Shown: one piece after another, positions 1-64,000 of the stretch
How positions within the stretch are numbered: position 1 is the first letter of the stretch
How the letters are laid out: each line of letters starts with the position of its first letter
Source: Magnetospirillum sp. 15-1
GTDB taxonomy: Bacteria > Pseudomonadota > Alphaproteobacteria > Rhodospirillales > Magnetospirillaceae
NCBI RefSeq assembly: GCF_900184795.1
Contig: NZ_FXXN01000026.1
Span: 314,064-378,063 of the forward strand
Reading direction: 5' to 3'
Length of the DNA: 64,000 nucleotides
Position numbers and translations under genes: made by a program
Notes under the pieces: generated by a model
Databases searched by the model: none
Told to the model about the DNA's origin: nothing
The model's input: the letters and a program-made list of their open reading frames with translations, nothing else

Positions 1-1
1 G

Positions 2-3000
2 CCGGTCCAGGCGGTTTTCCTGCTCGCCCCCGCCCCCGAGATCGCCGCCGCCCTTCGCGGTGCCGGCATCGCCATCGAGGCCCCGGCGGCGGCGGACGGC
101 GACGATCTCTCGCGCATCGAAGCCATGCGCCGGAATGCGCTGGCCGCCTTGGCGGCGGGCAAGCCCCTGGCCTCGGTCGGCTGGACCGACGATCCCTTGG
201 GTCTGGCGGGAGCCGCGATGCTGGCGGCCCTCGCCGCCGAGGAACCGGGTCTGAAACTGGTGTCGGCGGCAGTCGAGCCGGAATTGCGACATTCGGCCCA
301 TCTCGCCGAGGCGTTGGCGACGGTGCTGGGAGCCTTCGAGCTCGGCCACCGGGAATGGCGCATCGGCCTCGGCGGGGACGGGAGGCCGGTCTGGCGGACG
401 CGCCGTTTCCTGGCGGTGGAAACGGCCCCGGCGGTCCCGCCGCCGCAGGGTGGCGTCTGGCTGATCACCGGCGGCGGCGGCGGGCTCGGCGCGATCTTCG
501 CCCGCCACCTTGCCCGGACGGGCGCGGCACTGGCGCTGGTGGGCCGCAGGCCCCCGGATCAGGGCATCCAGGCCTTGCTGGCGGAGCTTCGCCGGATGGG
601 CGCGCGGGCGGAGTACCGTGCCGCCGACGTCGCCGACAGCGGTTCGCTCGGGGCGGCGCTCGGCCAGCTCAGGACTCTCCTGGGGCCCTTCACCGGGGTG
701 ATCCATGCGGCCGGAGTGCTCGACGACCGCCGGTTCGGCGACAAGACGGCGGAAAGTTTCAGAAGGGTGGTCTCGCCCAAGGTGGTGGGCGCACGCCTCC
801 TCGATCACCTTACGGAAGCAGACCCGCTGGAGCATTTCGTCCTGTTCTCTTCCGCCGCGCCGTGGATGGGCGGGGCCGGACAGACGGATTACGCCTTCGC
901 CAATCGGTATTTGGACGAATTCGCCCTTTGGCGGGAACGGCGGCGGCGGGACGGCGGGTGTCCGGGGCGGACCATCGCCATCGACTGGACGCTGTGGCGG
1001 GATGGCGGAATGCGCCCGGACAGCGCGGCACTGGAGATGCTGTCCCGGGAAACGGGGCTGGATGCCCTGGCCGAGGCGGCGGGAACGGCCGCCTTCGACC
1101 GGGCCCTGGCCCTGGCGGGGGCGCAGGTACTGGTGGCTTCGGGCCCTTCCGACGCGCCGGCCTTGTGCCGTCTTCGCGGGGAAGCCCCGCCCACCCGGCC
1201 CGGAGCCCAACTCGCCGCCCGGCCCCTGGTGGAGATCGTCGTCGAGGCGATGCGGCTGGACACCCCGCCCGAACCCCACCAGGACCTGCGCGATCTCGGC
1301 CTCAGTTCCATCACCGCCATCCGGCTGGTCAACCTGCTGAAAGAGTGTTTCGGGACGGCGCCCAGGGTGGGCGACATCCTCGCCAATCCGACGCTCGCCG
1401 CGCTGAGCGCCACCGTGGCGACGGCGGCTCCGCGGCCCGAATCCCCATTCTCCGAGGGCCAGAAGGCTCTGTGGACCCACTATCGGCTGGCGCCGGACAG
1501 CGCCGCGTACAACATGCCCCTGGCGCTCCGGCTGGACCCGGCCGTGGATGCGGCCCGGCTGCGCGACGCGGTGTTGCGGGTCGCCGCCGCGACCCCGGCC
1601 TTGCGTGCCCGCTTCAAGGATGATTCCCCGGAGCCGGTCCAGGTGGCCGACGACCGGCCGCCGGAGGTGGCCCTGACCCGGTTGGGGGCCGTGGCGGAGG
1701 CGGACCTGACCGAAATGCTCCGGCGGGCCGCCAAGGCGCCGTTCCGCCTCGAGGAGGAGCCCGCCTTCCGCGCCCATGTCTTCGTCGATGCCGAGCCCGG
1801 GCCGATCCTGCTGGCGGTGTTCCACCACATCTCGTTCGATGGCGTCTCGATCCAGCTGTTTCTCGACGCGCTGGGGGCGGCGTTGGCGGACAGGCCCGTG
1901 CCCCCGGCCGCGCCCTATGCCGATTTCGTGGACTGGCAGCGGCGCCACCTGGCGAGCGCCGAGGCGGAACGAGAGCTGGAGTGGTGGCGGTCGGAACTGG
2001 CGGCGCCCATCGCGCCGCTCGACCTTCCCACTCCGCTGAGACCGCGTCCCTCCCGGCCCGGCTCCGACGGCGCCACCCTTGCCGTGACGCTCGATCCGGC
2101 GCTGGTGACCGGCATGCGCGAGGCGGCGCGCCGGACCGGCGTCACCCCCTTCACCGTCGCCCTGGCCGCCTGCCGGACGCTGCTCGCCACCTATGTCGAG
2201 GGCGGTCCCGTCCGGCTGGCCGTTCCGGTGACGCTCCGGCCGGAGCCCGCCCTGGCCGGGACCATGGGCCATCTGGTCAACATGGTGGTGATCGGCGACC
2301 AGACCCGGCCGGACGAGGATGTCGCCTCTTCGCTGCGCCGGTTGGGCGGCAAGGTGACGGCGGCCCTGGACCGCTCCGGCGTGCCCTTCTCCATGGTGCA
2401 ACGGGCCGTGGCCGAGGCGCGGGGACGGCCCACGGCCCTGTCCGAGATGTTTCACGGCGCCTTCTACTACCAGGATTGGCTGGCGAGGACGCCGGCCGGA
2501 AACGGCTTTTCCTATCGTCCGCTGCCCGGTATCCACCATGAGGGCGAGTTCGAGTTGGTGGTCGAAGTGTTCGCGGCCGCCGACACGACCGAATTGCGGG
2601 TGAAGTACGATCCCCTGCGGATCGACCCCGGCACGGCCCGATTGCTGGCGGATCGCTATGTGGGATTGTTGGAGCGGCTGGTCGCCGACTCCGCTTCGAC
2701 GCTCGCCCGGCTGGCGGCCCCCACCCCCCGGGAAGCGGAGCGGCTTTCGGCGTGGAACCGCACGGAGGCCGCGCACGATCTTGACGATACGCTGATCCCG
2801 CGTTTCCGGCGCCAGGCCGACGCTTCGCCCGACCGCGAGGCGGTCGCCTGCCGGGGCCGGTCTTTCACCTACCGCGACCTCGACGCGGCGAGCGCCGCTT
2901 TCGCCCGGACCCTGGCGGCGCGGGGAATCGGGAGGGGCGATCGGGTGGGCATCCTGCTGGAACGCTCGGTCGATCTGGTGGCCGCCTTGCTGGGGGTGAT

Positions 3001-6000
3001 GCGCTCGGGGGCGGCTTATGTGCCGCTCGACCCCGCCTACCCCATGGAACGGCTGGCCTATATGGTGTCGGATTCGGGAATGGCGGCCATCGCCACCGGA
3101 CCCGCCCTGGCCGACAGGGCGAGGGAGCTGGGGGCCGAGCCCGTAATGGTCCCCGGGGCCGACGACGCCGGGACCGACGGCGCCGGGACCGGCGGCGAAC
3201 CGCCCGCCCCCCGATCCTCGGACACCGCCTATGTGATCTACACCTCCGGTTCCACCGGACGGCCCAAGGGCGTGGCGGTCAGCCACGGCAACCTGATCAA
3301 TTTCCTGCTGTCCATGGCGGCGAGGCCGGGGCTCTCGGCGGAGGACCGGCTGCTGGCCGTCACCACCATCTGCTTCGACATCGCCGGCCTCGAGCTTTAC
3401 CTTCCCCTTCTGGTGGGGGCGACGGTGGACGTCGCCACCGAGGACGTGGCCCGCGACGGCGTCAGGCTCCGCCGCCAACTGGAAAGCGGCCCGATCTCGG
3501 TCATGCAGGCGACCCCCGCCACCTGGCAGATGCTGCTGGCCGCCGGGTGGCGGCCCAACCTGCGGCGCATGCTGGTCGGAGGAGAGGCCCTGCCGCGCGT
3601 CCTGGCGGAACGCCTGGGGGGCGGGGATGGATTGTGGAACGTCTACGGCCCCACCGAGACGACCATCTGGTCCACGGCCGGCAAGGTGGATATCGGTGGC
3701 CGCGTCACCGTGGGCACCCCCATCGACAACACCCGTATCGCGGTTGTCGACGCCGCCGGCGAGGTGGTGCCGGTGGGGGCGGTGGGGGAACTGCTGATCG
3801 GCGGAGCGGGGGTCGCGCAGGGCTATTGGCGGCAGGCCGATCTCACCGCCGATCGGTTCGTGGACCGGGGCGGGCCGGACGGCCTGGTGGCGAAGTGGTA
3901 CCGCACCGGCGACCTCGCCCGCCTGCTCGCCGACGGGTCCCTGGAGATTCTGGGGCGTAACGACCAGCAGGTGAAGCTGCGTGGGCACCGGATCGAGCTG
4001 GGCGAGATCGAGTCGACGATCATGCGCCATCTGGGCGACGCCGACTGCGCCGTGGTGCTGAGGAGGGATGGTGGCGGCGCCGAGATGCTCACCGCCTTCT
4101 ACGTCCCGGGGACCGACGATCCGCCGCCGGCCCGACGAATGAGGATGCTGGGCCGCTGGCTGCCCGATCACATGATTCCTGCCGGCTGGGTGAAGCTGGC
4201 GGCCCTGCCCCGTACCGACAACCTCAAGACCGACCGCAAGGCTCTGGCCGAGTGGTCGGACACCGGATGCGCCACGGCCCCGGCCGCTCCCCCGGCCCGT
4301 TCCCCGATCACGGCGGCGGGTCTCGGAACCGGCGAGATCGAGACGGCACTGGCCGGAATCGTCGCCGCCCGCGTCGGGCATGACATAACGCCCGCCGATC
4401 TTGCGTCACCCTTCGTTTCGCTGGGGGTGGATTCGGTCAGGGTGGTCGACGTGGTGCGGGACGTGAACGCCCGCTTCGGGCTCGATCTCACCCCCACCGA
4501 CGTCTTCAACCATCCCAGCCTTGCCGCCTTGGCGGGGCGAATCGCCACTCTGATGCCGGCCGCCCCCCCGGTTCGCGGGACGGCGGGGCCGGTCCCGGCC
4601 GGGACCGGCGACGTGGCGGTCATCGGTTATGCCGCCCGCTTTCCCGGCGCCCGGAATGCCGGGAATTTCTGGCGCAACCTCGCCGCCGGCCGGTGCTCCA
4701 TCACCGAAACGCCGGCATCCCGCTGGCGCTGGCAGGACATCTTCGATCCCCGTCCGCAGAATCCCGGCACCAGCTACAGCAAGTGGGGCGCCTATCTCGA
4801 CGATATCGAGATGTTCGACGCCCCGTTCTTCGGCATGCTGGAATTCGAAGCGTCGCGCACCGACCCGCAACAGCGCCTGTTCCTCGAAATGGCCTGGATG
4901 GCGTTGGAGGATGCCGGCTATTCGGGAGCGGCGGTGGACGGGGCCGGCTGCGGGGTCTTCGCCGGCGCCGCCTTCGGGGACTATCACCGGCTGGTCGAGA
5001 AGGCGGGCCATTACGACGCCTTTTCCATGCTCGGCGCCAGCCCGTCGCTCCTTCCCGCCCGCATCGCCTATCTGCTGAACCTCACCGGCCCGACGGTGGC
5101 GGTGGATACCGCCTGCTCGTCCTCGCTGGTGGCGGTGCATCAGGCCTGCCAGAGCCTCAACGCGGGCGAATGCGCCATGGCCCTGGCCGGCGGCGTCTAT
5201 CTTTCGGTCACCCCCCTGGCCCAAATGATCTCGGCGGCGGCCGGCATCCTGTCCGCCGACGGAACGGTCCGGCCCTTCGACGCCCAGGCGGGGGGCATCG
5301 CCATCGGCGAAGGGGCCGGCGTGGTGGTGCTGAAGCCGCTGGACCGGGCGCTGGCCGACGGCGACACGGTTCGCGCCGTGATCAGGGGAAGCGGGGTCAA
5401 CCAGGATGGACGGACCAACGGCATCACCGCGCCCAACGCCCTGTCCCAGGCCGCCCTCATCGCCTCCGTGGCCGAACGGGGCGGAATCGACGCCGGCCGC
5501 ATCTCCTATATCGAAACCCACGGAACGGGCACCCGCCTGGGCGATCCGGTGGAGATCGACGGAATCCGCCGCGCGCTGGGGGGCGGCACGTGCGCGCTGG
5601 GCTCGGTGAAGGCCAATATCGGCCACGCCTATCAGGCCGCGGGCATCGCCGGCCTGATCAAGCTGATCCTGTGCCTGGAGCATCGGCAAATCCCGCCCCA
5701 GATCGGCCTTTCGACCATCAATCCGCTGCTGCGGCTCGACGACGGAGGATTGCGCATCCCCCGCGTGCTGGAAGACTGGAACGCCGGCCCCACCAGGATC
5801 GGCGGCGTCAGCTCCTTCGGCTTCAGCGGCGCGAACGCCCATGTGCTGGTCGAGGAGGCCCCGGCCCCGCCGCCCGTCCCGCCGCCGGCCTCGGGCGATG
5901 TCCCGGATGAGGTGATCGTGCTGTCCGCCCTGGACGAGGACCGGCTGCGGGCCATGGCCGCCAATCTCCGGGAACGCCTGGAAGCGGCCGGCCCGAGCCT

Positions 6001-9000
6001 TGCCGACGTCGCCCATACTCTTCAGGCGGGACGGGCCGTCTTCGCCTGCCGGCTCGGCTTCATCGCCCGATCGACGCATGAGGCGGCGGCGGCCCTCGCG
6101 GCCTTCGCCGCGGGCGACCCGACCGGCCCCCGGTCGGTTACGGTGGTGCCGGGGCGGACCATGGTGGGCGCCGCCGATCCCACCAGCCAGCTCGCCGCCT
6201 GGATGGCCGGCGATACCGTCGATTGGGCCATCCGGCGAGCCCGGCATCCCGCCCGGCGCATTCCGCTTCCCGGCAGCGTGTTGCGGCCGGTGCGCTGCTG
6301 GATCGACGCGGTTCGGGAGGTGGAGGCGCCGGCCCCCCGACCCGCCGCTCCGCCCCCGCCGCGAGACGGTTCCCCGCCCCCGGTACTGTCCATACTGGCC
6401 GAGTACTGCTCGCTCCGGCCGCAGGACCTCACGCCGGAGACCCACCTGGAAGCCGATCTGGGCCTGGATTCCATCCGCCTGATGGGACTGGCGGCCCGTC
6501 TGGTCGCGGTCGGAATCGACATTCCCATGGCGAAGCTGGCGCAGGCGCGGCTGGTGGGCGATCTGGCGGCCCTGGCCGGCGCGTCCCCGCCGCCGCCAGC
6601 TCCGTCCCGGACGGAGAGCGAACCCCGCGTCATCCCGCTCCTGGACGCGCAGATGCTGTTCCTGCTGGGGCACCACCTGATCGATTCCAGCTCGCTGTGC
6701 TCGTGGGTCCGCCTTGGCGGCTCATTCGACCTGGAACTGGCGCGACGGGCTTGGCAGGCCCTGGTGGATCGGGCACCGGCGCTCCGGATCGCCTTCACCC
6801 GGCCGCCGGGGGGAGAGCGGCTGGGCGACATCGGCGCCGTGCTGTGGCCGGCGGAAAGCCGGACGGTTCCTACGCTGGAACTCGAGGAGCTTTCGGCGGA
6901 TGCCGGCGGGCAAGCCCGGCTTCAGGCCTTCTTCGACACCCAGCTCAACCGGGAATGGGATCTGGTGGGGTGGCCCCTTCATCAGTTCCAGGTGCTTCGC
7001 CTGGGAACGGACGACCACATCCTGGCCTTCACCAACGAACATCTGATTTCCGACGGCATCGGCAACCAGGCCGCCCTGCGGGGGTTCCTCGAGATTTACG
7101 GCGCCCTGGCCGAGGGTCGGGAGCCCTCGTGGAACGAGGGGCTGGACGACGGGGCCTATGTGGCCCTCGTCGAAGCCATGAACGCGCGTTGCTTCCCCGA
7201 TGTGGGCGTGGGCACGGGCGACGGCGGCGCTCCCTATTCCTGGAACCCCGAGAGCCGGGCGATCGACGATTTCAGGCCACTCTTCACCAATCGGACGCAT
7301 GTGTTCGAGACCGGCCACACCGACAGGTTGAAGCACGCGGCGGAGCGGCTGGGCGTGTCGATGAACAGCCTGCTGGTGACGGCTTTCGCCCGTGCCGCCC
7401 GGTCGACCGACGGTCGGGGCGGGGACGGCGTGGCGGTGCAGGTCCCCACCGCCGGCCGAACCGTCGGCGGCCACGACGCCGGCCGCATCCTGGGCTGCTT
7501 CGCCCAGAACCTGACCGCCACCTTGCCGGAGGGGGACTGGGCGGAGGCGGCCCGCCGGTTCGCCGATATGCTGGCCGAGGACATGGCCGGCCACCGCGAT
7601 TGGGCGATCACGCGCCAGTTGGCCGGCACCGCCGGCCGCGAGGTCCCCCTGGTGGACGGCCGCGTTCCGGACGTGCTGCGGTCGGCATTCCGCTCCCGGT
7701 TGCGCTCCAATCTCTATGCCCCCTATGTGGGCGAGACCGGCATCGCCGCCCGGTACGGGGGGCTGGCCGTCGCCGGATACCGGGCGGGCACCGTCAACGC
7801 CGCCGGGACCATCGACCTGCTGCACGAGATTTTCCGGGGCCGGCTGCATTCGTCATGGAACTGGGACGCCAAGTTCTTCCCCGCCCAGGTCATCGAGCGG
7901 CTGGAGGCGGCCTTCCTGAGCGAGCTGGACCACGCCATCGCCGCCGCCGAGGATGTTCCGGTTCCTCCCAGGCCGTCCGACGTCCCGTCGGCGGATGGGC
8001 GCCTTGAAACCCTGAAGGCCCTGGCCTCGGAAGTCTGTGGACAGGAGATCACCGACGTTCACGCCGACCTGGAAGTGAATTTCGGCCTGGATTCGCTGAT
8101 GATGGTGCGGCTGGTCACCCGGCTGCCGGCCGGGTGGCTGGCGGGGGTGGAGCGGGGGCGGCTGCTGACCGCGCGTTCGCTCGCCGGCATACTGGCCAGG
8201 CTTGATGGCGCCTCGGCCCCGATGCCGGCCGCGACACCCATCGAGGCGATCACCGCCCAGGCGGCACGGACCCCCGATGCCGTCGCCATCGTGGGTGGGA
8301 AGGAACGGCTCACCTACGCCGAGATGGACCGGCTCGGAACCCGGGTGGCCGAGGCGCTGGTCGCTCGCGGCGTCAAGGCCGGCGACATCGTTGCCGTGCT
8401 GCTTGCCCCCGGCCCGTCATTCCTGGTGGCCGTCCAGGGGATTCTGAAGGCCGGGGCCGCCTATCTGCCGATGGACCCCAGCCATCCCGGCGACCGGCTC
8501 GCCTTCATCGCCGGCCATTCCAAGGCCGGAATACTGCTGACCGAGCCGGGATTGCGGGAGCTTGCCGCCCATGCGGCGGCCCATGGGGTGGAACCCGTCC
8601 TGGTGGACGACCTGACCGGTTGGACCGGCGGTCCCCGCCCGGCATTGCCGGCGATCGATCCCCAGGCGCCCATGGTCGTGCTTTACACCTCGGGCTCCAC
8701 GGGCAGGCCCAAGGGCGTGGTGCTGAACCACCAGGGCTATGCCAACCGCCTGGCCTGGCATCAGGAGCGGTTCCGCCTCCAGCCCGGGGAAGCGGTGCTG
8801 CACAAGACCTCGGCCGGCTTCGACATCTCGGTGTGGGAACTGTTCTGGCCGCTGATGTTCGGCGGCACGGTGCATGCCCTGGAGCGGGCCACGGCCCAGA
8901 ACCCCTGGGCCCTGGCCGATTACGTCCAGGCCCATTCCATCGCCGTCATGCACTTCGTCCCCTCGATGTTCGGGGAGTTCCTGGGTGCGCTGTCGGGCGA

Positions 9001-11059
9001 GGGGCGGACGTTTCCCTCGCTCCGGTGGCTGATCTTCAGCGGCGAGGCCTTGCCGGTCCACCATGTGCGGCGATGGTTCGCGGATTACGGTTCCACCTGC
9101 CGTCTCGCCAACCTGTACGGCCCCACCGAGGCGTCCATCGACGTGACCTGCCATGTGATGGACGGGGCGCCCGGTCCCGATACCGTCCGCCTGCCCATCG
9201 GGAAGGCGCTGCCCAACGTGCAGATGTATGTGCTCGATGCGCAATTGCGGCCGGTCCCCGACGGCGAGCAGGGGGAGTTGTGCATCGGCGGAATCCAACT
9301 GGCGGTGGGCTATCTCGATGCCCCCGACCTCACGGCCGCCGCCTTTCCGGCCCGGGCGCTGCCGGGCCTGGTGGGCGGGCGCATCTATCGCACCGGCGAC
9401 ATCGCCATCCGTTCGCCGGACGGCACCTTCGACTATCTGGGGCGTATGGATTCCCAGGTGAAGATCCGGGGGTTCCGGGTGGAGCTGGGCGAGATCGAGG
9501 CGGTACTGCTGCGGCATCCGGCGGTGGACGAGGCCGCCGTCCTGGCCGAGGAAGGCGACGACGGGCACAAGCGTCTCGTCGCCTTCCTCGCCGGCCGCAG
9601 GACGCCCGATGCCGGGATCAAGGAATTCCTGGCGGAACGCCTGCCCCACTACATGATCCCCCACCGCATCGTCTGGCTCGGCCGCCTGCCCAAGAACCCC
9701 AACGGCAAGCTGGACCACCGGGCTTTGAAGGCGGGGCCGGAAATATCGGGTGCGGCGGCTCTGCCCCTCGCCCCGGCGCAAAGATGGCTGGTGCGGCATT
9801 TCCCACGGCCGTACAACTGGTGGGGTTATACGAGGTTCGTCTGCAAGTTCCGGATCGACCACGCAGTCCTTCGGGCCGCCTTCGCTTTCCTGCTGAAACG
9901 CCATCCCGCCCTGCGGACCGTGGTGCGCGAGACCGGCGGGCAATGGGCGCAGGTGGTTCTGCCGCCCGAGAGCCTGGACGATATGAGAATCGAGGTCATC
10001 GACGGTGCCGGTCAGGATGCGGACGGGCGGGACGATCTCCTCGCGGAAAAGGCGCTGGCGCTCTGCGAGGGCTTCGATATCGGAACCTGGCCCCTGGATG
10101 GGGCGATCATCCTGACGCGCGCCGACGGATGGTCGGAGTTCTGCATGGTCAACCATCACATCAACAGCGATTTCGTCTCGAGCGCCGTCCTGTTCCGCGA
10201 GTTCTGGCTGGCTTACGACGCCCTGGCGGCCGGTCGGCCCGTTCCGGCGCCCCCCCCCCCGGCCACGCCCGCCGATCTGGTGAACCACCTGACCGGGCTG
10301 GAGCGCGGCGGCGATCTCGAGCGCGACCTGGCCTACTGGCGGACCGCCCTGGACGGCCTGCCGGCCCGGCCCGCCTTCGCCCCCGATCACCCGGCCGCCC
10401 CCAACACCGAGGCGGAGGCCGGCGGTATCGAGGCCAGGATCGGGGCGCACGACGCCGAAATCCTGATGCGCCAGGGCAAGGCGCGGTTCGGCTGCACCCT
10501 CTACCCGCTGCTGCTGGCCCCGCTCTACCGGGCGATCGCCGAAGAATCGGGCGTCGCCACGGTGGCGGTGAGCCAGCGCATGAGCGGCCGGGACCTGGGA
10601 CCCGGCGGGCCGACGCTGGTCGAGGCGGTGGGAAATTTCGCCGTCCACTTCCCGTTGGTGGTCCGGAATGTGGAGGCCGTGGGCTGGACCGGGCTGGTGG
10701 AGGCCATCGCCGCCGGCCTGTCGGGCGTACCCCGTGGCGGAGTCACCTATGACTGGCTGGGGGTTCCCGGCCTTTACCCGGATGATTCCTTCGCGCCGGT
10801 GCGGGCCAACTATCTGGGGCATCTGCCGGCGCCGTCATCGGACCGCTTCGAGATGCCCGCGCGCCATTACAGCCGGCGCCTCGCCCCCGCCCGGCAAAAG
10901 CGGCCGGCGGTGGTGGAAATCCACTTCGCCGTGGTGCCCGAAGGCATCGACATCTCGCTCACCTGGTCGCGCCTCCAGTACCGCGCCGGCCGGGTCGAGG
11001 GGCTGCTGGAGCTTTACCGCCACCATCTGGACGGATTGCTGGCCGAGGTGGGGGGATAG
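2..11059 (+). CDS. Hybrid trans-AT polyketide synthase / nonribosomal peptide synthetase megasynthase, 5'-partial. The reading frame is open from nt 2 with no stop before the first ATG at 125. Visible domains: KR (about 2-1100, Rossmann motif GGVWLITGGGGGLG); ACP (about 1230-1440, DLGLSSI); C1 (1447-2740, HHISFDG); A1 (2790-4250, YTSGSTGRPKGV); PCP (4330-4560, LGVDSV); KS (4610-5890, DTACSSSLVAVHQAC, with a trans-AT docking linker and no cis-AT, 5890-6350); ACP (6370-6600, LGLDSIRL); C2 (6620-7950, EHLISDG); carrier (8000-8200, FGLDSLMMV); A2 (8230-9740, YTSGSTGRPKGVV); C3 (9760-11059, HHINSDF).
   Basis: One 3644-aa ORF carrying canonical KR, carrier, condensation (HHxxxDG variants), adenylation (A3 core YTSGSTGRPKG, A8 GRxDxQVKIRGxRIELGEIE) and ketosynthase (DTACSSS, HGTGT) motifs. 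No AT domain follows the KS, while discrete AT genes lie nearby, so this is a trans-AT system. Frame 2 has no stop codon between nt 2 and 125. Confidence 0.9.
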   Translation, partial: PVQAVFLLAPAPEIAAALRGAGIAIEAPAAADGDDLSRIEAMRRNALAALAAGKPLASVGWTDDPLGLAGAAMLAALAAEEPGLKLVSAAVEPELRHSAHLAEALATVLGAFELGHREWRIGLGGDGRPVWRTRRFLAVETAPAVPPPQGGVWLITGGGGGLGAIFARHLARTGAALALVGRRPPDQGIQALLAELRRMGARAEYRAADVADSGSLGAALGQLRTLLGPFTGVIHAAGVLDDRRFGDKTAESFRRVVSPKVVGARLLDHLTEADPLEHFVLFSSAAPWMGGAGQTDYAFANRYLDEFALWRERRRRDGGCPGRTIAIDWTLWRDGGMRPDSAALEMLSRETGLDALAEAAGTAAFDRALALAGAQVLVASGPSDAPALCRLRGEAPPTRPGAQLAARPLVEIVVEAMRLDTPPEPHQDLRDLGLSSITAIRLVNLLKECFGTAPRVGDILANPTLAALSATVATAAPRPESPFSEGQKALWTHYRLAPDSAAYNMPLALRLDPAVDAARLRDAVLRVAAATPALRARFKDDSPEPVQVADDRPPEVALTRLGAVAEADLTEMLRRAAKAPFRLEEEPAFRAHVFVDAEPGPILLAVFHHISFDGVSIQLFLDALGAALADRPVPPAAPYADFVDWQRRHLASAEAERELEWWRSELAAPIAPLDLPTPLRPRPSRPGSDGATLAVTLDPALVTGMREAARRTGVTPFTVALAACRTLLATYVEGGPVRLAVPVTLRPEPALAGTMGHLVNMVVIGDQTRPDEDVASSLRRLGGKVTAALDRSGVPFSMVQRAVAEARGRPTALSEMFHGAFYYQDWLARTPAGNGFSYRPLPGIHHEGEFELVVEVFAAADTTELRVKYDPLRIDPGTARLLADRYVGLLERLVADSASTLARLAAPTPREAERLSAWNRTEAAHDLDDTLIPRFRRQADASPDREAVACRGRSFTYRDLDAASAAFARTLAARGIGRGDRVGILLERSVDLVAALLGVMRSGAAYVPLDPAYPMERLAYMVSDSGMAAIATGPALADRARELGAEPVMVPGADDAGTDGAGTGGEPPAPRSSDTAYVIYTSGSTGRPKGVAVSHGNLINFLLSMAARPGLSAEDRLLAVTTICFDIAGLELYLPLLVGATVDVATEDVARDGVRLRRQLESGPISVMQATPATWQMLLAAGWRPNLRRMLVGGEALPRVLAERLGGGDGLWNVYGPTETTIWSTAGKVDIGGRVTVGTPIDNTRIAVVDAAGEVVPVGAVGELLIGGAGVAQGYWRQADLTADRFVDRGGPDGLVAKWYRTGDLARLLADGSLEILGRNDQQVKLRGHRIELGEIESTIMRHLGDADCAVVLRRDGGGAEMLTAFYVPGTDDPPPARRMRMLGRWLPDHMIPAGWVKLAALPRTDNLKTDRKALAEWSDTGCATAPAAPPARSPITAAGLGTGEIETALAGIVAARVGHDITPADLASPFVSLGVDSVRVVDVVRDVNARFGLDLTPTDVFNHPSLAALAGRIATLMPAAPPVRGTAGPVPAGTGDVAVIGYAARFPGARNAGNFWRNLAAGRCSITETPASRWRWQDIFDPRPQNPGTSYSKWGAYLDDIEMFDAPFFGMLEFEASRTDPQQRLFLEMAWMALEDAGYSGAAVDGAGCGVFAGAAFGDYHRLVEKAGHYDAFSMLGASPSLLPARIAYLLNLTGPTVAVDTACSSSLVAVHQACQSLNAGECAMALAGGVYLSVTPLAQMISAAAGILSADGTVRPFDAQAGGIAIGEGAGVVVLKPLDRALADGDTVRAVIRGSGVNQDGRTNGITAPNALSQAALIASVAERGGIDAGRISYIETHGTGTRLGDPVEIDGIRRALGGGTCALGSVKANIGHAYQAAGIAGLIKLILCLEHRQIPPQIGLSTINPLLRLDDGGLRIPRVLEDWNAGPTRIGGVSSFGFSGANAHVLVEEAPAPPPVPPPASGDVPDEVIVLSALDEDRLRAMAANLRERLEAAGPSLADVAHTLQAGRAVFACRLGFIARSTHEAAAALAAFAAGDPTGPRSVTVVPGRTMVGAADPTSQLAAWMAGDTVDWAIRRARHPARRIPLPGSVLRPVRCWIDAVREVEAPAPRPAAPPPPRDGSPPPVLSILAEYCSLRPQDLTPETHLEADLGLDSIRLMGLAARLVAVGIDIPMAKLAQARLVGDLAALAGASPPPPAPSRTESEPRVIPLLDAQMLFLLGHHLIDSSSLCSWVRLGGSFDLELARRAWQALVDRAPALRIAFTRPPGGERLGDIGAVLWPAESRTVPTLELEELSADAGGQARLQAFFDTQLNREWDLVGWPLHQFQVLRLGTDDHILAFTNEHLISDGIGNQAALRGFLEIYGALAEGREPSWNEGLDDGAYVALVEAMNARCFPDVGVGTGDGGAPYSWNPESRAIDDFRPLFTNRTHVFETGHTDRLKHAAERLGVSMNSLLVTAFARAARSTDGRGGDGVAVQVPTAGRTVGGHDAGRILGCFAQNLTATLPEGDWAEAARRFADMLAEDMAGHRDWAITRQLAGTAGREVPLVDGRVPDVLRSAFRSRLRSNLYAPYVGETGIAARYGGLAVAGYRAGTVNAAGTIDLLHEIFRGRLHSSWNWDAKFFPAQVIERLEAAFLSELDHAIAAAEDVPVPPRPSDVPSADGRLETLKALASEVCGQEITDVHADLEVNFGLDSLMMVRLVTRLPAGWLAGVERGRLLTARSLAGILARLDGASAPMPAATPIEAITAQAARTPDAVAIVGGKERLTYAEMDRLGTRVAEALVARGVKAGDIVAVLLAPGPSFLVAVQGILKAGAAYLPMDPSHPGDRLAFIAGHSKAGILLTEPGLRELAAHAAAHGVEPVLVDDLTGWTGGPRPALPAIDPQAPMVVLYTSGSTGRPKGVVLNHQGYANRLAWHQERFRLQPGEAVLHKTSAGFDISVWELFWPLMFGGTVHALERATAQNPWALADYVQAHSIAVMHFVPSMFGEFLGALSGEGRTFPSLRWLIFSGEALPVHHVRRWFADYGSTCRLANLYGPTEASIDVTCHVMDGAPGPDTVRLPIGKALPNVQMYVLDAQLRPVPDGEQGELCIGGIQLAVGYLDAPDLTAAAFPARALPGLVGGRIYRTGDIAIRSPDGTFDYLGRMDSQVKIRGFRVELGEIEAVLLRHPAVDEAAVLAEEGDDGHKRLVAFLAGRRTPDAGIKEFLAERLPHYMIPHRIVWLGRLPKNPNGKLDHRALKAGPEISGAAALPLAPAQRWLVRHFPRPYNWWGYTRFVCKFRIDHAVLRAAFAFLLKRHPALRTVVRETGGQWAQVVLPPESLDDMRIEVIDGAGQDADGRDDLLAEKALALCEGFDIGTWPLDGAIILTRADGWSEFCMVNHHINSDFVSSAVLFREFWLAYDALAAGRPVPAPPPPATPADLVNHLTGLERGGDLERDLAYWRTALDGLPARPAFAPDHPAAPNTEAEAGGIEARIGAHDAEILMRQGKARFGCTLYPLLLAPLYRAIAEESGVATVAVSQRMSGRDLGPGGPTLVEAVGNFAVHFPLVVRNVEAVGWTGLVEAIAAGLSGVPRGGVTYDWLGVPGLYPDDSFAPVRANYLGHLPAPSSDRFEMPARHYSRRLAPARQKRPAVVEIHFAVVPEGIDISLTWSRLQYRAGRVEGLLELYRHHLDGLLAEVGG

Positions 11060-11061
11060 GG

Positions 11062-11403
11062 TCAGACTTCCCAGTGTTCCTGGGCCTGGCCGTTCTCGAC
11101 CCGGAAGATATCCACCACCTCGATGGGCGAGGCGTAGCCGGGCGGCGGATTGGCCATGAACACCTTGCCGCGCACCACCACCAGATTCCCGATTTCGACG
11201 ATCCCGGTCATCTCGACCCTGAGGTCCGGCGACATTTCCAGATACCGGCCGAAGGCGGCCTTGAACCCCGCGCGCCCTTGCGGCACGCCGGCGGTATTCT
11301 GGATGTAGCCGGCGGCGATCAGCTCGTCGGCGGCGGACAGGTCGTGGGCATTGAAAATGTGCTCCCAGATGGCCGTCACCACCTCCTTGGGGGAAAGGGT
11401 CAT
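11062..11403 (-). CDS. SnoaL-like / NTF2-fold protein (polyketide cyclase or ester cyclase-like), about 113 aa
   Basis: C-terminal 113 aa of ORF 11062..11853, starting at Met MTLSPKEVVTAIWEHIFNAHDLSAADELIAAGYIQNT. Matches the NTF2-like SnoaL family pattern. Convergent with the megasynthase stop (2-nt gap). 4-nt overlap with the upstream ECH gene. Confidence 0.5.
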   Translation of the reverse strand: MTLSPKEVVTAIWEHIFNAHDLSAADELIAAGYIQNTAGVPQGRAGFKAAFGRYLEMSPDLRVEMTGIVEIGNLVVVRGKVFMANPPPGYASPIEVVDIFRVENGQAQEHWEV

Positions 11404-12209
11404 GGGTTGGGCTCCTTGCCGTCGGTTAAGGTCGGGGACGCCCACGGCGCCATCCCGGTTTCCAGATAGCGCCACAGGCTGGCGCGCAACGCGGGGCGGT
11501 CGGTAAGCCCGGTGATGGCGTCGACCGCGCGGGCTTCGTCCGCCGGGTCCATGGGAAGGCCGCCGTGAAAGAGGGCCTTCACCACCGCCGCGGACCCGGC
11601 CGGCAGCCGGCCGAGGCGAAGCGACAGGCGCCTTACGGCACCATCGACCGAGCCATCGGCCACGATCTCGTCCACGAGACCGTGCGTTTCCGCCGTCGTC
11701 GCGGTGACCGGCTCGGTGGTCAGCGCCATGGCGGCTGCGCGATGGGCGCCGATCCGCCGTTTCAGGTAGAGGCCGGCCAATGCCGGGACCAGCCCCCATA
11801 GCGCCTCGGGCAGGGCGAAGCGGGCGGCGGGCGTGGCGATCACCCGATCGCACGCGGCGGCAAGGCCGACGCCGCCGCCGAGAGCGGCTCCTTCCACCAC
11901 CGCCACGGTGACCAGCGGCGATCCGGCCAGCCGGCGCAATACGCCGGCGAAAGCCTCGTGCAGTCTCCGGCTGGTCTGTCCGTCGGGCAGGTTGACGACA
12001 TCGCGGAAATCCATGCCGGAGCAGAATTCGTCCTTGCCGCCCTCCACGGCCAGCAGCACCGCGCCCTGCTCGGCCGCCCGGTCGAGGACCGCCGACAATT
12101 CGCCCAACATCGCCATGGAAAGGGCATTGCCGGAGTCAGGGCGCTTCAGGGCGACCCGCCAGGCGCGTCCGGTGACGGCGACGTCGAGCGTGCTCCAGGT
12201 TCCGGCCAT
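11400..12209 (-). CDS. Enoyl-CoA hydratase/isomerase (crotonase) family protein, the ECH of the HMGS beta-branching cassette
   Basis: 269 aa with a crotonase fold signature (VAVVEGAALGGGVGLAAACDRVIA). Positioned directly downstream of the HMG-CoA synthase homolog, as in pksH/pksI-type cassettes. Confidence 0.8.
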   Translation of the reverse strand: MAGTWSTLDVAVTGRAWRVALKRPDSGNALSMAMLGELSAVLDRAAEQGAVLLAVEGGKDEFCSGMDFRDVVNLPDGQTSRRLHEAFAGVLRRLAGSPLVTVAVVEGAALGGGVGLAAACDRVIATPAARFALPEALWGLVPALAGLYLKRRIGAHRAAAMALTTEPVTATTAETHGLVDEIVADGSVDGAVRRLSLRLGRLPAGSAAVVKALFHGGLPMDPADEARAVDAITGLTDRPALRASLWRYLETGMAPWASPTLTDGKEPNP

Positions 12210-12217
12210 TCCCGCCC

Positions 12218-13483
12218 TCAGCTCCAGCCGTAGATGCGGTGATAATCCTCGATCCCCTTCAGCACCAGAAGCCCCCTGTCCTTGAATCGCTGATCATAGA
12301 TGTCGCGGAACGGCGAAATATCCACCTCTCCGTCCTTGACGCCGAACAGCCACGGGGCGTTGAGGTCGAGGATGCGGTCATAGTCGGGGATGGAGAGTTT
12401 GCGCCGCGCCGCCAGTTGGGCCTGCGTCCCCATGGACCGCATCCTTTCCGCCGACCGGGCATCGGCGACCCCCGAAAAGAACTCGGACGAACACCCCGAT
12501 CCGTAGGAGAACAGGCCGATGCGCTTGGGCAGGGTGAAGTCCATCCCGTCGAGAAGGCCGGCGAGCGCGATGAAGACCGTGGCGGAATAGGCGTTTCCCA
12601 CCTGCGCGCAGAATTGGAGCGACGGCGCCACCCTCCGATCGAAATCCGCGTCGATTTCCGCCGGGGCCATCTTCTTGAGCCGGCGCAGCATGGTGCGGTG
12701 GGCGCCCTTGACCATGCCCGCGAAGGGGGTGTGGAAGGCGAGCGCGCCGAAGCTTTGGAGGAAATCCGCCCCGTCCACCCGCGCCGCATAATCCGCGAAG
12801 GCGCCGTCCAGGCATTCCAGATAGGCCATCAGGGACAGGTCGGCATTTCCGGTTTCTATCTCGGCGGTGGGGCGGCAGGTGTCCATCACCTCGTAGCTGC
12901 ACAGGCCGTTGGCGCCCAGGTCCAGGTCCAGGATCACCGGCCTGTCGCTGACCAGCATGGCCGCCGCGGCGACCCCCTGGGATGGTTCGGCGTAACCGAG
13001 CTTGACCGACGGACGGGCGACGTCCGTGGCGATGACCAGCGCCGTCCGTCCCGGCATCAGCCCGGAGGCCACCTGATTCGTCGCCATCTGCAGGGCGGCC
13101 GTCGCCCCGTAGCAGGCCTGCTTGACCTCGAACACCCGGCAGGACCGGCTGAGCCCCAGATGGTCGTGAACGTAGGTGGCCAGCGCCTTGCCGAAATCGA
13201 TGCCCGATTCGGTCGAGGTCACCAGGAGGGCGATGGACGCGCGTTCCTCGTCCGACAGGCGGTCGATGATGGGCTTGGCGGCATTGACCGCGTTGGTCAC
13301 GGCATCCTCGCAGGGCAGGTTCACCGCCTTGCGCCGCATCATCAGATTGGCCTGGCGGGCGGGGTCGAGGCCCCGCGCCACGAACAGATCGTCCACTTCG
13401 ATGAAGGCCTGGGTACCGTAGACGCTCAAGTATTCGATGCCGACGCGGCGTTCGTTTCCGTCCATCCCGTCCTCATTTCCCAA
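12218..13483 (-). CDS. HMG-CoA synthase-like protein (HCS/PksG family) for polyketide beta-branching
   Basis: 421 aa with HMGS family motifs (VGIEYLSVYG at the N-terminus, catalytic Cys context EVKQACYGATAAL, NAYSATVF). The alternative start MDGNERR is 18 nt downstream. Confidence 0.85.
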   Translation of the reverse strand: MGNEDGMDGNERRVGIEYLSVYGTQAFIEVDDLFVARGLDPARQANLMMRRKAVNLPCEDAVTNAVNAAKPIIDRLSDEERASIALLVTSTESGIDFGKALATYVHDHLGLSRSCRVFEVKQACYGATAALQMATNQVASGLMPGRTALVIATDVARPSVKLGYAEPSQGVAAAAMLVSDRPVILDLDLGANGLCSYEVMDTCRPTAEIETGNADLSLMAYLECLDGAFADYAARVDGADFLQSFGALAFHTPFAGMVKGAHRTMLRRLKKMAPAEIDADFDRRVAPSLQFCAQVGNAYSATVFIALAGLLDGMDFTLPKRIGLFSYGSGCSSEFFSGVADARSAERMRSMGTQAQLAARRKLSIPDYDRILDLNAPWLFGVKDGEVDISPFRDIYDQRFKDRGLLVLKGIEDYHRIYGWS

Positions 13484-14756
13484 TGGCGGCGCGGATCACC
13501 ACCGCCGTATGGATGCCGCCGAAACCGAAGGAGTTGCTGACCATGGTGCCGATGGCCGCGTCGCGCGGCCCGGCCCCCACCAGATCGAGCCGGTCGGTGA
13601 CCGGATCATCGAGATTGCGGTTGGGATGGAGGAAGCCCTCTTCCATCTGAAGGATCGCGGCCACCGCCTCGACCAGCCCGGCCGACCACAGCCCGTGGCC
13701 CAGCAGACCCTTGGGCGCGTTGACCGCCACCCGGTGGGGCCCGAACAAGGCGTCCAGGGCCTCGGCTTCCGTCCGGTCGCCAAGGGGCGTGGACGTGGCA
13801 TGCGCGCTTACCGCGTCCACGTCCGCCGGCTCCAGCCCCGCCCGCCGCAGCGCCAGTTCCATCGCCCGAAACTCGGCCGCCCCGTCGGGAACGGTATGCC
13901 CGTTGCCCGAAAGGGCCGCCGCGCCGCCGGCCAGGATGGCGCGCGGCGTCGCTCCGCGCCGGGCGGCGATCTCTCCGGCTTCCAGCACGACGGCCGCCGC
14001 CGCCGCGCCCGGGATGAACCCTTCGGCGGCACGGTCGAAGGGGCGGCAGGCGCGATCCGGTTCCCGGGCGAAGGAATGTCCGCCGATGGCGCCCAGGCTG
14101 GAAAGGGCCTGGTATTCCATGGGTGAAAGATCGGCGGGAGGGGCGATGACGAGGCAGAGGTCGGCGTCTCCCCCCCGGATCATCCTGGCGGCCTGGATCA
14201 GGGCCAGATTGCCCGAGGCCGAGGCGCCGCCCACGGTCATTCCCTCACCCAACAGGCCCAGGACCTCGCTGGCGATACCCAGGGGGAAACTGTCCATGAA
14301 TCCGACCCCCCAGGCGGGCGAAAGCCATTCGGGGGAGTTCCGGAACTTCTCGTGCAGCCGGTATTGCTGGCCGGTGGTGGCGTTCTGGGCGGCAACGACG
14401 ATACCGGCCCGCTCCGGGTCGGGCGGTCCCGCCGTCAGCCCGGCCATGGCCCAGGCTTCCAGCGCGGCGAGCGTCACCGCCTGCACCGTCGGGTCCGCCC
14501 GATGCGCGAGGCGCCGGGTCCGCCGGGCCGCATCGGGCAGGCCCGGCACGAGCTCCGCCAGGGCCGCGGCGAGGTCGATCGGGGGCAACGGCGCCCGGAC
14601 GACGGGAAACGACAGGGGCGCAGGATGCTCGGTCAGGAACGCGGGGGGGAGAGCGCCCTTCAGCCCCTGCGACAGTCGGGCGAGGCCGATGCCGAAGGGG
14701 GTGACGACCCCCATTCCGGTGACGGCCACGCTGCCGGGACGGTCATAGGGCATCAC
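13473..14756 (-). CDS. Ketosynthase of the beta-branching cassette, active-site Cys replaced by Ser (decarboxylating KS-S, PksF/CurC-like)
   Basis: 427 aa FabF-like. The active-site region reads GGASASGNLAL where canonical KS has ACxSG. His motifs ISAHATSTPLGD and GHGLWSAG are present. Stop overlaps the HCS start. Start overlaps the ACP stop. Confidence 0.8.
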   Translation of the reverse strand: MMPYDRPGSVAVTGMGVVTPFGIGLARLSQGLKGALPPAFLTEHPAPLSFPVVRAPLPPIDLAAALAELVPGLPDAARRTRRLAHRADPTVQAVTLAALEAWAMAGLTAGPPDPERAGIVVAAQNATTGQQYRLHEKFRNSPEWLSPAWGVGFMDSFPLGIASEVLGLLGEGMTVGGASASGNLALIQAARMIRGGDADLCLVIAPPADLSPMEYQALSSLGAIGGHSFAREPDRACRPFDRAAEGFIPGAAAAAVVLEAGEIAARRGATPRAILAGGAAALSGNGHTVPDGAAEFRAMELALRRAGLEPADVDAVSAHATSTPLGDRTEAEALDALFGPHRVAVNAPKGLLGHGLWSAGLVEAVAAILQMEEGFLHPNRNLDDPVTDRLDLVGAGPRDAAIGTMVSNSFGFGGIHTAVVIRAAIGK

Positions 14757-14989
14757 CCGCCGCCGAGAACGATGGCGATCTCACCGAGATTGCGGCACCG
14801 GGCGAACCGGGTCATCGGCACCTTGACCGACAGGCGCTCGGCCGCTTCCAGAATGATCTCGGCACGTTCGATGGAATTGGCCCCCAGATCCTTCAGCGAA
14901 TCCTCCGGCCCGAGCCGGCCGGCGGCGATGTCGGGAAGCACCTCGGCCACGCAGGCGGCAAGCGTTTCGAAGATCCGGTGATCCGCCAT
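14753..14989 (-). CDS. Discrete acyl carrier protein (donor ACP of the HMGS cassette)
   Basis: About 79 aa with the phosphopantetheine-attachment motif DLGANSIE. A longer alternative start lies at 15016 (MDGMNMDGQ...) and would overlap the AT-ER stop at 15004. Confidence 0.7.
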   Translation of the reverse strand: MADHRIFETLAACVAEVLPDIAAGRLGPEDSLKDLGANSIERAEIILEAAERLSVKVPMTRFARCRNLGEIAIVLGGG

Positions 14990-15003
14990 CTGCCCGTCCA
15001 TGT

Positions 15004-17289
15004 TCATCCCATCCATTCCGTGAAGCGCCCGGTGATGAGGCTGGCCGCCCCGTTCATCAGGCGGAGGCCGATCTCGGCGACCTTGCGGTTCCGCCAGTCT
15101 TCCAGATCCGTGCCCTTGACCCAGGCGTTGAAGGCGCCCATGGCCGGGCCGGTGTGGATCTGGAAATTGACCTTCTGATCCATGGCGCCGTCGAGGGCCA
15201 AGCGCGTGGTGTCGAGGAAATACCGTTTGAACACCAGGGCCATCTTGAGCTTCGGGTTCCGTTCGGCCTCGGCCAGCGTGTCGGGCTCGTCCCTGGCGTA
15301 ATGATCCGCCGTCTGGCGCCAGACCTCGTCGAGGCCGCGGCCGAAGAAGCGGCTTTCCAACTGCTCGCGGGTTCGCGCGTCCATGTCGTCCAGGCCGTCC
15401 AGCCGGCGGTAAAGCTCGAACAGCTTGTTGGCGCGGGCGGGAAAGAACAACCCCTTGGCGGCGACCTGGACCTTGGCCCCCAGTTCGAACATGTCGCCCG
15501 CCGGCGCATAGGCGGTGTCGTGGATGTCGAGCGACACCAGGATATCCTTGACCGCGCCGCTGGTCGCCGCCTCGACCGTGCACTGGTTGACCGAGCCGGT
15601 GACCACGAAGTCCGCGCCCAGCATGAAGGCGGCCGCCGCCGCTTCCGGCGTTCCGATCCCCCCCGCCGCTCCGACGCGGATGGGCTCGGCCCAGGCCCGC
15701 TCCGCCATCACCCGGTCGCGCAGGCGCATGATGGCGGGAAGCGCGGTGACTAGGGAACGCTGGTCGGTATGTCCGCCTGAATCGGCCTCGACGCAGATGT
15801 CGTGGGCGATGGGCGCACGCCGGGCGCACCAGGCTTCCTCCTCGGTCAGTTGTTCCCGGCGCACCAACTGGTCGATGACCTCCTCGGGGGCCGGCGCCAT
15901 GAACTGGGCCGCTACTTCCGGCCGCGACACCTTGGCGACGACGCGGGTGGCGAGCGCCACGCCACCGTCGGGCAACCGCCTGGCCCCGGCGTATCGCAGA
16001 CGAACCAGCGGCGGAGTGACCTGGAGGAACGCGGCGGCCTCGACCGTCGGCACCCTGGCCTCCAGCAGCAGGTCCACCATCTCCATCTCCGCCGCCGGCC
16101 GGTCGGGCCGGCTGAGGAGATTGACGCCCCAGGGATGGCCGTGGCCCAGCGCGGCCCGGATCTCCTCTATGTCGCGCCGCACCTGTCCGGGATCGACGCC
16201 GCCGGTGCCGAGGAAACCCAGCAATCCGGCGCGCCCCAGGGCAATGACCATGCGGGGGCCGGCGATGGCCTTGTACATTCCCCCCGCCGCATAGGCCAGC
16301 CGGGTTCCGTGCGCCTCGCGGAACGCCGCCGAACCCAGCTTGCGGGCGTCGAGGCCGGAGGGCGGAGGCGGCGCGGCGGGGGCGGCCTCCGGCTCGGGGT
16401 CCGACCCCGCGTCTTCGGGCAGGGGCGCCGCCTGGATCTTCACCACCAGCTTGGCCAGCACGTCGCCCGGCCCCACCTCCTCGAAGGTCCGGGCGCCACG
16501 GGCCAGGGCGTACTGGACGCTCTCGACCCAACGGACCGATCCGGTGATCTGGCTGACCAACTGGCGGCGCAACACGGCCGCCGCCCCGCGAAGGGGATAG
16601 GGCCTCGCGGTGACGTTGGAGATCACCGGCAAGGCGGGGTCGGCGAAATCGAATCCTTCGGCGAAGGACGCGAAAGCCTCGGCGGTGGGGATCATGTGGC
16701 GGGAATGGAACGGGGCCGACACCGGCACCGGGATGGGGATGGCGCCCTCGTCCTGGAAGACGGCGGCGGCCTGGTCCAGCTCGCCCTTCAGTCCGGCCAG
16801 GACCGTCTGTTCGGCGGTGTTGAGGTTGGCCACGTCGATGCCCGACAGGCCATGCCGTGCCAATACCGCGCGGATGCGGTCCGTCGTCAGGCCGATGACG
16901 GCCAGCATGGTGCCGCCCTTGGCTTCGTTCATCAGGCGGCCGCGTTCGCGGACCAGCCTGAGCCCGGTCTCGAAGTCGAACACCCCCGCCGCGAACAGCG
17001 CGGTGAATTCCCCCAGGCTGTGCCCCATCACCATGGAGGGGGCGGCGGCGCCGTCCTCGAGGCGCGCCAGCCAAGCAAGGGCCGACACCGCGAACAACGC
17101 CGGCTGGGTATGGTCCGTGCGGTCGAGAAGCCCGTCGGCATCCCTCAGGCAGAGATCCGCCAGGGAATAGCCCAGGATGGCATCCGCCCTGGCCACCAAC
17201 TCGGGAAAGCGGGGGAACAGGCCGGCGCCCATGCCGACCCGTTGCGATCCCTGGCCGGGGAACATGCAGACGACCGTCATTCGCTCCAT
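15004..17289 (-). CDS. Trans-acting acyltransferase / enoyl reductase didomain protein (PksE-like AT-ER)
   Basis: N-terminal malonyl-CoA:ACP transacylase motifs (FPGQGSQ, GHSLGE). C-terminal FMN-dependent nitronate-monooxygenase/PfaD-like enoyl reductase part (GAAGGIGTPEAAAAAFMLGADFVVTGS). Start taken at MERMTVVCMFPGQGSQ (ATG complement at 17289). The longer ORF to 18147 is low-complexity and overlaps the PPTase. Confidence 0.85.
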   Translation of the reverse strand: MERMTVVCMFPGQGSQRVGMGAGLFPRFPELVARADAILGYSLADLCLRDADGLLDRTDHTQPALFAVSALAWLARLEDGAAAPSMVMGHSLGEFTALFAAGVFDFETGLRLVRERGRLMNEAKGGTMLAVIGLTTDRIRAVLARHGLSGIDVANLNTAEQTVLAGLKGELDQAAAVFQDEGAIPIPVPVSAPFHSRHMIPTAEAFASFAEGFDFADPALPVISNVTARPYPLRGAAAVLRRQLVSQITGSVRWVESVQYALARGARTFEEVGPGDVLAKLVVKIQAAPLPEDAGSDPEPEAAPAAPPPPSGLDARKLGSAAFREAHGTRLAYAAGGMYKAIAGPRMVIALGRAGLLGFLGTGGVDPGQVRRDIEEIRAALGHGHPWGVNLLSRPDRPAAEMEMVDLLLEARVPTVEAAAFLQVTPPLVRLRYAGARRLPDGGVALATRVVAKVSRPEVAAQFMAPAPEEVIDQLVRREQLTEEEAWCARRAPIAHDICVEADSGGHTDQRSLVTALPAIMRLRDRVMAERAWAEPIRVGAAGGIGTPEAAAAAFMLGADFVVTGSVNQCTVEAATSGAVKDILVSLDIHDTAYAPAGDMFELGAKVQVAAKGLFFPARANKLFELYRRLDGLDDMDARTREQLESRFFGRGLDEVWRQTADHYARDEPDTLAEAERNPKLKMALVFKRYFLDTTRLALDGAMDQKVNFQIHTGPAMGAFNAWVKGTDLEDWRNRKVAEIGLRLMNGAASLITGRFTEWMG

Positions 17290-18083
17290 CCCTCCAGGGC
17301 CGCCGCCGCCCGCGACAGCCAGCCGCCCCACGCCCCCATCCAGGGGGGCGTACCCACCGGCTGCACGTTGTGGGGCAGCACCAGCGCCACGGCCAGCCGG
17401 CCGCAAACCCGGCTGATTCCCAGATATTGGCCGAAATTGGTGAAATCGGCGCGGTACACCGGGCCATCGAGGGTCAGGCGGGAAACCTCCAGCAGCTCGA
17501 AGGGGACCGTCAGCCCGCAACGCAGAACCTTGGACAGGGCCTCCTTCAGGCACCAGAGGCGGGTCAGCCCCTCCTCGGCCGAGGCGGCGGCGGCCGTCGC
17601 CATGCTCCGCTCGGACGGGGTCGTCTGGCTTTCCATGGCCGCCAGGCGGTCCGGGGCGATCAGCTCCACGTCCACCCCCATGGGGCAGGCTTCGGGAAAG
17701 GCGACGGCCAGGGCCACCGGGCCGGCATGGGACAGGCTGACCTGCAGGTTGGCCGTGCCCGGCCCCGCCACCACGGGCTGTTCCAAAACCCCGGGGCGGA
17801 TGGCGACGGCGCGGGGGGCGAGACCAGGGACAAGCGCGGCCAGAGCGCCCTTGGCGGCATGGCGGCCCGCCAGAAGGCTGTGGCGCCGCCGGGGATGCAT
17901 CCGGTCGGTCAGCATTACCGCCTCGCTCGGATGCAGGAACGCGTCCCCCTCCCCCTCCAGCCAGCCGAACGGGGCCAGGGTGATGGCCGACGCCGCCCGC
18001 AACGGCCCCCGTTCGCCGTTCAGCCCGAACGGCTCGGCTTGGAACCAGGCGGGGGAGTCGTCGAGGATCGGGGCACCCGACAT
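17277..18083 (-). CDS. Sfp-type 4'-phosphopantetheinyl transferase
   Basis: 268 aa with PPTase motifs GVDVELIAPDR and WCLKEALSKVLRCGL (the W/FxxKEAxxK signature). The 3' end overlaps the AT-ER start by 13 nt. Confidence 0.8.
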   Translation of the reverse strand: MSGAPILDDSPAWFQAEPFGLNGERGPLRAASAITLAPFGWLEGEGDAFLHPSEAVMLTDRMHPRRRHSLLAGRHAAKGALAALVPGLAPRAVAIRPGVLEQPVVAGPGTANLQVSLSHAGPVALAVAFPEACPMGVDVELIAPDRLAAMESQTTPSERSMATAAAASAEEGLTRLWCLKEALSKVLRCGLTVPFELLEVSRLTLDGPVYRADFTNFGQYLGISRVCGRLAVALVLPHNVQPVGTPPWMGAWGGWLSRAAAALEGWSE

Positions 18084-18092
18084 GGCGGACGG

Positions 18093-20189
18093 CTAGGTCG
18101 AGGCGTGGTGGAGGAGGCGAACCGCCTCGCCGGTCTGCACCCGCCAAAGGCCGGCATAGATGCCTTTCCGGCGCAGCAGCGCCTCGTGCGAGCCGGACTC
18201 GACGATCCGCCCTTCCTCCAGGACGTGGATCATGTCGGCATTGCGCACCGTCGAAAGGCGGTGGGCGATCATCACCGTCGTCCGGTCCCGCGAAATGCGG
18301 TCGATGGACAACTGGATGGCGGCTTCCGTCTCGTTGTCCACCGCCGAGGTCGCCTCGTCGAGGATCAGGATGGGCGGATTCTTCAGCATGGTCCGGGCGA
18401 TGGAGATGCGCTGGCGCTGGCCGCCCGACAGCTTCTTGCCGCGCTCGCCGACGGCGGTGTCGTAGCCGTCGGGCAGCGCCTCGATGAAGGCGTGGGCCTC
18501 GGCGGCCTTCGCCGCTTCCACCACGTCCTCGAAGCTCGCGGCCGGCCGGCCGTAGAGGATGTTGTCCCGGATGCTGCCGTCGAACAGGGACACGTCCTGG
18601 CTGACGAAGCCGATGGCCCGGCGCAGGTCCGTGAGGTCGAGATCGCGCAGGTCCTTGCCGTCCAGAAGAACCGAGCCGCCGTTGACGTCGTAGAAGCGCA
18701 TCATCAGCTTGACCAGGGTGCTTTTGCCGGCACCGGTGGAGCCGACGAAAGCCACCGTCTGGCGCGGCGGGATCGTCACGCTGAAATTCCGGAACAGCGG
18801 ATTGTCGGGCCGGTAGGCGAAGTCGATGCCGTCGAAACGCACCATGCCCTCGACCCGGTTGGCGGGCAGTGGCGTGTCGCCGCCGACGATGGTGGGTTCG
18901 GCGCGGATGAGCTTCAGCAGCTCGGCGGCGGAGCCCACCGCGTTCTTGTACATGTCGTAGCCTTCGCCCATGCCCTCCATGCGCACCAGCAGCTTGGGCA
19001 CGAAGAACAGCAGCAAGGTGAACATGGACGGCGCGATGCTGTTGCGGGCCACCAGGAACCCGCCGGCGGTCATCGACAACGCGAAGGACAGCGAGATCAG
19101 CAAACGCATGACATCGGTATATTTCGAGCTGGTGGCCACGGCGCGGTCGCTGGTGTCGCGCACCCCCTGGCTGATCTGGAGCAGGCGGCCCACCTCCTGC
19201 CGCTCGGCGGTGAAGCTCTTGATGGTCGCCAGGTCGGTGAGGTTGTTGGACAGCAGCTTGTTGAGCCGGCTGTTGACCTCGGCCATCTCCTCGTAGGGCT
19301 TCTCGGTCTTGGTCTGGACGTAGCGGGCGCCCAGCATGATGATCGGCAACGGGACCAGGGCGGTGACCGCCAGGGTGGGCGAGACCGCCAGCAGGGTCAC
19401 GACGATGATCAGGGCCGTGATGGCCCGCTGGAGCATGTCGTCCGCCCCCGTCTCCAGAAAGCGGTTGATGGTGGCCAGATGCTCCGACAGGGTGCGGACC
19501 AGCGCCCCCGAGGACTGGTTCTCGATGGTCGCCAGATCCAGTTCCTGGACGTGGGCGTAGGTATCGACGCGGACGCGGTGTTCCAGATCACGCGCCATCC
19601 TGCGCCAGGCTTCCCGCTTCTTGCGCTCCACGACCAGTTCGGCGGCGAAGGCGGCGGCGGTGAAGGCGCCCAGGAACACGAGCTGCGCCGGCATCGACCG
19701 CAATCCCATCGCCGCCAGGAACTTGGGCGCATCCTTGTTGACCACGTTGACGATGGCTACCAGCCCCAGCTCGGGCAGGAAATTGACCACGTTGTTGACG
19801 ATGGACCACAGGGGAGCCTCCCGCGCGCCCCTGCGGTCCAGCTTGAACCGCGTGAGGAGTTCCCGCAGCGGGTTGCCCGCCGAAAGAAGGGCGGGGTGGA
19901 CGGTCTCCTCCTCCGGCCGCCGGCCGCCGGGGGCGGCCTCCCGGACGAGGCGGTCGAGGGCGTCGCGGATCACCCGGGCGCCGTTGACCGTGAGGGCTTC
20001 AAAGTGGAGGAGAACCCGGCCGGTGAGGTGATTGGCCCGGACGTCCCGGACGCCGGCCACGCCGCCCACCAGCGCCTCGAGGCGCTGGGCGAGGTCGCGC
20101 CGCCCCACAAGGCCAGGGATGTCCCAGCGTTGACGCCCGGGAATTTCTGAACGCAGGCGGAGATCGAAGATATCGGCGGCCATGCCCAT
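18093..20189 (-). CDS. ABC transporter, fused permease/ATPase (type I exporter) with an about 100-aa N-terminal extension
   Basis: 698 aa with six predicted TM helices, Walker [10 protein letters not shown], signature [16 protein letters not shown] and Walker [13 protein letters not shown]. Confidence 0.85.
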
Positions 20190-20428
20190 CAGTTGCCGCG
20201 ATCCCCCTCGGCGCGGGAACCGGCCGGCTGGCCCGCTGGGGGGGCATTCCGCTTGTCCAGGACGTCACGCCATTCGGCGCGAACATCCTCGACGTCCTCC
20301 TTGACGCCGCTCAGCCCACCCGCCACGCAATTGCACAGGCGGTTCACGATGCCCACCAGCATGGTCGGAGAACTGCGCGCCGCCATGAACAGCACGATCA
20401 GGACAACAAGCAACAGAGCCCAGAACAT
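20189..20428 (-). CDS. Hypothetical small membrane protein (about 79 aa)
   Basis: ORF 20189..20491. Preferred start MFWALLLVVLIVLFMAARSS (hydrophobic helix), preceded by GGGGGA 8 nt upstream. No recognisable family. Confidence 0.3.
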   Translation of the reverse strand: MFWALLLVVLIVLFMAARSSPTMLVGIVNRLCNCVAGGLSGVKEDVEDVRAEWRDVLDKRNAPPAGQPAGSRAEGDRGN

Positions 20429-20498
20429 GCGCTCGATCCCCCGAACATACCGCTGCCCGCCCCGCCTCGACGGCGGCGGGAGCGGAACCAACGGAAAT

Positions 20499-20816
20499 TC
20501 AGACGGCGGGCTTTTCGGCCGGCGTTTCCGCCTTATCGGCCGGAGCCTCGGCAGCGGCGGTCTCGCACTTCCTGAGGGGGCGGGCCGCGTCCACCACGTG
20601 GTCCCAAAGATACTTGTCGGTGACGGACTTCGAGAAACTGTCGGCCGCGACGATAATCAGGCCGGCCGGCCCCAGCAGCGCCTTGGCGCCCAGCCCGAGA
20701 ACGGTGTGGACGGCGCCGTTCACCAACTTCCCCTCCATCAGCAGGCTGACGCCCGGAAGGACGGACTCGCCCACGAGCTTCGCACCATTCACCAATGCGC
20801 GTACCGGTTCGGTCAT
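20499..20816 (-). CDS. Hypothetical small protein (about 105 aa) with Gly/Leu-rich hydrophobic core
   Basis: ORF 20499..20852. Likely start MTEPVRALVNGAKLV, with a GAGGGTGG RBS 6 nt upstream. No family assignment. Confidence 0.35.
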   Translation of the reverse strand: MTEPVRALVNGAKLVGESVLPGVSLLMEGKLVNGAVHTVLGLGAKALLGPAGLIIVAADSFSKSVTDKYLWDHVVDAARPLRKCETAAAEAPADKAETPAEKPAV

Positions 20817-20921
20817 CTTGCCACCCTCGGATAGATGAAATGAGCCTTCCACAGCAGCCAGCCGATCAGTTGCCCCTGTCGGGTCGCCACCTCGCCCTAA
20901 TGGTTATCACAAAACTAGGTC

Positions 20922-21956
20922 CTATGCACCTTGAGTTGTCCATCGCGAATGGAAATTTTCCGTCCTGGATCGGCCGTTTCCCTTTTCCTGGCGGTCAGGC
21001 GGGGCGCCTTCCCCGCGGACGGCCAGCGCCTTCGCCAGCCGTTCCCGCAATGCCGCCACCGAAGCCTGGCCCGGCGTCATGAGGCTGACCACCCGTCCGT
21101 CGGCCTCGGGGCCCAGGAGGTATCTGACGAAATTGGCCAGGGTGCCCGACGGCCCCACGTCGACGTAGAATTGCCGCCCCTCGCGCTCCAGCTTCCGCAC
21201 GGTGTCGGCGAAGAGGATCGGCTGGCGGACGATATTCCAGAGATGCCCCCGGGGAATGACCCTGCGCTCCTGGCCGTCGACGCAGGAAATCAGCGGCACC
21301 CGGGCCTCGCCAATCGTCACGCCGCCGGCCAGGCGGTCGAAAACCGCCTTGGCCGGATCGATGAAGGACGCGTGGAACCCGAAGGAAACCTCGAGACGCT
21401 GAAACAGGATGTCGCGTCCCGACAGCGCATTCTCCAGGGCGGCGAGGCGGTCCACGGGGCCGCTCACCACGAAATGCCGGTCGAAGTTGACGGCGGCCAC
21501 TTCCAGGCCGGCGAACAGGGCCGGTTCCTGCCGGGGCAGAAGGGCGTCGGCCAGGACGGCGGTCATCCCCCCCCTTGGGGCATGCGCCTCGAATCCGACG
21601 GCCTGGGCCTGGAGCAGGCGGAACATGAGTTCGGGCTCGACCGCCCCCGCGAACGCCATGGCCGTGTATTCGCCCAGGCTGGCGCCCAAGATGCGGTCCG
21701 GATGCACGCCCCATGAGCGAACCGCGTGGCACAGCGCCAGTTCGACGGCATAGAGCGTGGGATGGGTCCGCGTCAGCCGGTCGAACGGCGACGAGGCCGG
21801 GGAAACGGCATACAACTCGTCCACCACCGAAAAGCCGGCCTCGCGCTGGCCCAGATGGTCGGCCCAGAATATCCAGCGGCGGAAGACGGGATCTTCGTCG
21901 AACAGGGTGCGGCCCATGCCGCGGTAATGCGATCCCTGGCCCGACAGCAGGAACAC
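20922..21956 (-). CDS. Discrete trans-acting acyltransferase or acyl-hydrolase (second AT of the trans-AT system)
   Basis: 344 aa. N-terminal FLLSGQGSHY (the GQGSQ-like motif) and active-site GASLGEY, where the usual His of GHSxG is replaced by Ala and the catalytic Ser is kept. Non-ATG start: the codon at 21956 is GTG. The frame stays open upstream. Confidence 0.75.
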   Translation of the reverse strand: MFLLSGQGSHYRGMGRTLFDEDPVFRRWIFWADHLGQREAGFSVVDELYAVSPASSPFDRLTRTHPTLYAVELALCHAVRSWGVHPDRILGASLGEYTAMAFAGAVEPELMFRLLQAQAVGFEAHAPRGGMTAVLADALLPRQEPALFAGLEVAAVNFDRHFVVSGPVDRLAALENALSGRDILFQRLEVSFGFHASFIDPAKAVFDRLAGGVTIGEARVPLISCVDGQERRVIPRGHLWNIVRQPILFADTVRKLEREGRQFYVDVGPSGTLANFVRYLLGPEADGRVVSLMTPGQASVAALRERLAKALAVRGEGAPPDRQEKGNGRSRTENFHSRWTTQGA

Positions 21957-21994
21957 GACGGGCGCCGTTGCCGCCGAATTCGCGGGTACCGGTG

Positions 21995-22171
21995 TCAGGA
22001 CGTTTTCCCGGGGCCCCGGTCGGCCAGCAGGTGGCGCAGTCCGAACGTGACGAACGGCGTGAGGACGAGGCTGAGGACCAGCGCGCCCCAGAAGCCGACC
22101 CGGCTTCCCCGGGCCTCGAAGGAGACGAGAAGGGCCAGCGCAAGATAAAGAATGACGAAGATGGGCAGCAT
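21995..22171 (-). CDS. Hypothetical small two-TM membrane protein (58 aa)
   Basis: MLPIFVILYLALALLVSFEARGSRVGFWGALVLSLVLTPFVTFGL, with a GAGGGAGAG RBS upstream. Confidence 0.3.
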   Translation of the reverse strand: MLPIFVILYLALALLVSFEARGSRVGFWGALVLSLVLTPFVTFGLRHLLADRGPGKTS

Positions 22172-22203
22172 TGCACTCTCCCTCGCTTGATCGAATCTGC
22201 GCC

Positions 22204-23544
22204 TCAACGCTCCAGCCCCAGTGGCTGGCCGCTGCCGGTGGGACCGCCGAGTTTCGGCCAGACCACGCGGAAGCCCTCCTGGACCGGCGGCCGGTTGCGC
22301 AATCCCTCGTCGGACACCGTTTGGCGAATTACGCCGGGGTCCCCCACGCTCCGTTCGGCCAGCCCCTGTCCGGGCTCGCCGTCACCGGTGAAGGGGGAGA
22401 CGGCCCGGTCGCTCGAAAACCCCCGTGTCGCCTCCGGAGCCCGCGCGCCCCCCTTCGCCGGCTCTGGGGCTTTCGGCTCGGCCGGCGGCTTCGCAGGGGC
22501 GCCCTTGAGCGGAGAGCCCGGCAACGCCGCTCCATTCTCGTCCAGCCGCTCCTTCGCCTCGGGCACGATCACTCCCTCGGAGGTGACGTTGCTGTTGGGG
22601 AACAGGCGGGGCGTCCGGTCCCAGTCCGGCAGCGGGTTGGCCGCGGACGAGACCGGTGCGACGGCCCTGGGGGAAGGGAGGTTGTGGATGTCACCGCCGA
22701 GGATCAGCGGCATCTGGTCCTTGCCGCCGCCGACCACCACGATCTTGGAATTGGGCGAACGCGACAGTGCCACCGTCGCCTCGATCCCCCGCCAGGTGAG
22801 CAGATTGGGGGTCAGCGCCTGCGAGACGACGGAATAGAAATTCTGGATGCCGATCGCCTCGATGCGTTTGCGCTCGGCTTCCTGGCGCTCCATCTCCAGG
22901 CGGAAGATGTAGGACGCCGCCGACTGCTCCTGGGCCAGCTTGTCCTCGATGGCGCGGGCCATCGTCTCGGGCATGATGACCTTGCGCACGATGATGTAGT
23001 GGAAATCGATGATCTCGCCGTAGCGCGTCGCCTTCACCAGATCGTAGATCTGCTTTTCCAGGCTCCGGAAATCGATGGTGTAAAGCTCGTGCGTACCGAA
23101 CCGCGACACCATCTGGCGCACCGAACCCGTCACCAGCGGACGCACGATGCGATCCGCGAAATCGGGCCCCAGCTCCCGGACCAGGCGGCCGGCCCGCTTC
23201 GGATCGACCCGAAACACCGCCGAGATGTCGAAACGCAGATACAGGCCTTCCTGGCTGAGGACGGTGACCTCGTAATCCTGGGTCTGGACCCGAGTCTCGA
23301 CGATGTACATGCGGTTCCAGGGCCACTTCATGGCAATTCCCTCGCCATAGACCTTTTCGGCCCGCGTGCCGCCGAACAGCCAGGAATAAAGCACCCCCAC
23401 ATGACCGGGAAGAATGGTCACCACGATGTAGTTCCACAGCAGCAGCAGCAGCGCGGCCAAGACCAGGATGAAGCCGGTCGCCCAAGTGAAGAACCGCCGG
23501 ACGTCGCCTTCGGTCACGCGCTGATCGCGTTCATTCGCTTCCAT
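22204..23544 (-). CDS. SPFH/Band-7 (stomatin/prohibitin/HflC-like) membrane protein with a Pro/Ala-rich C-terminal tail
   Basis: N-terminal TM helix followed by an SPFH-domain pattern and a coiled-coil (ERQEAERKRIEAIG). Start taken at MEANERDQ (23544). The longer start at 23589 would overlap the downstream ABC gene by 59 nt. Confidence 0.7.
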   Translation of the reverse strand: MEANERDQRVTEGDVRRFFTWATGFILVLAALLLLLWNYIVVTILPGHVGVLYSWLFGGTRAEKVYGEGIAMKWPWNRMYIVETRVQTQDYEVTVLSQEGLYLRFDISAVFRVDPKRAGRLVRELGPDFADRIVRPLVTGSVRQMVSRFGTHELYTIDFRSLEKQIYDLVKATRYGEIIDFHYIIVRKVIMPETMARAIEDKLAQEQSAASYIFRLEMERQEAERKRIEAIGIQNFYSVVSQALTPNLLTWRGIEATVALSRSPNSKIVVVGGGKDQMPLILGGDIHNLPSPRAVAPVSSAANPLPDWDRTPRLFPNSNVTSEGVIVPEAKERLDENGAALPGSPLKGAPAKPPAEPKAPEPAKGGARAPEATRGFSSDRAVSPFTGDGEPGQGLAERSVGDPGVIRQTVSDEGLRNRPPVQEGFRVVWPKLGGPTGSGQPLGLER

Positions 23545-25180
23545 GGCAGGGGGGCTCCGGTGCGGTCTGGGGATCGACGATCCGGCCATCGCGCATGGTC
23601 AGCACCTGGTCGGCGACGCCGTAGGGGTTGGGGTCGTGGCTGACCAGGACGACGGTCTTGCCGGCGGCGCGCAGGTCGGGAAGGATTCGGGTATAGAAGC
23701 GTTCGCGAAAGGCGGGGTCCTGATCGGCGGTGAATTCGTCGAGCAGCAGAATCGGCCGATCCTCCAGCAGTGCGACGGCCAGGGCCAGCCGCTTGCGCTG
23801 CCCGGAGGAAAGCTCCAGCGTCGAAAACTGTCCCGCCGCGAATTTCACCCGGTCGGCCAGCCCCAGATCGGCAAGGAGGGCGTTGACCCGCTCCTCGCCG
23901 ACCTCGGCCAAGCCGTAAAGCCGGTCGAACAGATGGAATTCCGAGAAGACCGCGCTGAACAGGGTGCGGTAATCGGCGACATTGGCGTGGTCCACCAGCC
24001 GGCGGTTCCACAGGACGACGCCGGAATGGGGCTCGTATAGCCAGGTCAGCAATCTGAGGATGGTGGACTTGCCGCTGCCGTTGGCGCCCACCAACACAAC
24101 CACCTCGCCCGGCCGGATGGTCAGGCTGCACGGCCCGACGGTGAACTGGCTCCGCCCATCGCCGTCCCGATAGGAATGGACGACCTGGTTCAGCTCGATG
24201 AGGTCGAATTCCGAACCGGGCGACGCGGCGAGAAGCTCGGGGCCGTGACCTCCCGCCGCAAGGTCCGCCTCCAGCCGGTCCAGGCTGTCGAGGGCCAGAT
24301 TCGCCTTTATCAGCATGGGCAGCGCCCGCATCACCACGTTCAGGGTCGAAAGCAGGAAGATGACCACATAGGTCACCTTCACCGCCGTCTCGCGGCTTTC
24401 CAGGTGTTGGGGCAGGGCGAACACCACCGTCGCCAGCAGCAGAGAGAAGCTGAGGTGCGAGATGCTGAGGCCGTAATTGATCCGGCGCGACGCCGCGCGC
24501 TTCAGGTCCTGGGTCAAGGCCGATTGCATCGCCAGATGAACCTGTTGCAGGTCGTCCGCCCGCCTCTGGTGCATCTTCACTTCCTTGAAGCCGTCCAGCA
24601 GGTGGCGGAATCGGCCGAGGTAATCGGTCTCCGCGTCGCCGGCCGCCAGCAGGGCGGCGCGGCTGTTCCGCTGGCTGACCCGGTAGAAATAGACGGTGGC
24701 GGCGAACAGGATTGCGACCACGGCGAAGGCGAAGGGCGACAGCCACGCCACGTAAAGGCCGGTCAGAACCATGGCGATGCTGGTGATGGCGCCATGCATG
24801 ACCAGGGCGCTGGCCTCGGACAGCACCGCCGTGTCGCGGGCGAGCGTGGTGTAGATCCGCGCGATACCCACCCGTTCGATGGTCGCCAGATCGGCGTGGC
24901 GGACCCTTTCGGCGATGCGAAGCCGTAGAGACTGAAGCAGGCGTTCGGCCAGGGCCGAGGACATGTCCAGCGTCTGCGACTGGCCGCCGACGGACAGGGC
25001 GGTGGCCAGGACGAACATCACCAGCTTGGCGAAATCGATCTCGGAATTGATGGGGCGGTCGGCGACGCTGTTGACGATGACCGTGATGGCGGCGGTCCCG
25101 ACGGCCGACAGCACGATCGCCAGGACCAGCCCATCGCGTGAGCGGCTGCGACGACCGAAAAGGACCCGTAGAAACCGCAT
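23531..25180 (-). CDS. ABC transporter of the cyclic-peptide exporter family (SbmA/BacA/YojI/SyrD-like), fused TMD-NBD
   Basis: Walker A GANGSGKST, signature LSSGQRKRLAL and Walker B ILLLDEFTADQD. The TMD resembles YojI-type microcin/peptide exporters. Start taken at MRFLRVLFG (25180). A longer alternative start lies at 25249. Confidence 0.75.
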   Translation of the reverse strand: MRFLRVLFGRRSRSRDGLVLAIVLSAVGTAAITVIVNSVADRPINSEIDFAKLVMFVLATALSVGGQSQTLDMSSALAERLLQSLRLRIAERVRHADLATIERVGIARIYTTLARDTAVLSEASALVMHGAITSIAMVLTGLYVAWLSPFAFAVVAILFAATVYFYRVSQRNSRAALLAAGDAETDYLGRFRHLLDGFKEVKMHQRRADDLQQVHLAMQSALTQDLKRAASRRINYGLSISHLSFSLLLATVVFALPQHLESRETAVKVTYVVIFLLSTLNVVMRALPMLIKANLALDSLDRLEADLAAGGHGPELLAASPGSEFDLIELNQVVHSYRDGDGRSQFTVGPCSLTIRPGEVVVLVGANGSGKSTILRLLTWLYEPHSGVVLWNRRLVDHANVADYRTLFSAVFSEFHLFDRLYGLAEVGEERVNALLADLGLADRVKFAAGQFSTLELSSGQRKRLALAVALLEDRPILLLDEFTADQDPAFRERFYTRILPDLRAAGKTVVLVSHDPNPYGVADQVLTMRDGRIVDPQTAPEPPCHGSE

Positions 25181-25439
25181 CGTAGGTGAACCATTCGGCG
25201 CGCCAGCCCTGTGCTCCCCCGTGGAACAAGGCCCGGATTTTCGCTGCATAACCCAGGGTACCCAATAGCAGGATTGATCTTCTATCTGTCAAGGGAGGTT
25301 GTGTCTCCCGGCCGATAATCGCCGCCTGGATGAAGTGGGCCGGCTTGCTACCGGTCGTTAGGGGGGCATCTGTCGTTTCCTTGCGTCGAGCCGCTCCATC
25401 GCCGGAGGGTGTATGACCCGCTATATCCCATGTGACGTC

Positions 25440-25600
25440 ATCGGTCTGGGCGGGTGCGTGGCCCGCCCCTGGACCGTCTCGACCGCCAGATGGGCCTGGA
25501 TCTGTACCGTCTTGCCCAGCCCCATGTCGTCGGCGAGGATGCCGCCCAGTTTCACCTCGCGCAGAAAGGGAAGTCGCGGACCAGGACAATATTGGCGGCG
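25440..25600 (-). pseudogene. Short remnant of an SNF2-family helicase gene (motif I only)
   Basis: The minus-strand translation of 25502..25537 reads [12 protein letters not shown], the near-invariant SNF2/SWI2 ATPase motif I. Stops surround it and there is no room for the other helicase motifs. Interpreted as a gene fragment. Confidence 0.35.
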
Positions 25601-25680
25601 GCCAGAGGCGGCGCGGACATAAGTGCGGCAGCCATGCCCGGAGCCCGGATTGATCCTCTATTAAGACCACAGTGAGTTTC

Positions 25681-25840
25681 TTCCCTGATCGAATTGAGAC
25701 AATTCCGTGTTCGGTGCGCCAGGGAATTTCGCCGTATCCCGGCGGCTCCTGCCACTGACAGGGCGGGAAAGGTACCGCGGAGCCTATTCGCGGTGGGAAA
25801 TTCCCTGCACTTTCCCAGCACTTCAGGGAATTGACGCCAG
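25681..25840. repeat. Cluster of GGAA(A)TTCC-type palindromic motifs: GAATTG-N3-CAATTC at 25691-25705; GGGAATTTC at 25722-25730; a perfect 11-bp palindrome GGGAAATTCCC at 25795-25805; AGGGAATT at 25825-25832
   Basis: Direct reading of the sequence. Lies in an 800-bp non-coding stretch between the BGC and the metal-efflux genes. Confidence 0.4.
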
Positions 25841-26060
25841 AGACCGGTTCGCTCCAGACTGCCCCCTCCGCCACTTCATCTTCATGACATCCCATTCTCC
25901 GAGACCTTGCGCCGAAAGGCGCGGGGTTCCGGCGGTTGCTGCCTTTCTTTCCGAACCGGAGAGACGGGGTCCTGACAGCAACATGAAAAACCGTTCATTT
26001 GCCCCAGGGGTCATGCCATGCTATCCGCCACTCCTGGTTATGGCTCAAGGAAGCCCCTAG

Positions 26061-26474
26061 GTGACCCGTCTGATCTTCACCCGTCCGGCTCGGAAGCTGG
26101 CTGCGCTGCTCAGCCTGCTGATGATCCTGCTTGGCGGACCGACGGGCGGCGCCTTCGCCTTGTGCCTGGGCGGCGACGGCCATCTGGCTATCGAGGCGAT
26201 TCAGACCGGTGGCCATGACCATGGGGCGATGCCCGGCGTCGCGGTCGACCACTCAGCCATATCCGCCGACTGCGTCGATATTCCGCTGGTCCAGGCCGCT
26301 CCGGCGATCAGCAAGAAGCAAGTCATTGCCGGTTTCGACATCGCCCTGCCGGCGGCCTTTCCGGCGTGGAGCGAGCCGCCTACGGCCGAAGCCCCCCGCC
26401 CCGCCCTGCCGGCGGTGGAACCCGCGCTCGACCCGCGCCTGGTTTCCCACCGCACGGTCGTTCTTCTGAACTAG
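26061..26474 (+). CDS. Hypothetical secreted protein (signal peptide, His-rich HDHGAMPG segment)
   Basis: 137-aa ORF with a GTG start. N-terminal hydrophobic signal-like segment KLAALLSLLMILLGG. No family recognised. Upstream of the czc-type operon. Confidence 0.35.
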   Translation: MTRLIFTRPARKLAALLSLLMILLGGPTGGAFALCLGGDGHLAIEAIQTGGHDHGAMPGVAVDHSAISADCVDIPLVQAAPAISKKQVIAGFDIALPAAFPAWSEPPTAEAPRPALPAVEPALDPRLVSHRTVVLLN

Positions 26475-26539
26475 CCGCTACTTCCGACAGATCCTTTTCG
26501 TGCCTGTCCGTCGCCTTTCCGGTGACGGAGGAAACCCGA

Positions 26540-27019
26540 ATGCTGTTCCGGGAGAACATTTCCATGAATCCCCATATCCTGATCATCGCCCTGATGGCGG
26601 TGGGCCTGTCGGCCTGCGCCTCCACCCCCAGCGTCCCCCTGGCCAAGCGTCTGGAGGGCAAGACGCCGGATGAGCGCCAGGAAACCCTGCGCCGCGCCTG
26701 CCTGACCGAGGCCGACTGGAACCTCGACCAGACCGCCGCGCGGATGCCGGCCAAGGCTCAACACCGCTACCGCGATTCCAACACCACCCGCGAAACCAGT
26801 CACCTGAAGGAACTGTGCCGCGAGATGGCCGACCTGCCCGCCATCGCCGGGCGCTCTCCCATCGAAACGAAGCGCAGGGCCGATCTGGCCGAGAAGTGCC
26901 GACGGGAAACCGACGACCACCTCGACCCCCGCAGCAAGGAAAGCGCCGCCCACATGGTCCGGGTGCAGGAGATCTGCGAGGCCATGACCGGCTTTGACCT
27001 TCCCACCCAGGCGAACTGA
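26540..27019 (+). CDS. Hypothetical lipoprotein
   Basis: Start at MLFRENISMNPHILIIALMAVGLSACAST, with a lipobox (LSAC). About 159 aa, charged and Cys-containing. Confidence 0.45.
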   Translation: MLFRENISMNPHILIIALMAVGLSACASTPSVPLAKRLEGKTPDERQETLRRACLTEADWNLDQTAARMPAKAQHRYRDSNTTRETSHLKELCREMADLPAIAGRSPIETKRRADLAEKCRRETDDHLDPRSKESAAHMVRVQEICEAMTGFDLPTQAN

Positions 27020-27094
27020 GGCCTTCCGGCCGGCATTCGCGTGCCGGCCGGTCAAGCGCCCCGTCACCGGGCATCCCCGACAGGAGATCACGCC

Positions 27095-27349
27095 ATGTCC
27101 CGTTCCATCACCATTGCCGCTCTCGCCTCGCTGCTGCTGGCCGCGCCCGCCTGGGCCGGTTCGTCCTGCGATCAGTTGCCCGAACTGCGTCAGTCCCTGA
27201 AGCAGTTCCACGGCAAGCCCGCCGACCGCGACCGCGCCAAGTGGCAGATCGAGAGCGCCGAAAAGCTGTGCAAGGACGGCAAGGAGGCCGAGGCCAAGAA
27301 TTACGTCGATCTTGCCCACGGCCTGCTGCTCAAGGACCACAAGCATTGA
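27095..27349 (+). CDS. Small periplasmic protein (about 84 aa) with signal peptide
   Basis: MSRSITIAALASLLLAAPAWA signal peptide and two Cys. The stop overlaps the TTG start of the downstream outer-membrane factor. Confidence 0.4.
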   Translation: MSRSITIAALASLLLAAPAWAGSSCDQLPELRQSLKQFHGKPADRDRAKWQIESAEKLCKDGKEAEAKNYVDLAHGLLLKDHKH

Positions 27350-28593
27350 GGGCCGCGACGATCCGCTGGGCCGGACCATCGCTGCTGGCGGCGGCCCTGG
27401 CCTTCGCCGTCCCGGTTAGGGCCGAGCCCGCCCACCTCGACGAACAGGCGGCCGTCGCCGCCGCCCGGGGGCGCGGTGAGCTGCGCGACGCCACCGAAGG
27501 GACTCTGGACGCCGCCCGCGCCGAGGCCGACGAAGCCGGGCTGTGGCCCAACCCCACCTTCGAGTATGAACGCGACCGCACCAAGGAAACGGGAGGCGCC
27601 GCCATCCAGGACACCTACCGCCTGTCCCAGCCGGTGGACATTTCGGGTCGCCGCTTCCTGCGCCAGGATGCGGCGCTCCGCCGTGCCGACGCCGCCCAGG
27701 CCGATGGGCGCCAGCGCCTGGTGGAGGCCGGGGCCGAAGCCCGCCGGCTGTTCCACACCGTGCTGATGCGCACCCAGGCCCTGGGCGCGGCGCAAGGCTG
27801 GGCCACCCGCCTGGGCGAGGCGGAAACCGTACTGACCAGGCTGCGCCAGGGGCGCGAGGTCTCGGGCTACGATGCCCGGCGGCTGTCGCGCGAGAAGCTG
27901 GCCGCTGACGCCAAGGTCCGTGCCATGGGAGCCGATCTGGCCGAATCGTGGGAGCGCCTGCGGGTAGTGATGGGCCTGCCGGCCGGCAGTCCCATGCCCC
28001 GCCTCGAGGGCAAGCTTCTGCCGCCGCCGCCCTTGGGTCTGGACGACCTGATGAGCCATTTGGAGAGCCGGCCGGACCTCCAGGGGTTGCGGTCCAAAAT
28101 CGCCGCCTCCGACCTGGAGCGGCGCGCCGCCGACCGGGGCTGGATTCCCGAGGTAACCGTGGGCGCCGGCCTCAAGCAGGTGGACCGCCCCGAAAGCCGC
28201 GACCAGGGCGTTCTGCTCACCGTCTCGGCGCCCCTGCCTCTGTTTGACCGGGGACAGGCCACCACCCGCAAGGCCGAAGCCCAGACGCGGGCCTCCAGCG
28301 CCGATCTGGCCCTGGCCCGCGCCAAGGCCGAAGGCGAGGTTCGCGGATTGTGGCGCCGCACCACAGAACTGCGCGCCACCGCGCTCAAATTCCGCGAGAG
28401 CGCCGTGGCGCCGTCGAAGGAACTGGCGCGCATCGCCCAGGCCGCCTACCGGGCCGGCGAGATGAACGTGCTGGAGCTGCTCGACGCCCACAAGGCCCTG
28501 TGGGAAGCCGAAGCCACCGCTCTCGAACTGGAATTCGGCGCCCGCGAGGCCCATTCCGACCTTATTCTCGCCGCCGGAGAGCCCAATCCATGA
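27346..28593 (+). CDS. czcC: Outer-membrane efflux protein (TolC/CzcC family) of the heavy-metal RND system
   Basis: The ORF frame carries a signal peptide (LRAATIRWAGPSLLAAALAFAVPVRA) that is only reachable from a TTG start at 27346. OEP-family repeats. The stop overlaps the MFP start (ATGA). Confidence 0.7.
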   Translation: MRAATIRWAGPSLLAAALAFAVPVRAEPAHLDEQAAVAAARGRGELRDATEGTLDAARAEADEAGLWPNPTFEYERDRTKETGGAAIQDTYRLSQPVDISGRRFLRQDAALRRADAAQADGRQRLVEAGAEARRLFHTVLMRTQALGAAQGWATRLGEAETVLTRLRQGREVSGYDARRLSREKLAADAKVRAMGADLAESWERLRVVMGLPAGSPMPRLEGKLLPPPPLGLDDLMSHLESRPDLQGLRSKIAASDLERRAADRGWIPEVTVGAGLKQVDRPESRDQGVLLTVSAPLPLFDRGQATTRKAEAQTRASSADLALARAKAEGEVRGLWRRTTELRATALKFRESAVAPSKELARIAQAAYRAGEMNVLELLDAHKALWEAEATALELEFGAREAHSDLILAAGEPNP

Positions 28594-30173
28594 GAAAGCT
28601 GATCATCGCCCTGGCCACCGGCACCATCTTAGGCGGCGGCGGCGTCTATGCGACCCTGTCCCGTCCCCCGGCCGCCGCGAAGGCGGCCCATGCCGAGGAA
28701 GCCCATTCCCCCGCCGGCGAGCATGCCCATGCCGAGGAGCGCCAATCCTCGACCACCTTTACCGCCGGCACCGAGCTGTTCATGGAACACCCGGTGCCGG
28801 TGGCGGGCGAGGCCGGCGATTTCGTCCTGCACCTCACCCGTCTTGCCGATTTCAAGCCGGCGAGCGGCGCAGAGGTGACGCTGACCCTGTCGGGCGGCGG
28901 CCAGCCCGAGGAAACCTTCCCCGCCATGGCCGACCAGCCCGGCATCTACCGCGCCCTGGTGGTCCCCAAGATCTCCGGCGAGCGCAAGCTGACCGTCACC
29001 TTCAAGGATGGCGACGGCACCGACCGCCACGACATCGGGCAGTTCCGCGTCCACGCCGATGATGCCGCCGCCACGGCGGCCATGGACGAGGCCGGACACG
29101 CCGAGGCCACCGGCAGGATCACCCTGACCAAGGAGGTGCAGTGGAAGATCGGCTTCGCCACCGCCGAAGTGCGATCCCGGCTGATGCGCGATTCGGTGGC
29201 CGCAACCGGCACCATCCGGGCGCGAGCCTCGGACGAGGCGATCATCGCGGCGCCGGGGGCGGGCGTCCTGGCCCCTTCGCCCGATTTCCCGCGTATCGGT
29301 CAGAGCGTCGAGAAGGGTCAGGTGCTGGCGTGGCTGGTGCCGCAACTGGGCGGCGAGACCGATTCCGCCACCCTGGAACTGGGAACCCGCAAGGCCCGCC
29401 TCGCCCTGGATCTGGCATCCCAGGAACGCCATCGCCTGGAAGGGCTGCTGGCCCTGGAAGCCGTCCCGGAGCGCCGGCTGATCGAAGCCCGCAACCAGGA
29501 GGCCACGGCACGCGCCGAACTGGAGGCCGCCAACCGGCGTTCCGCCCCCTATCAGGGCGCCAAGGGCGGCATCGCGCTCCGTGCTCCGGTATCGGGCCGC
29601 GTCGCCGCCGTCAACACCCAGCCGGGGGGCGCCGTCGGACAGGGGCAGGTCCTGTTCCATGTGGCCGGCCTCGCCAAGCTGTGGCTGGAGGCGCAGATCC
29701 CCGAATCCCAGGTGGGACGGGTGCGCGCCCCCTCGGGGGCCTGGTTCACCGCCGACGGTCATGACGGCGCCCATGTGATCGAACAGGGGCGCAACGGTCG
29801 CCTGATCGCGCTGGGCGGCGTGGTGGACAAGGAGAGCCGCACCGTCCCCGCTTTGTTCGAGTTCGACAATCCCGACGAACGGTTCCGCATCGGCATGTAT
29901 GCCCAGACTCGCGTCTTCACCGGAGCGGGCGAGGAACTGCCGGCCGTTCCCGCCTCCGCCGTGGTCGACGACAACGGCCAGCCGGTGGTGTTCGTCCAGA
30001 GCGCGGGCGAATCCTTCGAGCGCCGGCCGGTGATCCCCGGCATGCGCGACGGCGATCTGGTCGCCATCCGGGACGGCGTAAAGCCGGGCGAGCGGGTGGT
30101 GTCCAAGGGCGTCTATCAGGTGAAGCTGGCGGCCTCGGCTCCGGCCCAGCTGTCCCACGGCCACGCGCACTGA
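28590..30173 (+). CDS. czcB: RND efflux membrane fusion protein (CzcB/CusB family) with His-rich N- and C-termini
   Basis: Start MRKLIIALATG (ATG 28590 overlaps the czcC stop). His-rich AHAEEAHSPAGEHAHAEE and C-terminal SHGHAH. Beta-barrel/lipoyl HlyD-like core. Confidence 0.8.
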   Translation: MRKLIIALATGTILGGGGVYATLSRPPAAAKAAHAEEAHSPAGEHAHAEERQSSTTFTAGTELFMEHPVPVAGEAGDFVLHLTRLADFKPASGAEVTLTLSGGGQPEETFPAMADQPGIYRALVVPKISGERKLTVTFKDGDGTDRHDIGQFRVHADDAAATAAMDEAGHAEATGRITLTKEVQWKIGFATAEVRSRLMRDSVAATGTIRARASDEAIIAAPGAGVLAPSPDFPRIGQSVEKGQVLAWLVPQLGGETDSATLELGTRKARLALDLASQERHRLEGLLALEAVPERRLIEARNQEATARAELEAANRRSAPYQGAKGGIALRAPVSGRVAAVNTQPGGAVGQGQVLFHVAGLAKLWLEAQIPESQVGRVRAPSGAWFTADGHDGAHVIEQGRNGRLIALGGVVDKESRTVPALFEFDNPDERFRIGMYAQTRVFTGAGEELPAVPASAVVDDNGQPVVFVQSAGESFERRPVIPGMRDGDLVAIRDGVKPGERVVSKGVYQVKLAASAPAQLSHGHAH

Positions 30174-30186
30174 GGAGAACCATCCG

Positions 30187-33318
<3,132 letters not shown>

Positions 33319-33913
33319 GGAGGTGGGAATGATCCGGTAATCCGCCGCCGGCCTTCTTTGTGCCGTCCTGCTGTCGTCGCCGGTCTCGGCACGGCGGCAG
33401 GTGGCCGGCCCTATATCATCCATATCCGCTCGAAAGCGGCATTGATCGATTACGCTCGCCCCCATCCGTAAGCCGCTGCGGCCGCACTGATCCCGGTCGC
33501 CATTCGGAAAACCCAAATACCCCTGCAGGTTTTCTCGATTTCTGTGTGATTTTTCGGCTGCTATGGTTTGGTGCCGCGAAAATTAACATCATAACACAGA
33601 ACGCGGTTAAGCCGTTGCCGTCGCCCGACGGTCTGCGGCGGGGAGGACCGGGCCTTTCGTCATACCAACGCGCCAGAACCGGCGCGGCCAGCATCGCCAT
33701 TGCCACGGGCCACCCCGTCCCAGCCGTCGAGGCCGAGAGGGGGATTTGAGTGGATATGTTTCTCGACTACGCCACCCCGGCCTGGCTAGGGACGGCGGCG
33801 GTATCGATGGGAGGGCTCGCCGCCTGGCTGGCCGCGCGACTGCGCGCCAGGGAGCGTCATTTCACCTCGCTGGACCGCGCGCTCGCCCCGAACCTGTCCG
33901 AAGGATTGGCCGC

Positions 33914-34813
33914 ATGATCTCGCGCAAGTACACCTATCTGATCGCCCTGGCCAAGGAGAAGCACTTCGGGCGGGCGGCGGCGGTCTGCAACGTCTCGCCC
34001 TCCACGCTGTCGGCGGCCATCCGCGACCTGGAGGCAGAACTGGGCGTGGCGGTGGTCGAGCGCGGCCAGCACTTCACCGGACTGACGCCCGAAGGCCTGT
34101 GCGTGGTGCGCTATGCCCAGCGGATGGTGGCCAGCGCCAACGACCTGAAGCAGGAACTGGCGCAATCCCGCGACGCCCTCAGCGGCCGCCTGCGCCTGGG
34201 CGTCATCCCCACGGCCCTGACGGTGGTCGCCACCCTGACCGCATCGTTCTCGCGCTCGCACCCGCTGGTCACCATCGAGGTCCTGTCCCTGCCCACCCCG
34301 CAAATCCTGTCGCGGCTGCGCAGCTTCGAACTGGATGGCGGCATCGTCTACCAGGAATCGGGGCAAAGCCCCGACCTGCGGATGACGCCCCTGTGGCAGG
34401 AGAACCATGTGCTGATCACCGGCTCGACAAGCCTGTTCGAGGGACGCGGCGCCGTCACCTGGGAGGAGGCCGCCCAGACGCCGCTCTGCCTGCTGACGCC
34501 CGACATGCAGAACCGCAAGACCATCGACGGCGTGTTCGAGCAATTGGGTCATCACCCCAAGCCCAGCATGGAGACCAATTCCATCGTCAGCATCCTGGCC
34601 CATGTCTGTTCCGGCCACTGGGTCAGCATCGTGCCGAGATGCGTCCTGGAACTGATCGGCGTTCCCCAGGGCATGCGGGTCCTCGACCTGATCGATCCGA
34701 ACGTGTCGTGGTCGGTCGGCCTGGTGTCCCTGGCCCGAGATCCAGAGCCGCCCATGATCAAGTCACTGATTGCGGAAGCAAAGAGCATCGACGACATGTT
34801 CGGAAATACCTAA
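33914..34813 (+). CDS. LysR-family transcriptional regulator
   Basis: Start MISRKYTYLIALAKEKHFGRAAAVCNVSPSTLSAAIRDLEAELGV (LysR HTH), followed by a LysR substrate-binding domain. About 299 aa. Confidence 0.8.
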   Translation: MISRKYTYLIALAKEKHFGRAAAVCNVSPSTLSAAIRDLEAELGVAVVERGQHFTGLTPEGLCVVRYAQRMVASANDLKQELAQSRDALSGRLRLGVIPTALTVVATLTASFSRSHPLVTIEVLSLPTPQILSRLRSFELDGGIVYQESGQSPDLRMTPLWQENHVLITGSTSLFEGRGAVTWEEAAQTPLCLLTPDMQNRKTIDGVFEQLGHHPKPSMETNSIVSILAHVCSGHWVSIVPRCVLELIGVPQGMRVLDLIDPNVSWSVGLVSLARDPEPPMIKSLIAEAKSIDDMFGNT

Positions 34814-34908
34814 CGATCGTTCGGATTTTCTTGATGTAAAAAACACGTAGCCTGCAATATATCTCTATAAGAGGAAAATAGTTCAACATACGAATACCAT
34901 AATAAATA

Positions 34909-34934
34909 ATTCCACACGGCATACAATCTGTGGA
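34909..34934 (+). promoter_or_regulatory. Inverted repeat TTCCACA-N12-TGTGGAA in the AT-rich region upstream of the OFA-family transporter gene. Candidate operator (possibly for the adjacent LysR regulator).
   Basis: Read from the sequence. 7-bp perfect arms. Lies 21 nt upstream of the ATG at 34955. Confidence 0.35.
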
Positions 34935-34954
34935 AAAACACTTGGGAGGTTAAA

Positions 34955-36607
34955 ATGAGCGCAACCGCTATTGCTGCGCCGCTAGGACTCCTGGCGCGCG
35001 AGCACACCGTGGCACGACCAGGATTCAATCGGTGGCTGGTGCCGCCGGCCGCACTGGCCATCCACCTGTGCATCGGCATGGCCTACGGTTTCTCGGTATT
35101 CTGGCTGCCGCTGTCGCGCGCAGTCGGCATCACCGAGCCGCTGGCCTGCCCCAAGGATATGAGCTTTCTCCAGGAGATCGTCGCCACCGGCTGCGACTGG
35201 AAGATCTCGATGCTGGGCTGGATGTATACCCTGTTCTTCGTCTTCCTCGGCTCGTCGGCCGCCATCTGGGGCGGCTGGCTGGAGAAGGCCGGGCCGCGCA
35301 AGGCCGGCGTGGTCTCCGCCCTGTGCTGGTGCGGCGGCCTTCTGATCTCGGCGCTGGGGGTCGCCACCCACCAGATCTGGATGCTGTGGCTGGGTTCGGG
35401 CGTGATCGGCGGCATCGGACTGGGGCTGGGATACATCTCGCCGGTATCGACCCTGATCAAGTGGTTCCCCGACCGCCGAGGCATGGCCACCGGCATGGCC
35501 ATCATGGGCTTTGGCGGCGGCGCGATGATCGGCGCCCCGCTGGCCGACCTGCTGATGAAGCACTACGCCACACCGACCTCGGTCGGCGTGTGGGAGACCT
35601 TCGTGACCATGGCGGCGATCTACTTCGTGTTCATGATGAGCGGCGCCCTGGGCTACCGCGTTCCGGCCGAGAACTGGAAGCCGGCCGGCTGGACACCGCC
35701 CGCCAATGCCGGCCGCAAGGCGATGATCACCGACAACCACGTCCACGTGAACGTCGCCTGGAAGACCCCGCAATTCTGGCTGGTCTGGTCGGTCCTGTGC
35801 CTCAACGTCACCGCCGGCATCGGCATCCTGGGCATGGCGTCGCCGCTGCTCCAGGAGGTGTTCGCCGGCAAGCTGATCGGCGTCGCGGCCACCTACAACG
35901 AACTGACCTCCGCCCAGAAAGGGCAGATCGCCGCCGTGGCCGCCGGCTTCACCGGCCTGTTGTCGCTGTTCAACATCGGCGGCCGGTTCGCCTGGGCCTC
36001 CTTCTCCGACAAGATCGGGCGCAAGGCCACCTACTACACCTTCTTCCTGCTGGGCTTCGTGCTCTACGCCTCTGTGCCGTTCGCCGCCAAGAGCGGCGCG
36101 CTGGCGCTGTTCGTCGGCACCTTCTGCATCATCTTGTCCATGTACGGCGGCGGCTTCGCCACCGTCCCCGCCTATCTGGCCGACATATTCGGCACCAAGA
36201 TGGTGGGCGCCATCCACGGCCGGCTGCTGACCGCCTGGTCGACGGCGGGCGTGCTGGGGCCGGTGCTGGTGAACTACATCCGGGAATACCAGCTCGAACA
36301 CGGGGTGGCCCGCGCCGAAGCCTATTCCATCACCATGTACATCCTGGCCGGGCTGCTGCTGGTCGGCTTCGCCTGCAACTGGCTGGTGACCACCGTCCAC
36401 GAGAAGTACCACATGAGTTCCGGTGAGATGGCCGAGGAGAAGAAGCTGGCCGATGACACCCACCAGCACTTCATCGAGGACGTCGCCGCCCTGGGGCACG
36501 AGGTCAGCCATTCGTGGAAGGTGGGCCTGGCCTGGGCGGCGGTGTGGATTCCGCTGGGCTGGGGCATCTGGATCACGCTGCAGAAGACGTTCCTGCTGTT
36601 CCGTTGA
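34955..36607 (+). CDS. MFS transporter of the oxalate/formate antiporter (OFA) family
   Basis: 550 aa with 12 TM helices and the OFA-family pattern (GGAMIGAPLADLL, FNIGGRFAWASFSDKIGRK). GGGAGG RBS 6 nt upstream. Immediately precedes the fds operon. Confidence 0.8.
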   Translation: MSATAIAAPLGLLAREHTVARPGFNRWLVPPAALAIHLCIGMAYGFSVFWLPLSRAVGITEPLACPKDMSFLQEIVATGCDWKISMLGWMYTLFFVFLGSSAAIWGGWLEKAGPRKAGVVSALCWCGGLLISALGVATHQIWMLWLGSGVIGGIGLGLGYISPVSTLIKWFPDRRGMATGMAIMGFGGGAMIGAPLADLLMKHYATPTSVGVWETFVTMAAIYFVFMMSGALGYRVPAENWKPAGWTPPANAGRKAMITDNHVHVNVAWKTPQFWLVWSVLCLNVTAGIGILGMASPLLQEVFAGKLIGVAATYNELTSAQKGQIAAVAAGFTGLLSLFNIGGRFAWASFSDKIGRKATYYTFFLLGFVLYASVPFAAKSGALALFVGTFCIILSMYGGGFATVPAYLADIFGTKMVGAIHGRLLTAWSTAGVLGPVLVNYIREYQLEHGVARAEAYSITMYILAGLLLVGFACNWLVTTVHEKYHMSSGEMAEEKKLADDTHQHFIEDVAALGHEVSHSWKVGLAWAAVWIPLGWGIWITLQKTFLLFR

Positions 36608-36689
36608 AGCCGGCCGCCGCGACCGGGGGGGGGCCTCCCCTCCGATCGCGGCGCCCCTTCCCCCCAGCTTCATCACCGAGGACCTTGCA

Positions 36690-37172
36690 TTGACCACGCA
36701 TCATTCACCGGACCTTGCCGCCGTCGACGCGATCGTCGATGAACTGAAGGCCGAGCCGGGGGCGCTTTTGCCCATCCTGCACGCCATCCAGGACCGGCTG
36801 GGGCATATCCCGGCCGGGGCCATTCCCGCCATCGCCACGGCCCTGAACCGTTCGGCGGCCGAAGTGCACGGCGTGGTCAGCTTCTACCATCATTTCCGCA
36901 CGGAACCGGCCGGCGCCTCGGTACTGCACCTCTGCCGGGCCGAGGCCTGCCAGGCGCGCGGCGCCGACGCCCTGGCCGAGCACGCCGCCGGAGTGCTGGG
37001 CTGCGGTTTCCACGAGACCACCGCCGACGGAGCCGTCACCCTGGAGGCCGCCTTCTGCCTAGGCCTGTGCGCCTCCGGACCGGCCGCCCTGGTGAACGGC
37101 GGCGAACCGCACGCCCGCCTTACTCCGGCCAGGCTTGACGCCCTGATCGCCGGCATGCGGGGTGCCCGATGA
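36690..37172 (+). CDS. fdsG: NAD-dependent formate dehydrogenase gamma subunit (NuoE-like 2Fe-2S)
   Basis: NuoE/FdsG motifs (LLPILHAIQDRLGHIP, CRAEACQARG, CLGLCASGPA). No in-frame ATG. Start assigned to TTG 36690, with a GAGGA RBS 7 nt upstream. The stop overlaps the fdsB start (ATGA). Confidence 0.7.
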   Translation: MTTHHSPDLAAVDAIVDELKAEPGALLPILHAIQDRLGHIPAGAIPAIATALNRSAAEVHGVVSFYHHFRTEPAGASVLHLCRAEACQARGADALAEHAAGVLGCGFHETTADGAVTLEAAFCLGLCASGPAALVNGGEPHARLTPARLDALIAGMRGAR

Positions 37173-38698
37173 CCGTGATCGTCCATGTCCCCGGCGATAC
37201 CTGCGCCATAGCCCTGGGGGCCGAGGCGGTCGCCGCCGCCATGGTCGCCGAGGCGCGGCGCCGAGGCCTGCCCATCCGGCTGGTGCGCAACAGTTCGCGC
37301 GGGATGTTCTGGCTGGAGCCGCTGGTCGAAGTGACGACGCCACGCGGCCGGATCGGCTTCGGCCCGGTGGCCGCCGAGGACGTCCCCGGCCTGTTCGACG
37401 CCGAATTCCTGGAAAAGGGCGGCCATCCCCTGTGCCTGGGCGTGGTGGACGACTTGCCCTGGCTGCGCCGCCAGCAGCGGCTGACCTTCGCCAGGGCGGG
37501 GATCACCGACCCGCTGTCCCTGGACGACTACGCGGCCCACGGCGGACTGGACGGCCTGCGCAATGCCTTGCGGCTGGACTCGGGCGCCATCGTCAGGGCG
37601 GTGGCCGAGTCCGGGCTGCGCGGGCGCGGCGGCGCCGCCTTCCCCACCGGCATCAAGTGGCGGACGGTGCTCGACGCGCCGGCGCAGCCCAAATACGTGG
37701 TCTGCAATGCCGACGAGGGAGATTCCGGCACCTTCGCCGACCGCATGGTCATGGAGGGCGACCCCTTCCTGCTGCTGGAGGGCATGATCATCGCCGGGCT
37801 GGCGGTAGGAGCCGAGGAAGGCTACATCTACGTCCGCAGCGAATACCCCGCCGCCTTCGCCACGCTCGACCGGGCGGTGGCCATCGCCGGCGAGCGGGGC
37901 CTGCTGGGCGCCAGCGTCCTGGGATCGGGCCGGGCGTTCCGCGTCCGGGTGCGCAGGGCGGCCGGGTCCTATGTCTGCGGTGAAGAGACCGCCCTGCTGG
38001 AAAGCCTGGAAGGGCGGCGCGGCGTGGTCCGGGCCAAGCCGCCGCTGCCCGCCCTGCACGGGCTGTTCGGGCGCCCCACCGTGGTCAACAACGTCATCTC
38101 ATTGGCCGCCGTGCCTCTGATCCTCGACCGGGGCTCCGGCTTCTACCAGGAATTCGGCATGGGCCGGTCGCGCGGCACCCTGCCGGTGCAGTTGGCCGGC
38201 AACATCCGCCAGGGCGGCCTGGTGGAGGTGGCGTTCGGGATGCCGCTGGGGCGGATGATCGACGAGTTCGGTGACGGCACCGCCTCCGGGCGGCCGGTGC
38301 GGGCCGTCCAGGTCGGCGGCCCGCTGGGCGCCTACCTGCCGCCATCGCTCCTCGACACCCCGCTCGACTACGAGTCCTTCGCCGCTCGGGGCGCCGTCCT
38401 GGGACACGGCGGCGTGGTGGTATTCGATGATCGCGTGGACATGGCCCGCCAGGCCCGCTTCGCCATGGAGTTCTGCGCCCTGGAATCCTGCGGCAAGTGC
38501 ACGCCCTGCCGCATCGGCTCGACCCGCGGCGTAGAACTGATGGACGACATCATCCGCCGCCGCGACACCGCCGGGATCGGTCTGCTGCGGGACCTGTGCG
38601 AGGTGATGCAGAGCGGCTCACTGTGCGCTATGGGCGGAATGACCCCGTTCCCGGTGCTGTCCGCCCTTGACCATTTTCCCGAGGATTTCCCGTCATGA
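37169..38698 (+). CDS. fdsB: NAD-dependent formate dehydrogenase beta subunit (NuoF-like, NAD/FMN/4Fe-4S)
   Basis: 509 aa with NuoF motifs (GRGGAAFPTGIKW, CNADEGDSGTF, ESCGKCTPCR). Confidence 0.9.
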   Translation: MTVIVHVPGDTCAIALGAEAVAAAMVAEARRRGLPIRLVRNSSRGMFWLEPLVEVTTPRGRIGFGPVAAEDVPGLFDAEFLEKGGHPLCLGVVDDLPWLRRQQRLTFARAGITDPLSLDDYAAHGGLDGLRNALRLDSGAIVRAVAESGLRGRGGAAFPTGIKWRTVLDAPAQPKYVVCNADEGDSGTFADRMVMEGDPFLLLEGMIIAGLAVGAEEGYIYVRSEYPAAFATLDRAVAIAGERGLLGASVLGSGRAFRVRVRRAAGSYVCGEETALLESLEGRRGVVRAKPPLPALHGLFGRPTVVNNVISLAAVPLILDRGSGFYQEFGMGRSRGTLPVQLAGNIRQGGLVEVAFGMPLGRMIDEFGDGTASGRPVRAVQVGGPLGAYLPPSLLDTPLDYESFAARGAVLGHGGVVVFDDRVDMARQARFAMEFCALESCGKCTPCRIGSTRGVELMDDIIRRRDTAGIGLLRDLCEVMQSGSLCAMGGMTPFPVLSALDHFPEDFPS

Positions 38699-41535
38699 AC
38701 CATCTGATGGAATGCGACCACGGCACGCCGGAGCGGATTTCCGACCGGCTGGTCGAGCTGGAAATCGACGGCGTCCCGGTCAGGGTCCCCGAGGGAATCT
38801 CGGTGATGCGGGCCGCCTCCGAAGCGGGGGTCTCGATCCCCAAGCTCTGCGCCACCGACCGCCTGGAAGCGGTGGGCGCCTGCCGATTGTGCCTGGTGGA
38901 GATCGAGGGGCGGCGGGGCACGCCCGCGTCCTGCACCACGCCGGTCGAGGCCGGGATGAAGGTCCGCACCGAAACGCCGCGCCTCGCCCGGCTGCGGCGC
39001 GGCGTCATGGAGCTGACCATCTCCGACCATCCGCTGGACTGCCTGACCTGCGCCGCCAACGGCAATTGCGAATTGCAGGAGATGGCGGGCCGGGTCGGCC
39101 TGCGCGAGGTCCGCTACGGGGCCGACGGCGCCAACCATTTCCAGTCCCGAAAGGACGAGAGCAATCCCTATTTCACCTATGATCCGGCCAAGTGCATCGT
39201 CTGCGGCCGCTGCGTCCGGGCCTGCGAAAGCATCCAGGGAACCTTCGCCCTGACCATGGCCGGGCGTGGCTTCGCCTCGCGGGTGGCGGCGGGCACCAAC
39301 CGGAGCTTCATCGAATCCGACTGCGTGTCGTGCGGCGCCTGCGTCGCCGCCTGCCCCACCGCCACCCTGATGGAAAAGAGCGTGATCGAGGCCGGACAGG
39401 CCGACCGCGTGGTGGTGACCACCTGCGCCTATTGCGGCGTCGGCTGCAGCTTCCGGGCCGAGGTGAAGGGCAACCGGGTGGTTCGCATGACGCCGAACAA
39501 GGCCGGCGGGGCCAACGAGGGGCACGCCTGCGTCAAGGGCCGCTTCGCCTGGACCTACGCCACCCACCCCGACCGCATCGTCAAGCCCATGGTGCGGGCC
39601 TCCATCGACGAGCCCTGGCGCGAGGTCGGCTGGGACGAGGCCCTGGCCCACGCCGCCGGCGAGTTCAAGCGCATCCAGGCCCGCTACGGCAAGGGCGCGG
39701 TCGGTGGGCTGGTGTCGTCGCGCTGCACCAATGAAGAGGACTATCTGGTCCAGAAGCTGATCCGCGCCGCCTTCGGCAACAACAACGTCGACAACTGCGC
39801 CCGCGTCTGCCACTCGCCCACCGGCTACGGGCTGAAGCAGACCCTGGGCGAATCGGCGGGCACCCAGACCTTCGCCTCGGTCGACAAGGCCGACGTCATC
39901 GTGGTGATGGGCGCCAATCCCACCGACGGACACCCGGTGGTGGGCGCCCGGCTGAAGCGGCGGGTCCGCGAGGGTGCCAGACTGATCGTCATCGATCCTC
40001 GGGCCATCGACATGGTCCGCTCGCCCAACGTCAAGGCGGATTTCCACCTGAAGCTGCGCCCCGGCACCAACGTGGCGGTGGCCACCGCCATGGCCCACGT
40101 AATCGTCACCGAGGGATTGCTGGCCGAGCAGTTCATCGCGGCGCGCTGCGACACCGAATCGTTCCGCCACTGGCGGGACTTCGCCGCGCGTCCCGAGAAC
40201 TCGCCCGAAGCCACCGAGGCGGTCACCGGCGTTCCCGCCGCCGACCTGCGCGGGGCCGCCCGCCTGTATGCCACGGGAGGCAACGCCGCCATCTTCTACG
40301 GCCTGGGGGTGACGGAGCACTCGCAGGGCTCGACCGCGGTGATGGCCATCGCCAATCTCGCCATGGCCACGGCCAACGTGGGCCGCGAAGGGGTCGGCGT
40401 GACGCCGCTGCGCGGCCAGAACAACGTCCAGGGATCGTGCGACATGGGCTCGTTCCCCACCGAGCTTCCGGGTTACCGCCACGTCTCGGACGATGCCACC
40501 CGCGCCACCTTCGAGCGGGCCTGGGGTGTCCGCCTCGACCCCGAGCCAGGCCTGCGCGTTCCCAACATGCTGGACGCCGCCCATCACGGCCGCTTCAAGG
40601 GGATCTACATCCAGGGCGAGGACATCGTCCAGTCCGACCCAAACACCCGCCACGTGGTCGAGGCGCTGCGGAACATGGAATGCGTCGTGGTGCAGGATAT
40701 CTTCATGTCGGAGACCGCCCGCTACGCCCACGTCTTCCTGCCCGGTTCCTCGTTCCTGGAAAAGGACGGCACCTTCACCAACGGCGAACGGCGGATTTCG
40801 CGGGTCCGCAAGGTGATGCCCCCCCTGGCCGGGCGGGCGGACTGGGAGACCACCATGGCCCTGTCCGAGGCGCTCGGCTATCCCATGCGCTATTCCCATC
40901 CCTCGGAGATCATGGACGAGATCGCCGCCCTGACCCCGACCTTCGAGGGCGTCAGCTACGACCTCATCGAGCGCCAGGGCTCGGTCCAATGGCCCTGCGG
41001 CGGCAAGGCGCCCGCCGGGACCCCCACCATGCATGTCGATGAGTTCGTCCGCGGCAAGGGACGCTTCTTCGTCACCCAGTACATCCCGACCGACGAGAAG
41101 GTCACCCGGCGCTTTCCGCTGCTGCTGACCACCGGCCGCATCCTGTCCCAGTACAATGTCGGGACCCAGACCCGCCGGACCGAGAACGTGCGGTTCTGCG
41201 CCGAGGACATGCTGGAGATCCATCCCCACGACGCCGACGAGCGCGGCATCCGGGACGGCGAATGGGTGGGCGTGGAATCCCGTTCGGGCCGCACGGCGCT
41301 GAGGGCCGCCGTCACCGACCGCGTCCAGCCCGGCGTGGTCTACACCACCTTCCATTTCCCCGAATCGGGGGCCAACGTGATCACCACCGACAATTCCGAC
41401 TGGGCCACCAACTGCCCCGAGTTCAAGGTCACGGCGGTCCAGATCACGGCGGCTGTGGACCCCGCCGAATGGCGGACCAGGCTGGACGACATTGCCGGTC
41501 GGCCCGCTCCCCCACGGCAACGGCGCGGGAGATGA
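38695..41535 (+). CDS. fdsA: NAD-dependent formate dehydrogenase alpha subunit (molybdopterin catalytic subunit with N-terminal Fe-S domains)
   Basis: 946 aa. 2Fe-2S and 4Fe-4S cysteine clusters (CRLCLVE, CIVCGRCVRACE, CVSCGACVAACP) and a Mo-bisMGD domain (CxxxC...AYCGVGC). The stop overlaps the fdhD start. Confidence 0.9.
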   Translation: MNHLMECDHGTPERISDRLVELEIDGVPVRVPEGISVMRAASEAGVSIPKLCATDRLEAVGACRLCLVEIEGRRGTPASCTTPVEAGMKVRTETPRLARLRRGVMELTISDHPLDCLTCAANGNCELQEMAGRVGLREVRYGADGANHFQSRKDESNPYFTYDPAKCIVCGRCVRACESIQGTFALTMAGRGFASRVAAGTNRSFIESDCVSCGACVAACPTATLMEKSVIEAGQADRVVVTTCAYCGVGCSFRAEVKGNRVVRMTPNKAGGANEGHACVKGRFAWTYATHPDRIVKPMVRASIDEPWREVGWDEALAHAAGEFKRIQARYGKGAVGGLVSSRCTNEEDYLVQKLIRAAFGNNNVDNCARVCHSPTGYGLKQTLGESAGTQTFASVDKADVIVVMGANPTDGHPVVGARLKRRVREGARLIVIDPRAIDMVRSPNVKADFHLKLRPGTNVAVATAMAHVIVTEGLLAEQFIAARCDTESFRHWRDFAARPENSPEATEAVTGVPAADLRGAARLYATGGNAAIFYGLGVTEHSQGSTAVMAIANLAMATANVGREGVGVTPLRGQNNVQGSCDMGSFPTELPGYRHVSDDATRATFERAWGVRLDPEPGLRVPNMLDAAHHGRFKGIYIQGEDIVQSDPNTRHVVEALRNMECVVVQDIFMSETARYAHVFLPGSSFLEKDGTFTNGERRISRVRKVMPPLAGRADWETTMALSEALGYPMRYSHPSEIMDEIAALTPTFEGVSYDLIERQGSVQWPCGGKAPAGTPTMHVDEFVRGKGRFFVTQYIPTDEKVTRRFPLLLTTGRILSQYNVGTQTRRTENVRFCAEDMLEIHPHDADERGIRDGEWVGVESRSGRTALRAAVTDRVQPGVVYTTFHFPESGANVITTDNSDWATNCPEFKVTAVQITAAVDPAEWRTRLDDIAGRPAPPRQRRGR

Positions 41536-42335
41536 CCATGAACCTGACCATGATGGCGGCGGACGTCCGGCGATGGGGCGACGGCGGAACCCGCCCCGTG
41601 GTGGACGACGTCGCGGTCGAGATGCCGATCGCCCTGGAATACAACGGCGTCTCTTTCGCCGTCATGCTGGCCTCGCCCGCCGATCTGGAAGACTTCGCCC
41701 TGGGCTTCAGCCTGACCGAGGGCATTATCGCCCGCCCCCGGGAACTGTTGGACCTGGAACTGGCCGAACTGGAGGAGGGCATCGCCATCAAGATGACCAT
41801 CCAGACCGAGCGTTTCGCCGGTCTGCGGCAGCGCCGCCGCAATCTGGCCGGGCGCACCGGCTGCGGCCTGTGCGGAGCGGAAAGCCTGGGCCAGGTATTC
41901 CGTCCGCTGCCGCCGGTGGCGGGCGGAGTGGCCTGCCGCGCCGCCAATCTCCAGGGGGCGCTGCGGCGGCTTCGGGAATGCCAGCCGCTGCAGCAGGCGA
42001 CGGGGGCCACCCATGCCGCCGCCTGGATCGCCCAGGACGGCGGTATCGTGCTATCGCGCGAGGATGTGGGCCGGCACAACGCCCTGGACAAGATGATCGG
42101 TGCCGTCGCCGCCGCGCGCGGCGATTTCGGGGCGGGCGTCGCCCTGGTCACCAGCCGCGCCAGCTACGAACTGGTGCAGAAGGCCGCCGCCGTCGGGATC
42201 GGCACCCTGGCCGCCATCTCGGCGCCGACATCCCTGGCCATCGAGATGGCGGAACGCCTGAACCTCACCCTGGTGGGGTTCCTGCGCCAGGGCAGCCACG
42301 TCGTCTACACGCACCCCGGACGCATTCACGATTGA
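41532..42335 (+). CDS. fdhD: Formate dehydrogenase accessory sulfurtransferase FdhD (FdsC)
   Basis: Start MTMNLT at 41532. FdhD family, with conserved Cys in GRTGCGLCG and the GRHNALDK motif. Confidence 0.85.
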   Translation: MTMNLTMMAADVRRWGDGGTRPVVDDVAVEMPIALEYNGVSFAVMLASPADLEDFALGFSLTEGIIARPRELLDLELAELEEGIAIKMTIQTERFAGLRQRRRNLAGRTGCGLCGAESLGQVFRPLPPVAGGVACRAANLQGALRRLRECQPLQQATGATHAAAWIAQDGGIVLSREDVGRHNALDKMIGAVAAARGDFGAGVALVTSRASYELVQKAAAVGIGTLAAISAPTSLAIEMAERLNLTLVGFLRQGSHVVYTHPGRIHD

Positions 42336-42339
42336 TCGG

Positions 42340-42576
42340 ATGGAAACGCAAGTAATGAACGTGGAAAAGCTCGTCAAGATGGCCAACCAGATCGGCCTTT
42401 TCTTCGACGCCATGCCCGACCGCCCCCAGGCCCTGCATGACCTGGCCCTCCATATCCGGCGATCGTGGGACCCCGGCATGCGTATCGACCTGCTGAGCCA
42501 TGTGGACGAAACTGCGGGCGCCGGGCTTAGCCCCGTGGTGCGCGAGGCCCTGGAACGACACCGCTCCATCCTATAG
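42340..42576 (+). CDS. fdsD: Formate dehydrogenase delta subunit (FdsD)
   Basis: 78-aa ORF directly after fdhD. FdsD-like size and composition (VEKLVKMANQIGLFF). Confidence 0.65.
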   Translation: METQVMNVEKLVKMANQIGLFFDAMPDRPQALHDLALHIRRSWDPGMRIDLLSHVDETAGAGLSPVVREALERHRSIL

Positions 42577-42700
42577 CCGGCCGCTCCGTAAAGCAGATCG
42601 ATACGGGGTGATCGTCTGCATCCGGCGCCATGCCGGGCGGTGCCGCCGATCACGACGCACTTCGACAGATCGGCCAGGACCTTTGCTGATTGGCAGGAGG

Positions 42701-43132
42701 TCACGGATACAACTCCTCTCGGCTCCATCCCCGGTCCGCCCGATAGACGAAGCGGTCGTGCAGGCGGAACGGACGGTCGCGCCAGAATTCGATCCGCTCT
42801 GAGACCAGGCGGAGAGCCGGGAAGCGGCCCGCCGGCGCTTCCAGCCGCCCCTCGACGCGAATCTGACGCCGGATGGTCTTCCAGTGAAAGCACAAGGCGG
42901 CATTCCGGCCGGCGGCGAAGACGGCATCCCACTCTTCCGGGAAGCCGGGGTGCGGCTGCATGATGAAGCCTCCCGCTCCCCAGCCGTCCAGACGAATCAT
43001 GCGCACCCGCGGCCACGCCTGCGCGTCGGCCACGGCCAGGGCCGCATCCCGCGGGGCGTCGGGCTCGGACAGCCCGGCTTCGGCCAGCCAGAGGCCAAAA
43101 AGTCGATAGGGGTCGTCGGGTCGTTCGGACAT
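42701..43132 (-). CDS. Pyridoxamine 5'-phosphate oxidase (PdxH)-like protein, shortened. Lacks about 50 central residues relative to canonical PdxH. Possibly degenerate.
   Basis: 143 aa. The N-terminal DPYRLFGLWLAEA and C-terminal IEFWRDRPFRLHDRFVYR...W...L.P match the conserved ends of PdxH. The central segment is absent. Confidence 0.5.
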   Translation of the reverse strand: MSERPDDPYRLFGLWLAEAGLSEPDAPRDAALAVADAQAWPRVRMIRLDGWGAGGFIMQPHPGFPEEWDAVFAAGRNAALCFHWKTIRRQIRVEGRLEAPAGRFPALRLVSERIEFWRDRPFRLHDRFVYRADRGWSREELYP

Positions 43133-43431
43133 CGGCTCCTCCGGAACGGCGGGAATTGATCAAATTCGACAGGATCGGGAGACCAGCCGGAAGCCGGCGG
43201 CGGATTTGCTGCAATCGTCCAGGCGAAGAGCCCGGAAAATCCAGGCGCGGCAACTGGCACGGCGCTTGCTCCTGCATGCCGGCGCCGGACGAGTTGCGCA
43301 AAGGGAAGCAACGGAACAGGAGGAGTATTTCCAGACAGATATCAGGCCAATACCCTGCCCCTCTCCTCCCGAGGGAAAGGCTTTCATCTCCTATATTCTC
43401 CAGGGCGGAAACCCTCTGCCCGAACCTTCTT

Positions 43432-43461
43432 CCCGCCGCTTCAAAGGCGGCGGGATTTTTT
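43432..43461 (+). terminator. Intrinsic terminator/attenuator hairpin in the ribBA leader: 8-bp GC stem CCCGCCGC/GCGGCGGG, 7-nt loop and a T6 tract, ending 14 nt before the ribBA start
   Basis: Read directly from the sequence. The RBS AGGAGAG follows the T tract immediately, which is typical of a riboswitch or attenuation expression platform. Confidence 0.45.
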
Positions 43462-43474
43462 CAGGAGAGACACT

Positions 43475-44578
43475 GTGCCCCGCAATGATTTCTTGTCGCC
43501 CATCGAAGACGTAATCGCCGGCGCCCGCCGGGGCGAGATGTTCATCATCATCGACGACGAAAGCCGCGAGAACGAGGGTGACCTGGTCATCCCGGCCGAA
43601 AAGTGCGGCCCCGAGGCGGTCAATTTCATGGCGACCCACGGCCGGGGGCTCATCTGTCTGGCGCTGACCCGCCAGCGGGTCGAGGACTTGCATCTGCCGC
43701 TGATGAACGAAGCGGCGGCCGACCTGCACGGCACGGCCTTCACCGTCTCGGTGGAAGCCAGGGAGGGGGTGACCACCGGTATTTCGGCCGCCGACCGCGC
43801 CCGGACCATCTCTGTGGCGACCGATCCGGGCAGGGGATACCAGGATCTCGTCAGCCCCGGCCATGTCTTCCCGCTGATGGCCCGCGACGGCGGCGTCCTG
43901 GTGCGGGCCGGCCATACCGAAGCCTCGGTCGACATCGCCCGTCTCGCCGGGCTGGTTCCGGCCGGGGTGATCTGCGAGATCATGAACGATGACGGCACCA
44001 TGGCGAGGTTGCCGGACCTGATGGCCTTCGCCCGGCGGCACGGACTGCGCATCGCCAGCATCGAGGGGCTGATCGCCTATCGCCGCCGCCACGAACGGCT
44101 GGTGCGGCGCAAGACCGACGCCACCTTCGACTCCATCCATGGCGGAAGCTGGCGCATGGCCGTCTACGCCAATACCGTCTCGTATGCCGAGCACGTGGCG
44201 CTGATCAAGGGAGACGTCGACGATGGCGAGCCGGTGCTGGCCCGCATCCATCCCCTCAGCGTCCTCGACGACCTGTTGGGCGCCAGCCGGGGCGGCCGGG
44301 CCAACACCTTGCGCGATTCCATGCGGATCATCGCCGAACACGGCCGGGGCGTCGTGCTGCTGATGCGCGACCCCCGGCCCACCTCGGTGTCCGAGCGGGC
44401 GCGCGCCCTCGACATCCACCCGCCCGAGCCGGGTGGATTGAGGGATTACGGCATCGGCGCCCAGATTTTGCTGGACCTCGGGATATCGCGAATAGTCCTG
44501 CTCAGCAACAGCGCCAAGGCCCCCGTCGCACTGGACGGCTACGGCCTGACCATCCACGGCCGCCGGCCGATCCCCTGA
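43475..44578 (+). CDS. ribB: 3,4-dihydroxy-2-butanone 4-phosphate synthase fused to a GTP-cyclohydrolase-II-like domain that lacks the zinc-binding cysteines (RibBA-type)
   Basis: GTG start. DHBP synthase motifs (IIIDDESRENEGDLVIPAEK, GRGLICLALT). The C-terminal RibA-like domain has no CxxC...C zinc triad. Confidence 0.85.
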   Translation: MPRNDFLSPIEDVIAGARRGEMFIIIDDESRENEGDLVIPAEKCGPEAVNFMATHGRGLICLALTRQRVEDLHLPLMNEAAADLHGTAFTVSVEAREGVTTGISAADRARTISVATDPGRGYQDLVSPGHVFPLMARDGGVLVRAGHTEASVDIARLAGLVPAGVICEIMNDDGTMARLPDLMAFARRHGLRIASIEGLIAYRRRHERLVRRKTDATFDSIHGGSWRMAVYANTVSYAEHVALIKGDVDDGEPVLARIHPLSVLDDLLGASRGGRANTLRDSMRIIAEHGRGVVLLMRDPRPTSVSERARALDIHPPEPGGLRDYGIGAQILLDLGISRIVLLSNSAKAPVALDGYGLTIHGRRPIP

Positions 44579-44593
44579 CATCGCCCGCCCCGC

Positions 44594-46042
44594 TCAGGAG
44601 GCCCGAACCCGGTCGAGAAACGCCCCCACCTGCTCCCGCAGCCGGGCCGACTGGCCGGAAAGGGCGTCGGCCTCCCGCGTCAGGGAGGCGGCCATGCTCC
44701 CGGTCTCTCCCGCCGCCGCCGACAAGGTGGCGGCGTTTTCCGAGACCTCGCGGGTGCGGCTGGCCGTCTCGCCGATCGCCTCGGCGATCTCGCTGGCCGT
44801 CACCGATTGCTGCTCGACCGCCACGGCGATATCCCCGGTGATGCGGTTCATGGTCTCGACGGTTCCAGTGATGGACTGGATGGCGGAAACCACCGTGTTG
44901 GTCACCGACTGCATCTGGGAAACCTGGGCCTGGATCTCGTCGGTGGCCTTGGCCGTCTGGTTGGCGAGATTCTTGACCTCGCCCGCCACCACGGCGAAGC
45001 CCTTGCCCGCCTCGCCGGCCCGCGCCGCCTCGATGGTGGCGTTCAAGGCCAGCAGGTTGGTCTGGGCGGCGATATCGTTGATCAGGCTGACCACGTCGCC
45101 GATCCGGCGGGCGGCCTCGGCCAGCCCTTCCACCATGGCGTTGGTGCGCGTGGCCTCCTCCACCGCCCGCCCGGCGATGCGGGCGGATTCGTTCATCCTC
45201 TCCCCCACCTGCCCCACCGAGGCCGACAACTGGCCGGCCGCCGAAGCCACACGCCCCACATTGGCCGAGGCCTCGCCCGAGGCGGTGGCGACCCGGGCCG
45301 AGCGCCCGCTGCCCTCCTCCGCCGTTCCGGCCATGCGTCGCGCGCCTTCGCGCAGATGCTCGACCGCCGTGCCCAGGGACTGAACGATCGCCGAGATACC
45401 CGCCTCGAACTGGTCGGCCACGCCGCGCAGGGCCTCGGCCTGACCCGCATGGGCCTCGGTCTGTGCCCGCCGGGCACAGACCAGCTCGCCGATGTCGTGC
45501 CAGTTGACCAGCACCGCCGGCCGGCCGCCGATGGCCGCCACCGTCAGGGTCACCACGACCGGAAAGCCCTCGCCGTCGCGGCGGCTGTGCATCCATTCGA
45601 AGCGGTTGGAACCGTTCTCCAGGGCCTGTCCGATCATCTCGGCGGCCTTCTCGTCCGACCGGCGGCCGTCGGGCTGGAACTCCGGCGATATCTCGGAGGG
45701 CGAAACGGCAAGGACATCCTGGCGCCGCTCGCAGCCGAGCAGCCGGGCGGCGGCGGAATTGCACTCGGCGAACCGGCCATCGACGATCACCATGCCGGCG
45801 TCCGACGACAGATCGAACATGGCCATCGCCACCTCCTCCCTGAACGACGGCCCGCCCAGCCCGGTCAGGCCGGCCTGGCGGATACGGCCGACGGCGACCC
45901 AGCCGCCGGCCAGCAGCCCCAGCCCGACCACGGCCAGGGCGGCCGGCCCCGGGGACTGCCCAGACAGTGCCAGGGCGGCCAGGACCAGCGGTGCGGCGAG
46001 GCTGCCGAAAGCCGCCACCAGGGACTTGATGCGTCGCGTCAT
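44594..46042 (-). CDS. Methyl-accepting chemotaxis protein with periplasmic/TM region and cytoplasmic PAS domain
   Basis: Start MTRRIKSL. Two TM segments, a PAS fold ([13 protein letters not shown]...[12 protein letters not shown]) and an MCP signalling domain ([31 protein letters not shown]). Confidence 0.8.
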
Positions 46043-46545
46043 GGATATTCCCCACAAGCTCCGTCCACGGCGAAGCTCTCCTTGCTGCCGAAGGACCGGG
46101 TATTATCGATATAGGTCGCCCGTCCGACCGTCAGCCGATAGACGACGGCCTTGGCCAGTGCGGCGGCGATGGCCGGCGCCCGCCCGTCGGCCTTGAGGAA
46201 GCCGTACCGGCCGACCAGGCGGGCCAGCGCCACTGCGGCCTCGCCGGACCCCGTGGTCCGCGATGCCTCGCCGGCCAATTGCAGCCCGCGAACCTGCCGG
46301 AAATCGGCATAGTCCGGCGCCACCGTCGCCATGGCCGCCACCCGTCCCCCGGCATCGATCAGCCGGGAATGGCGGGCGGCGGGATCGGACAGCCAGTACA
46401 GGACGAAGCCGTCGTTGGCGTACATCAGCGAGCAGGCGTGCGGGAAGCCGCCCTCTCCGGCCAGCGCCAGCGACAGCACATGATGGCCGTCGAGAAACGC
46501 CCGCGCCGTCGCCAGGGTGGCGGAACCGCCGCTATCGCCGGACAT
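46039..46545 (-). CDS. Pyridoxamine 5'-phosphate oxidase family (FMN-binding split-barrel) protein
   Basis: 168 aa with a split-barrel-like pattern. 4-nt overlap with the MCP start. 14-nt overlap with the paaK stop. Confidence 0.55.
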
Positions 46546-47854
46546 GGAAGCGTCGCGCCTTCAACTCGAAGCGGGGTAACGCGCCGCGAGGCAGCGCCTC
46601 GACCTTGGGGCGAAACCCCAGCATGGCGTACAGACGCTCGGCCATCGGCCGGATGACCTCCTCGCCGTCACCGTCCAGTTCCAGCTCGATGGACATCTCG
46701 TCCATGTGCCGCACTGTTTCGACGGTGATGCGGAACTCGTCCACTTCGGGAAACTGGCGGATGATGTTCTCGACCGCGGCGGGGTAGACGTTGACGCCGC
46801 GCACCGTCACCATGTCGTCGGCCCGACCGATCACCCCCCCCTCGAAGCGCATTGAGGTACGGCCGCAAGCGCAACGCTCGTAGACGGGTCTGACGATGTC
46901 ACCGGTGCGGTAGCGGATCACCGGGAAGGCCCAGCGGCCGAGATTGGTGATCACCAGCTCGCCCTTTTCGCCGGGGCCGACCGGCAGCAGGGTCCGGGGG
47001 TCGAGAATCTCGGCGAAGAACTCGCTCTCGATCAGATGGGTTCCGCCGGGCTGGGCCTGGCATTCGAAGGAATGGGCGCCCACCTCGGTCGCTCCGGCAT
47101 GGTCAAAGCACGATGCCGACCACGTATCCTCGATGCGTTGCTTGGTGGCGGGAATGTTGGCTCCGGGCTCACCGGCATGGACGGTGGCGCGAATGGGGAT
47201 CGACGACAGGTCGAAACCGCTCTCCCGCGCCACCTCGGCCAGACGGAGCGCGTAGGTGGGCGTGCAGGCCAGCACGGTGGCCCCGGCGTCGCGCATCAGT
47301 TCCAGCCGTTGCAGGGAATCGCGCCCGCCGCCCGGAATCATCATGGCGCCGACCTTGCGAGCCCCCTCGACAGCCGCCCAGAACCCGACGAAGGGGCCGA
47401 AGCTGAAGGCCATGAAGAAGCGGTCACCCGGCCCGACCCCCGCTCCGGCCAGGACATGGGCCCAGCAATCGCCGAACCAGTCCCAGCTTTGCTCCGTATC
47501 AGGAACCCGCAGCGGATTGCCGGTGGTTCCCGAGGTCTGGTGGAAGCGGACGTAATCAGCCGCCGGGTAGGTTAGGTTGGTGCCGAACGGACCGTTGGCG
47601 GCCTGATCCTCCACCAGTTCCTTCTTGGTGGTTACCGGCAGCTTGGCGATGTCGGCCAGCGAGACGATGTCGTCCGGATGGATGCCGGCAGCCTTCCATT
47701 TCCCGGTATAGAACCGGTTCTTACCCCACAGTTCGGCCATCATGGCCTTCAGCTTGCGGAACTGAAGCCCGGCCAGTTGTTCGCGCGGCAGGGTCTCGAC
47801 GGCCTCGTCGAAGTAGGTGACCTTGCGGTCGAGGGTCAGGGTGGAGTTGCTCAT
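46532..47854 (-). CDS. paaK: Phenylacetate-CoA ligase-family adenylate-forming enzyme
   Basis: 440 aa. PaaK-family motifs (FHQTSGTTGNPLRV, IRYRTGDI). AMP-binding core lacking the long C-terminal domain of FadD-type ligases. Confidence 0.8.
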   Translation of the reverse strand: MSNSTLTLDRKVTYFDEAVETLPREQLAGLQFRKLKAMMAELWGKNRFYTGKWKAAGIHPDDIVSLADIAKLPVTTKKELVEDQAANGPFGTNLTYPAADYVRFHQTSGTTGNPLRVPDTEQSWDWFGDCWAHVLAGAGVGPGDRFFMAFSFGPFVGFWAAVEGARKVGAMMIPGGGRDSLQRLELMRDAGATVLACTPTYALRLAEVARESGFDLSSIPIRATVHAGEPGANIPATKQRIEDTWSASCFDHAGATEVGAHSFECQAQPGGTHLIESEFFAEILDPRTLLPVGPGEKGELVITNLGRWAFPVIRYRTGDIVRPVYERCACGRTSMRFEGGVIGRADDMVTVRGVNVYPAAVENIIRQFPEVDEFRITVETVRHMDEMSIELELDGDGEEVIRPMAERLYAMLGFRPKVEALPRGALPRFELKARRFHVRR

Positions 47855-47903
47855 CTTCCTCTCCGGTGTTGTCGTTCGGCCCCGATGGCTGCGGTGGCCG
47901 GGT

Positions 47904-48299
47904 CTAGAATTGGACGTGAAGGGTCAACCGATCTCCGTCGACCACTCCCAGGCGGTTGCGGATGGGGGTCGCGGCCAGCAGTTCGGCCTTGTCGGCCGGG
48001 TAGCCGGCGACATCGGGGATCACCAGCGCGGCCTCGACCGTTCCGGCCAGAAGCGCTCTGAAGCAGGCGGCTGCGCAGCAACCCTCGCGCGGGGGGATGC
48101 GGATCCCATGGCTGTCCAGCAGTTCGGACCGGATTCCCGGCCAGTGCGGACTGGAAATTCGCAGATTGAAGGTCCCGGGATAGGGAGTGAACCCCAGCCG
48201 CGTCTCGCATTCCCGCAAGAACCAGCCCAGCGAGGTGAAGGCCCGCCCCTCACCCAGGCCGGAACAGGTCTCGCCGGCCAGTTCCACCAGCCGGTTCAT
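47904..48299 (-). CDS. CTP-dependent riboflavin kinase, archaeal type (DUF120/RibK family)
   Basis: 131 aa with the DUF120 signature PYPGTFNLRI (here GFTPYPGTFNLRI) and conserved EG...A.C.PA.I. Start ATG overlaps the stop of the upstream UbiD-like gene (ATGA). Confidence 0.6.
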   Translation of the reverse strand: MNRLVELAGETCSGLGEGRAFTSLGWFLRECETRLGFTPYPGTFNLRISSPHWPGIRSELLDSHGIRIPPREGCCAAACFRALLAGTVEAALVIPDVAGYPADKAELLAATPIRNRLGVVDGDRLTLHVQF

Positions 48300-49648
48300 G
48301 GCCTCGTCATCCCGGCCAGCACCCGTGCCGCCCGCTCCATGGCGGCGGCAGGGATGGCGATGCGCTTGCCGGCGGCCTGCCCGCCCCTGGTGGCGTCGAA
48401 ACCGATCTTCGAACCGCTGCCGTCGGCCGGCGGCGACGGGTCGATCACATAGCCCTCCAGCCCCGACAGGATCACCGTATCCCGGTCGGGCTGGTAGCGG
48501 GTGGCCAGAGCCCACGAGACGTGGCGGGGATCACGGATATCGATGTCGGCATCCACCACGGTGATGGATTTCAGCCGCCGGTCGAGACCCAGCGCCAGCA
48601 GGATCAGCCGGCGCACCTCGTGCGGCTTGAGCCCGTCCACCGCCAGTACGGCGTTGAAGCCACAGGTGCCCGCCACCAGTTCCAGATCCCGGACGCCGTG
48701 GCCGTGGTTGCGCAACTGCCCCAGCAGGTCGGCGCCGGCGGCCAGTGACAGCAGATTGTCCACCTCGACCGTCCACGGGCACAGCCCGGCATAGATAAGG
48801 TCGCGGCGGTGCAGGATGGCCGAGACCTCCATCACCGGGCTGACGTTGGAGAAGTAGTAGCCGGTATTCTCGCCGAACGGCCCTTCCTCCCGGCGCACGC
48901 CCGGCAGCACGCGCCCCTCGATCACGGCCTCGGCACGGGCCGGAATGTCGAGATCCACCGTCAGACCAGGGGTCATCTCCAGGGGATGGCCGCGCAATCC
49001 GCCGGCGATCTCCAGCTTGTCCGGCCCGTCGGCCCCGGCCTTGATGACGGCGGCCAGCAGCATCGCGGGGTCGACGCCCAGCGCCACCGCCACTTCCAAT
49101 GGACGGCCCGCTTTCTCGGCAGCCGCCAGATAGAGCGACAGCGGCGGATTGGCCAGCAGGATACCCAGCCGGTTACCGCCATGGACCATCATACGGTGGA
49201 TGCCCATGGCGCGGCGCCCCGTATCCGGGTCGCGGGCCAGGACCACCCCGCAGGTAATATATGGGGCGGCGTCGTCCTCGTGATGGGTGAGGATCGGCAG
49301 GATGGCGGCCACGTCGGCGGGAGCCTTGTGGACCACTTCCTTCACCGGGGCGGGTCCGTCCATCGGCACGGGGGCGCGGGCATGGTGTCGGGCGCCCAGA
49401 TAGGTGTCGGCCAGCCGCTCCTCGGTGGTTCCCATGGCGCGGGCCATCAGCCGGCGACTGCCCAGCAGGTTGCCCGCCACCCGCACCCCCGGATAGCCGT
49501 CGACGTTTTCAATCAGCACCGCCTTGCCCGAGGACTGCGCCCCGGCCAGAACGGCGGCGATCTCGTGGCGGGGCGAAAGCCGGTCGTCGATGCGCAGCAA
49601 GTCCGGGCCGATATCGTCCAGGAACCCTCTGAGATCCGCATATCCCAT
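48296..49648 (-). CDS. UbiD-family (prFMN-dependent) decarboxylase/carboxylase, third paralog of the island
   Basis: UbiD-family motifs (EGPFGENTGYY, VVDADIDIRDPRHVSWAL). Start MGYADLRGFLDDI at 49648, with an AGGA RBS 7 nt upstream. Confidence 0.85.
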   Translation of the reverse strand: MGYADLRGFLDDIGPDLLRIDDRLSPRHEIAAVLAGAQSSGKAVLIENVDGYPGVRVAGNLLGSRRLMARAMGTTEERLADTYLGARHHARAPVPMDGPAPVKEVVHKAPADVAAILPILTHHEDDAAPYITCGVVLARDPDTGRRAMGIHRMMVHGGNRLGILLANPPLSLYLAAAEKAGRPLEVAVALGVDPAMLLAAVIKAGADGPDKLEIAGGLRGHPLEMTPGLTVDLDIPARAEAVIEGRVLPGVRREEGPFGENTGYYFSNVSPVMEVSAILHRRDLIYAGLCPWTVEVDNLLSLAAGADLLGQLRNHGHGVRDLELVAGTCGFNAVLAVDGLKPHEVRRLILLALGLDRRLKSITVVDADIDIRDPRHVSWALATRYQPDRDTVILSGLEGYVIDPSPPADGSGSKIGFDATRGGQAAGKRIAIPAAAMERAARVLAGMTRP

Positions 49649-49666
49649 GGTTCGATCCTCGTTCTC

Positions 49667-49712
49667 GGGAAAAAAGGAAGGCACGGGAGCCCCGGGGGAG
49701 GACGGGGCTCCC
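49667..49712 (-). terminator. Rho-independent terminator-like element between ppcD and the UbiD-like gene: 10-bp perfect GC stem GGGAGCCCCG/CGGGGCTCCC plus U-rich tract (plus-strand GGGAAAAAAGGAAGG)
   Basis: Read from the sequence. Located in the 71-nt intergenic gap, immediately upstream of the UbiD-like RBS. Confidence 0.5.
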
Positions 49713-49719
49713 TCCGGGC

Positions 49720-49977
49720 TCAGTAGCGGTACTTTTCCGGAAAGCGCTCGACCTCGGAGAGGATCTGGATCGAGAAACGCTTGTCGGAGAGCTGCCCGCG
49801 CCCGAAGCGGACCTGGAGCCGGTCGGGCAACCGTTCCAGATCGGGCGACAGCTTCGCCCGGACCCGCTTGTAGGTGTATTTCCGGTGACCGTCGTCGAGC
49901 GTGCGGATGGTCAGCTCCATCTCGCCGTCACCGGCCAGTTCCGCCAGATCGGACACGAAGATTTCCCAGGTGTTCAT
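49720..49977 (-). CDS. ppcD: Small subunit of phenylphosphate carboxylase (PpcD-like, about 10 kDa)
   Basis: 85-aa ORF in the position that ppcD occupies in the Thauera aromatica pps-ppc cluster. Assignment is by size and synteny only. Confidence 0.5.
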   Translation of the reverse strand: MNTWEIFVSDLAELAGDGEMELTIRTLDDGHRKYTYKRVRAKLSPDLERLPDRLQVRFGRGQLSDKRFSIQILSEVERFPEKYRY

Positions 49978-49988
49978 CGCCGGTCTCC

Positions 49989-51476
49989 TTACTTGACGGG
50001 GGAGAAGCCGTAGGCTTCCCAGTTGCCGACGACCTTTTCCTGGATCGCCTTGGGGTAGACGTTCTTGAACGACACCACGGTGGGCACTTCGTTGATGCGG
50101 TCCCAGTCCACGGGCCAGGTGCAGTCGAACAGCACCTGCGAGCCCATGGAGTATTTCCGCTCATGCGGGCTGGCGTGGGGATAGAGGGCGGTGCCGGTGG
50201 TGTGCTCGAACACCCGGATGCCGCGCACCGGATTACACCGGGTGCAGAAGGCGTGATACACCTCGTCCCAGTTGTAGATGTCGATGGTGTCGTCGACCAC
50301 CATCACCATGTGGAACCACGGCCCCAGCTTGCTGCCGAAAGCCAGTTGGGCGATCTGGGTGGCGATGCCGGCATAGGTGGGCTTGACGCCGACGATCATC
50401 ATGTGATGGGTCGAGCGCGGGTGCATGTACACCCCGGTGATGGGAATACCCTGGCTGCGCAGCAGCTTGTCCAGTTCGAGCCCCAGCGAGAACGAGCGCA
50501 GCAGCTGCCCCTCGTCGGTGGGAACGCCCATGTTCGAAATGGTCATGGTGGCGTTGTTGCGATACGTGATGCACTTCACCCGGAAGGTCACCCGGAAGTC
50601 GCGCGGCGAGGTGCGATAGCCGGTGTACTCGCCGAACGGGCCTTCCTCGACCTTCACGTCGGGAACGATCTCGCCCTCGATGATGATCTCGGCGTCGGCC
50701 GGAACCTCCAGATCGCTGGTCTCGCACTTGACCAACCGGACCGGCCGGCCGGCCAGCATGCCGGTCAGCTCGGGCTCGGGGATCGGCGAGGGCGCGCAGG
50801 CCGCCATGGCCGCCAGCGGCGACAGGCCGATGGCGGTGGCGAACGGCATGGCCTCGCCGCGCGGCAGGTAGTATTCAGACAGCGTCTTGCCCAGGTCGGA
50901 GAATGGGAATACCGCGCCCGACATGGTGCGGCCGTCATACATCATCTGGCGATACATGCCCCAGTTGACGTCGCCCCGCACCGGATGGCGGGTGATGACC
51001 GCGTGCCAGGTCCCCACATAGCGGCCGCCATCGCCGTCATGGACCAGCGGCACCGGCAGCCGGGTGAGATCCACGTCGTCGCCGGTCAGGATGTTCTCCT
51101 TGCACGGCGCCTCGTCGCGCCCCACCAGCACCGGGGCAACGGGGGCCGAATTGGTGCGCTTCAGGTACTCGGCCGAGATTTCCGGCAGGGTGGATTCCGG
51201 CTTCATGCCGAGCGCGATGGCCATGCGGCGGTAGGAGGACAGCGGCGCCCCGAAATAACTGAAGCCGGGATAGTCCTTGATCCGCGTCATGTAGGGGGCG
51301 GGAGCGCCCAGCTCGCAGACGCGGCGCACGATGGCCCCCGCCTCGTTGTCCCAATCCACTTCCTGGTCGATCTGGACCATGTCGCCGGTCCGGCGCAGCG
51401 CCTCGATGTATTCACGGTTGCTCAAGGGCGCGTTGATCCCGGGCGCCCCCGGCTGGGTCTTGCTGATGGTGTTCAT
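49989..51476 (-). CDS. ppcA: Phenylphosphate carboxylase alpha subunit (UbiD family)
   Basis: Start MNTISKTQPG (ATG complement 51476). 495 aa. UbiD motifs (EEGPFGEYTGY, MVMVVDDTIDIYNWDEVYHAF). Alpha versus beta is assigned by size and order. Confidence 0.8.
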   Translation of the reverse strand: MNTISKTQPGAPGINAPLSNREYIEALRRTGDMVQIDQEVDWDNEAGAIVRRVCELGAPAPYMTRIKDYPGFSYFGAPLSSYRRMAIALGMKPESTLPEISAEYLKRTNSAPVAPVLVGRDEAPCKENILTGDDVDLTRLPVPLVHDGDGGRYVGTWHAVITRHPVRGDVNWGMYRQMMYDGRTMSGAVFPFSDLGKTLSEYYLPRGEAMPFATAIGLSPLAAMAACAPSPIPEPELTGMLAGRPVRLVKCETSDLEVPADAEIIIEGEIVPDVKVEEGPFGEYTGYRTSPRDFRVTFRVKCITYRNNATMTISNMGVPTDEGQLLRSFSLGLELDKLLRSQGIPITGVYMHPRSTHHMMIVGVKPTYAGIATQIAQLAFGSKLGPWFHMVMVVDDTIDIYNWDEVYHAFCTRCNPVRGIRVFEHTTGTALYPHASPHERKYSMGSQVLFDCTWPVDWDRINEVPTVVSFKNVYPKAIQEKVVGNWEAYGFSPVK

Positions 51477-51490
51477 TCGGTCTTCCTTTC

Positions 51491-52000
51491 TCAGGAGAGC
51501 TTGGCGAGCAGGGCTTCCCACTTGCCCTGGGCTTTCAGGATCAGTTCGGCGGTCTCGCGCACCGCGCCGCGGCCGCCGCCCGCCGTGGTGACCAGGCAGG
51601 CGATATCGCGGATTTCGGCCACGCCGTCGGCCACCGCCACCGGCATGCCCACCCGCTTCATCATCGAGTAGTCGACCAGATCGTCGCCCACGTAGCAGAC
51701 CTCGGCGTCCGAGATGCCCATGTCGGCCTTGATCTCCTCGTAGGCGACGGTCTTCTTCTTGATGCCCTCGTAGTAGCGCTTGATCCTCAGTTCCTCGGCG
51801 CGGTTGCGTACGGCACCGCACTTCTTCGAGGTGATGATCGCCACCTCGATGCCGGACATCTGAAGCGCCACCACGCCCAGACCGTCCTTGATGTCGAAGT
51901 TGCGGGTCTCGACCCCGTTGTCATCCATGACGATCCGGCCGTCGGTCATCACGCCGTCCACGTCCAGGATCACCAGCTTCACGTCCTTGGCCTGTTCCAT
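51491..52000 (-). CDS. ppcC: HAD-superfamily KdsC-like phosphatase subunit of phenylphosphate carboxylase
   Basis: 169 aa. HAD motif I LVILDVDGVMTDG and KdsC-like core. Lies between the two UbiD-type subunits as in Thauera. Confidence 0.8.
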   Translation of the reverse strand: MEQAKDVKLVILDVDGVMTDGRIVMDDNGVETRNFDIKDGLGVVALQMSGIEVAIITSKKCGAVRNRAEELRIKRYYEGIKKKTVAYEEIKADMGISDAEVCYVGDDLVDYSMMKRVGMPVAVADGVAEIRDIACLVTTAGGGRGAVRETAELILKAQGKWEALLAKLS

Positions 52001-52013
52001 GATTCGCCCCTCC

Positions 52014-53429
52014 TCAGACGCCGATGCCGTATTCGGTCCAGCGCCGCTCGACCTTGGCCATGGTGTCCTTGTCGAGCGCCACCTCGACCGGCTTCTCCTT
52101 CCATTCGAAGGGGATGGTGGCGTCGAGGAGGATGCGCGACGTGATCAGCTTGTTGCCCTCCGGGTCGAGCGCCGGGTCGAGCGGCGTCGAGCGCCCGCGC
52201 TTGATCAGTTCGGTGCCGCGCATGGGGTCGTAGCGGCAGGCCAGGGCCCAGAAGACGCGCTGGATGTCGTCGGCGGCGATGTCCTCGTCCACCACGATCA
52301 CGCCCTTGATGCCGTAGCTGCCGGTCGTGGTGGAGATGACGGCGTTGGCGACCTGGGACGAATGGCCCGGATACATGGTCTTGACCGAGACCACGGCCCA
52401 GAAGCGCCCGGCCGATTCGGGCATGACGTTGACCGACTGGATACCGGGGATGGCCATCTTGGACAGGTCGGTCCACAAGGTGGCGGTCCGGGTGAAGGAC
52501 AGCAGCATGTGGACGTCGGTGACCGGGCGGCCCACCGAGGTGGCCCACAGGATGGGCTTGTTGCGATGGAGGATCTGCTTGACCTCCAGGCAGGGCTTCC
52601 TCACCTCCTTGTAGAGTTCCTCGGTGTAGTAGCCGGTGTACTCGCCGAAGGGACCCTCGGGCTGGAAGTTGTCGGGGTCGATCTCGCCTTCCAGAACGAT
52701 TTCCGCATGGGCGGGCACCGGCAGGCCGGTCAAGGGCGCCTTCAGGAACTCGGTGGCCTTGCCGCGAACCGACCCGGTCAGGTCGTACTGGTTGGCTCCC
52801 TCGTGCTGCAGGGTGGCGGCCATCATCATCAGCGGATCACAGCCGATCACCGCGACGGCCGGCATCTTGCGGCCCAGCTTCTTGTACTTGTTCATGATGC
52901 GCTCGCCGCGCTTGCCGGGCAGGATCTGGACGCCGCAGCGCTTGTTGTCGAGCATCTGCATGCGGTAGGTGCCCAGGTTGATCTGGCCGTTCTCCGGGTC
53001 CTGGATCACCACGAAGACGGTCGTGCCGATATAGCGCCCACCGTCGCGGGGGAAGAATTTGGGCACCGGGAACATGTTGAGGTCGACCTTGTCGCCGCTG
53101 ATCACGTTCTCGAGGATCGGGCCGTCCTTGACCTCGACCGAGGGGATCAGTTCGTCGATGGTCAGCTCCATCCACTTCCGCGCCGCCTGGCACAGCGTGT
53201 ATTCGCGCGGCATGTTGACCACCATCGCCAGGCGCGACGAGGTGGCGAAGGCGCCGGTGAACACCGAGGTGTCGTAGCCCTTGACGTTCTCGAACAGCAG
53301 GGCGGGGCCCTTGCGCTCCTCGGTGACCTTGGAGACGTGGGACAGTTCCAGGTTCCAATCCACCTCGGCGGTGACCCGCTTCAGTTCGCCGGTCTCGTCA
53401 CACCTCTTGATGAAATCCCTCAGATCCAT
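52014..53429 (-). CDS. ppcB: Phenylphosphate carboxylase beta subunit (UbiD family)
   Basis: 471 aa with UbiD motifs (PEGPFGEYTGYY, VIVVDEDIAADDIQRVFWAL). Confidence 0.8.
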   Translation of the reverse strand: MDLRDFIKRCDETGELKRVTAEVDWNLELSHVSKVTEERKGPALLFENVKGYDTSVFTGAFATSSRLAMVVNMPREYTLCQAARKWMELTIDELIPSVEVKDGPILENVISGDKVDLNMFPVPKFFPRDGGRYIGTTVFVVIQDPENGQINLGTYRMQMLDNKRCGVQILPGKRGERIMNKYKKLGRKMPAVAVIGCDPLMMMAATLQHEGANQYDLTGSVRGKATEFLKAPLTGLPVPAHAEIVLEGEIDPDNFQPEGPFGEYTGYYTEELYKEVRKPCLEVKQILHRNKPILWATSVGRPVTDVHMLLSFTRTATLWTDLSKMAIPGIQSVNVMPESAGRFWAVVSVKTMYPGHSSQVANAVISTTTGSYGIKGVIVVDEDIAADDIQRVFWALACRYDPMRGTELIKRGRSTPLDPALDPEGNKLITSRILLDATIPFEWKEKPVEVALDKDTMAKVERRWTEYGIGV

Positions 53430-53500
53430 GGCAATAACTCCCTGTTTGGCCGGAGCCCTTTGCTCCGGCCATTGATAAGCGCACGGCGATGCCGGCTGGT

Positions 53501-54163
53501 TCAGTGCAGCGCTTCGATCCGTTCCAGCACCGGGAACGACGCCTGCTGCAGCGCCCCCACCACACCGGCGAAGTCCTTGGCATGGAAGCGGACGATCAGC
53601 TTGGCCTCGGGCTTAGGCGTCAGCGGTGGAGCGGAAGCGATGGGATAGATCGCCAGCACCTCGCCGCCGGCATCCTCGATGACGGTGACGGTGCGGCCGA
53701 TGACGCCCGGCTCCAGTTCCATGGGGCCGAGCGTGACACCGCTGCGCCGCTCCCAGGCCCCCAGGAAATGGGCGGCCAGATTGAAGATCTCGTTGGCCGA
53801 GATGATGCCGACCACGCAGTCGCCGTCGACCACCGGGAACTGGGCCACGCCCAGGTCGCGGCCCTTGGCCAGGCATTCCTCCATGGTGGTCTCGACGCCC
53901 ACGGTCGCCGGATTGCGGACCATGACGTCCTTGACCTTGAGGCGCGTGGTGAAATAGTCGAACTCGTTGGGGTCCTGGCTTTTCAGCATGAACAGGGTCG
54001 TCCTGATGCAATGTGCCCGGGTCAGCAGCCCCCGCAGCCGGCCGTCGTCGACCACCGGCAGCGCCTGGAGGTTCCTCGTGGTGAGGATGTGCTTGGCCTC
54101 GGACAGCAAGGCGTCGCTGCTGACCGTGACCGGCGGATGAAGCATCCAGTTCTTCACTTTCAT
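53501..54163 (-). CDS. ppsC: CBS-domain pair protein, phenylphosphate synthase stimulating subunit
   Basis: 220 aa with two CBS motifs (VKDVMVRNPATV...VVDGDCVVGIIS). Position as in the Thauera cluster. Confidence 0.75.
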   Translation of the reverse strand: MKVKNWMLHPPVTVSSDALLSEAKHILTTRNLQALPVVDDGRLRGLLTRAHCIRTTLFMLKSQDPNEFDYFTTRLKVKDVMVRNPATVGVETTMEECLAKGRDLGVAQFPVVDGDCVVGIISANEIFNLAAHFLGAWERRSGVTLGPMELEPGVIGRTVTVIEDAGGEVLAIYPIASAPPLTPKPEAKLIVRFHAKDFAGVVGALQQASFPVLERIEALH

Positions 54164-54185
54164 GGCAATTCTCCCTGGGGCCGTC

Positions 54186-55277
54186 CTAATGGACGAGCTT
54201 CTTGCCGGCCAGCATGTTGGCCAGGATGTGGTCGAGAGGCGACGAGGTGCCGCCGACGGCGGTCGAGGCGGCGCCGTCCTTGCCGCTCCACACGGTCTCG
54301 GGACGGGCCTGAAGGATGAAGACGTTGCTTCCCTTCGGCATGTCCTTGTCGATGGCCCACTCGATATCCATGGGCCGGCCGTAATGACGCTCGATGGCCT
54401 TGGCCATGCGGGCCAGCTCGGTCAATTCCTCGTCGGTGACCGATTGCACCTTGCGCCGTTCGTCGGGCACCTCGGCCTTCACGGTCTTGTGCGCCTTGTG
54501 ATCGACCGTATAGAGGATCGTCTTGTCGGAGATGTTGCGCTCCATCACCTCCAGCGAGACCTTGTTGACCCGGAACTGATCCGGCGTCACCTCGCCCGAC
54601 ACCACCGATTCCCCGAAGCCGAAATTGGCGTCGATCACCACCGATGAACGATCACCGTTGGAGGGATTCAGGGTGAACATCACCCCGGCGGTGAAGGAGT
54701 TGGCCATCTTCTGCACGCCGACGCTGATGCCGACGTCAGTGTGGCGAAAGCGCATCTTCTGCCGGTAGGCGATGGCTCTGGCGGTGAACAGGCTGGCGGT
54801 GCAGCGGCGCACCCGGTCGAGGATGTCGTCCACCCCCCTGATCCACAGATAGGTATCCTGCTGGCCGGCGAAGCTGGCTCCGGGCAGGTCCTCGGCGGTG
54901 GCGCTGGAGCGTACCGCCACCGGCGTCGCCGGCATGCAGCACACCAGGGACAGCCGGGTATAGAAGTGGGCGATCTCGTCCTCCATCCGCGTGGAGAACG
55001 GCGTCTGCTGGATGCGCTCGCGGATCTCCTGGCTGACGGTCTCCAGCCTGGCGATGTCGTCATGGTCAATACCGGCCAGCATGGCCTCGACCTCGCACAG
55101 CACGGTATTGGCGCTCATGAACTCGCGATAGGCCGCGGTGGTGACCGCGAAGCCGGGGGGCACCCGGACTCCGGCCTGGATCAGTTCGCCGAGCGACGAG
55201 CATTTGCCGCCGACCTCTTCGATCATGTTGGAATCGCAGTCCGAGAACCAACGGACATGGGGGGATTGAATGGACAT
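54186..55277 (-). CDS. ppsB: Phenylphosphate synthase subunit B (PEP-utilising enzyme, ATP-grasp/nucleotide-binding N-terminal domain homolog)
   Basis: Start MSIQSPHVRWF (ATG complement 55277). Homolog of the PEP synthase/PPDK N-terminal domain (RSSATAEDLPGASFAGQQDTY). Confidence 0.8.
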   Translation of the reverse strand: MSIQSPHVRWFSDCDSNMIEEVGGKCSSLGELIQAGVRVPPGFAVTTAAYREFMSANTVLCEVEAMLAGIDHDDIARLETVSQEIRERIQQTPFSTRMEDEIAHFYTRLSLVCCMPATPVAVRSSATAEDLPGASFAGQQDTYLWIRGVDDILDRVRRCTASLFTARAIAYRQKMRFRHTDVGISVGVQKMANSFTAGVMFTLNPSNGDRSSVVIDANFGFGESVVSGEVTPDQFRVNKVSLEVMERNISDKTILYTVDHKAHKTVKAEVPDERRKVQSVTDEELTELARMAKAIERHYGRPMDIEWAIDKDMPKGSNVFILQARPETVWSGKDGAASTAVGGTSSPLDHILANMLAGKKLVH

Positions 55278-55336
55278 GAGGGCTGCCTTCTCCTGAGGGC
55301 GCGCCGAGGCGCGCCCCCGTTGCGCTTCCACCTGGT

Positions 55337-57176
55337 TCACAGGATGGTGATCTCGCCGGTCGACCCGTTGACGCGGATCATCTGCCCGGTCTTGATGATC
55401 TTGGTGGCATGGCCGGTACCGACCACGGCGGGCATGCCGTACTCGCGGCAGACGATGGCGGCATGGCTCATCACCCCGCCCACATCGGTGACGCAAGCCC
55501 CGATCTTGGAGAATACCGGCGCCCAGGACGGCGAGGTGGTGGGAGACACCAGGATCTCACCGGCCTCGAGACGGCAGATGTCCTCGACCGTCCGGCAGAC
55601 GCGGGCCTTGCCCTCGACCGTGCCCGGACTGCCGGCGAAGCCCTTGAACGCCCGGATGTTGTCCGGATCGTCGCAATCCTGGATGTCGGACCACGACTTC
55701 AGGGATTCGTTGGTCACGCCCCACAAGACGATGGTGAAGGGTTCCTGGATCACTTCGGGGGCGGTGCCGACCGCCGGAGGCGGGCTCCACTCGCGGAACT
55801 TTTGCAGCACCTCCTTGCGCCACCCGATCTCCTTGGGCAGCGTGAAGGCGCCGCGCGGCTTCACTCCGGTAGCCCAGGCGGTGACCATGTCCCACAGGGC
55901 ATCCTTGATCTCGCCGCGCCGCAGGTACCAGATGTCCTCGACGTCCTCGATCATGCCGTGCTCGACCATGATCCGCGACACCTCGCGCACCTTGTTCCAG
56001 AACACCGAGTGGAACCAGTGCTCGACGTAGAACAGATGATTCTCCACATAGGGAAATACCGTCTTGGCGGTATTGAGCAGCTGGTCGAAGGCGGCGCGGT
56101 CCTGCTCGTTGGCGATCAGCGCACGGTATTCGGCGGTGATGGAGTCGCGTTCCTTGCGAATGGCCTCCAGGGGCCGGTCAAGGCTCTCGCCTCGGCGCAG
56201 CTTTTCGGCATACATGCAGATGGAGGACAGCGGGACATCCGGTTCGTCGTTCCACGAGCGGTCGTGGTGGTACCAGCCGGTCCCGGTCGAGATGTTGAAC
56301 CAGGGATAGCGGGCCTCCTCGAAGGCGGCCAGCCACTTGCGGCCGTTCTCGCTGCCCTTCATCACTCCCTGGACGTCGGCGAGGCGCGGATTGCCGCTCA
56401 GCGAAGCATCGACCCCGAGGGAAGCCGCCAGGCGGGCCAGCTTCTTCAGTTCCTCGTCCGGCCGGTACATGATGACGTCGATGCCCGAGACCATCTGGGT
56501 GACGCGCTGTGCCTGGATGTCGGGAAAGATCTTCTGGCAGAAGTCGAGGAAGGTGACATAGGCGGCGTAGCCCAGATTCAGGAACTCGAAATGGTACTGC
56601 CAGCAGCGGATACCCAGGTCGATCAGCTGATCGTAAGCCCTGAGCAGATGGTAGCCGCTGGATTCCCCCAGCCCGTCCGTGACGAAGGAGATGTCCTCCA
56701 GTTCGGGCAGCGTCGGAATCTTCAGTTTTTCCAGGCTGTCGATGGTGGAGCGCATCTTGGCCTCCCAGTTGGCCTCGAGCTCCGTCCAGTTGGAGTAGTA
56801 GTAGCCGGCCCGCTCCATGAAGTGGGCGACGCGCGCCTCGACCACCTTCGGGTCCTTCACCGGCACCGGCGAGATGTAGGGGTAGCCGTTGATGATCCGG
56901 TGATCCACGCCGAACACCGGCGGAACCGAGAACACCCGCGTATTGTTCTGCGACAGGGCGAGATACCACGCCTCGTCCCAGATGGTGTCGAAGGGACACA
57001 GCGGCTCGGGATAATGAAGCCCGTCGTAGAACCAGAAGGCGTCGGCTTCGTACGTCCGCCGCTCCTCGTCGTCGGTCACGAACTGGTACTGATAGGGATA
57101 CATCCGTTCCCAGCCCTCGGTGCCGGGAATCGTCTCCAGATCATGGGGGCAGGGAAAGCTGCTCTTGTTGCCCATC
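55337..57176 (-). CDS. ppsA: Phenylphosphate synthase subunit A (PEP synthase-like, phospho-histidine mobile domain)
   Basis: Start MGNKSSFPCPH (ATG complement 57176). C-terminal PEP-utilising mobile domain with catalytic His (GGVMSHAAIVCREYGMPAVVG). Confidence 0.85.
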
Positions 57177-57503
57177 GTTGCCTCCTTGGGGTGAAGCCTG
57201 TCGGTTTTTATTGTTTCGCGGCCACCTCGATCAGAGGCGGCCGCAATCCACCAGAAATTCGAAGATGGCAGCATCCATATGCATGGGGTACTCGGAATGC
57301 CGCCAATGAAGGCGGCGAACTTCCGGCGTATCATCATGTATATTTGCGCACTCCCCATCTTCGGTTATATTGTTATTGTTTATCATGTGGCTAATGATAC
57401 TAAGAACATTGCCAATCTTTCCAAAACTTACTGCCATGTCTTCTATCCATAGTTGCCGCTTACCGAGATCGGGTGGTGCGACATTTTTGCTGGAAGGCTT
57501 AAT

Positions 57504-57520
57504 AGCAAGGTGCATGCCAG
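57504..57520 (-). promoter_or_regulatory. Candidate sigma54 (-24/-12) promoter for the pps-ppc operon. Minus-strand reading: TGGCAT-gcacc-TTGCT.
   Basis: Reverse complement of AGCAAGGTGCATGCCAG. The GG and GC dinucleotides are at consensus spacing (TGGCAC-N5-TTGCW). Located about 330 nt upstream of ppsA, inside an AT-rich region next to two sigma54 activator genes. Confidence 0.4.
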
Positions 57521-57772
57521 CCCAGGCCGATCTGTGAAGGGCGGGATATCGCCAAGTACAGAAAAGGATAAATAATCAGCAAATATCGATAGCTAGGGAG
57601 GGCATTTGATTTAGATGAATTAAAAATCACATTATCTCCGAAGCTGTCGCGCGAAAGGCCGGAGCGTCGGTGGATGATGATTTTCACCAGGAAAAGCCCT
57701 GCTGGCTTAAAATGATCAATCCGGATAACCGGCCCGAACAAGAAGCGGCCGGAGTCGGAGGGGGAGGTCACG

Positions 57773-59542
57773 ATGGAATCTCTGCGACATCCGGCGGCCA
57801 GGCACGCTGGGGCGATCTACAAGTACACCTGGGAGCCGGGAGCCAAGGTGATGGTCCCAACCAGCGCCGAGCACCACGGCGACGGCCCGGAAATCAGCGA
57901 CCTGGTGAGCTGCCTGCGCTTCGCTCCGGGCGACGGCAGGATCTGGTTCGACAGCGAACGCATGAACCTGATTCACGTCACCACCCTGGGCGCGATGCGC
58001 GACACGCTGATCGACAAGGTGGGCGAGGACACGGCGCGCGGCCTGATCACCCGCATGGGCTATGCCAGCGGCGTCAGGGATGCGGCCCTGGCGCGCAAGG
58101 TCCGCCAGAACGGTTCGTTCCGCGACGCCTTTCTGGTCGGCCCGCAGTTGCACACCTTGCATGGCATGGTGGCGGTCCAGCCGGTGCACCTGGAATGGAA
58201 CACCGAGGAAAGCAGCTTCTATGGTGAGTGGATTTGGTCCTGGAGTTGCGATGCCGAGCACCACCTGGCCCATTTCGGCGTGTCGGACCGGCCGACCTGC
58301 TGGCTCCAGCTGGGCTACGCCACCGGCTTCACCAGTGCCTTCACCGGATGCCGCGTCATCTACCGCGAGGTCCAGTGCCGGGCCATGGGGCATCCGCATT
58401 GCCGCATCGTCGGCCGACAGCTCGAGGCGTGGGACCCGGAGGAAATCGCCGCCGAATTACGGGCGCTGCAGCCGGAGACCTTCGCCAACCGGCCGGGCAC
58501 CCGTTCGGCCATTCCGGTGGGCATGGCCATCGACGATCCCCTGGTCGACGTGGTGGGAGCCTCGCAAAGCTTCGTCTCGACCTGCCATATGCTCCAGAAG
58601 GTGGCCCGGACATCGGCGACGGTGCTGTTCCTGGGCGAGACCGGCGTCGGCAAGAGCCTGTTCGCCCGAACGCTGCATCAGATCAGCAACCGCGCCGACA
58701 AGCCGTTCGTCGCCGTCAACTGCGCCGCCATTCCCGAAGGCCTGGTCGAGGCGGAACTGTTCGGTGTGGAAAAGGGCGCCTATACCGATGCCGGCCAGTC
58801 GCGGCCGGGCCGGTTCGAACGCGCCAACCACGGGACCCTGTTCCTCGACGAGGTGGGGACGCTGTCACCCACCGCCCAGGCCAAGCTGCTCCGGGTATTG
58901 CAGGAACGCGAACTCGAACGGGTGGGCGGCACCGCCACGGTGAAGATCGACGTGCGCATCGTCGCCGCCACCAACGAGGATCTTTTGCAAGCGGTCAAGG
59001 ACGGGCGGTTTCGCGAGGACCTGCTCTACCGGCTGAATATTTTCCCCGTCTACCTGATGCCGTTGCGTGACCGCCGCGAGGACATCCCCCTGCTGATGGA
59101 CCATCTGGCCCGCCAGTTCTGCCGGGTCCACGGCAAGCACGTCAGTGGCTTCACCAACGCGGCCATCGACGCGCTGCACCAGTACGACTATCCCGGCAAT
59201 ATCCGGGAACTGGAGAATCTGATCGAGCGGGCGGTGATTCTGGTCGACGACGGCTTGCCCATCGATATCGACCACCTTTTCGTCGGCGAAGACCATCTGG
59301 CGTCGGTGCTGCTCAAGATCGACGCCATGGGAGCGCTGCATTCCGGAACCGGCGGGGCCCGCGCCGACACCCTGATCGAGAATCTGCTGCGCATCCCCTA
59401 TGACGATCTGGAGGAGGGATTGATCACCGAGGCCATGCGCCGCGCCGCGGGCAACGCCTCCCAGGCCGCCCGGCTCCTGGGCCTCAAGCGGTCGCAGGTC
59501 ACCTATCGGCTGAAACAGATGGGCCGGGGGGAAACGCCATGA
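57773..59542 (+). CDS. Sigma54-dependent transcriptional activator of the XylR/DmpR (NtrC-type) family with N-terminal aromatic-effector sensing domain (XylR_N/V4R)
   Basis: 589 aa with an A domain, an AAA+ sigma54-interaction domain ([45 protein letters not shown]-like) and a C-terminal HTH. GGAGG RBS upstream. Confidence 0.85.
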
Positions 59543-61272
59543 TCAAGCCATCCTCGGAGGGCGCCCGCCCTCTCCACGGACAGCGCAGCGAAACCACGGC
59601 CGAGCTGGACGCGCTGATCGAGTGCCTGCGCTTCTCGCCGGGAGAGGGACGGATATGGTTCGACAACCAGCCGGTCGCCCTGATCCGCACGTCGGCCCTG
59701 TCATCCCTCCACCACGAGCTGGTCGACATCCTCGGTCAGCGCGAGGCCGGCTATTTCCTGGCCCAGTTGGGCTTCGCCTCGGGCTCGCGGGACGCGCAGC
59801 TGGCCCGCAAGCTGGACGCCGGGAACGATCTGCCCTCCCTAATCGAGATCGGCCACCGGCTGCGGGCCATCCGCGGCATCGTCTCCATGCGGCCGGTACG
59901 GCAGGAGGCCGATCTGGCCGCCGGCCATTTCTATGCCGAGGCCGTCTTCTCCGGCGACTTCGAGGCGGACACCCGCTTGGCCAACGACGGAATTTCCCAT
60001 AGCCCGGTATGCTGGATGCAGGTGGGTTTCGCCTCGGGCTTCGCCAGCACCCTGCTGGGCCGTCCGGTCATCTACAAGGAGGTGGAGTGCCGGGCCTCGG
60101 GCAGCCGCCATTGCCGGATCATGGGCAAGCTGCTGGAGGAGTGGCACGCCGACGAAATCGAGGCCGAGCTGCACTGTATTCCCAAGGACATCCTGGAAGG
60201 GCGCCGCCCGGCGCCGGCCCGCCCGCGGCGCAGCCCCCCACCCCGCCCGTCCCAGCCCGCCGGAGAGGAGATCGGCCCCGGACTGGTCGGCACCTCGCCG
60301 GCTCTGATTTCCACATGGCGGCGGATTCAAAAGGTGGCCGAAACCTCGGCCACCGTCCTGCTGCTGGGCGAGACCGGTGTCGGCAAGGGTGTCTTCGCGC
60401 ATGCCCTGCACCAGACCAGCCGTCGCAGGGATAAGCCCTTCATCGCCATGAACTGCGCCGCCATCCCGGAAAACCTGATCGAAGCGGAACTGTTCGGCGT
60501 GGAGAAGGGCGCCTTCACCGGCGCCACCCAGTCGCGGCCCGGCCGGTTCGAGCGGGCCGACGGGGGAACCCTGTTTCTCGACGAGGTCGGCTGCCTGTCG
60601 CTGCCGGCCCAGTTGAAACTGCTGCGGGCCATCCAGGAAAAGGAGATCGAGCGGGTGGGCGACACCATGTCCCGCCGGGTCGACGTCCGCATCGTCGCCG
60701 CCACCAACGAGAAGCTGGAAGTCGCGACGGCGCAGGGGCGTTTCCGGGAGGACCTGCTGTTCCGTCTCAACGTGTTTCCCGTCCACATCACGCCCCTGCG
60801 GGAACGCCGCGAGGACATCCCGCCGCTGCTCGATCATTTCCTCGCCCGCTACAACCAGCGCCACGGGCGCCATGTCGCCGGCTTCAGCGACGCGGCCCTG
60901 ACGGCCTTCTGCCGCTACGACTATCCGGGAAACATCCGCGAGCTGGAGAATCTGGTCGAGCGGGCGGTCATTCTGGGCGAGGACCATCAGCCCATCGACA
61001 TCATGCATCTGGTTGGGGTCGAGGGATTGATCAGCGCATTGATCGGGCCGGCCCCCGAGGAGGAAGCCCCGCCGGAGGCACCGGGTTCGGCCTGCGCCAC
61101 CCTGCTCGACGAGATGCTGGCGCGCGGCCTGCCATTGAAGGAGGTGGAGCGGCGGCTGATCATGCTGGCGCTCCGGCGGGCCGACGGCAACATCTCGCAG
61201 GCGGCAAGGCTGCTCGGCATGACCCGGCCGCAATTCGCCTATCGCCTGGATAAGTTGCAGTCCGAGGAGTGA
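59539..61272 (+). CDS. Second sigma54-dependent XylR/DmpR-type activator, tandem paralog of the preceding gene
   Basis: 577 aa with the same domain architecture (LIECLRFSPGEGRIWFDNQPVALIRTS...GETGVGKGVFAHALH). Start ATG overlaps the stop of the upstream paralog (ATGA). Confidence 0.85.
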   Translation: MIKPSSEGARPLHGQRSETTAELDALIECLRFSPGEGRIWFDNQPVALIRTSALSSLHHELVDILGQREAGYFLAQLGFASGSRDAQLARKLDAGNDLPSLIEIGHRLRAIRGIVSMRPVRQEADLAAGHFYAEAVFSGDFEADTRLANDGISHSPVCWMQVGFASGFASTLLGRPVIYKEVECRASGSRHCRIMGKLLEEWHADEIEAELHCIPKDILEGRRPAPARPRRSPPPRPSQPAGEEIGPGLVGTSPALISTWRRIQKVAETSATVLLLGETGVGKGVFAHALHQTSRRRDKPFIAMNCAAIPENLIEAELFGVEKGAFTGATQSRPGRFERADGGTLFLDEVGCLSLPAQLKLLRAIQEKEIERVGDTMSRRVDVRIVAATNEKLEVATAQGRFREDLLFRLNVFPVHITPLRERREDIPPLLDHFLARYNQRHGRHVAGFSDAALTAFCRYDYPGNIRELENLVERAVILGEDHQPIDIMHLVGVEGLISALIGPAPEEEAPPEAPGSACATLLDEMLARGLPLKEVERRLIMLALRRADGNISQAARLLGMTRPQFAYRLDKLQSEE

Positions 61273-61305
61273 TTGCGGATTTTCGCCGATCGCTAACCGG
61301 CGAGT

Positions 61306-61327
61306 GGCGAATTTGATCAAGATCGCC
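61306..61327 (+). promoter_or_regulatory. 22-bp palindrome GGCGAatTTGATCAAgaTCGCC (TTGATCAA core), a candidate enhancer-binding-protein UAS
   Basis: Read from the sequence. The XylR/DmpR UAS half-site consensus resembles TTGATCAA. Lies about 100 bp upstream of a candidate sigma54 promoter. Confidence 0.35.
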
Positions 61328-61359
61328 CGCCGGCTCATATGGCCGACGGGCGTCTTTTT
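61324..61359 (+). terminator. Rho-independent terminator after the second sigma54 activator gene (stem CGCCCGCCGGC/GCCGaCGGGCG, loop TCATATG, TCTTTTT)
   Basis: Read from the sequence. Lies 52 nt downstream of the stop at 61272. Confidence 0.45.
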
Positions 61360-61406
61360 CCCCATTTTCGGCGAATTCCTGGCGGTTTCTCCCGCGACGG
61401 GGCGTT

Positions 61407-61421
61407 TGGCCCGGCTCTTGC
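61407..61421 (+). promoter_or_regulatory. Candidate sigma54 promoter TGGCCC-ggctc-TTGCG upstream of ubiX
   Basis: GG-N10-GC spacing matches TGGCAC-N5-TTGCW. Lies 55 nt upstream of the ubiX ATG. Confidence 0.4.
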
Positions 61422-61475
61422 GGAAGGGTTCAGGCGCGACTTGCGCCAATCGACCAAAACGGGGAGGAGACCGCC

Positions 61476-62078
61476 ATGACCCATCCAATCGTCGTCGCCA
61501 TCACCGGCGCCACCGGCGTGATCTACGGCGTGGAATTGCTGAGGGCGCTGCATGCCCTGGGCGAGCCCGTCCACCTGATCCTCAGTGAATCCGCGGTGCG
61601 CAATCTGCACATCGAGACGACCTACAGCGTCGAGGAAGTCGAGGCCATGGCCGAGGTGGTCTACAACAACAAGGATATCGGCGCTTCGGTATCCAGCGGG
61701 TCGTTCAAGACACGGGGCATGGTGGTCGCCCCCTGCACCATCAAGACGCTGTCGGCCATCGCCAACTCGTTCAACGACAAGCTGGTGGTCCGCGCCGCCG
61801 ACGTGACGCTGAAGGAGCGGCGGCCCCTGGTGCTGATGGTTCGCGAGACGCCGCTGCATCGCGGCCATCTCGACCTGATGATGCGGGCCGCCGACAACGG
61901 GGCGACTCTGCTGCCCCCCATGCCCTCCTTCTACAACGGGCCGAAGACCATCATGGACATCGTGCATCAGAGCGTCGGCAAGGCGCTCGATCAGCTCGGC
62001 ATCGACCACGACCTGTTCCGGCGCTGGACCAGCGAGGTGTCCAAGGACCTCGCCATCCGGCTGGCCCGCACCGCCTGA
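61476..62078 (+). CDS. ubiX: Flavin prenyltransferase UbiX (prFMN synthase)
   Basis: 200 aa with UbiX/Pad1 family motifs (VVAITGATG, MVVAPCTIKTLSAIANSFNDKLVVRAADVTLKERRPLVLMVRETPLH). Confidence 0.9.
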   Translation: MTHPIVVAITGATGVIYGVELLRALHALGEPVHLILSESAVRNLHIETTYSVEEVEAMAEVVYNNKDIGASVSSGSFKTRGMVVAPCTIKTLSAIANSFNDKLVVRAADVTLKERRPLVLMVRETPLHRGHLDLMMRAADNGATLLPPMPSFYNGPKTIMDIVHQSVGKALDQLGIDHDLFRRWTSEVSKDLAIRLARTA

Positions 62079-62094
62079 CGCGCCGGCCACGCCC

Positions 62095-62946
62095 ATGCCC
62101 CCCCTCCCCCTCGGCGTTCCCGCCGCCCCCCTTCCCGCCGCAGACGTCCAGGGATTCCACGACCCCCGCGACATCCCGATCCAGGACGTCGGCGTGCGGG
62201 GAGTCCGCGTTCCCGCCTCGGTCGCCGGCCGCGACGGCCTGCGCCACCACAGCGTCGCCCTGCTCGACATGTTCGTCTCCCTCGAAGGCCACAAGAAGGG
62301 AGCGCATATGTCCCGCTTCCTGGAACTGGCCGGCCGGGGAATCGAAATCGGGCCGGGCAGCGTCCGCCATCTGGCAGAGACCATGCTCGACCGTCTTGAG
62401 GCACGGGCTGGCAGCATCGAGCTGCGTCTGCCGGTATTTCTCTCCCGACCGGCCCCGGTCACCGGAGCCATCGCCCTGCTCGACTGTGATCTGCGCCTAT
62501 GGTCGCGCATCTCGGACGGGGGGAGCGAAACGGGCCTGGCGGTGGTGGTGCCGGTCACCAGCCTTTGCCCGTGCTCGAAGGCCATCTCGCGCCATGGCGC
62601 CCACAGCCAGCGCTCGCACGTCACCGTCGAGGTCGAAGGGCGGGACGGTCTTCCTCCGTTCGAGGACATCGTCGAACTGGTCGAGGCACAGGCCTCGTGC
62701 GCCATCTTTCCACTGCTCAAGCGGGCCGACGAGAAGTTCGTGACGGAACGCGCCTACGAGAACCCGAAATTCGTCGAGGACATGGTTCGCGACGTGGCCG
62801 TGGCGCTGGAGGCCGACCCGCGGATAGGGTCGTTCGCCGTCTCGTGCGAGAACTTCGAATCCATCCATACCCATTCGGCCTTCGCCCGCATCGAGCGCCG
62901 GGATGATATCAGCAAATTCATCCATTCGCCGGCCTATCCCCGCTGA
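62095..62946 (+). CDS. folE2: GTP cyclohydrolase I type 2 (FolE2/MptA family)
   Basis: 283 aa with the FolE2 signature (NFESIHTHSAFA, LCPCSKAIS). Cys-rich metal-site context. Confidence 0.7.
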   Translation: MPPLPLGVPAAPLPAADVQGFHDPRDIPIQDVGVRGVRVPASVAGRDGLRHHSVALLDMFVSLEGHKKGAHMSRFLELAGRGIEIGPGSVRHLAETMLDRLEARAGSIELRLPVFLSRPAPVTGAIALLDCDLRLWSRISDGGSETGLAVVVPVTSLCPCSKAISRHGAHSQRSHVTVEVEGRDGLPPFEDIVELVEAQASCAIFPLLKRADEKFVTERAYENPKFVEDMVRDVAVALEADPRIGSFAVSCENFESIHTHSAFARIERRDDISKFIHSPAYPR

Positions 62947-63097
62947 TTCGCTGAAATTGGACAAGCCCCGTGCCGGCCCCGGCGCTCCGCCGGACCGGAA
63001 ATCCGCCGGAGTGCCGGTTGGCATGCCTCTTGCCTTTGAGCCGGCCGGAGGGATGCCGGTCACGGCACTCATAACAATAATCGAGGCGAGGTTTCAC

Positions 63098-63982
63098 ATG
63101 AGGAAATATCTGATCGCGGCCGCGGCCGGCCTGGGACTGGCCGCGCAGGCGGCCCATGCCACCGAGGGCGGCGCCAGCCAGTACCCCAACGGCGCCGAGG
63201 GCTTCATGGTCGGGGCCGCTCCGCCGCCCGGCGTCTACTTCATCAACTACACCACCTGGTATTCGGCCGACCGGGTCAACGACTCGCGCGGCAACAAGCT
63301 GCCGGTCAAGGTCAAGGTCGACGCGGTGGCCGACGTGCCCAGGCTGCTCTGGATGTCACCTCACCAGATCCTCGGCGCCAACTGGGGCATGCACGTCTTC
63401 CTGCCCCTGGTCCACCTGGACGCCACCCTGGGCGGATGGTCCAAGCGGGAGTTCGGGCTGGGCGACATGACCGTCAGCCCGGCGGTGCTTTCCTGGCACT
63501 GGAAGAATTTCCACATGGTCTCGGTCCTGGACTTCCACCTGCCCACCGGCAGCTACAACAAGAACGACCCGGTCAACATCGGCGTCAACTACCTCGGGAT
63601 CGAGCCGGTGCTGGCCGGGACCTATCTTTCGGACGACGGGTGGGAGGCCTCGGCCAAGCTGATGTACGCCATCAACACCCGGAATCAGGATACCGACTAT
63701 CTGTCGGGTCAGGCGTTCCACATGGACTACACCCTGGCCAAGCACATTGGCGACTGGGCGTTGGGCATCGGCGGCTACTACTACCACCAGACCACCGACG
63801 ACGAGCCGGGAGCCGGCGGGGGAGCCAACGGCAATCGTGGTCTGGCTTTCGCCATCGGCCCCCAGGTCAAGTACGACATCGCCGGCAAATACTCGGTGAT
63901 CGGCAAATGGCAGCATGAGGCCGTGGCCGAGAACCGGGCGCAGGGCGACAAATTCTGGGTCAAGGCGATCATCCCGTTCTGA
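63098..63982 (+). CDS. Outer-membrane beta-barrel protein of the 'meta-pathway phenol degradation' family (Phenol_MetA_deg-like putative aromatic uptake channel)
   Basis: Start MRKYLIAAAAGLGLAAQAAHA (signal peptide). C-terminal ...WVKAIIPF terminal Phe, typical of OM beta-barrels. Alternating amphipathic strands. Confidence 0.65.
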   Translation: MRKYLIAAAAGLGLAAQAAHATEGGASQYPNGAEGFMVGAAPPPGVYFINYTTWYSADRVNDSRGNKLPVKVKVDAVADVPRLLWMSPHQILGANWGMHVFLPLVHLDATLGGWSKREFGLGDMTVSPAVLSWHWKNFHMVSVLDFHLPTGSYNKNDPVNIGVNYLGIEPVLAGTYLSDDGWEASAKLMYAINTRNQDTDYLSGQAFHMDYTLAKHIGDWALGIGGYYYHQTTDDEPGAGGGANGNRGLAFAIGPQVKYDIAGKYSVIGKWQHEAVAENRAQGDKFWVKAIIPF

Positions 63983-64000
63983 TCCGGAAAAAAAGGGAGC

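What the first reader, a model, noticed from the sequence alone, without database searches (positions are those of the whole stretch)
6370..11059. Non-canonical terminal NRPS arrangement: ACP-C-T-A-C, modified C-domain active sites and no thioesterase
After the KS-ACP module the order is C2 (active site EHLISDG, first His replaced by Glu), then a carrier domain (FGLDSLMMV) that lies before the A2 domain, then C3 (HHINSDF, Gly replaced by Phe) running to the stop codon. No carrier follows A2 and no TE/R domain is present anywhere in the visible cluster. This points to one of two things. Either A2 loads the upstream carrier and the terminal C-like domain releases the chain by amidation or macrocyclisation, or further protein partners lie outside the window. 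There is also an N-terminal HHLIDSS pseudo-motif in C2 that should not be mistaken for the active site.
Basis: partly seen in the sequence, partly recalled or inferred. Interest (0 to 1): 0.7.

Follow-up and report, generated by a model that had tools for sequence, protein, structure and literature searches.

The report
Permuted serine module ending an assembly line
The last module of this polyketide-peptide assembly line has its carrier domain in front of its serine-loading domain and ends in an altered copy of an epimerisation domain where a thioesterase would normally sit; the same cassette recurs in over 80 gene clusters from several bacterial phyla, and I found no description of it.

Summary
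Window nt 6377-11056 encodes ACP–C–T–A–"C" up to the stop codon. There is no carrier after the A domain and no thioesterase or reductase anywhere in the 64 kb.

Three things change the picture.

1. The arrangement is not a one-off. It is a conserved cassette found in 12 metagenomic proteins and 71 species-representative genomes (cyanobacteria, Clostridia, Paenibacillus, Proteobacteria, Anaeromyxobacter). It always follows a KS-(AT)-ACP module that has no reductive domains. About half of the 71 genome loci, and 7 of the 12 metagenomic proteins, also carry a C-terminal FabG-like SDR.

2. The terminal "C3" is an epimerisation-domain paralogue ("E*") by both sequence profile and predicted fold. 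It keeps HHxxxD and NYLG. The catalytic Glu of EGHGRE is Arg in every member scored, and the Gly of HHxxxDG is a bulky hydrophobic residue.

3. The A domain carries a serine code in 69 of 71 loci. The carrier in front of it keeps its Ser in 66 of 66 loci and folds as an ACP/PCP.

Best reading (inferred): A2 loads Ser onto the upstream T2, and C2 N-acylates it with the β-ketoacyl chain. E*, which has only T2 available as a carrier partner, then processes or off-loads the acyl-seryl thioester. The exact chemistry is unresolved. I found no published description of the cassette.

The parts
4610..5710 (+). KS of the last PKS module. It has no AT after it (trans-AT type), and the Cys-His-His residues are intact.
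   Evidence: Pfam PF00109/PF02801. DTACSSS at nt 5105-5125, HGTGT at 5519-5533, NIGH at 5615-5632. RhiE-like AT-less linker at nt 5918-6118.
6377..6580 (+). ACP2, the carrier of the KS-ACP module and donor carrier for C2. LGLDSIRL is at nt 6458-6481.
   Evidence: PF00550, 30 bits. NCBIfam acyl carrier protein models. Aligned in all 12 homologues.
6629..7924 (+). C2, a divergent condensation domain. Active site EHLISDG is at nt 7037-7057; the pseudo-motif HHLIDSS is at nt 6671-6691.
   Evidence: PF00668, 65.6 bits. The family profile best matches the PvdL C domain that follows its E domain (92 bits). The second His and the Asp are invariant in the family.
7991..8203 (+). T2, a carrier domain placed before its adenylation domain. 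GLDS Ser2657 is at nt 8093-8095.
   Evidence: PF00550, 27-30 bits. GxDSL in 65/66 loci and RVDSL in the other. The AF2 model (pLDDT 85) matches only ACP/PCP structures.
8255..9709 (+). A2, an adenylation domain predicted to be serine-specific (10-residue code DIWHISLIDK).
   Evidence: PF00501 and PF13193. Code read by motif alignment. D(I/V)WHxSLIDK in 69/71 loci. The closest NCBIfam models include EntF and SolG.
9761..11056 (+). HHINSDF is at nt 10154-10174. SQRMSGRD is at 10571-10594, with Arg where E domains have the catalytic Glu. ANYLGH is at 10805-10822. The stop codon is at 11057-11059.
   Evidence: The profile scores E domains at 175-189 bits against 87-98 bits for the C domains in the same PDB chains. 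The Foldseek top 12 hits are all E domains, TM 0.82-0.85. Motif alignment with true E and C domains. Family conservation.
452..4543 (+). Upstream modules on the same protein: KR (452-1003), ACP (1226-1414), C1 (1442-2746), A1 with a Gly code DILQLGVIWK (from 2804), and T1 (4349-4543). The ORF continues beyond the 5' end of the window.
   Evidence: Pfam. The frame is open from nt 2. A1 code read by hand.
11400..14992 (-). β-branching cassette: ECH (11400-12209), HMG-CoA-synthase-like (12218-13483), KS with Cys replaced by Ser (13473-14756), and a free-standing ACP (14756-14992).
   Evidence: Pfam. ASASG active site.
15004..17270 (-). Trans-acting AT-ER. The AT has GHSLGE, an Arg at +25 and AFHS, which marks it as malonyl-type.
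   Evidence: Frame plot. Pfam Acyl_transf_1, NMO and FabD_helical_ins. Motifs.
17277..18083 (-). Phosphopantetheinyl transferase.
   Evidence: Pfam ACPS/4PPT_N.
20922..22328 (-). Second AT-like protein, with GASLGE and Gln at the position of the malonyl-binding Arg. It is a candidate acyl hydrolase (proofreading or release in trans).
   Evidence: Pfam Acyl_transf_1. Sequence inspection. The AH assignment rests on my recollection of the Arg117-less signature and was not tested.

Best explanation
Window nt 6377-11056 is the final module of a trans-AT PKS-NRPS. It is one copy of a conserved termination cassette, ACP–C–T–A(Ser)–E*.

Proposed course:
1. The KS-ACP module, which has no KR/DH/ER, leaves a β-ketoacyl chain on ACP2.
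2. A2 activates L-serine and loads it onto T2. T2 lies N-terminal to A2, so this is a permuted C-A-T module.
3. C2 (catalytic second His intact) transfers the chain from ACP2 onto the seryl amine. This gives N-(β-ketoacyl)-seryl-S-T2.
4. The terminal domain E* acts on this T2-bound thioester. E* is an epimerisation-domain paralogue with a His/Arg pair where E domains have His/Glu, and there is no carrier downstream of it. It takes the place of the missing thioesterase as the last processing or off-loading catalyst.

My favoured chemistry is base-catalysed, intramolecular or hydrolytic release. One candidate is attack of the seryl hydroxyl on its own thioester, giving an N-acyl-serine β-lactone. 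The close second is α-deprotonation followed by loss of the β-hydroxyl, giving dehydroalanine.

Shown: the domain identities, their order, the motif states, and their conservation.
Inferred: steps 2-4.
For: Architecture and motifs in the window.

The same order C2-T2-A2-E* is found in 12 full-length metagenomic homologues and in all 71 loci of the species-representative genome scan. This rules out an assembly artefact or a decaying gene.

The T2 Ser is conserved in 66/66 loci, and T2 has a carrier fold.

The A2 serine code is present in 69/71 loci.

The second His and the Asp of C2 are invariant.

E* is E-like by profile, by alignment with true E and C domains, by NCBIfam (it matches the PvdL E region), and by predicted fold. 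HHxxxD is kept in 72/72, NYLG is kept in the family alignment, and Arg replaces the catalytic Glu in 69/69.

No carrier was detected after A2 in any locus, and the A2-E* spacer is too short for one in 69 of 71.

The module upstream always lacks KR/DH/ER.

The cassette is the last megasynthase in clusters seen further downstream (L001, L015).

No TE is present in 53 kb downstream in the window, nor in 10 kb downstream in Kordiimonas (L061), whose flanking modules most resemble the window's.

Established knowledge: E domains bind a single carrier at the donor side, and carriers that serve E domains carry Asp before the Ser, as T2 does.
Against: - No product or biochemical data exist for any family member.
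- Loading of T2 by A2 and the activity of C2 are inferred from position only.
- Many cyanobacterial relatives have a stand-alone type II thioesterase next to the cassette. The window has an AH-like acyltransferase homologue. Release could therefore be in trans, with E* acting only as a tailoring domain.
- Two relatives (L019, L029) have non-serine A codes yet keep the E* motifs, so the seryl hydroxyl may not be essential.
- The window has Gln where 68/69 relatives have His in SHR..GR.
- The 5' end of the gene and everything upstream lie outside the window, so a TE there cannot be excluded.
- The serine code was read by hand from motif positions, not with a trained predictor.
Confidence: 0.5

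Rival explanations
1. E* is a tailoring domain, not a release catalyst. It either epimerises the T2-bound acyl-serine using a different second base, or dehydrates it to dehydroalanine. A trans-acting hydrolase then cleaves the thioester: a type II TE in the cyanobacterial clusters, or the AH-like acyltransferase homologue in the window.
For: - E-type fold and motifs.
- T2 has the Asp-Ser carrier motif typical of carriers that serve E domains (established knowledge).
- A TEII is adjacent in many loci (L001, L004, L015, L016, L035, L037, L043, L044 and others).
- An AH-like protein lies at window nt 20922-22328.
- Loss of the second base (Glu) suits a one-base elimination better than a two-base epimerisation.
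Against: - The catalytic Glu is absent in all 69 members scored, so canonical epimerisation is unlikely.
- No TEII lies within reach in the window, in Kordiimonas L061 downstream, or in the Paenibacillus loci scanned.
- Type II TEs are usually editing enzymes.
Confidence: 0.27
2. The terminal domain works as a true condensation domain. It joins the T2-bound acyl-serine to a second substrate: either a soluble amine or alcohol, or an aminoacyl carrier on another protein encoded outside the window.
For: - It hits PF00668 at 110 bits with HHxxxD intact.
- Terminal C domains that release chains onto soluble nucleophiles are known (established knowledge).
- The region upstream of the gene is not visible.
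Against: - Profile and fold place it with E domains, which lack a working acceptor side.
- The cassette ends the assembly line in clusters seen further downstream, and no downstream NRPS gene is present.
- Many relatives carry an SDR fused directly after it rather than a docking partner.
Confidence: 0.13
3. The terminal domain is catalytically dead, a structural or docking remnant like the inactive E-like domain at the end of LgrA. The arrangement would then have no special chemistry, and the chain leaves by spontaneous or trans hydrolysis.
For: - The catalytic Glu of E domains and the Gly of HHxxxDG are both lost.
- Inactive terminal E-like domains exist (PMC10510592, read).
Against: - HHxxxD is kept in 72/72 copies across phyla at only ~30% overall identity. 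Arg at the former Glu position is kept in 69/69. NYLG and about 40 other columns are invariant.
- This pattern indicates selection on an active site.
Confidence: 0.07

Closest known systems
NRPS epimerisation (E) domains (TycA, TycB3, GrsA, PvdL E2, BacC E)
   Same: Best sequence-profile and fold matches for the terminal domain. It shares the PxQxW, HHxxxD, HGR(D/E), VGxF..P and NYLG motifs and the E-specific insertion after HGRE.
   Different: The catalytic Glu of EGHGRE is Arg. The Gly of HHxxxDG is L/M/V/F/I, and the Trp of VGWF is Asn. The domain is separated from its carrier by a whole A domain rather than following T directly. No downstream C domain receives the product.
Canonical C-A-T termination module with a TE (e.g. 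SrfA-C, EntF)
   Same: The same domain types are present. The A domain has an EntF-like serine code, and the C domain sits after the upstream carrier.
   Different: The order is C-T-A, not C-A-T. There is no TE or R domain. An E-derived domain occupies the terminal position.
Terminal condensation-type release domains (fungal C_T macrocyclases; FkbP/RapP-type terminal C; crocacin CroK hydrolytic C; enacyloxin Bamb_5915). Comparison from established knowledge, not tested here.
   Same: A condensation-superfamily domain sits at the very end of an assembly line that lacks a TE. That makes it the obvious candidate for chain release.
   Different: Those domains are C-type and sit directly after their carrier. 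This one is E-type, lies after an A domain, and has a His/Arg site. No sequence affinity to them stood out in the PDB searches.
Dehydrating C domains (C_modAA, e.g. AmbE; β-lactam-forming NocB C5)
   Same: These are condensation-superfamily domains that abstract the α-proton of a carrier-bound Ser/Thr-type residue and eliminate the β-substituent. This is mechanistic precedent for serine-directed chemistry. AmbE C_modAA is among the fold hits (TM 0.77).
   Different: They are internal domains that also condense with a downstream carrier. Both the sequence profile and the fold search rank them below E domains.
VibF (Cy-Cy-A-C-T-C) and HMWP2-type non-linear NRPSs (from established knowledge)
   Same: They show that an A domain can serve a carrier that is not its immediate C-terminal neighbour.
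   Different: In those systems the carrier is still downstream of A. A carrier directly upstream of its A domain, conserved across more than 80 loci, is not part of those systems.

Membership tests
NRPS condensation domain (applied to C2) | Matches PF00668 above the gathering score | tested here: met
   65.6 bits against a cut-off of 30.6. The match is mainly to the N-lobe, and the family profile matches the PvdL C domain at 92 bits.
NRPS condensation domain (applied to C2) | HHxxxDG with the catalytic second His | tested here: met
   EHLISDG in the window. The second His and the Asp are invariant in the family. The first position is E in 29 loci, H in 8, and N/S/T in 6. The first His is regarded as structural (established knowledge).
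Carrier protein / thiolation domain (applied to T2) | PF00550 match, conserved Ser in GxDS, and a helical-bundle carrier fold | tested here: met
   27-30 bits against a cut-off of 20.8. The Ser is present in 66/66 loci. The AF2 model (pLDDT 85) hits only ACP/PCP structures.
Canonical NRPS elongation/termination module | Domain order C-A-T, with a TE or R domain in a last module | tested here: not met
   The order is C-T-A. Only ~17 residues separate A2 from the last domain. No TE or R domain is in the window.
NRPS epimerisation domain (applied to 'C3' = E*) | E-type sequence profile and fold | tested here: met
   E domains score 175-189 bits against 87-98 bits for neighbouring C domains. The Foldseek top 12 hits are all E domains.
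NRPS epimerisation domain (applied to 'C3' = E*) | Catalytic His/Glu pair (HHxxxDG and EGHGRE) | tested here: not met
   The His is kept, but the Glu position is Arg in 69/69 (SHR..GRD; SQRMSGRD in the window). The Gly is replaced.
NRPS epimerisation domain (applied to 'C3' = E*) | Lies directly after its carrier (T-E) and hands on to a D-specific C domain | tested here: not met
   A2 lies between T2 and E*. Nothing follows E* except, in about half of the relatives, an SDR.
Serine-activating adenylation domain | Specificity code close to DVWHLSLIDK / DVWHFSLVDK | tested here: inconclusive
   The code is DIWHISLIDK in the window and D(I/V)WHxSLIDK in 69/71 loci. The positions were assigned by hand from motif alignment and the reference codes come from memory. 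No trained predictor or assay was used.
trans-AT PKS | KS without an in-cis AT, plus free-standing AT genes | tested here: met
   The KS is followed by a RhiE-like linker and ACP. An AT-ER and a second AT-like gene lie downstream.
Fungal-type terminal C_T release domain | C-type terminal domain directly after the last carrier that cyclises the chain | not tested
   The terminal position is shared. However, the closest relatives are E domains, and A2 separates the domain from its carrier. No C_T reference set was available for a phylogeny.

The most novel reading that the evidence does not exclude
The E-derived terminal domain is a new class of off-loading catalyst. In this reading an epimerase active site (His/Glu) has been rebuilt as His/Arg. 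It releases the chain from the upstream carrier using only the serine residue itself, for example as an N-acyl-serine β-lactone, or through dehydroalanine to a primary amide plus pyruvate. The C–T–A(Ser)–E* cassette would then be a previously unrecognised, self-contained chain-termination logic. It would be shared by more than 80 PKS clusters in cyanobacteria, Firmicutes and Proteobacteria, whose 3-oxo and 3-hydroxy acyl-serine-derived products are unknown.
Probability: 0.3. Interest if true: 0.85.

Novelty: new variant of a known kind. Interest (0 to 1): 0.68.

Why it matters
Chain release decides the final shape of polyketide and peptide natural products. Only a handful of release strategies are known: TE, R, terminal C, and a few stand-alone enzymes.

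A conserved cassette in which the carrier precedes its adenylation domain, and an epimerisation-derived domain replaces the thioesterase, would matter in four ways:
- It would add a new release or termination strategy.
- It would show a new way in which E domains have been repurposed.
- It would give genome-mining tools a rule for over 80 clusters, which current rule-based annotation is likely to misread as incomplete.
- It points to an unknown family of serine-capped lipids or polyketides made by common cultured bacteria (Nostoc, Paenibacillus, Ruminiclostridium). That makes the question directly testable in tractable strains.

Tried and rejected
**Literature.** Seven full-text searches found no description of the cassette. 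They covered domain strings (C-T-A-C, C-PCP-A, C-T-A-E and similar), 'epimerization-like / terminal epimerization domain', primary amide/dehydroalanine/chain release, candidate Nostoc products, 'unusual domain order', and the condensation-domain review. Subscription literature is not covered.

**Source genome.** An exact 40-mer was not found in the metagenome contigs. The exact ECH protein is not on record. The closest relative of the region is only 42% identical, so the part of the cluster upstream of the window could not be recovered.

**Full-library profile search with E*.** The ranking is dominated by giant multi-domain NRPSs, so it is useless for sizing the family.

**Dieckmann / tetramic-acid release.** This was attractive because the upstream module always leaves a β-keto group. 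I down-weighted it because about half of the family carries a FabG-like SDR that probably reduces that keto group, while E* is unchanged.

**'Serine hydroxyl is indispensable'.** This is weakened by two loci with non-serine codes that keep the E* motifs.

**The KS before the cassette as a non-elongating KS0 (enacyloxin-like transfer).** Rejected, because Cys-His-His are intact in the window and in relatives.

**The ~300-residue region after the AT-less KS in cis-AT relatives.** It shows only faint AT-remnant similarity.

**Artefact or pseudogene.** Rejected, because of the long intact ORF with GC3 of 0.87 and the conservation across 83 homologues.
Full report
**1. What is in the window**

A single reading frame is open from nt 2 and stops at nt 11057-11059. 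Its third-position GC is 0.87, so it is a real gene, cut at its 5' end.

Pfam on the whole protein and on overlapping pieces gives this order:
- KR, ACP, C1, A1, T1
- KS, with no AT and only a RhiE-type linker
- ACP (~nt 6377-6580)
- C2 (nt 6629-7924)
- T2 (nt ~7991-8203)
- A2 (nt 8255-9709)
- a last condensation-superfamily domain (nt 9761-11056), which runs to the stop

Only ~17 residues lie between the end of A2 (PKNPNGKLD) and the start of the last domain (APAQRWL), so no carrier can be hidden there. By hand-read specificity codes, A1 is Gly-type (DILQLGVIWK) and A2 is Ser-type (DIWHISLIDK). The reference positions and codes come from established knowledge of GrsA and EntF.

**2. Surroundings**

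Downstream, on the minus strand, lie the usual trans-AT accessories:
- a β-branching set: ECH, HMG-CoA-synthase-like, a KS with Cys replaced by Ser, and a small ACP
- a malonyl-type AT-ER
- a PPTase
- two ABC transporters and a Band-7 protein
- a second AT-like protein with GASLGE and Gln at the malonyl-binding Arg position, which makes it a candidate acyl hydrolase

The rest of the window is RND efflux, regulators, formate dehydrogenase, riboflavin genes and an anaerobic phenol-carboxylation cluster. No thioesterase or reductase domain is found by Pfam in any sizeable ORF, nor by tblastn with three type II TEs (best E = 0.09).

The host is a betaproteobacterium. The FDH α subunit is 96% identical to a metagenome protein and ~77% to Noviherbaspirillum, Thauera and Cupriavidus.

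**3. The arrangement is a conserved cassette**

A search with residues 2083-3644 found 12 proteins that cover the whole query at 32-42% identity. All are metagenomic, and every further hit covers only the A domain.

All 12 have ACP-C-T-A-'C' in register. Seven add a ~260-300-residue C-terminal SDR.

A profile of the last domain, scanned over one genome per species, returned 71 loci. Domain mapping by tblastn shows the same C2-T2-A2-last-domain order in all that are long enough. The taxa include:
- many cyanobacteria (Nostoc, Scytonema, Crocosphaera, Moorena and others)
- Clostridia (Ruminiclostridium, Acetivibrio, Clostridium)
- nitrogen-fixing Paenibacillus
- Gynuella, Kordiimonas, Luteimonas, Methylocaldum, Anaeromyxobacter, Desulfobacterales and a betaproteobacterial MAG

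Kordiimonas gwangyangensis (L061) has the most similar flanking modules: KR-C-A-KS-ACP-C-T-A-last domain, on a trans-AT line.

In cis-AT and FAAL-primed relatives, the cassette is a separate protein. It follows (cyanobacteria) or precedes (Firmicutes) a FAAL-ACP-KS-AT-KR-ACP-KS-(degenerate AT) synthase.

In every case the module that feeds the cassette is KS-(AT)-ACP without KR, DH or ER. Its KS keeps Cys-His-His.

In clusters seen further downstream (L001, L015) the cassette is the last megasynthase. It is followed by an MFS transporter, and often by a stand-alone type II TE. Kordiimonas has no TE in the 10 kb downstream.

**4. State of each domain across the family**

| Domain | Conserved state |
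|---|---|
| T2 | GxDSL in 65/66 loci, RVDSL in the other; AF2 model (pLDDT 85) matches only ACP/PCP structures |
| C2 | second His and Asp of the active-site motif invariant; first position E (29), H (8), N/S/T (6) |
| A2 | code D(I/V)WHxSLIDK in 69/71 loci |

The window's EHLISDG is therefore a normal family state with the catalytic His intact. The C2 profile best matches the PvdL C domain that follows an E domain. Two trans-AT MAG loci (L019, L029) have other A2 codes but keep the terminal-domain motifs.

**5. The terminal domain is an altered epimerisation domain**

- A profile of the 13 terminal domains scores the E domains of BacC, PvdL, TycB3, TycA and GrsA at 175-190 bits. The true C domains in the same PDB chains score 87-98 bits.
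- NCBIfam places it on the E region of a PvdL-type model, and places C2 on the following C region.
- An AlphaFold model (pLDDT 85, pTM 0.85) has E domains as its 12 best Foldseek hits (TM 0.82-0.85). C-type domains come next at 0.73-0.77.
- Alignment with bona fide E and C domains shows that it shares the E-specific motifs and insertion: PxQRW, HHxxxD, HGR(D/E) plus insertion, VGxF..P and NYLG.
- It differs from E domains at three points. The catalytic Glu of EGHGRE is Arg in 69/69 (SHR..GRD; SQRMSGRD in the window). The Gly of HHxxxDG is L/M/V/F/I in 72/72. The Trp of VGWF is Asn.

I therefore call it E*. About 40 columns, including HH..D, are invariant at ~30% overall identity. This argues for a working active site that is not a canonical two-base epimerase.

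**6. The SDR**

The C-terminal SDR of relatives is closest to (3R)-hydroxyacyl-CoA dehydrogenase and FabG. It is most simply the missing β-ketoreductase of the last PKS module. The window lacks it.

**7. How it most likely works**

Shown: domain identities, their order, and conservation.

Inferred:
- A2 loads Ser onto T2, the only non-PKS carrier present.
- C2 acylates the seryl amine with the β-ketoacyl chain from ACP2.
- E* then acts on the T2-bound acyl-serine. It descends from domains that engage a single carrier, and no other carrier is available to it.

E* occupies the position of the absent TE, and some lineages show no hydrolase nearby. For these reasons I favour E* as the off-loading catalyst. 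The likely chemistry is intramolecular or hydrolytic: His as base, with Arg stabilising an oxyanion or enolate.

The near-universal serine suggests that its hydroxyl takes part. It could act as the nucleophile, giving an N-acyl-serine β-lactone. It could instead be the leaving group after α-deprotonation, giving dehydroalanine. That intermediate could go on to a primary amide plus pyruvate.

A Dieckmann/tetramate route fits the β-keto donor. It does not fit the SDR-bearing half of the family.

The main rival is that E* only tailors the residue, and a type II TE or acyl hydrolase releases the chain. A true condensation with an unseen partner, or a dead domain, are less likely. See the rival explanations for the evidence on each.

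**8. Comparison with what is known, and novelty**

The parts are ordinary NRPS/PKS domain types. Three features match none of the systems I compared it with:
- the C-T-A permutation
- an E-derived terminal domain with His/Arg
- their strict association with a serine A domain and an unreduced last PKS module

Seven full-text literature searches found no description. Subscription-only papers could not be searched.

I rate it a new variant of a known kind: an NRPS termination module.

It needs two corrections. The domain is E-type rather than C_T/amidating. The arrangement is also a widespread cassette rather than a local oddity.

Noticed in passing
window 1-125: The megasynthase frame is already open at nt 2. 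The ATG at nt 125 is only the first in-window start, so the protein and the assembly line continue upstream of the window.
   Followed up: partly
window 11400-14992 (minus strand): A complete β-branching set: ECH, HMG-CoA-synthase-like, a KS with the active-site Cys replaced by Ser (ASASG), and a small ACP. Only one ECH gene is present. None of the three carriers in the visible part of the synthase has an obvious β-branching Trp flag, so the branch is probably installed on an upstream module.
   Followed up: partly
window 20922-22328 (minus strand): A second acyltransferase homologue with GASLGE instead of GHSxG and Gln at the malonyl-binding Arg position. It looks like a proofreading acyl hydrolase and could remove acyl groups from carriers in trans.
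   Followed up: partly
window 15004-17270 (minus strand): A fused trans-AT / NMO-type enoyl reductase (AT-ER). It was found only after a GC frame plot, because a longer spurious ORF in another frame overlaps it.
   Followed up: yes
window 48296-57364 (minus strand) and 57716-61272 (plus strand): An anaerobic phenol-type gene set: three UbiD-family carboxylase subunits, a CBS protein, and phenylphosphate-synthase-like PPDK_N / PEP-utilizer proteins. Next to it are two XylR-type sigma-54 activators, a flavoprotein (UbiX-like) and a MetA-pathway outer-membrane protein.
   Followed up: no
window 1-11059 versus 33319-64000: The PKS-NRPS gene has 71.1% GC against 66.5% for the distal half of the window. 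A housekeeping-type gene (FDH α) has a 96% relative in a metagenome, but the synthase has none above 42%. The cluster may be a strain-specific, horizontally acquired island.
   Followed up: partly
L015 12283-20687; L001 15478-17410: In cyanobacterial relatives the cassette is followed by an MFS transporter, a type II thioesterase, FabF- and FabH-like ketosynthases, and a DevB/DevC-like (HlyD + FtsX) exporter pair. This suggests an exported lipid-like product.
   Followed up: partly
L001 7287-9866; L015 3743-5728; L052 19988-21196: In cis-AT relatives the KS feeding the cassette has a ~37-residue insertion and intact Cys-His-His. It is followed by ~300 residues with only faint similarity to AT fragments and the post-AT linker, which looks like a degenerate AT. 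How its ACP gets an extender unit is unclear.
   Followed up: partly
L019 (Gynuella MAG) and L029 (Desulfobacterales MAG), A2 domains near 8370-9930: These are the only two loci whose A-domain specificity codes are not serine-like (DIRQLSQIEK and DIWLQILIAK). Both keep the E* HHxxxD and SHR..GRD motifs.
   Followed up: partly

What the first reader, a model, noticed from the sequence alone, without database searches (positions are those of the whole stretch)
11062..15016. HMGS beta-branching cassette with a single crotonase and a SnoaL-like protein
The cassette has ACP, KS (Cys to Ser), HCS and only one ECH. Canonical cassettes use an ECH1 dehydratase plus an ECH2 decarboxylase. No ECH domain is visible in the megasynthase part that lies inside the window. 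The translationally coupled SnoaL/NTF2-like protein (11062-11403) might substitute for one of the ECH functions or act as a cyclase. The beta-branch outcome (exomethylene versus methyl versus other) is therefore not predictable from the known rules.
Basis: partly seen in the sequence, partly recalled or inferred. Interest (0 to 1): 0.6.

Follow-up and report, generated by a model that had tools for sequence, protein, structure and literature searches.

The report
Beta-branching cassette with SnoaL-like partner
This is a real polyketide beta-branching gene cassette in which a small SnoaL/NTF2-fold protein occupies the operon position where related cassettes carry the decarboxylase ECH2, a pairing conserved in several related clusters, but its chemical role is untested and a hidden ECH2 domain upstream of the window could not be excluded.

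Summary
On the minus strand, 11062-15016 encodes donor ACP, a Cys-to-Ser KS, an HMG-CoA synthase homologue, one crotonase and a 113-aa SnoaL-fold protein whose ATG overlaps the crotonase stop.

The crotonase is an ECH1 dehydratase. It keeps the PksH Asp68/Glu137 equivalents and lacks the conserved ECH2 histidine. No other crotonase-like sequence exists in the 64 kb, including the in-window 3685 aa of a trans-AT PKS/NRPS.

A single discrete ECH is not unusual in itself. ACP, KS0, HMGS and ECH1 form the known minimal cassette (bryostatin, leinamycin). Other pathways embed ECH2 in the megasynthase.

The new element is the ECH1-SnoaL pair. It recurs, with overlapping or closely adjacent genes, in every sampled locus of two ECH1 lineages (ECH identity down to 43%) and in different cluster layouts. 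Three sampled relatives outside these lineages carry ECH2 in that slot. I found no paper linking the two.

The SnoaL-like protein is most likely a cassette component acting on the ECH1 product. Decarboxylation, isomerisation or cyclisation cannot be told apart.

No in-window carrier domain has the Trp flag of branching ACPs. The roughly 2240 residues upstream, inferred from the orthologue, could not be retrieved, so an embedded ECH2 is not excluded.

The parts
14753..15016 (-). Donor acyl carrier protein (ACP_D) of the beta-branching cassette. It is 87 aa from the ATG at 15016; in-frame alternative starts lie at 15007 and 15001. The start overlaps the stop of the AT-ER gene.
   Evidence: Pfam PP-binding. 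NCBIfam PRK07117 at 82.7 bits against a cutoff of 79. The orthologue is called as 87 aa in L001 and 84 aa in L003. The Ser lies in the motif DLGANS.
13473..14756 (-). Non-elongating ketosynthase (KS0/KS-S) that decarboxylates malonyl-ACP_D to acetyl-ACP_D.
   Evidence: Pfam ketoacyl-synt N and C domains. Best NCBIfam hit PRK07103 at 421 bits, just below its cutoff of 445. The active-site Cys is replaced by Ser (VGGASASG against VDTACSSS), and both His residues are kept (HATST, LLGH).
12218..13465 (-). HMG-CoA synthase homologue (HCS/HMGS), 415 aa from the ATG at 13465.
   Evidence: Pfam HMG_CoA_synt_N and HMG_CoA_synt_C. NCBIfam TIGR01835 at 250 bits. Motifs containing candidate Glu, Cys and His residues are readable (TSTESGID, VKQACYGAT, AFHTPF). 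The orthologues are 415 aa.
11400..12209 (-). ECH1-type crotonase, the dehydratase for HMG-ACP. It is the only crotonase in the window.
   Evidence: Pfam ECH_1 E 7e-39. PDB hits: 4NNQ E 6e-44, PksH 3HP0 E 3e-28, 8AHQ E 9e-24. Best NCBIfam hit PRK07112 at 165 bits, next best 109. It is 42-49% identical to ECH1s of two-ECH cassettes and 21-27% (E >= 0.11) to their ECH2s. D67 and E135 align with PksH D68 and E137, and no His aligns with PksI H230.
11062..11403 (-). SnoaL/NTF2-fold protein of 113 aa. Its ATG overlaps the ECH stop (ATGA). It occupies the slot that ECH2 holds in related cassettes.
   Evidence: Pfam SnoaL_2 and SnoaL E 1e-14. AlphaFold2 pLDDT 94.2. Foldseek matches IdmH, 3G0K, TsrD, KSI, LEH and SnoaL. 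Orthologues lie directly after ECH1 in L001-L003, L062, L063, L064, L066 and L068.
15004..17280 (-). Trans-acting acyltransferase fused to an enoyl reductase (AT-ER).
   Evidence: Pfam Acyl_transf_1, NMO and FabD_helical_ins. NCBIfam fabD at 284 bits and pfaD_fam at 621 bits. Start candidates are listed. The 1047-aa ORF 15004-18147 is a frame artefact.
17277..18083 (-). 4'-phosphopantetheinyl transferase in the same operon.
   Evidence: Pfam ACPS E 5e-13. It is syntenic in L001 and L003.
18093..20189 (-). ABC exporter with an N-terminal HMA_2-like domain, in the same operon.
   Evidence: Pfam ABC_membrane, ABC_tran and HMA_2. It is syntenic in L001.
20922..21956 (-). Second discrete acyltransferase-family gene at the head of the operon. 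The true start may lie upstream of the GTG. Its active-site motif reads GASLGE.
   Evidence: Pfam Acyl_transf_1 E 2e-32. Sequence shown. The L001 orthologue is 363 aa.
2..11059 (+). C-terminal 3685 aa of a trans-AT PKS/NRPS megasynthase, convergent with the cassette. The two stop codons are 2 nt apart. Domains: KR-ACP-C-A-PCP-KS-ACP-C-carrier-A-C. It has no AT and no ECH domains.
   Evidence: Pfam scans. The orthologue is 5926 aa in L001/L002. The junction sequence is shown.

Best explanation
The region is the 3' end of a minus-strand operon: AT, two small ORFs, ABC exporter, PPTase, AT-ER, ACP, KS0, HCS, ECH1, SnoaL-like. The operon supplies trans-acting functions to a convergent trans-AT PKS/NRPS.

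KS0 decarboxylates malonyl-ACP_D to acetyl-ACP_D. HCS adds the acetyl unit to a beta-keto intermediate on an acceptor ACP. ECH1 then dehydrates the HMG-type adduct to a 3-carboxymethyl-enoyl (methylglutaconyl-type) thioester. These steps are inferred from homology and conserved catalytic residues.

The cassette has no discrete ECH2. In its place is a dedicated NTF2/SnoaL-fold protein that has co-evolved with this ECH1 lineage. It most likely acts on the ECH1 product, so it decides the fate of the branch. It could act as a non-homologous decarboxylase, or it could use the retained carboxylate or double bond for isomerisation or cyclisation. This last step is inferred from gene context only. My rough split is 0.2-0.25 for decarboxylation and 0.25-0.3 for another transformation of the carboxylated intermediate.
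For: Anatomy and catalytic residues of ACP, KS0, HCS and ECH1 come.

ECH1 assignment:
- The best PDB hits include PksH and 8AHQ, the VirD/ACP5b complex entry cited in PMC10006238.
- The window ECH groups with ECH1s, with ECH2s as outgroup, in an NJ tree.
- D67 and E135 align with PksH D68 and E137.

No ECH2-like sequence exists in any frame of the 64 kb.

Slot evidence:
- L060, L061 and L067 read HCS-ECH1-ECH2. L060 and L061 also share the AT/ER/ACP/KS0 order of the window.
- The window and L001, L002, L003, L062, L063, L064, L066 and L068 read (HCS-)ECH1-SnoaL. The genes overlap, or are 25 nt apart in L063, across ECH identities of 92% down to 43%.
- The pair is kept in different layouts: a convergent megasynthase in the window, L001 and L063, and a same-strand gene beginning with a KS domain in L064 and L068.

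The cassette-linked SnoaL proteins are 63-97% identical to each other. The nearest plasmid-borne NTF2 proteins are at most 38% identical.

The NTF2 fold is used by enzymes that stabilise enolate-type intermediates (KSI, SnoaL) and by cyclases and epoxide hydrolases (PMC6018673).
Against: - No experiment and no known product exist for this cluster.
- The acceptor module was not identified. None of the four in-window carrier domains has Trp, or the Phe seen in virginiamycin, at the flag position. The branching module is therefore probably in the roughly 2240 residues (or further genes) upstream, and it could carry an embedded ECH2 as in curacin, pederin, sesbanimide or kalimantacin.
- The SnoaL-like protein has Trp13 and Thr37 where KSI has Tyr14 and the base Asp38.
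- NTF2 proteins are common tailoring enzymes in polyketide clusters, so adjacency alone is weak evidence.
- The sampled loci are few and partly related. The window, L001, L002, L003 and L062 count as one lineage.
Confidence: 0.5

Rival explanations
1. Decarboxylation is done by an ECH2 domain embedded in the unseen upstream modules, as in curacin/jamaicamide, the pederin family, sesbanimide or kalimantacin. The SnoaL-like protein would then be an ordinary tailoring enzyme, for example a cyclase or isomerase acting elsewhere on the chain.
For: One discrete ECH combined with embedded tandem ECH domains and Trp-flagged tandem ACPs is described for sesbanimide and the pederin family. A modular ECH2 is described for kalimantacin, phormidolide and oocydin. 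No in-window carrier has the Trp flag, so the branch site is probably upstream. About 2240 residues of the orthologous 5926-aa protein lie outside the window. NTF2 proteins are proposed as ring-forming enzymes in other trans-AT clusters.
Against: This does not explain why the SnoaL-like gene tracks ECH1 phylogeny and sits in the ECH2 slot with overlapping reading frames in clusters of different layout. In L064 and L068 the megasynthase gene that follows begins directly with a KS, not with an ECH2 domain as in CurF and JamJ (the CurF/JamJ layout is from my own knowledge).
Confidence: 0.3
2. This is a plain minimal cassette. The carboxymethyl (methylglutaconyl-type) branch is simply retained, as in bryostatin, leinamycin or the C-3 branch of bongkrekic acid. 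The SnoaL-like protein acts on another part of the molecule or after release.
For: Pathways without ECH2 keep a carboxylated branch (PMC12560621). No ECH2 is present in the window. The best PDB hit of the ECH is 4NNQ, a Streptomyces-type putative hydratase.
Against: The same co-inheritance argument applies as for the first rival. No O-methyltransferase or other obvious carboxylate-modifying gene lies in the operon. ECH1 dehydration is described as a reversible equilibrium that normally needs a following step to pull it forward.
Confidence: 0.15
3. The SnoaL-like ORF is a non-functional passenger or a mis-called ORF.
For: High-GC DNA gives many spurious ORFs.
Against: Third-position GC is 0.89 in its frame. 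The Pfam E-value is 1e-14. The model has pLDDT 94. About 45 residues are invariant across orthologues of 63-97% identity. The position is conserved in at least six lineages.
Confidence: 0.02

Closest known systems
Canonical discrete HCS cassettes of trans-AT PKSs (bacillaene AcpK/PksF/PksG/PksH/PksI; virginiamycin VirC/D/E; mupirocin; kalimantacin BatA-E)
   Same: It has the same donor ACP, Cys-to-Ser KS, HMGS homologue and ECH1 in the same gene order. The best NCBIfam models are the AcpK, PksF and PksH models (PRK07117, PRK07103, PRK07112; I assign these PRK numbers to the B. subtilis proteins from memory). The trans-AT context includes AT-ER.
   Different: There is no discrete ECH2 (PksI, VirE, BatE). 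A 113-aa NTF2-fold gene sits in that position.
Minimal cassettes without ECH2 (bryostatin BryT-type; leinamycin LnmF-type)
   Same: ECH1 is the only crotonase, and by known rules the predicted outcome is a retained carboxylated branch (PMC12560621).
   Different: The leinamycin-family cassette as I recall it uses an AT/decarboxylase (LnmK) in place of a KS0, whereas a KS0 is present here. No SnoaL-like partner is described for those cassettes in the papers read. The product here is unknown.
Cassettes with one discrete ECH plus megasynthase-embedded ECH domains (sesbanimide SbnF-I with SbnO; pederin family; curacin CurE/CurF)
   Same: HMGS, ACP, KS and a single discrete ECH.
   Different: Those systems have ECH domains next to Trp-flagged tandem ACPs. 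None is present in the 3685 aa seen here. Whether one lies upstream is unknown.
SnoaL/NTF2-like enzymes of polyketide pathways (SnoaL, IdmH, LgaL, MonB-type) and ketosteroid isomerase
   Same: The fold matches (Foldseek probability 1.0, TM 0.7-0.8). It is 25-32% identical to 3G0K and IdmH. An Asp aligns with KSI Asp99.
   Different: It is shorter, at 113 aa. Trp and Thr replace the KSI Tyr14 and Asp38 equivalents. It forms its own tight clade. It is linked to an HCS cassette, a linkage I found in no paper.

Membership tests
HCS (HMGS) beta-branching cassette | Discrete donor ACP with a phosphopantetheine-attachment Ser | tested here: met
   PP-binding E 6e-10. PRK07117 scores above its cutoff. 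The motif DLGANS is present.
HCS (HMGS) beta-branching cassette | Non-elongating KS with the active-site Cys replaced (Ser) and both His residues retained | tested here: met
   Pairwise alignment with the modular KS shows DTACSSS against GGASASG, HGTGT against HATST and NIGH against LLGH.
HCS (HMGS) beta-branching cassette | HMG-CoA synthase homologue with a Glu/Cys/His catalytic set | tested here: met
   Pfam N and C domains are found. TIGR01835 scores 250 bits, below the 360 cutoff set for primary-metabolism enzymes. The motifs were read directly; the residue roles come from my own knowledge of the family.
HCS (HMGS) beta-branching cassette | ECH1 dehydratase | tested here: met
   See the ECH1 rows below.
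HCS (HMGS) beta-branching cassette | ECH2 decarboxylase, discrete or embedded. It is optional: absent from minimal cassettes. | tested here: not met
   No ECH2-like sequence occurs in the 64-kb window in any frame or in 10 kb of the operon in L001. Upstream megasynthase sequence outside the window was not testable.
HCS (HMGS) beta-branching cassette | Acceptor ACP(s) with the DSxxxxxW flag, usually in tandem, in a module that keeps the beta-keto group | tested here: not met
   The in-window carriers read SSITAIRL, DSVRVVDV, DSIRLMGL and DSLMMVRL, so all have Leu or Val at the flag position. The flag is not universal: virginiamycin has Phe and leinamycin lacks it. Upstream ACPs were not available.
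ECH1 (PksH/CurE/VirD-type dehydratase) | Crotonase fold with the PksH Asp68 and Glu137 equivalents and the oxyanion-hole motifs | tested here: met
   FCSGMD67F and LPE135ALWGL align with PksH FCFGAD68F and LSE137LLFGL. The residue roles come from PMC7501309.
ECH1 (PksH/CurE/VirD-type dehydratase) | Groups with ECH1s rather than ECH2s by sequence | tested here: met
   It is 42-49% identical to L060 and L061 ECH1 (E 1e-32 to 1e-35) and 21-27% to their ECH2 (E 0.11-4.9). The NJ tree agrees. PRK07112 is the best model, but at 165 bits it is below the equivalog cutoff of 250.
ECH2 (PksI/CurF-type decarboxylase) | The conserved catalytic His (PksI His230 / CurF His240) | tested here: not met
   L060 and L061 ECH2 have ELAMH at that position. 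The window ECH has VDAITGL, with no His. The rule comes from PMC7501309.
ECH1+ECH2 fusion | Two crotonase domains or a bipartite protein | tested here: not met
   The protein is 269 aa with a single ECH_1 match covering residues 19-257.
SnoaL/NTF2-like superfamily | Alpha+beta cone fold | tested here: met
   pLDDT 94.2 and pTM 0.86. Foldseek matches many NTF2 enzymes with TM 0.7-0.83. Pfam SnoaL and SnoaL_2 score above their cutoffs.
Ketosteroid isomerase-type catalysis | Tyr14, Asp38 and Asp99 (C. testosteroni numbering) | tested here: not met
   MAFFT alignment gives Trp13, Thr37 and Asp98.
SnoaL aldol cyclase proper | The catalytic Asp/His/Gln set of SnoaL and an anthracyclinone-type substrate | not tested
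   Only fold-level similarity to 1SJW was found (rank 38, 20% identity). No residue-level comparison was made.
trans-AT PKS/NRPS | Modules without an integrated AT, served by discrete AT genes | tested here: met
   The 3685 aa contain no Acyl_transf_1 domain. Discrete AT and AT-ER genes are present.

The most novel reading that the evidence does not exclude
A lineage of beta-branching cassettes has replaced the crotonase-fold ECH2 with an unrelated NTF2-fold enzyme. That enzyme processes the methylglutaconyl-type ACP thioester made by ECH1. This would be either a non-homologous decarboxylase or a new branch outcome, for example isomerisation or cyclisation through the retained carboxylate. It would add a new enzyme class to the rules of polyketide beta-branching.
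Probability: 0.3. Interest if true: 0.75.

Novelty: new variant of a known kind. Interest (0 to 1): 0.5.

Why it matters
Beta-branch type (methyl, exomethylene, carboxymethyl and others) is currently predicted from the presence and type of ECH1 and ECH2 enzymes. A conserved ECH1-NTF2 pair that excludes ECH2 from its usual slot would be a recognisable marker for a cassette subtype whose chemistry current rules do not cover. It would also be a compact, testable two-enzyme system using HMG-ACP as substrate. If an embedded ECH2 turns up upstream, the finding reduces to an ordinary cassette with an adjacent tailoring gene.

Tried and rejected
Attempts to reach the upstream part of the megasynthase all failed:
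- Exact look-ups of the window's ECH and SnoaL proteins found nothing, so the source genome is not in that collection.
- A homologue search with the first 483 aa of the megasynthase returned nothing at E <= 1e-60; the 5926-aa orthologue was not retrieved.
- A genome-contig scan found only a 25%-identical Polyangiaceae locus.
- A metagenome-contig scan with L001's own sequence did not recover the JGI contig and gave only hits of 50% identity or less.
- A HMMER search of 1.84 billion representatives with the first 1200 aa was swamped by multi-module NRPSs, and no orthologue appeared.
- A plasmid megablast with the cassette gave only 73%-identical Streptomyces HMGS fragments.

The ENA contig in L062 would add only about 370 residues, and its end lies beyond the 10-kb flank.

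Taxonomy is only approximate. The formate dehydrogenase gene is about 75% identical to Azospirillum chromids, which points to a Rhodospirillales-like alphaproteobacterium.

Literature searches for SnoaL or NTF2 together with ECH2, HMGS or beta-branching found no linking paper. A search for the PDB code 4NNQ gave nothing useful, so I do not name that protein.

Ideas considered and rejected:
- An ECH1/ECH2 fusion or a bifunctional crotonase: the protein is a single domain with no ECH2 histidine.
- The in-window KS-ACP module (no KR) as the evident branch site: it has no Trp or Phe flag, no tandem ACP and no supporting evidence.

Full report
**Observation**

The window is about 70% GC, so raw ORF lists are full of artefacts. 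Third-position GC and Pfam/NCBIfam scans give a clean picture.

A megasynthase gene runs on the + strand from the left edge of the window to 11059. Converging on it, with the two stop codons 2 nt apart, is a minus-strand operon:
- AT (20922-21956)
- two small ORFs
- ABC exporter (18093-20189)
- PPTase (17277-18083)
- AT-ER (15004-17280)
- ACP (14753-15016)
- KS (13473-14756)
- HCS (12218-13465)
- ECH (11400-12209)
- SnoaL-like protein (11062-11403)

The finding's coordinates match the last five genes exactly. The KS has Ser for the active-site Cys and keeps both His residues. The SnoaL ATG overlaps the ECH TGA. Genes to the right of about 22 kb are unrelated: Band 7, ABC, RND, LysR, MFS, formate dehydrogenase and MCP.

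**What the crotonase is**

It is a single-domain, 269-aa ECH1.
- Its best solved relatives are 4NNQ (a putative enoyl-CoA hydratase), PksH (3HP0) and 8AHQ, the entry cited for the VirD/ACP5b work.
- The best NCBIfam model is PRK07112, well ahead of all others although below the equivalog cutoff.
- It carries D67 and E135, which align with PksH D68 and E137. Those are the residues shown by mutagenesis to matter for dehydration.
- It lacks the histidine that PMC7501309 reports as conserved in all reported beta-methyl-branching decarboxylases (PksI His230 / CurF His240).
- Against real ECH1/ECH2 pairs taken from related loci, it is 42-49% identical to the ECH1s and 21-27% (E >= 0.11) to the ECH2s.

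**Is there another ECH?**

Not in the window. tblastn with ECH1 and ECH2 queries finds no second crotonase in any frame of the 64 kb. The 3685 in-window residues of the megasynthase read KR-ACP-C-A-PCP-KS-ACP-C-carrier-A-C.

This is weaker evidence than it looks. None of the four in-window carrier domains has Trp at the DSxxxxxW position that flags branching ACPs, nor the Phe seen in virginiamycin (motif). The acceptor module is therefore probably upstream.

In the orthologous JGI contig the megasynthase is 5926 aa, so about 2240 residues lie beyond the left edge of the window. I could not retrieve them by any route.

**Comparison with what is known**

A single discrete ECH is a described state.
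- PMC12560621 calls ACPD, KS0, HMGS and ECH1 the minimal cassette. It notes that bryostatin and leinamycin lack a trans-acting ECH2 and keep a carboxylated branch. It also notes that kalimantacin, phormidolide and oocydin use modular ECH2 domains.
- The sesbanimide cluster has HMGS, ACP, KS and one ECH as discrete genes, plus tandem ECH domains and Trp-flagged tandem ACPs in the megasynthase, like the pederin family.

**What is new**

Related loci show that the SnoaL-like gene is not a chance neighbour.
- The closest relatives (ECH 88-92% identical, SnoaL 94-97% identical) have the same operon (L001, L002, L003, L062).
- More distant ECHs are also followed directly by a SnoaL-like gene. These are L063 (51% identical), L066 (46%), L068 (43%) and the partial ECH of L064. 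The genes overlap in L064, L066 and L068 and are 25 nt apart in L063.
- The layouts differ. The megasynthase is convergent in the window, L001 and L063, and a same-strand gene beginning with a KS domain follows in L064 and L068.
- Three sampled ECH1 relatives outside these groups carry ECH2 in exactly that slot (L060, L061, L067). In L060 and L061 the operon is otherwise the same as the window's (AT, AT, ER, ACP, KS0, HCS, ECH1).
- In an NJ tree the SnoaL-linked ECHs form two groups near the base of the ECH1 radiation.
- All of them keep the ECH1 catalytic motifs.

The SnoaL-like proteins are a tight family. They are 63-97% identical to each other, with about 45 invariant residues. The nearest plasmid-borne NTF2 proteins are at most 38% identical. 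I found no paper connecting SnoaL or NTF2 proteins with ECH2, HMGS cassettes or beta-branching.

**The SnoaL-like protein itself**

AlphaFold2 gives a confident NTF2 cone (pLDDT 94.2). The nearest structures are IdmH, 3G0K, TsrD, putative cyclases, limonene epoxide hydrolases, ketosteroid isomerase and SnoaL.

In alignment with KSI, Asp98 matches Asp99, but Trp13 and Thr37 replace Tyr14 and the base Asp38. Invariant polar residues that could line the pocket include H20, Y33, Q35, T37, R44, D98, R101 and H110. Function cannot be read from homology.

**Mechanism**

The inferred steps are:
- KS0 makes acetyl-ACP_D.
- HCS adds it to a beta-ketoacyl-ACP.
- ECH1 dehydrates the adduct to a 3-carboxymethyl-enoyl thioester.

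ECH1 dehydration is described as a reversible equilibrium giving a transient intermediate, so a coupled follow-up enzyme makes sense. The gene context makes the SnoaL-like protein the best candidate for that step (confidence about 0.5). Decarboxylation through an enolate-stabilising pocket, double-bond isomerisation, or cyclisation using the retained carboxylate are all chemically plausible and cannot be separated here.

The rivals are:
- an embedded ECH2 upstream, with the SnoaL-like protein as unrelated tailoring (0.3);
- simple retention of the carboxymethyl branch (0.15);
- a non-functional ORF (0.02).

**Verdict**

"Only one ECH" is ordinary in itself. The conserved ECH1-SnoaL pair in the ECH2 slot appears to be an undescribed variant of a known system and is worth a bench test. 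The decisive computation is a domain scan of the complete cluster, and I could not run it.

Noticed in passing
window 6100-11059 (+), megasynthase residues ~2100-3685: The domain order at the C-terminus is unusual: KS-ACP-C-carrier-A-C. The last adenylation domain (AMP-binding_C ends at residue ~3236) is followed directly by a terminal condensation domain (HHINSD motif) with no carrier between them. The only nearby carrier lies upstream of the A domain.
   Followed up: partly
window 11057-11064: The stop codons of the convergent megasynthase (TAG, 11057-11059) and the SnoaL-like gene (TGA on the minus strand, 11062-11064) are 2 nt apart. This leaves no room for a terminator between the two transcription units.
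   Followed up: no
window 20189-20852 (-); L001 1392-2018: Two small ORFs lie between the first AT and the ABC exporter. The L001 orthologues match DUF6072 and, weakly, DUF6110. The exporter has an N-terminal HMA_2-like domain. Together they may form a conserved export or immunity unit.
   Followed up: partly
window 20922-21956 (-): The first discrete AT-family protein has GASLGE instead of the usual GHSxG active-site motif. No ATG, GTG or TTG start lies upstream of the conserved GQGS motif, so its start and its function (acyltransferase or acyl hydrolase) are unclear.
   Followed up: no
window 22204-25249 (-); L061 11679-15699: A Band 7/SPFH gene and an ABC transporter flank the PKS operon in the window. 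A Band 7 gene and an ABC transporter also follow the cassette in the distant locus L061. They may belong to the cluster.
   Followed up: no
window 15004-18147 (-): The 1047-aa ORF in the mechanical ORF list is an artefact. Codon-position GC shows two genes in different frames: PPTase 17277-18083 and AT-ER 15004-17280.
   Followed up: yes
L067 3995-13436: A Polyangiaceae MAG locus carries HCS-ECH1-ECH2 among discrete type II-like enzymes (FabA-like dehydratase, KS, several SDRs, ACP, aminotransferase), with no megasynthase in view. This is a different setting for an HCS cassette.
   Followed up: no
window 36423-41535 (+): A NAD-linked formate dehydrogenase-type operon (2Fe-2S thioredoxin-like, NuoF-like and molybdopterin alpha subunits) is about 75% identical at the DNA level to Azospirillum chromids. 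It is the only taxonomic hint obtained.
   Followed up: partly

Follow-up and report, generated by a model that had tools for sequence, protein, structure and literature searches.

A putative W-type DUF120-family riboflavin kinase linked to ubiX and UbiD-family genes in bacterial phenylphosphate carboxylase clusters

The oxygen-independent activation of phenol, and probably that of benzene and naphthalene, is carried out by UbiD-family (de)carboxylases, which are also sought as CO2-fixing biocatalysts. Bacteria normally contain RibF, so that a second riboflavin kinase in a bacterial genome is formally redundant. UbiX requires FMNH2 together with DMAP(P) (PMC6541611), and UbiD activation can require more than UbiX: many UbiD-family enzymes have not been obtained in active form from UbiX co-expression alone (PMC10865409). 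Among the archaeal kinases, RbkR combines riboflavin kinase activity with transcription regulation, and RibK orthologues have been stated to be absent from Bacteria (PMC5397151). The functional residues of the Thermoplasma acidophilum enzyme (taRbkR) include 101-SGMGEGR-107, 128-YxGTLN-133, L202-R203, E195, P185, Y190, and Y109, and its FMN-contacting Tyr115 has been described as absolutely conserved in RibK/RbkR (PMC5397151).

We analysed a 64-kb stretch of DNA from Magnetospirillum sp. 15-1 (64,000 nucleotides; hereafter the window), in which a gene at 47904-48299 on the minus strand encodes, according to the ORF listing, a 131-aa product (MNRLVELAGETCSGLGEGRAFTSLGWFLRECETRLGFTPYPGTFNLRI...). 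An identical protein is present in the database as 'DUF120 domain-containing protein [Magnetospirillum sp. 15-1]'. The sequence-only reading had taken this PYPGTFNLRI-containing protein for a member of the archaeal RibK type, and a profile search agreed with the family assignment: PF01982 (CTP-dep_RFKase/DUF120) matched at 88.4 bits (E 4.5e-25; gathering cut-off, 25 bits) over profile positions 2-121 of 121. In a PDB sequence search, the protein matched riboflavin kinases of known structure, MJ0056 (E 1e-9) and Ta1064 (E 7e-8). Its AlphaFold model (pLDDT 88.6) has the cradle-loop-barrel fold of these two enzymes, in accord with the profile match, with Foldseek TM values of 0.76-0.84 to archaeal kinases overall, 0.84 to RbkR (5trd; E 3.6e-10, rmsd 2.4 Å), and 0.78-0.79 to MJ0056 (2vbu/2vbv; 0.79 for 2vbu). 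A longer reading of 203 aa from a GTG at 48515 was dropped because the homologues and the database entry begin at the ATG. The NCBIfam models gave 45.7 for ribK_Meth (NF040694, cut-off 168) and 67.9 for the RbkR type (NF010762, cut-off 279). Because a bona fide-looking archaeal RbkR-like protein that adjoins RibL (L014, 7306-7983) also misses the NF010762 cut-off of 279, at 192, these equivalog cut-offs are non-discriminating, and we dropped them as a membership test.

Residue roles were transferred from the taRbkR sites (PMC5397151) by alignment to Ta1064 and MJ0056. By this alignment, the catalytic Glu and the nucleotide and Mg residues are kept in the window protein. The phosphate loop S13-G-L-G-E-G-R19 is intact and corresponds to taRbkR 101-SGMGEGR-107, the Mg/phosphate motif Y40-P-G-T43-F-N45 corresponds to 128-YxGTLN-133 with Phe in place of Leu, and I113-R114 corresponds to the cytidine-contacting L202-R203. 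E106 is the equivalent of E195, the proposed catalytic base, while P95 and Y100 of the flavin lid match P185 and Y190, and F21 matches Y109. The conserved Tyr, however, is replaced: the Tyr115 equivalent is F27, preceded by Trp26. The Phe165 equivalent is Cys74.

We counted residues in 160 cluster representatives of the subfamily to which the protein belongs, here called W-type. T43 and N45 are each present in 160 of 160, E106 in 159, and P95 in 158, while position 74 is aromatic (F, Y or W) in 126. The position of Tyr115 is occupied by V in 117, A in 26, and F in 11 of the 160; W26, one position before it, is invariant across the subfamily, and the subfamily-specific Cys75 is found in 144 representatives. 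The near-invariance of T43, N45, E106, and P95, together with a mostly aromatic position 74, points to catalysis with an acceptor the size of a flavin. Part of the subfamily has a relaxed GxGxG loop, with G18 changed to Ala or Ser in 75 of the 160 representatives and G16 replaced in about 36, as might be found in a kinase-derived, non-catalytic carrier or chaperone of flavin or prFMN with an LpdD-like role. A dedicated prFMNH2-binding chaperone is known in UbiD maturation (PMC10865409), and an LpdD gene lies within one of the clusters that contain a W-type gene (L092). Nevertheless, the invariance of T43, N45, and E106 in 159-160 of the 160 representatives implies retained chemistry, the S-G-L-G-E-G-R loop of the window protein is intact, and we consider such a carrier very unlikely.

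By sequence, PF01982 divides into two recognisable subfamilies, the W-type and the canonical Y-type, although in a simple neighbour-joining analysis the support was moderate (55 of 100 bootstraps for the split and 76 of 100 for the bacterial clade). The ppc-linked proteins were not recovered as a single clade inside the bacterial group (0 of 100). Thus, of the initial description as an archaeal RibK type, family and fold stand, whereas a plain RibK orthologue does not, since the conserved Tyr is missing from the W-type, the separate subfamily into which the protein falls. Genomic contexts also differ between the subfamilies. Canonical Y-type genes adjoin ribB (12 loci) or ribL (9 loci), whereas neither adjacency was seen for the window gene or any bacterial relative in the loci examined. 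In archaeal loci L014, L016, and L018, a W-type gene and a canonical RbkR-RibL pair are 2 kb apart, so the W-type may not simply duplicate riboflavin kinase. The W-type genes of Desulfobacterales, which occur with HAD and methyltransferase genes, and of Bathyarchaeia are unlinked to ubiX, so the function of the subfamily extends beyond prFMN supply.

The co-occurrence of canonical RbkR with W-type genes in some archaea also bears on whether a kinase of the same fold might phosphorylate another acceptor for prFMN synthesis, either prenol (dimethylallyl alcohol), to give DMAP, or a reduced or modified flavin. The Tyr115 equivalent is lost and the new invariant W26, with C75, lines the same region; ubiX is tightly adjacent; UbiX enzymes use DMAP or DMAPP (PMC6541611); and the domain is repeatedly fused or adjacent to four phosphohydrolase families (HAD, Nudix, His_Phos_1, and Metallophos). 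On the other hand, five of six flavin-contact positions are conserved in the subfamily (F21, the aromatic 74, P95, Y100, and E106), which would be unexpected for a five-carbon alcohol. Furthermore, fusion partners include FMN-binding domains (PNPOx, FMN_dh) and an MFS transporter, and the Nudix of the same clusters could already turn DMAPP into DMAP. We therefore regard another acceptor as unlikely.

In the window, the gene lies within a minus-strand phenylphosphate carboxylase operon. The phenylphosphate synthase genes (53501-57175) are ppsA (55337-~57175; NF006152, 1116 bits), ppsB (54186-~55226), and ppsC (53501-54163), with CBS, PPDK_N, and PEP-utilizers domains; the starts of ppsA and ppsB are approximate, their lengths following the gene calls of the related locus L081. 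Next to these are ppcB, encoding the UbiD-family beta subunit (52014-53429; TIGR02724, 852 bits, cut-off 469), and ppcD, for the HAD/KdsC-like delta subunit (51491-52000), which scored 278 bits with TIGR02726 against a cut-off of 282 and occupies a conserved position. The UbiD-family alpha subunit gene ppcA (49989-51476; TIGR02723, 1012 bits, cut-off 565), whose start was set from the ORF translation and the 495-aa L081 homologue, is followed by the gamma subunit gene ppcC (49720-49977; PF09662, 123 bits), which gave 118 bits with TIGR02725, under the cut-off of 135.55. The operon contains three UbiD paralogues, as had been noted from the sequence. The third, which we call orf8-type (48296-49648, minus strand), starts at the ATG at 49648 and encodes ~450 aa, a length set after the L081 gene call, with UbiD_N, UbiD, and UbiD_C domains. 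Of the TIGR models, it matches only TIGR00148, a general model of the UbiD family, well (285 bits, compared with 83 for phenyl_P_alpha and 96 for phenyl_P_beta), and its identity to the gene in the same position of L001-L013 is 59-67%; judged by these scores, it is neither PpcA nor PpcB. A weak hairpin is located at 49693-49678.

The ATG of the DUF120 gene (48299-48297) overlaps the TGA of this paralogue (48298-48296) as ATGA at 48299-48296, so the overlap reported earlier is present and the gene is translationally coupled to the third UbiD-family paralogue. Its GC3 is 0.81, and its GC by codon position resembles that of neighbouring genes. Beginning 49 nt past its stop is a gene for a PaaK-like aryl-CoA ligase (46532-47854, minus strand; AMP-binding and AMP-binding_C_2), probably a 4-hydroxybenzoate-CoA ligase, for which PaaK-type models gave 256-297 bits, under their cut-offs; its position is conserved in L001-L013, L092, L094, and L098. 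With a 14-nt overlap follows a gene for a PNPOx/YhbP-like split-barrel protein (46039-46545, minus strand), a putative FMN-binding partner that scored 25 bits with PNPOx_N and with Pyridox_ox_2 (below gathering) and 41 bits with a YhbP model. Homologues sharing 35-38% identity with this protein occur as fusions with DUF120 (P0077, P0078) or adjoin it (L030, L089). The last operon gene, whose ATG overlaps the stop of the PNPOx-like gene as ATGA, encodes a methyl-accepting chemotaxis protein (44594-46042, minus strand; PAS_9 and MCPsignal on the L081 homologue).

The ubiX flavin prenyltransferase gene (61476-62078, plus strand; PF02441, 140 bits; TIGR00421, 234 bits, cut-off 109) is found 13.2 kb from the DUF120 gene, consistent with the earlier estimate of 13 kb, and belongs to a divergent unit in which two XylR-type regulator genes precede it. 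Its product is 54-60% identical to the DUF120-adjacent UbiX of other clusters. A tblastn search of the 64-kb window found no Nudix, LpdD, or Metallophos homologues. For this particular genome, the distance to ubiX and the lack of a Nudix in the window speak against the proposed FMN supply to UbiX.

A ribBA-like gene had also been pointed to as part of the supply line. The gene is indeed present (43475-44578, plus strand; TIGR00506 ribB, 242 bits), 3.3 kb from the DUF120 gene, and the profile match of the GTP cyclohydrolase II half of ribBA is confined to positions 3-88 of 191. It is convergent with the operon and so forms a separate transcription unit. No Rfam family, and hence no FMN riboswitch, reached gathering score in the whole window, and the region upstream of ribBA (43050-43550) gave only chance-level Rfam matches at E <= 10. 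Apart from the window, only L081 and L082 showed this adjacency, and L001-L013, L017, L040, and L053 contained no RibB matches. Being lineage-specific, convergent, and without an FMN riboswitch, ribBA lends little to the supply-line argument; we dropped it as general evidence, and its membership of the module is doubtful.

We then turn to other genomes, sampled as 22 bacterial species-level genomes through the DUF120 protein and, independently, five ppc clusters through PpcC. A ubiX gene lies within 250 bp of the PF01982 gene in 15 of the 22 DUF120-anchored bacterial loci and in four of the five PpcC-anchored clusters, and in all five of the latter, including that of the cultured strain Azoarcus sp. 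CIB (CP011072.1; orthologue at 12284-12721 of L094), the PF01982 gene comes directly after ubiX or a UbiD-like gene. The distance between ubiX and the gene was 21-248 bp (L001-L007, L009-L013, L017, L040, L053, L084, L094, L097, L098, and L100); in the window, L081-L083, L092, and L096, the gene directly follows a UbiD-like gene. At least three gene orders were observed, in Betaproteobacteria, Alphaproteobacteria, a Gammaproteobacteria MAG, Thermincola, and Chloroflexota. The co-occurrence with ubiD/ubiX is accordingly not unique to this genome. Among the archaeal loci examined, ubiX was never next to a PF01982 gene.

Recurrent neighbours in these clusters are a Zn-ribbon Nudix, PNPOx-like flavin-binding proteins, a metallophosphatase, the LpdD chaperone, and a flavin reductase; both Flavin_Reduct and LpdD share clusters with the PF01982 gene (LpdD, PF21758, in L092). 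The DUF120 domain is also fused to PNPOx-like domains (P0077, P0078, P0136, and P0156), FMN_dh (P0130), an MFS transporter (P0033), Nudix (P0106), and, in about 23 proteins, HAD.

These contexts bear on whether the gene could be an ordinary second riboflavin kinase, a horizontally acquired passenger with no specific role in phenol or prFMN metabolism. Such a passenger would fit a family that is a general archaeal flavin-biosynthesis enzyme adjoining ribB or ribL, some bacterial members of which are outside UbiX/UbiD contexts. However, adjacency to ubiX or a UbiD-like gene is kept across at least three gene orders, five bacterial lineages, and all five of the independently sampled ppc clusters, the start and stop codons overlap neighbouring genes, and the composition is fully ameliorated, making a passenger highly improbable. 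In the searchable library, we found no literature linking riboflavin kinase or DUF120 with UbiX, UbiD, prFMN, or phenylphosphate carboxylase, and nothing on DMAP, Nudix, and UbiX together. The absence from that library of any paper joining DUF120 with UbiD agrees with the initial remark that the module is not an established one.

Because ubiX and this gene lie side by side in the phenol clusters of bacteria from several phyla, the most likely role of the gene is flavin supply for the carboxylase cofactor. On this analysis, we think it reasonably likely that the DUF120 protein is a riboflavin kinase feeding FMN to UbiX for prFMN synthesis. The dedicated FMN/prFMN supply proposed in the sequence-only reading is supported by the PF01982 match, the fold, and the conserved linkage to ubiX and UbiD-like genes, and the retained catalytic and nucleotide-binding residues, operon structure, and domain fusions are likewise direct observations; from these we infer that the acceptor is riboflavin, that the donor is CTP, and that the FMN passes to UbiX. 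The W-type kinase would convert riboflavin and an NTP (CTP by analogy) to FMN. Its gene would be co-transcribed and coupled with accessory genes of the phenylphosphate carboxylase operon, and the kinase, UbiX, and the PNPOx-like protein would make up a cofactor-provisioning set, with Nudix, metallophosphatase, LpdD chaperone, or flavin reductase as possible further members in other genomes. FMN made locally would then be reduced, UbiX would prenylate the reduced FMN with DMAP(P) to yield prFMNH2, and this would be loaded onto PpcA, PpcB, and the orf8-type paralogue.

A wider proposal, to which we give little credence, is that the W-type is a separate enzyme class, in which kinases with a PNPOx-like partner are dedicated to a UbiX substrate (DMAP from prenol, or a reduced or modified flavin as its phosphate ester). 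The class would have passed to bacteria a single time, from Bathyarchaeia/Thermoproteota-type archaea, and become part of prFMN 'toolkits' that serve anaerobic aromatic carboxylases.

For UbiD-family enzymes, the conserved set around ubiX (W-type kinase, Zn-ribbon Nudix, PNPOx-like protein, metallophosphatase, LpdD, and flavin reductase) provides candidates for the missing helpers. The bacterial members also correct the view of RibK-type kinases as confined to archaea.

Compared with archaeal MJ0056 RibK, the window protein has the same Pfam family, a single domain of ~130 aa, the cradle-loop-barrel fold (TM 0.76-0.79), and the GxGxG loop, GT(L/F)N motif, catalytic Glu, and Pro/Tyr flavin lid. 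It is, however, only ~25% identical, the conserved Tyr is replaced by W26-F27, C75 and C79 are subfamily-specific, and its gene is in a bacterial UbiD/UbiX aromatic-carboxylase operon rather than beside ribB or ribL. The best structural match is RbkR (Ta1064) of T. acidophilum (PDB 3CTA/5TRD), whose CTP-site residues map one to one, but the window protein lacks the N-terminal winged-helix domain and RbkR Y115 is not conserved. The UbiX-UbiD systems with LpdD offer another parallel, a small accessory gene clustered with ubiX/ubiD and presumed to aid formation of holo-UbiD (PMC10865409, PMC6541611). LpdD is a Pba3/4-like prFMNH2 binder without kinase motifs, whereas the DUF120 protein would come before UbiX, providing its substrate and not dealing with its product. 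RibF and the eukaryotic riboflavin kinases are ATP-dependent, and plant AtFMN/FHy is a fusion of RFK and FMN hydrolase. The proposed reaction, riboflavin to FMN, is the same, but the presumed nucleotide differs and the fold is unrelated or distant (Foldseek matches to 1q9s and 1nb0 were marginal, E ~0.1, TM 0.34-0.36). The pairing of kinase and HAD in AtFMN/FHy is nevertheless mirrored by the ~23 DUF120+HAD fusions.

The 131-aa ORF at window 47904-48299 (minus strand) matched PF01982 (CTP-dep_RFKase/DUF120) with 88.4 bits against a Pfam gathering cut-off of 25, covering the entire profile. The start codon (ATG) shares bases with the stop codon (TGA) of the UbiD-family gene before it (junction CC-ATGA-AC), so that both the family assignment and the start/stop overlap claimed in the sequence-only reading were borne out. 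The protein sequence also matched two riboflavin kinases of known structure, MJ0056 (E 1e-9) and Ta1064 (E 7e-8), and an AlphaFold model (pLDDT 88.6, pTM 0.84) had RbkR 5trd (TM 0.84) and MJ0056 (TM 0.76-0.79) as its sole significant PDB matches. Because, in addition, the codon-position GC is similar to that in the surrounding genes (GC3 0.81) and an identical database entry exists ('DUF120 domain-containing protein [Magnetospirillum sp. 15-1]'), we conclude that the gene is genuine, well above chance. HMM, fold and catalytic motifs place the protein in PF01982.

Domain and equivalog matches gave the minus-strand gene order ppsA-ppsB-ppsC-ppcB-ppcD-ppcA-ppcC-UbiD-like-DUF120-paaK-like CoA ligase-PNPOx/YhbP-like-MCP (pps, phenylphosphate synthase; ppc, phenylphosphate carboxylase). 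The three UbiD paralogues reported earlier are all present: PpcA (TIGR02723, 1012 bits) and PpcB (TIGR02724, 852 bits) passed equivalog cut-offs, and the third passed the general UbiD model only. Three junctions overlap, namely UbiD-like/DUF120 (ATGA), ligase/PNPOx-like (14 nt) and PNPOx-like/MCP (ATGA). The third UbiD paralogue (48296-49648, minus strand), neither PpcA nor PpcB, shows 59-67% identity across the Alpha- and Betaproteobacteria and always precedes ubiX or DUF120 (window, L001-L013, L092, L094, L096-L098 and L100, the L-numbers being loci in other genomes); its role might be decarboxylation or the handling of prFMN. Within the 71-nt ppcC/UbiD-like gap, a weak hairpin with a T-run (49693-49678, minus strand) resembles a terminator and may reduce accessory-gene expression relative to the structural ppc genes.

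Upstream of the operon lies a divergent unit of two XylR-type sigma-54 activators followed by ubiX (61476-62078), a GTP cyclohydrolase of FolE2 type and a Phenol_MetA_deg porin. The cyclohydrolase, of type IB (62095-62946, plus strand), starts 17 nt downstream of ubiX and matched PF02649 (258 bits) and NF010200 (245 bits, cut-off 215); the same ubiX-to-GCHY-1 pair occurs in an unrelated genome of 3.58 Mb, within its phenol cluster (L096, 15124-15936). The ribBA gene described as nearby does exist (43475-44578, plus strand), but it is convergent with the MCP gene and therefore forms a transcription unit separate from the operon. Because its GTP cyclohydrolase II half matched only profile positions 3-88 of 191, the gene may encode a RibBX-like protein that has degenerated. 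Ahead of the GTG start of ribBA, at a distance of 20 nt, lies an 11-bp GC-rich hairpin with a TTTTTT run behind it (43431-43455, plus strand); there is no same-strand gene upstream, and no FMN riboswitch or other Rfam family was found upstream of ribBA.

With DUF120 as the anchor, one genome for each GTDB species was scanned; the 80 loci obtained were searched with the window proteins by tblastn. In 15 of 22 bacterial loci, ubiX lay within 250 bp of the DUF120 gene; among about 58 archaeal loci, ubiX adjoined the gene in none. One contig labelled 'Candidatus Limnocylindrales bacterium' (L059), all of whose conserved neighbours are common to Bathyarchaeia loci, is probably a mis-binned archaeal contig. 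Thirteen betaproteobacterial loci (Sulfuritalea, Ca. Desulfobacillus, Rhodocyclaceae, Alcaligenaceae, Casimicrobiaceae and Rubrivivax) carry ppsC-ppcB-ppcD-ppcA-ppcC-ubiDlike-ubiX-DUF120-(Nudix)-PNPOx-like-paaK-like; L008, one more locus besides the 15, is cut off at the DUF120 gene and carries the same genes downstream of it. Thermincola (L017) has DUF120-ubiX-ppcB, and two Chloroflexota loci (L040, L053) have DUF120-ubiX with PpcB-like genes upstream. Metagenomic loci L081-83 repeat the window gene order, ATGA overlap included; metagenomic L084 reads ubiDlike-ubiX-DUF120-Nudix-PNPOx, and a Gammaproteobacteria MAG (L092) reads ubiDlike-DUF120-Nudix-PNPOx-ligase-ppsC-LpdD_chaperone-ubiX-Metallophos.

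For a sample that does not depend on DUF120, we also collected ppc clusters via the gamma subunit, PpcC. In all five looked up, Azoarcus sp. CIB (CP011072.1), L096, a Chloroflexi MAG (L097), an Aromatoleum MAG (L098) and L100, PF01982 directly follows ubiX or a UbiD-like gene. The linkage is thus not unique to one genome, and the adjacency of DUF120 to ubiX or UbiD-like genes is kept through at least three gene orders in five bacterial lineages. Six bacterial loci lack both ubiX and UbiD: L030, where a PNPOx-like gene is the sole neighbour, and five of Desulfobacterales type with methyltransferase, HAD, UPF0261 and FMN reductase genes nearby. It is highly unlikely that the gene encodes a second riboflavin kinase that is passively carried. 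The five Desulfobacterales/Deltaproteobacteria loci (L046, L066, L075, L077, L080) share a conserved set of SAM methyltransferase, 110-aa unknown, DUF120 and HAD phosphatase, with UPF0261 and FMN_red-SCP2 proteins close by and no ubiX; UPF0261 is present too in the Thermincola phenol locus.

All retrieved PF01982 proteins were aligned, and residue roles of taRbkR (Ta1064) and mjRibK (MJ0056) were mapped from PMC5397151, which calls the FMN-contacting Tyr115 absolutely conserved. The alignment contained two types. The canonical Y-type, which includes MJ0056 and Ta1064, keeps Tyr115, has Gly at window position 75, and neighbours ribB in 12 loci and ribL in 9. The W-type has a Trp (W26) one residue before the Tyr115 position, with V, A or F replacing Tyr; position 21 is Phe, and Cys75 and Cys79 occur in about 90% and about 65% of the sequences, respectively. 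This type comprises the window protein, all bacterial homologues retrieved, and Bathyarchaeia and Thermoproteota genes, the nearest archaeal relatives of the bacterial ones. Tree support was moderate only: neighbour-joining recovered the bacterial sequences as one group in 76/100 bootstraps and the W/Y split in 55/100.

An exhaustive search with the profile gave 1664 members of the family (E <= 1e-3), and the best 150 of these matches, nine close relatives and the window protein made up a W-type alignment of 160. W26 is present in 156/160. Because T43 and N45 (160/160 each), G42 and E106 (159/160 each), P95 (158/160), Y100 (143/160) and an aromatic residue at position 74 (126/160) are conserved, the residues that carry the chemistry, and the greater part of the flavin lid, are strongly selected; a carrier without catalysis is very unlikely. 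One key flavin contact has been re-engineered, and a kinase of the same fold might act on another acceptor (prenol to give DMAP, or a modified flavin), which we consider unlikely.

In three Thermoproteota/Brockarchaeota loci (L014, L016, L018), gene maps show a W-type gene at 2 kb from a pair of canonical wHTH-RbkR and RibL (in L014, wHTH-RbkR at 7306-7983, next to RibL, and W-type at 9980-10381); L015 is similar, by tblastn only. The housekeeping role is therefore unlikely to fall to the W-type in these organisms, and its occurrence with RbkR within the same MAGs goes against the reported rule that RbkR and RibK are never found together. In these MAGs, the W-type paralogue comes after a putative GH10-type glycosidase gene (by-eye resemblance).

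Among 159 PF01982 proteins retrieved, 36 exceed 200 aa. Fusion partners are HAD hydrolase (about 23, both domain orders), PNPOx-like proteins (P0077 and P0078, 36-38% identical to the window 46039-46545 type; P0136; P0156, of betaproteobacterial type), Nudix (P0106), FMN-dependent dehydrogenase (P0130), MFS transporter (P0033), histidine phosphatase (P0118) and Glyoxalase domain (P0098). The FMN-binding partners and the transporter point to a flavin as the likely substrate, and the Nudix and PNPOx-like fusions mirror gene neighbours in ppc clusters. L089 encodes a PNPOx-DUF120 fusion, then a second PNPOx-like gene of window type.

The window YhbP/PNPOx-like type (46039-46545, minus strand) is fused to or adjoins W-type DUF120 in L030 (10437-10898), L089 (7854-8303), P0077 and P0078; in L097 a PNPOx-like gene (5276-5752) overlaps a UbiD paralogue at its end. 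Betaproteobacterial clusters have a second, unrelated PNPOx-like type in the same role, and either could be a flavin reductase, carrier or prFMN maturase. Nudix occurs in 9 of the 13 betaproteobacterial loci. A Zn-ribbon Nudix right after DUF120 in most ppc clusters (L084 4881-5396, L092 8465-9085, Azoarcus L094 12742-13290, L098 4556-5107), not found within the window, had a sub-threshold best NCBIfam match to NudC (NAD+ diphosphatase, dinucleotide pyrophosphatase) and could convert DMAPP to DMAP or FAD to FMN. LpdD_chaperone (PF21758) just before ubiX (L092 11624-12061), a Metallophos phosphoesterase after the CoA ligase (L092 12669-13415, L098 6566-7402) and Flavin_Reduct between ppcB and ppcD within the ppc cluster of L100 (5154-5684) recur in ppc clusters, with 12 of the 13 betaproteobacterial loci listed for this set.

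UbiX makes prFMNH2 from reduced FMN and DMAP or DMAPP (PMC6541611), and UbiD enzymes bind and oxidise it, sometimes helped by the chaperone LpdD (PMC10865409). The conserved gene set is most simply, and fairly probably, explained as a local prFMN supply chain. The W-type kinase would convert riboflavin to FMN, which a PNPOx-like or Flavin_Reduct protein would bind or reduce; a Nudix or metallophosphatase would supply DMAP from DMAPP, or FMN from FAD; UbiX would prenylate the flavin, and LpdD, where present, would pass on the product. The analysis shows homology, conservation of active-site residues and of synteny, the structure of the operon and the fusions; from these we infer which acceptor and nucleotide are used and that there is flux to UbiX. 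The dedicated FMN/prFMN supply line proposed from the sequence is supported by the conserved linkage, with the caveat that the W-type is divergent and its substrate only predicted.

The genes carry public-genome annotation already and hence are no new sequences; novelty appears to lie in the association, in the set of accessory genes and in the division into subfamilies. In the literature searched, which included few subscription journals, no paper connected riboflavin kinase/DUF120 with UbiX, UbiD, prFMN or phenylphosphate carboxylase. For prFMN biology, where a practical and mechanistic gap is recognised, the gene set offers candidates that can be tested directly, and among the hosts Azoarcus sp. 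CIB has been cultured. Compared with characterised RibK/RbkR, the window protein departs at one defining residue, Tyr115, and its gene lies outside their genomic context. The statement that RibK orthologues are absent from Bacteria (PMC5397151) is outdated by the present data.
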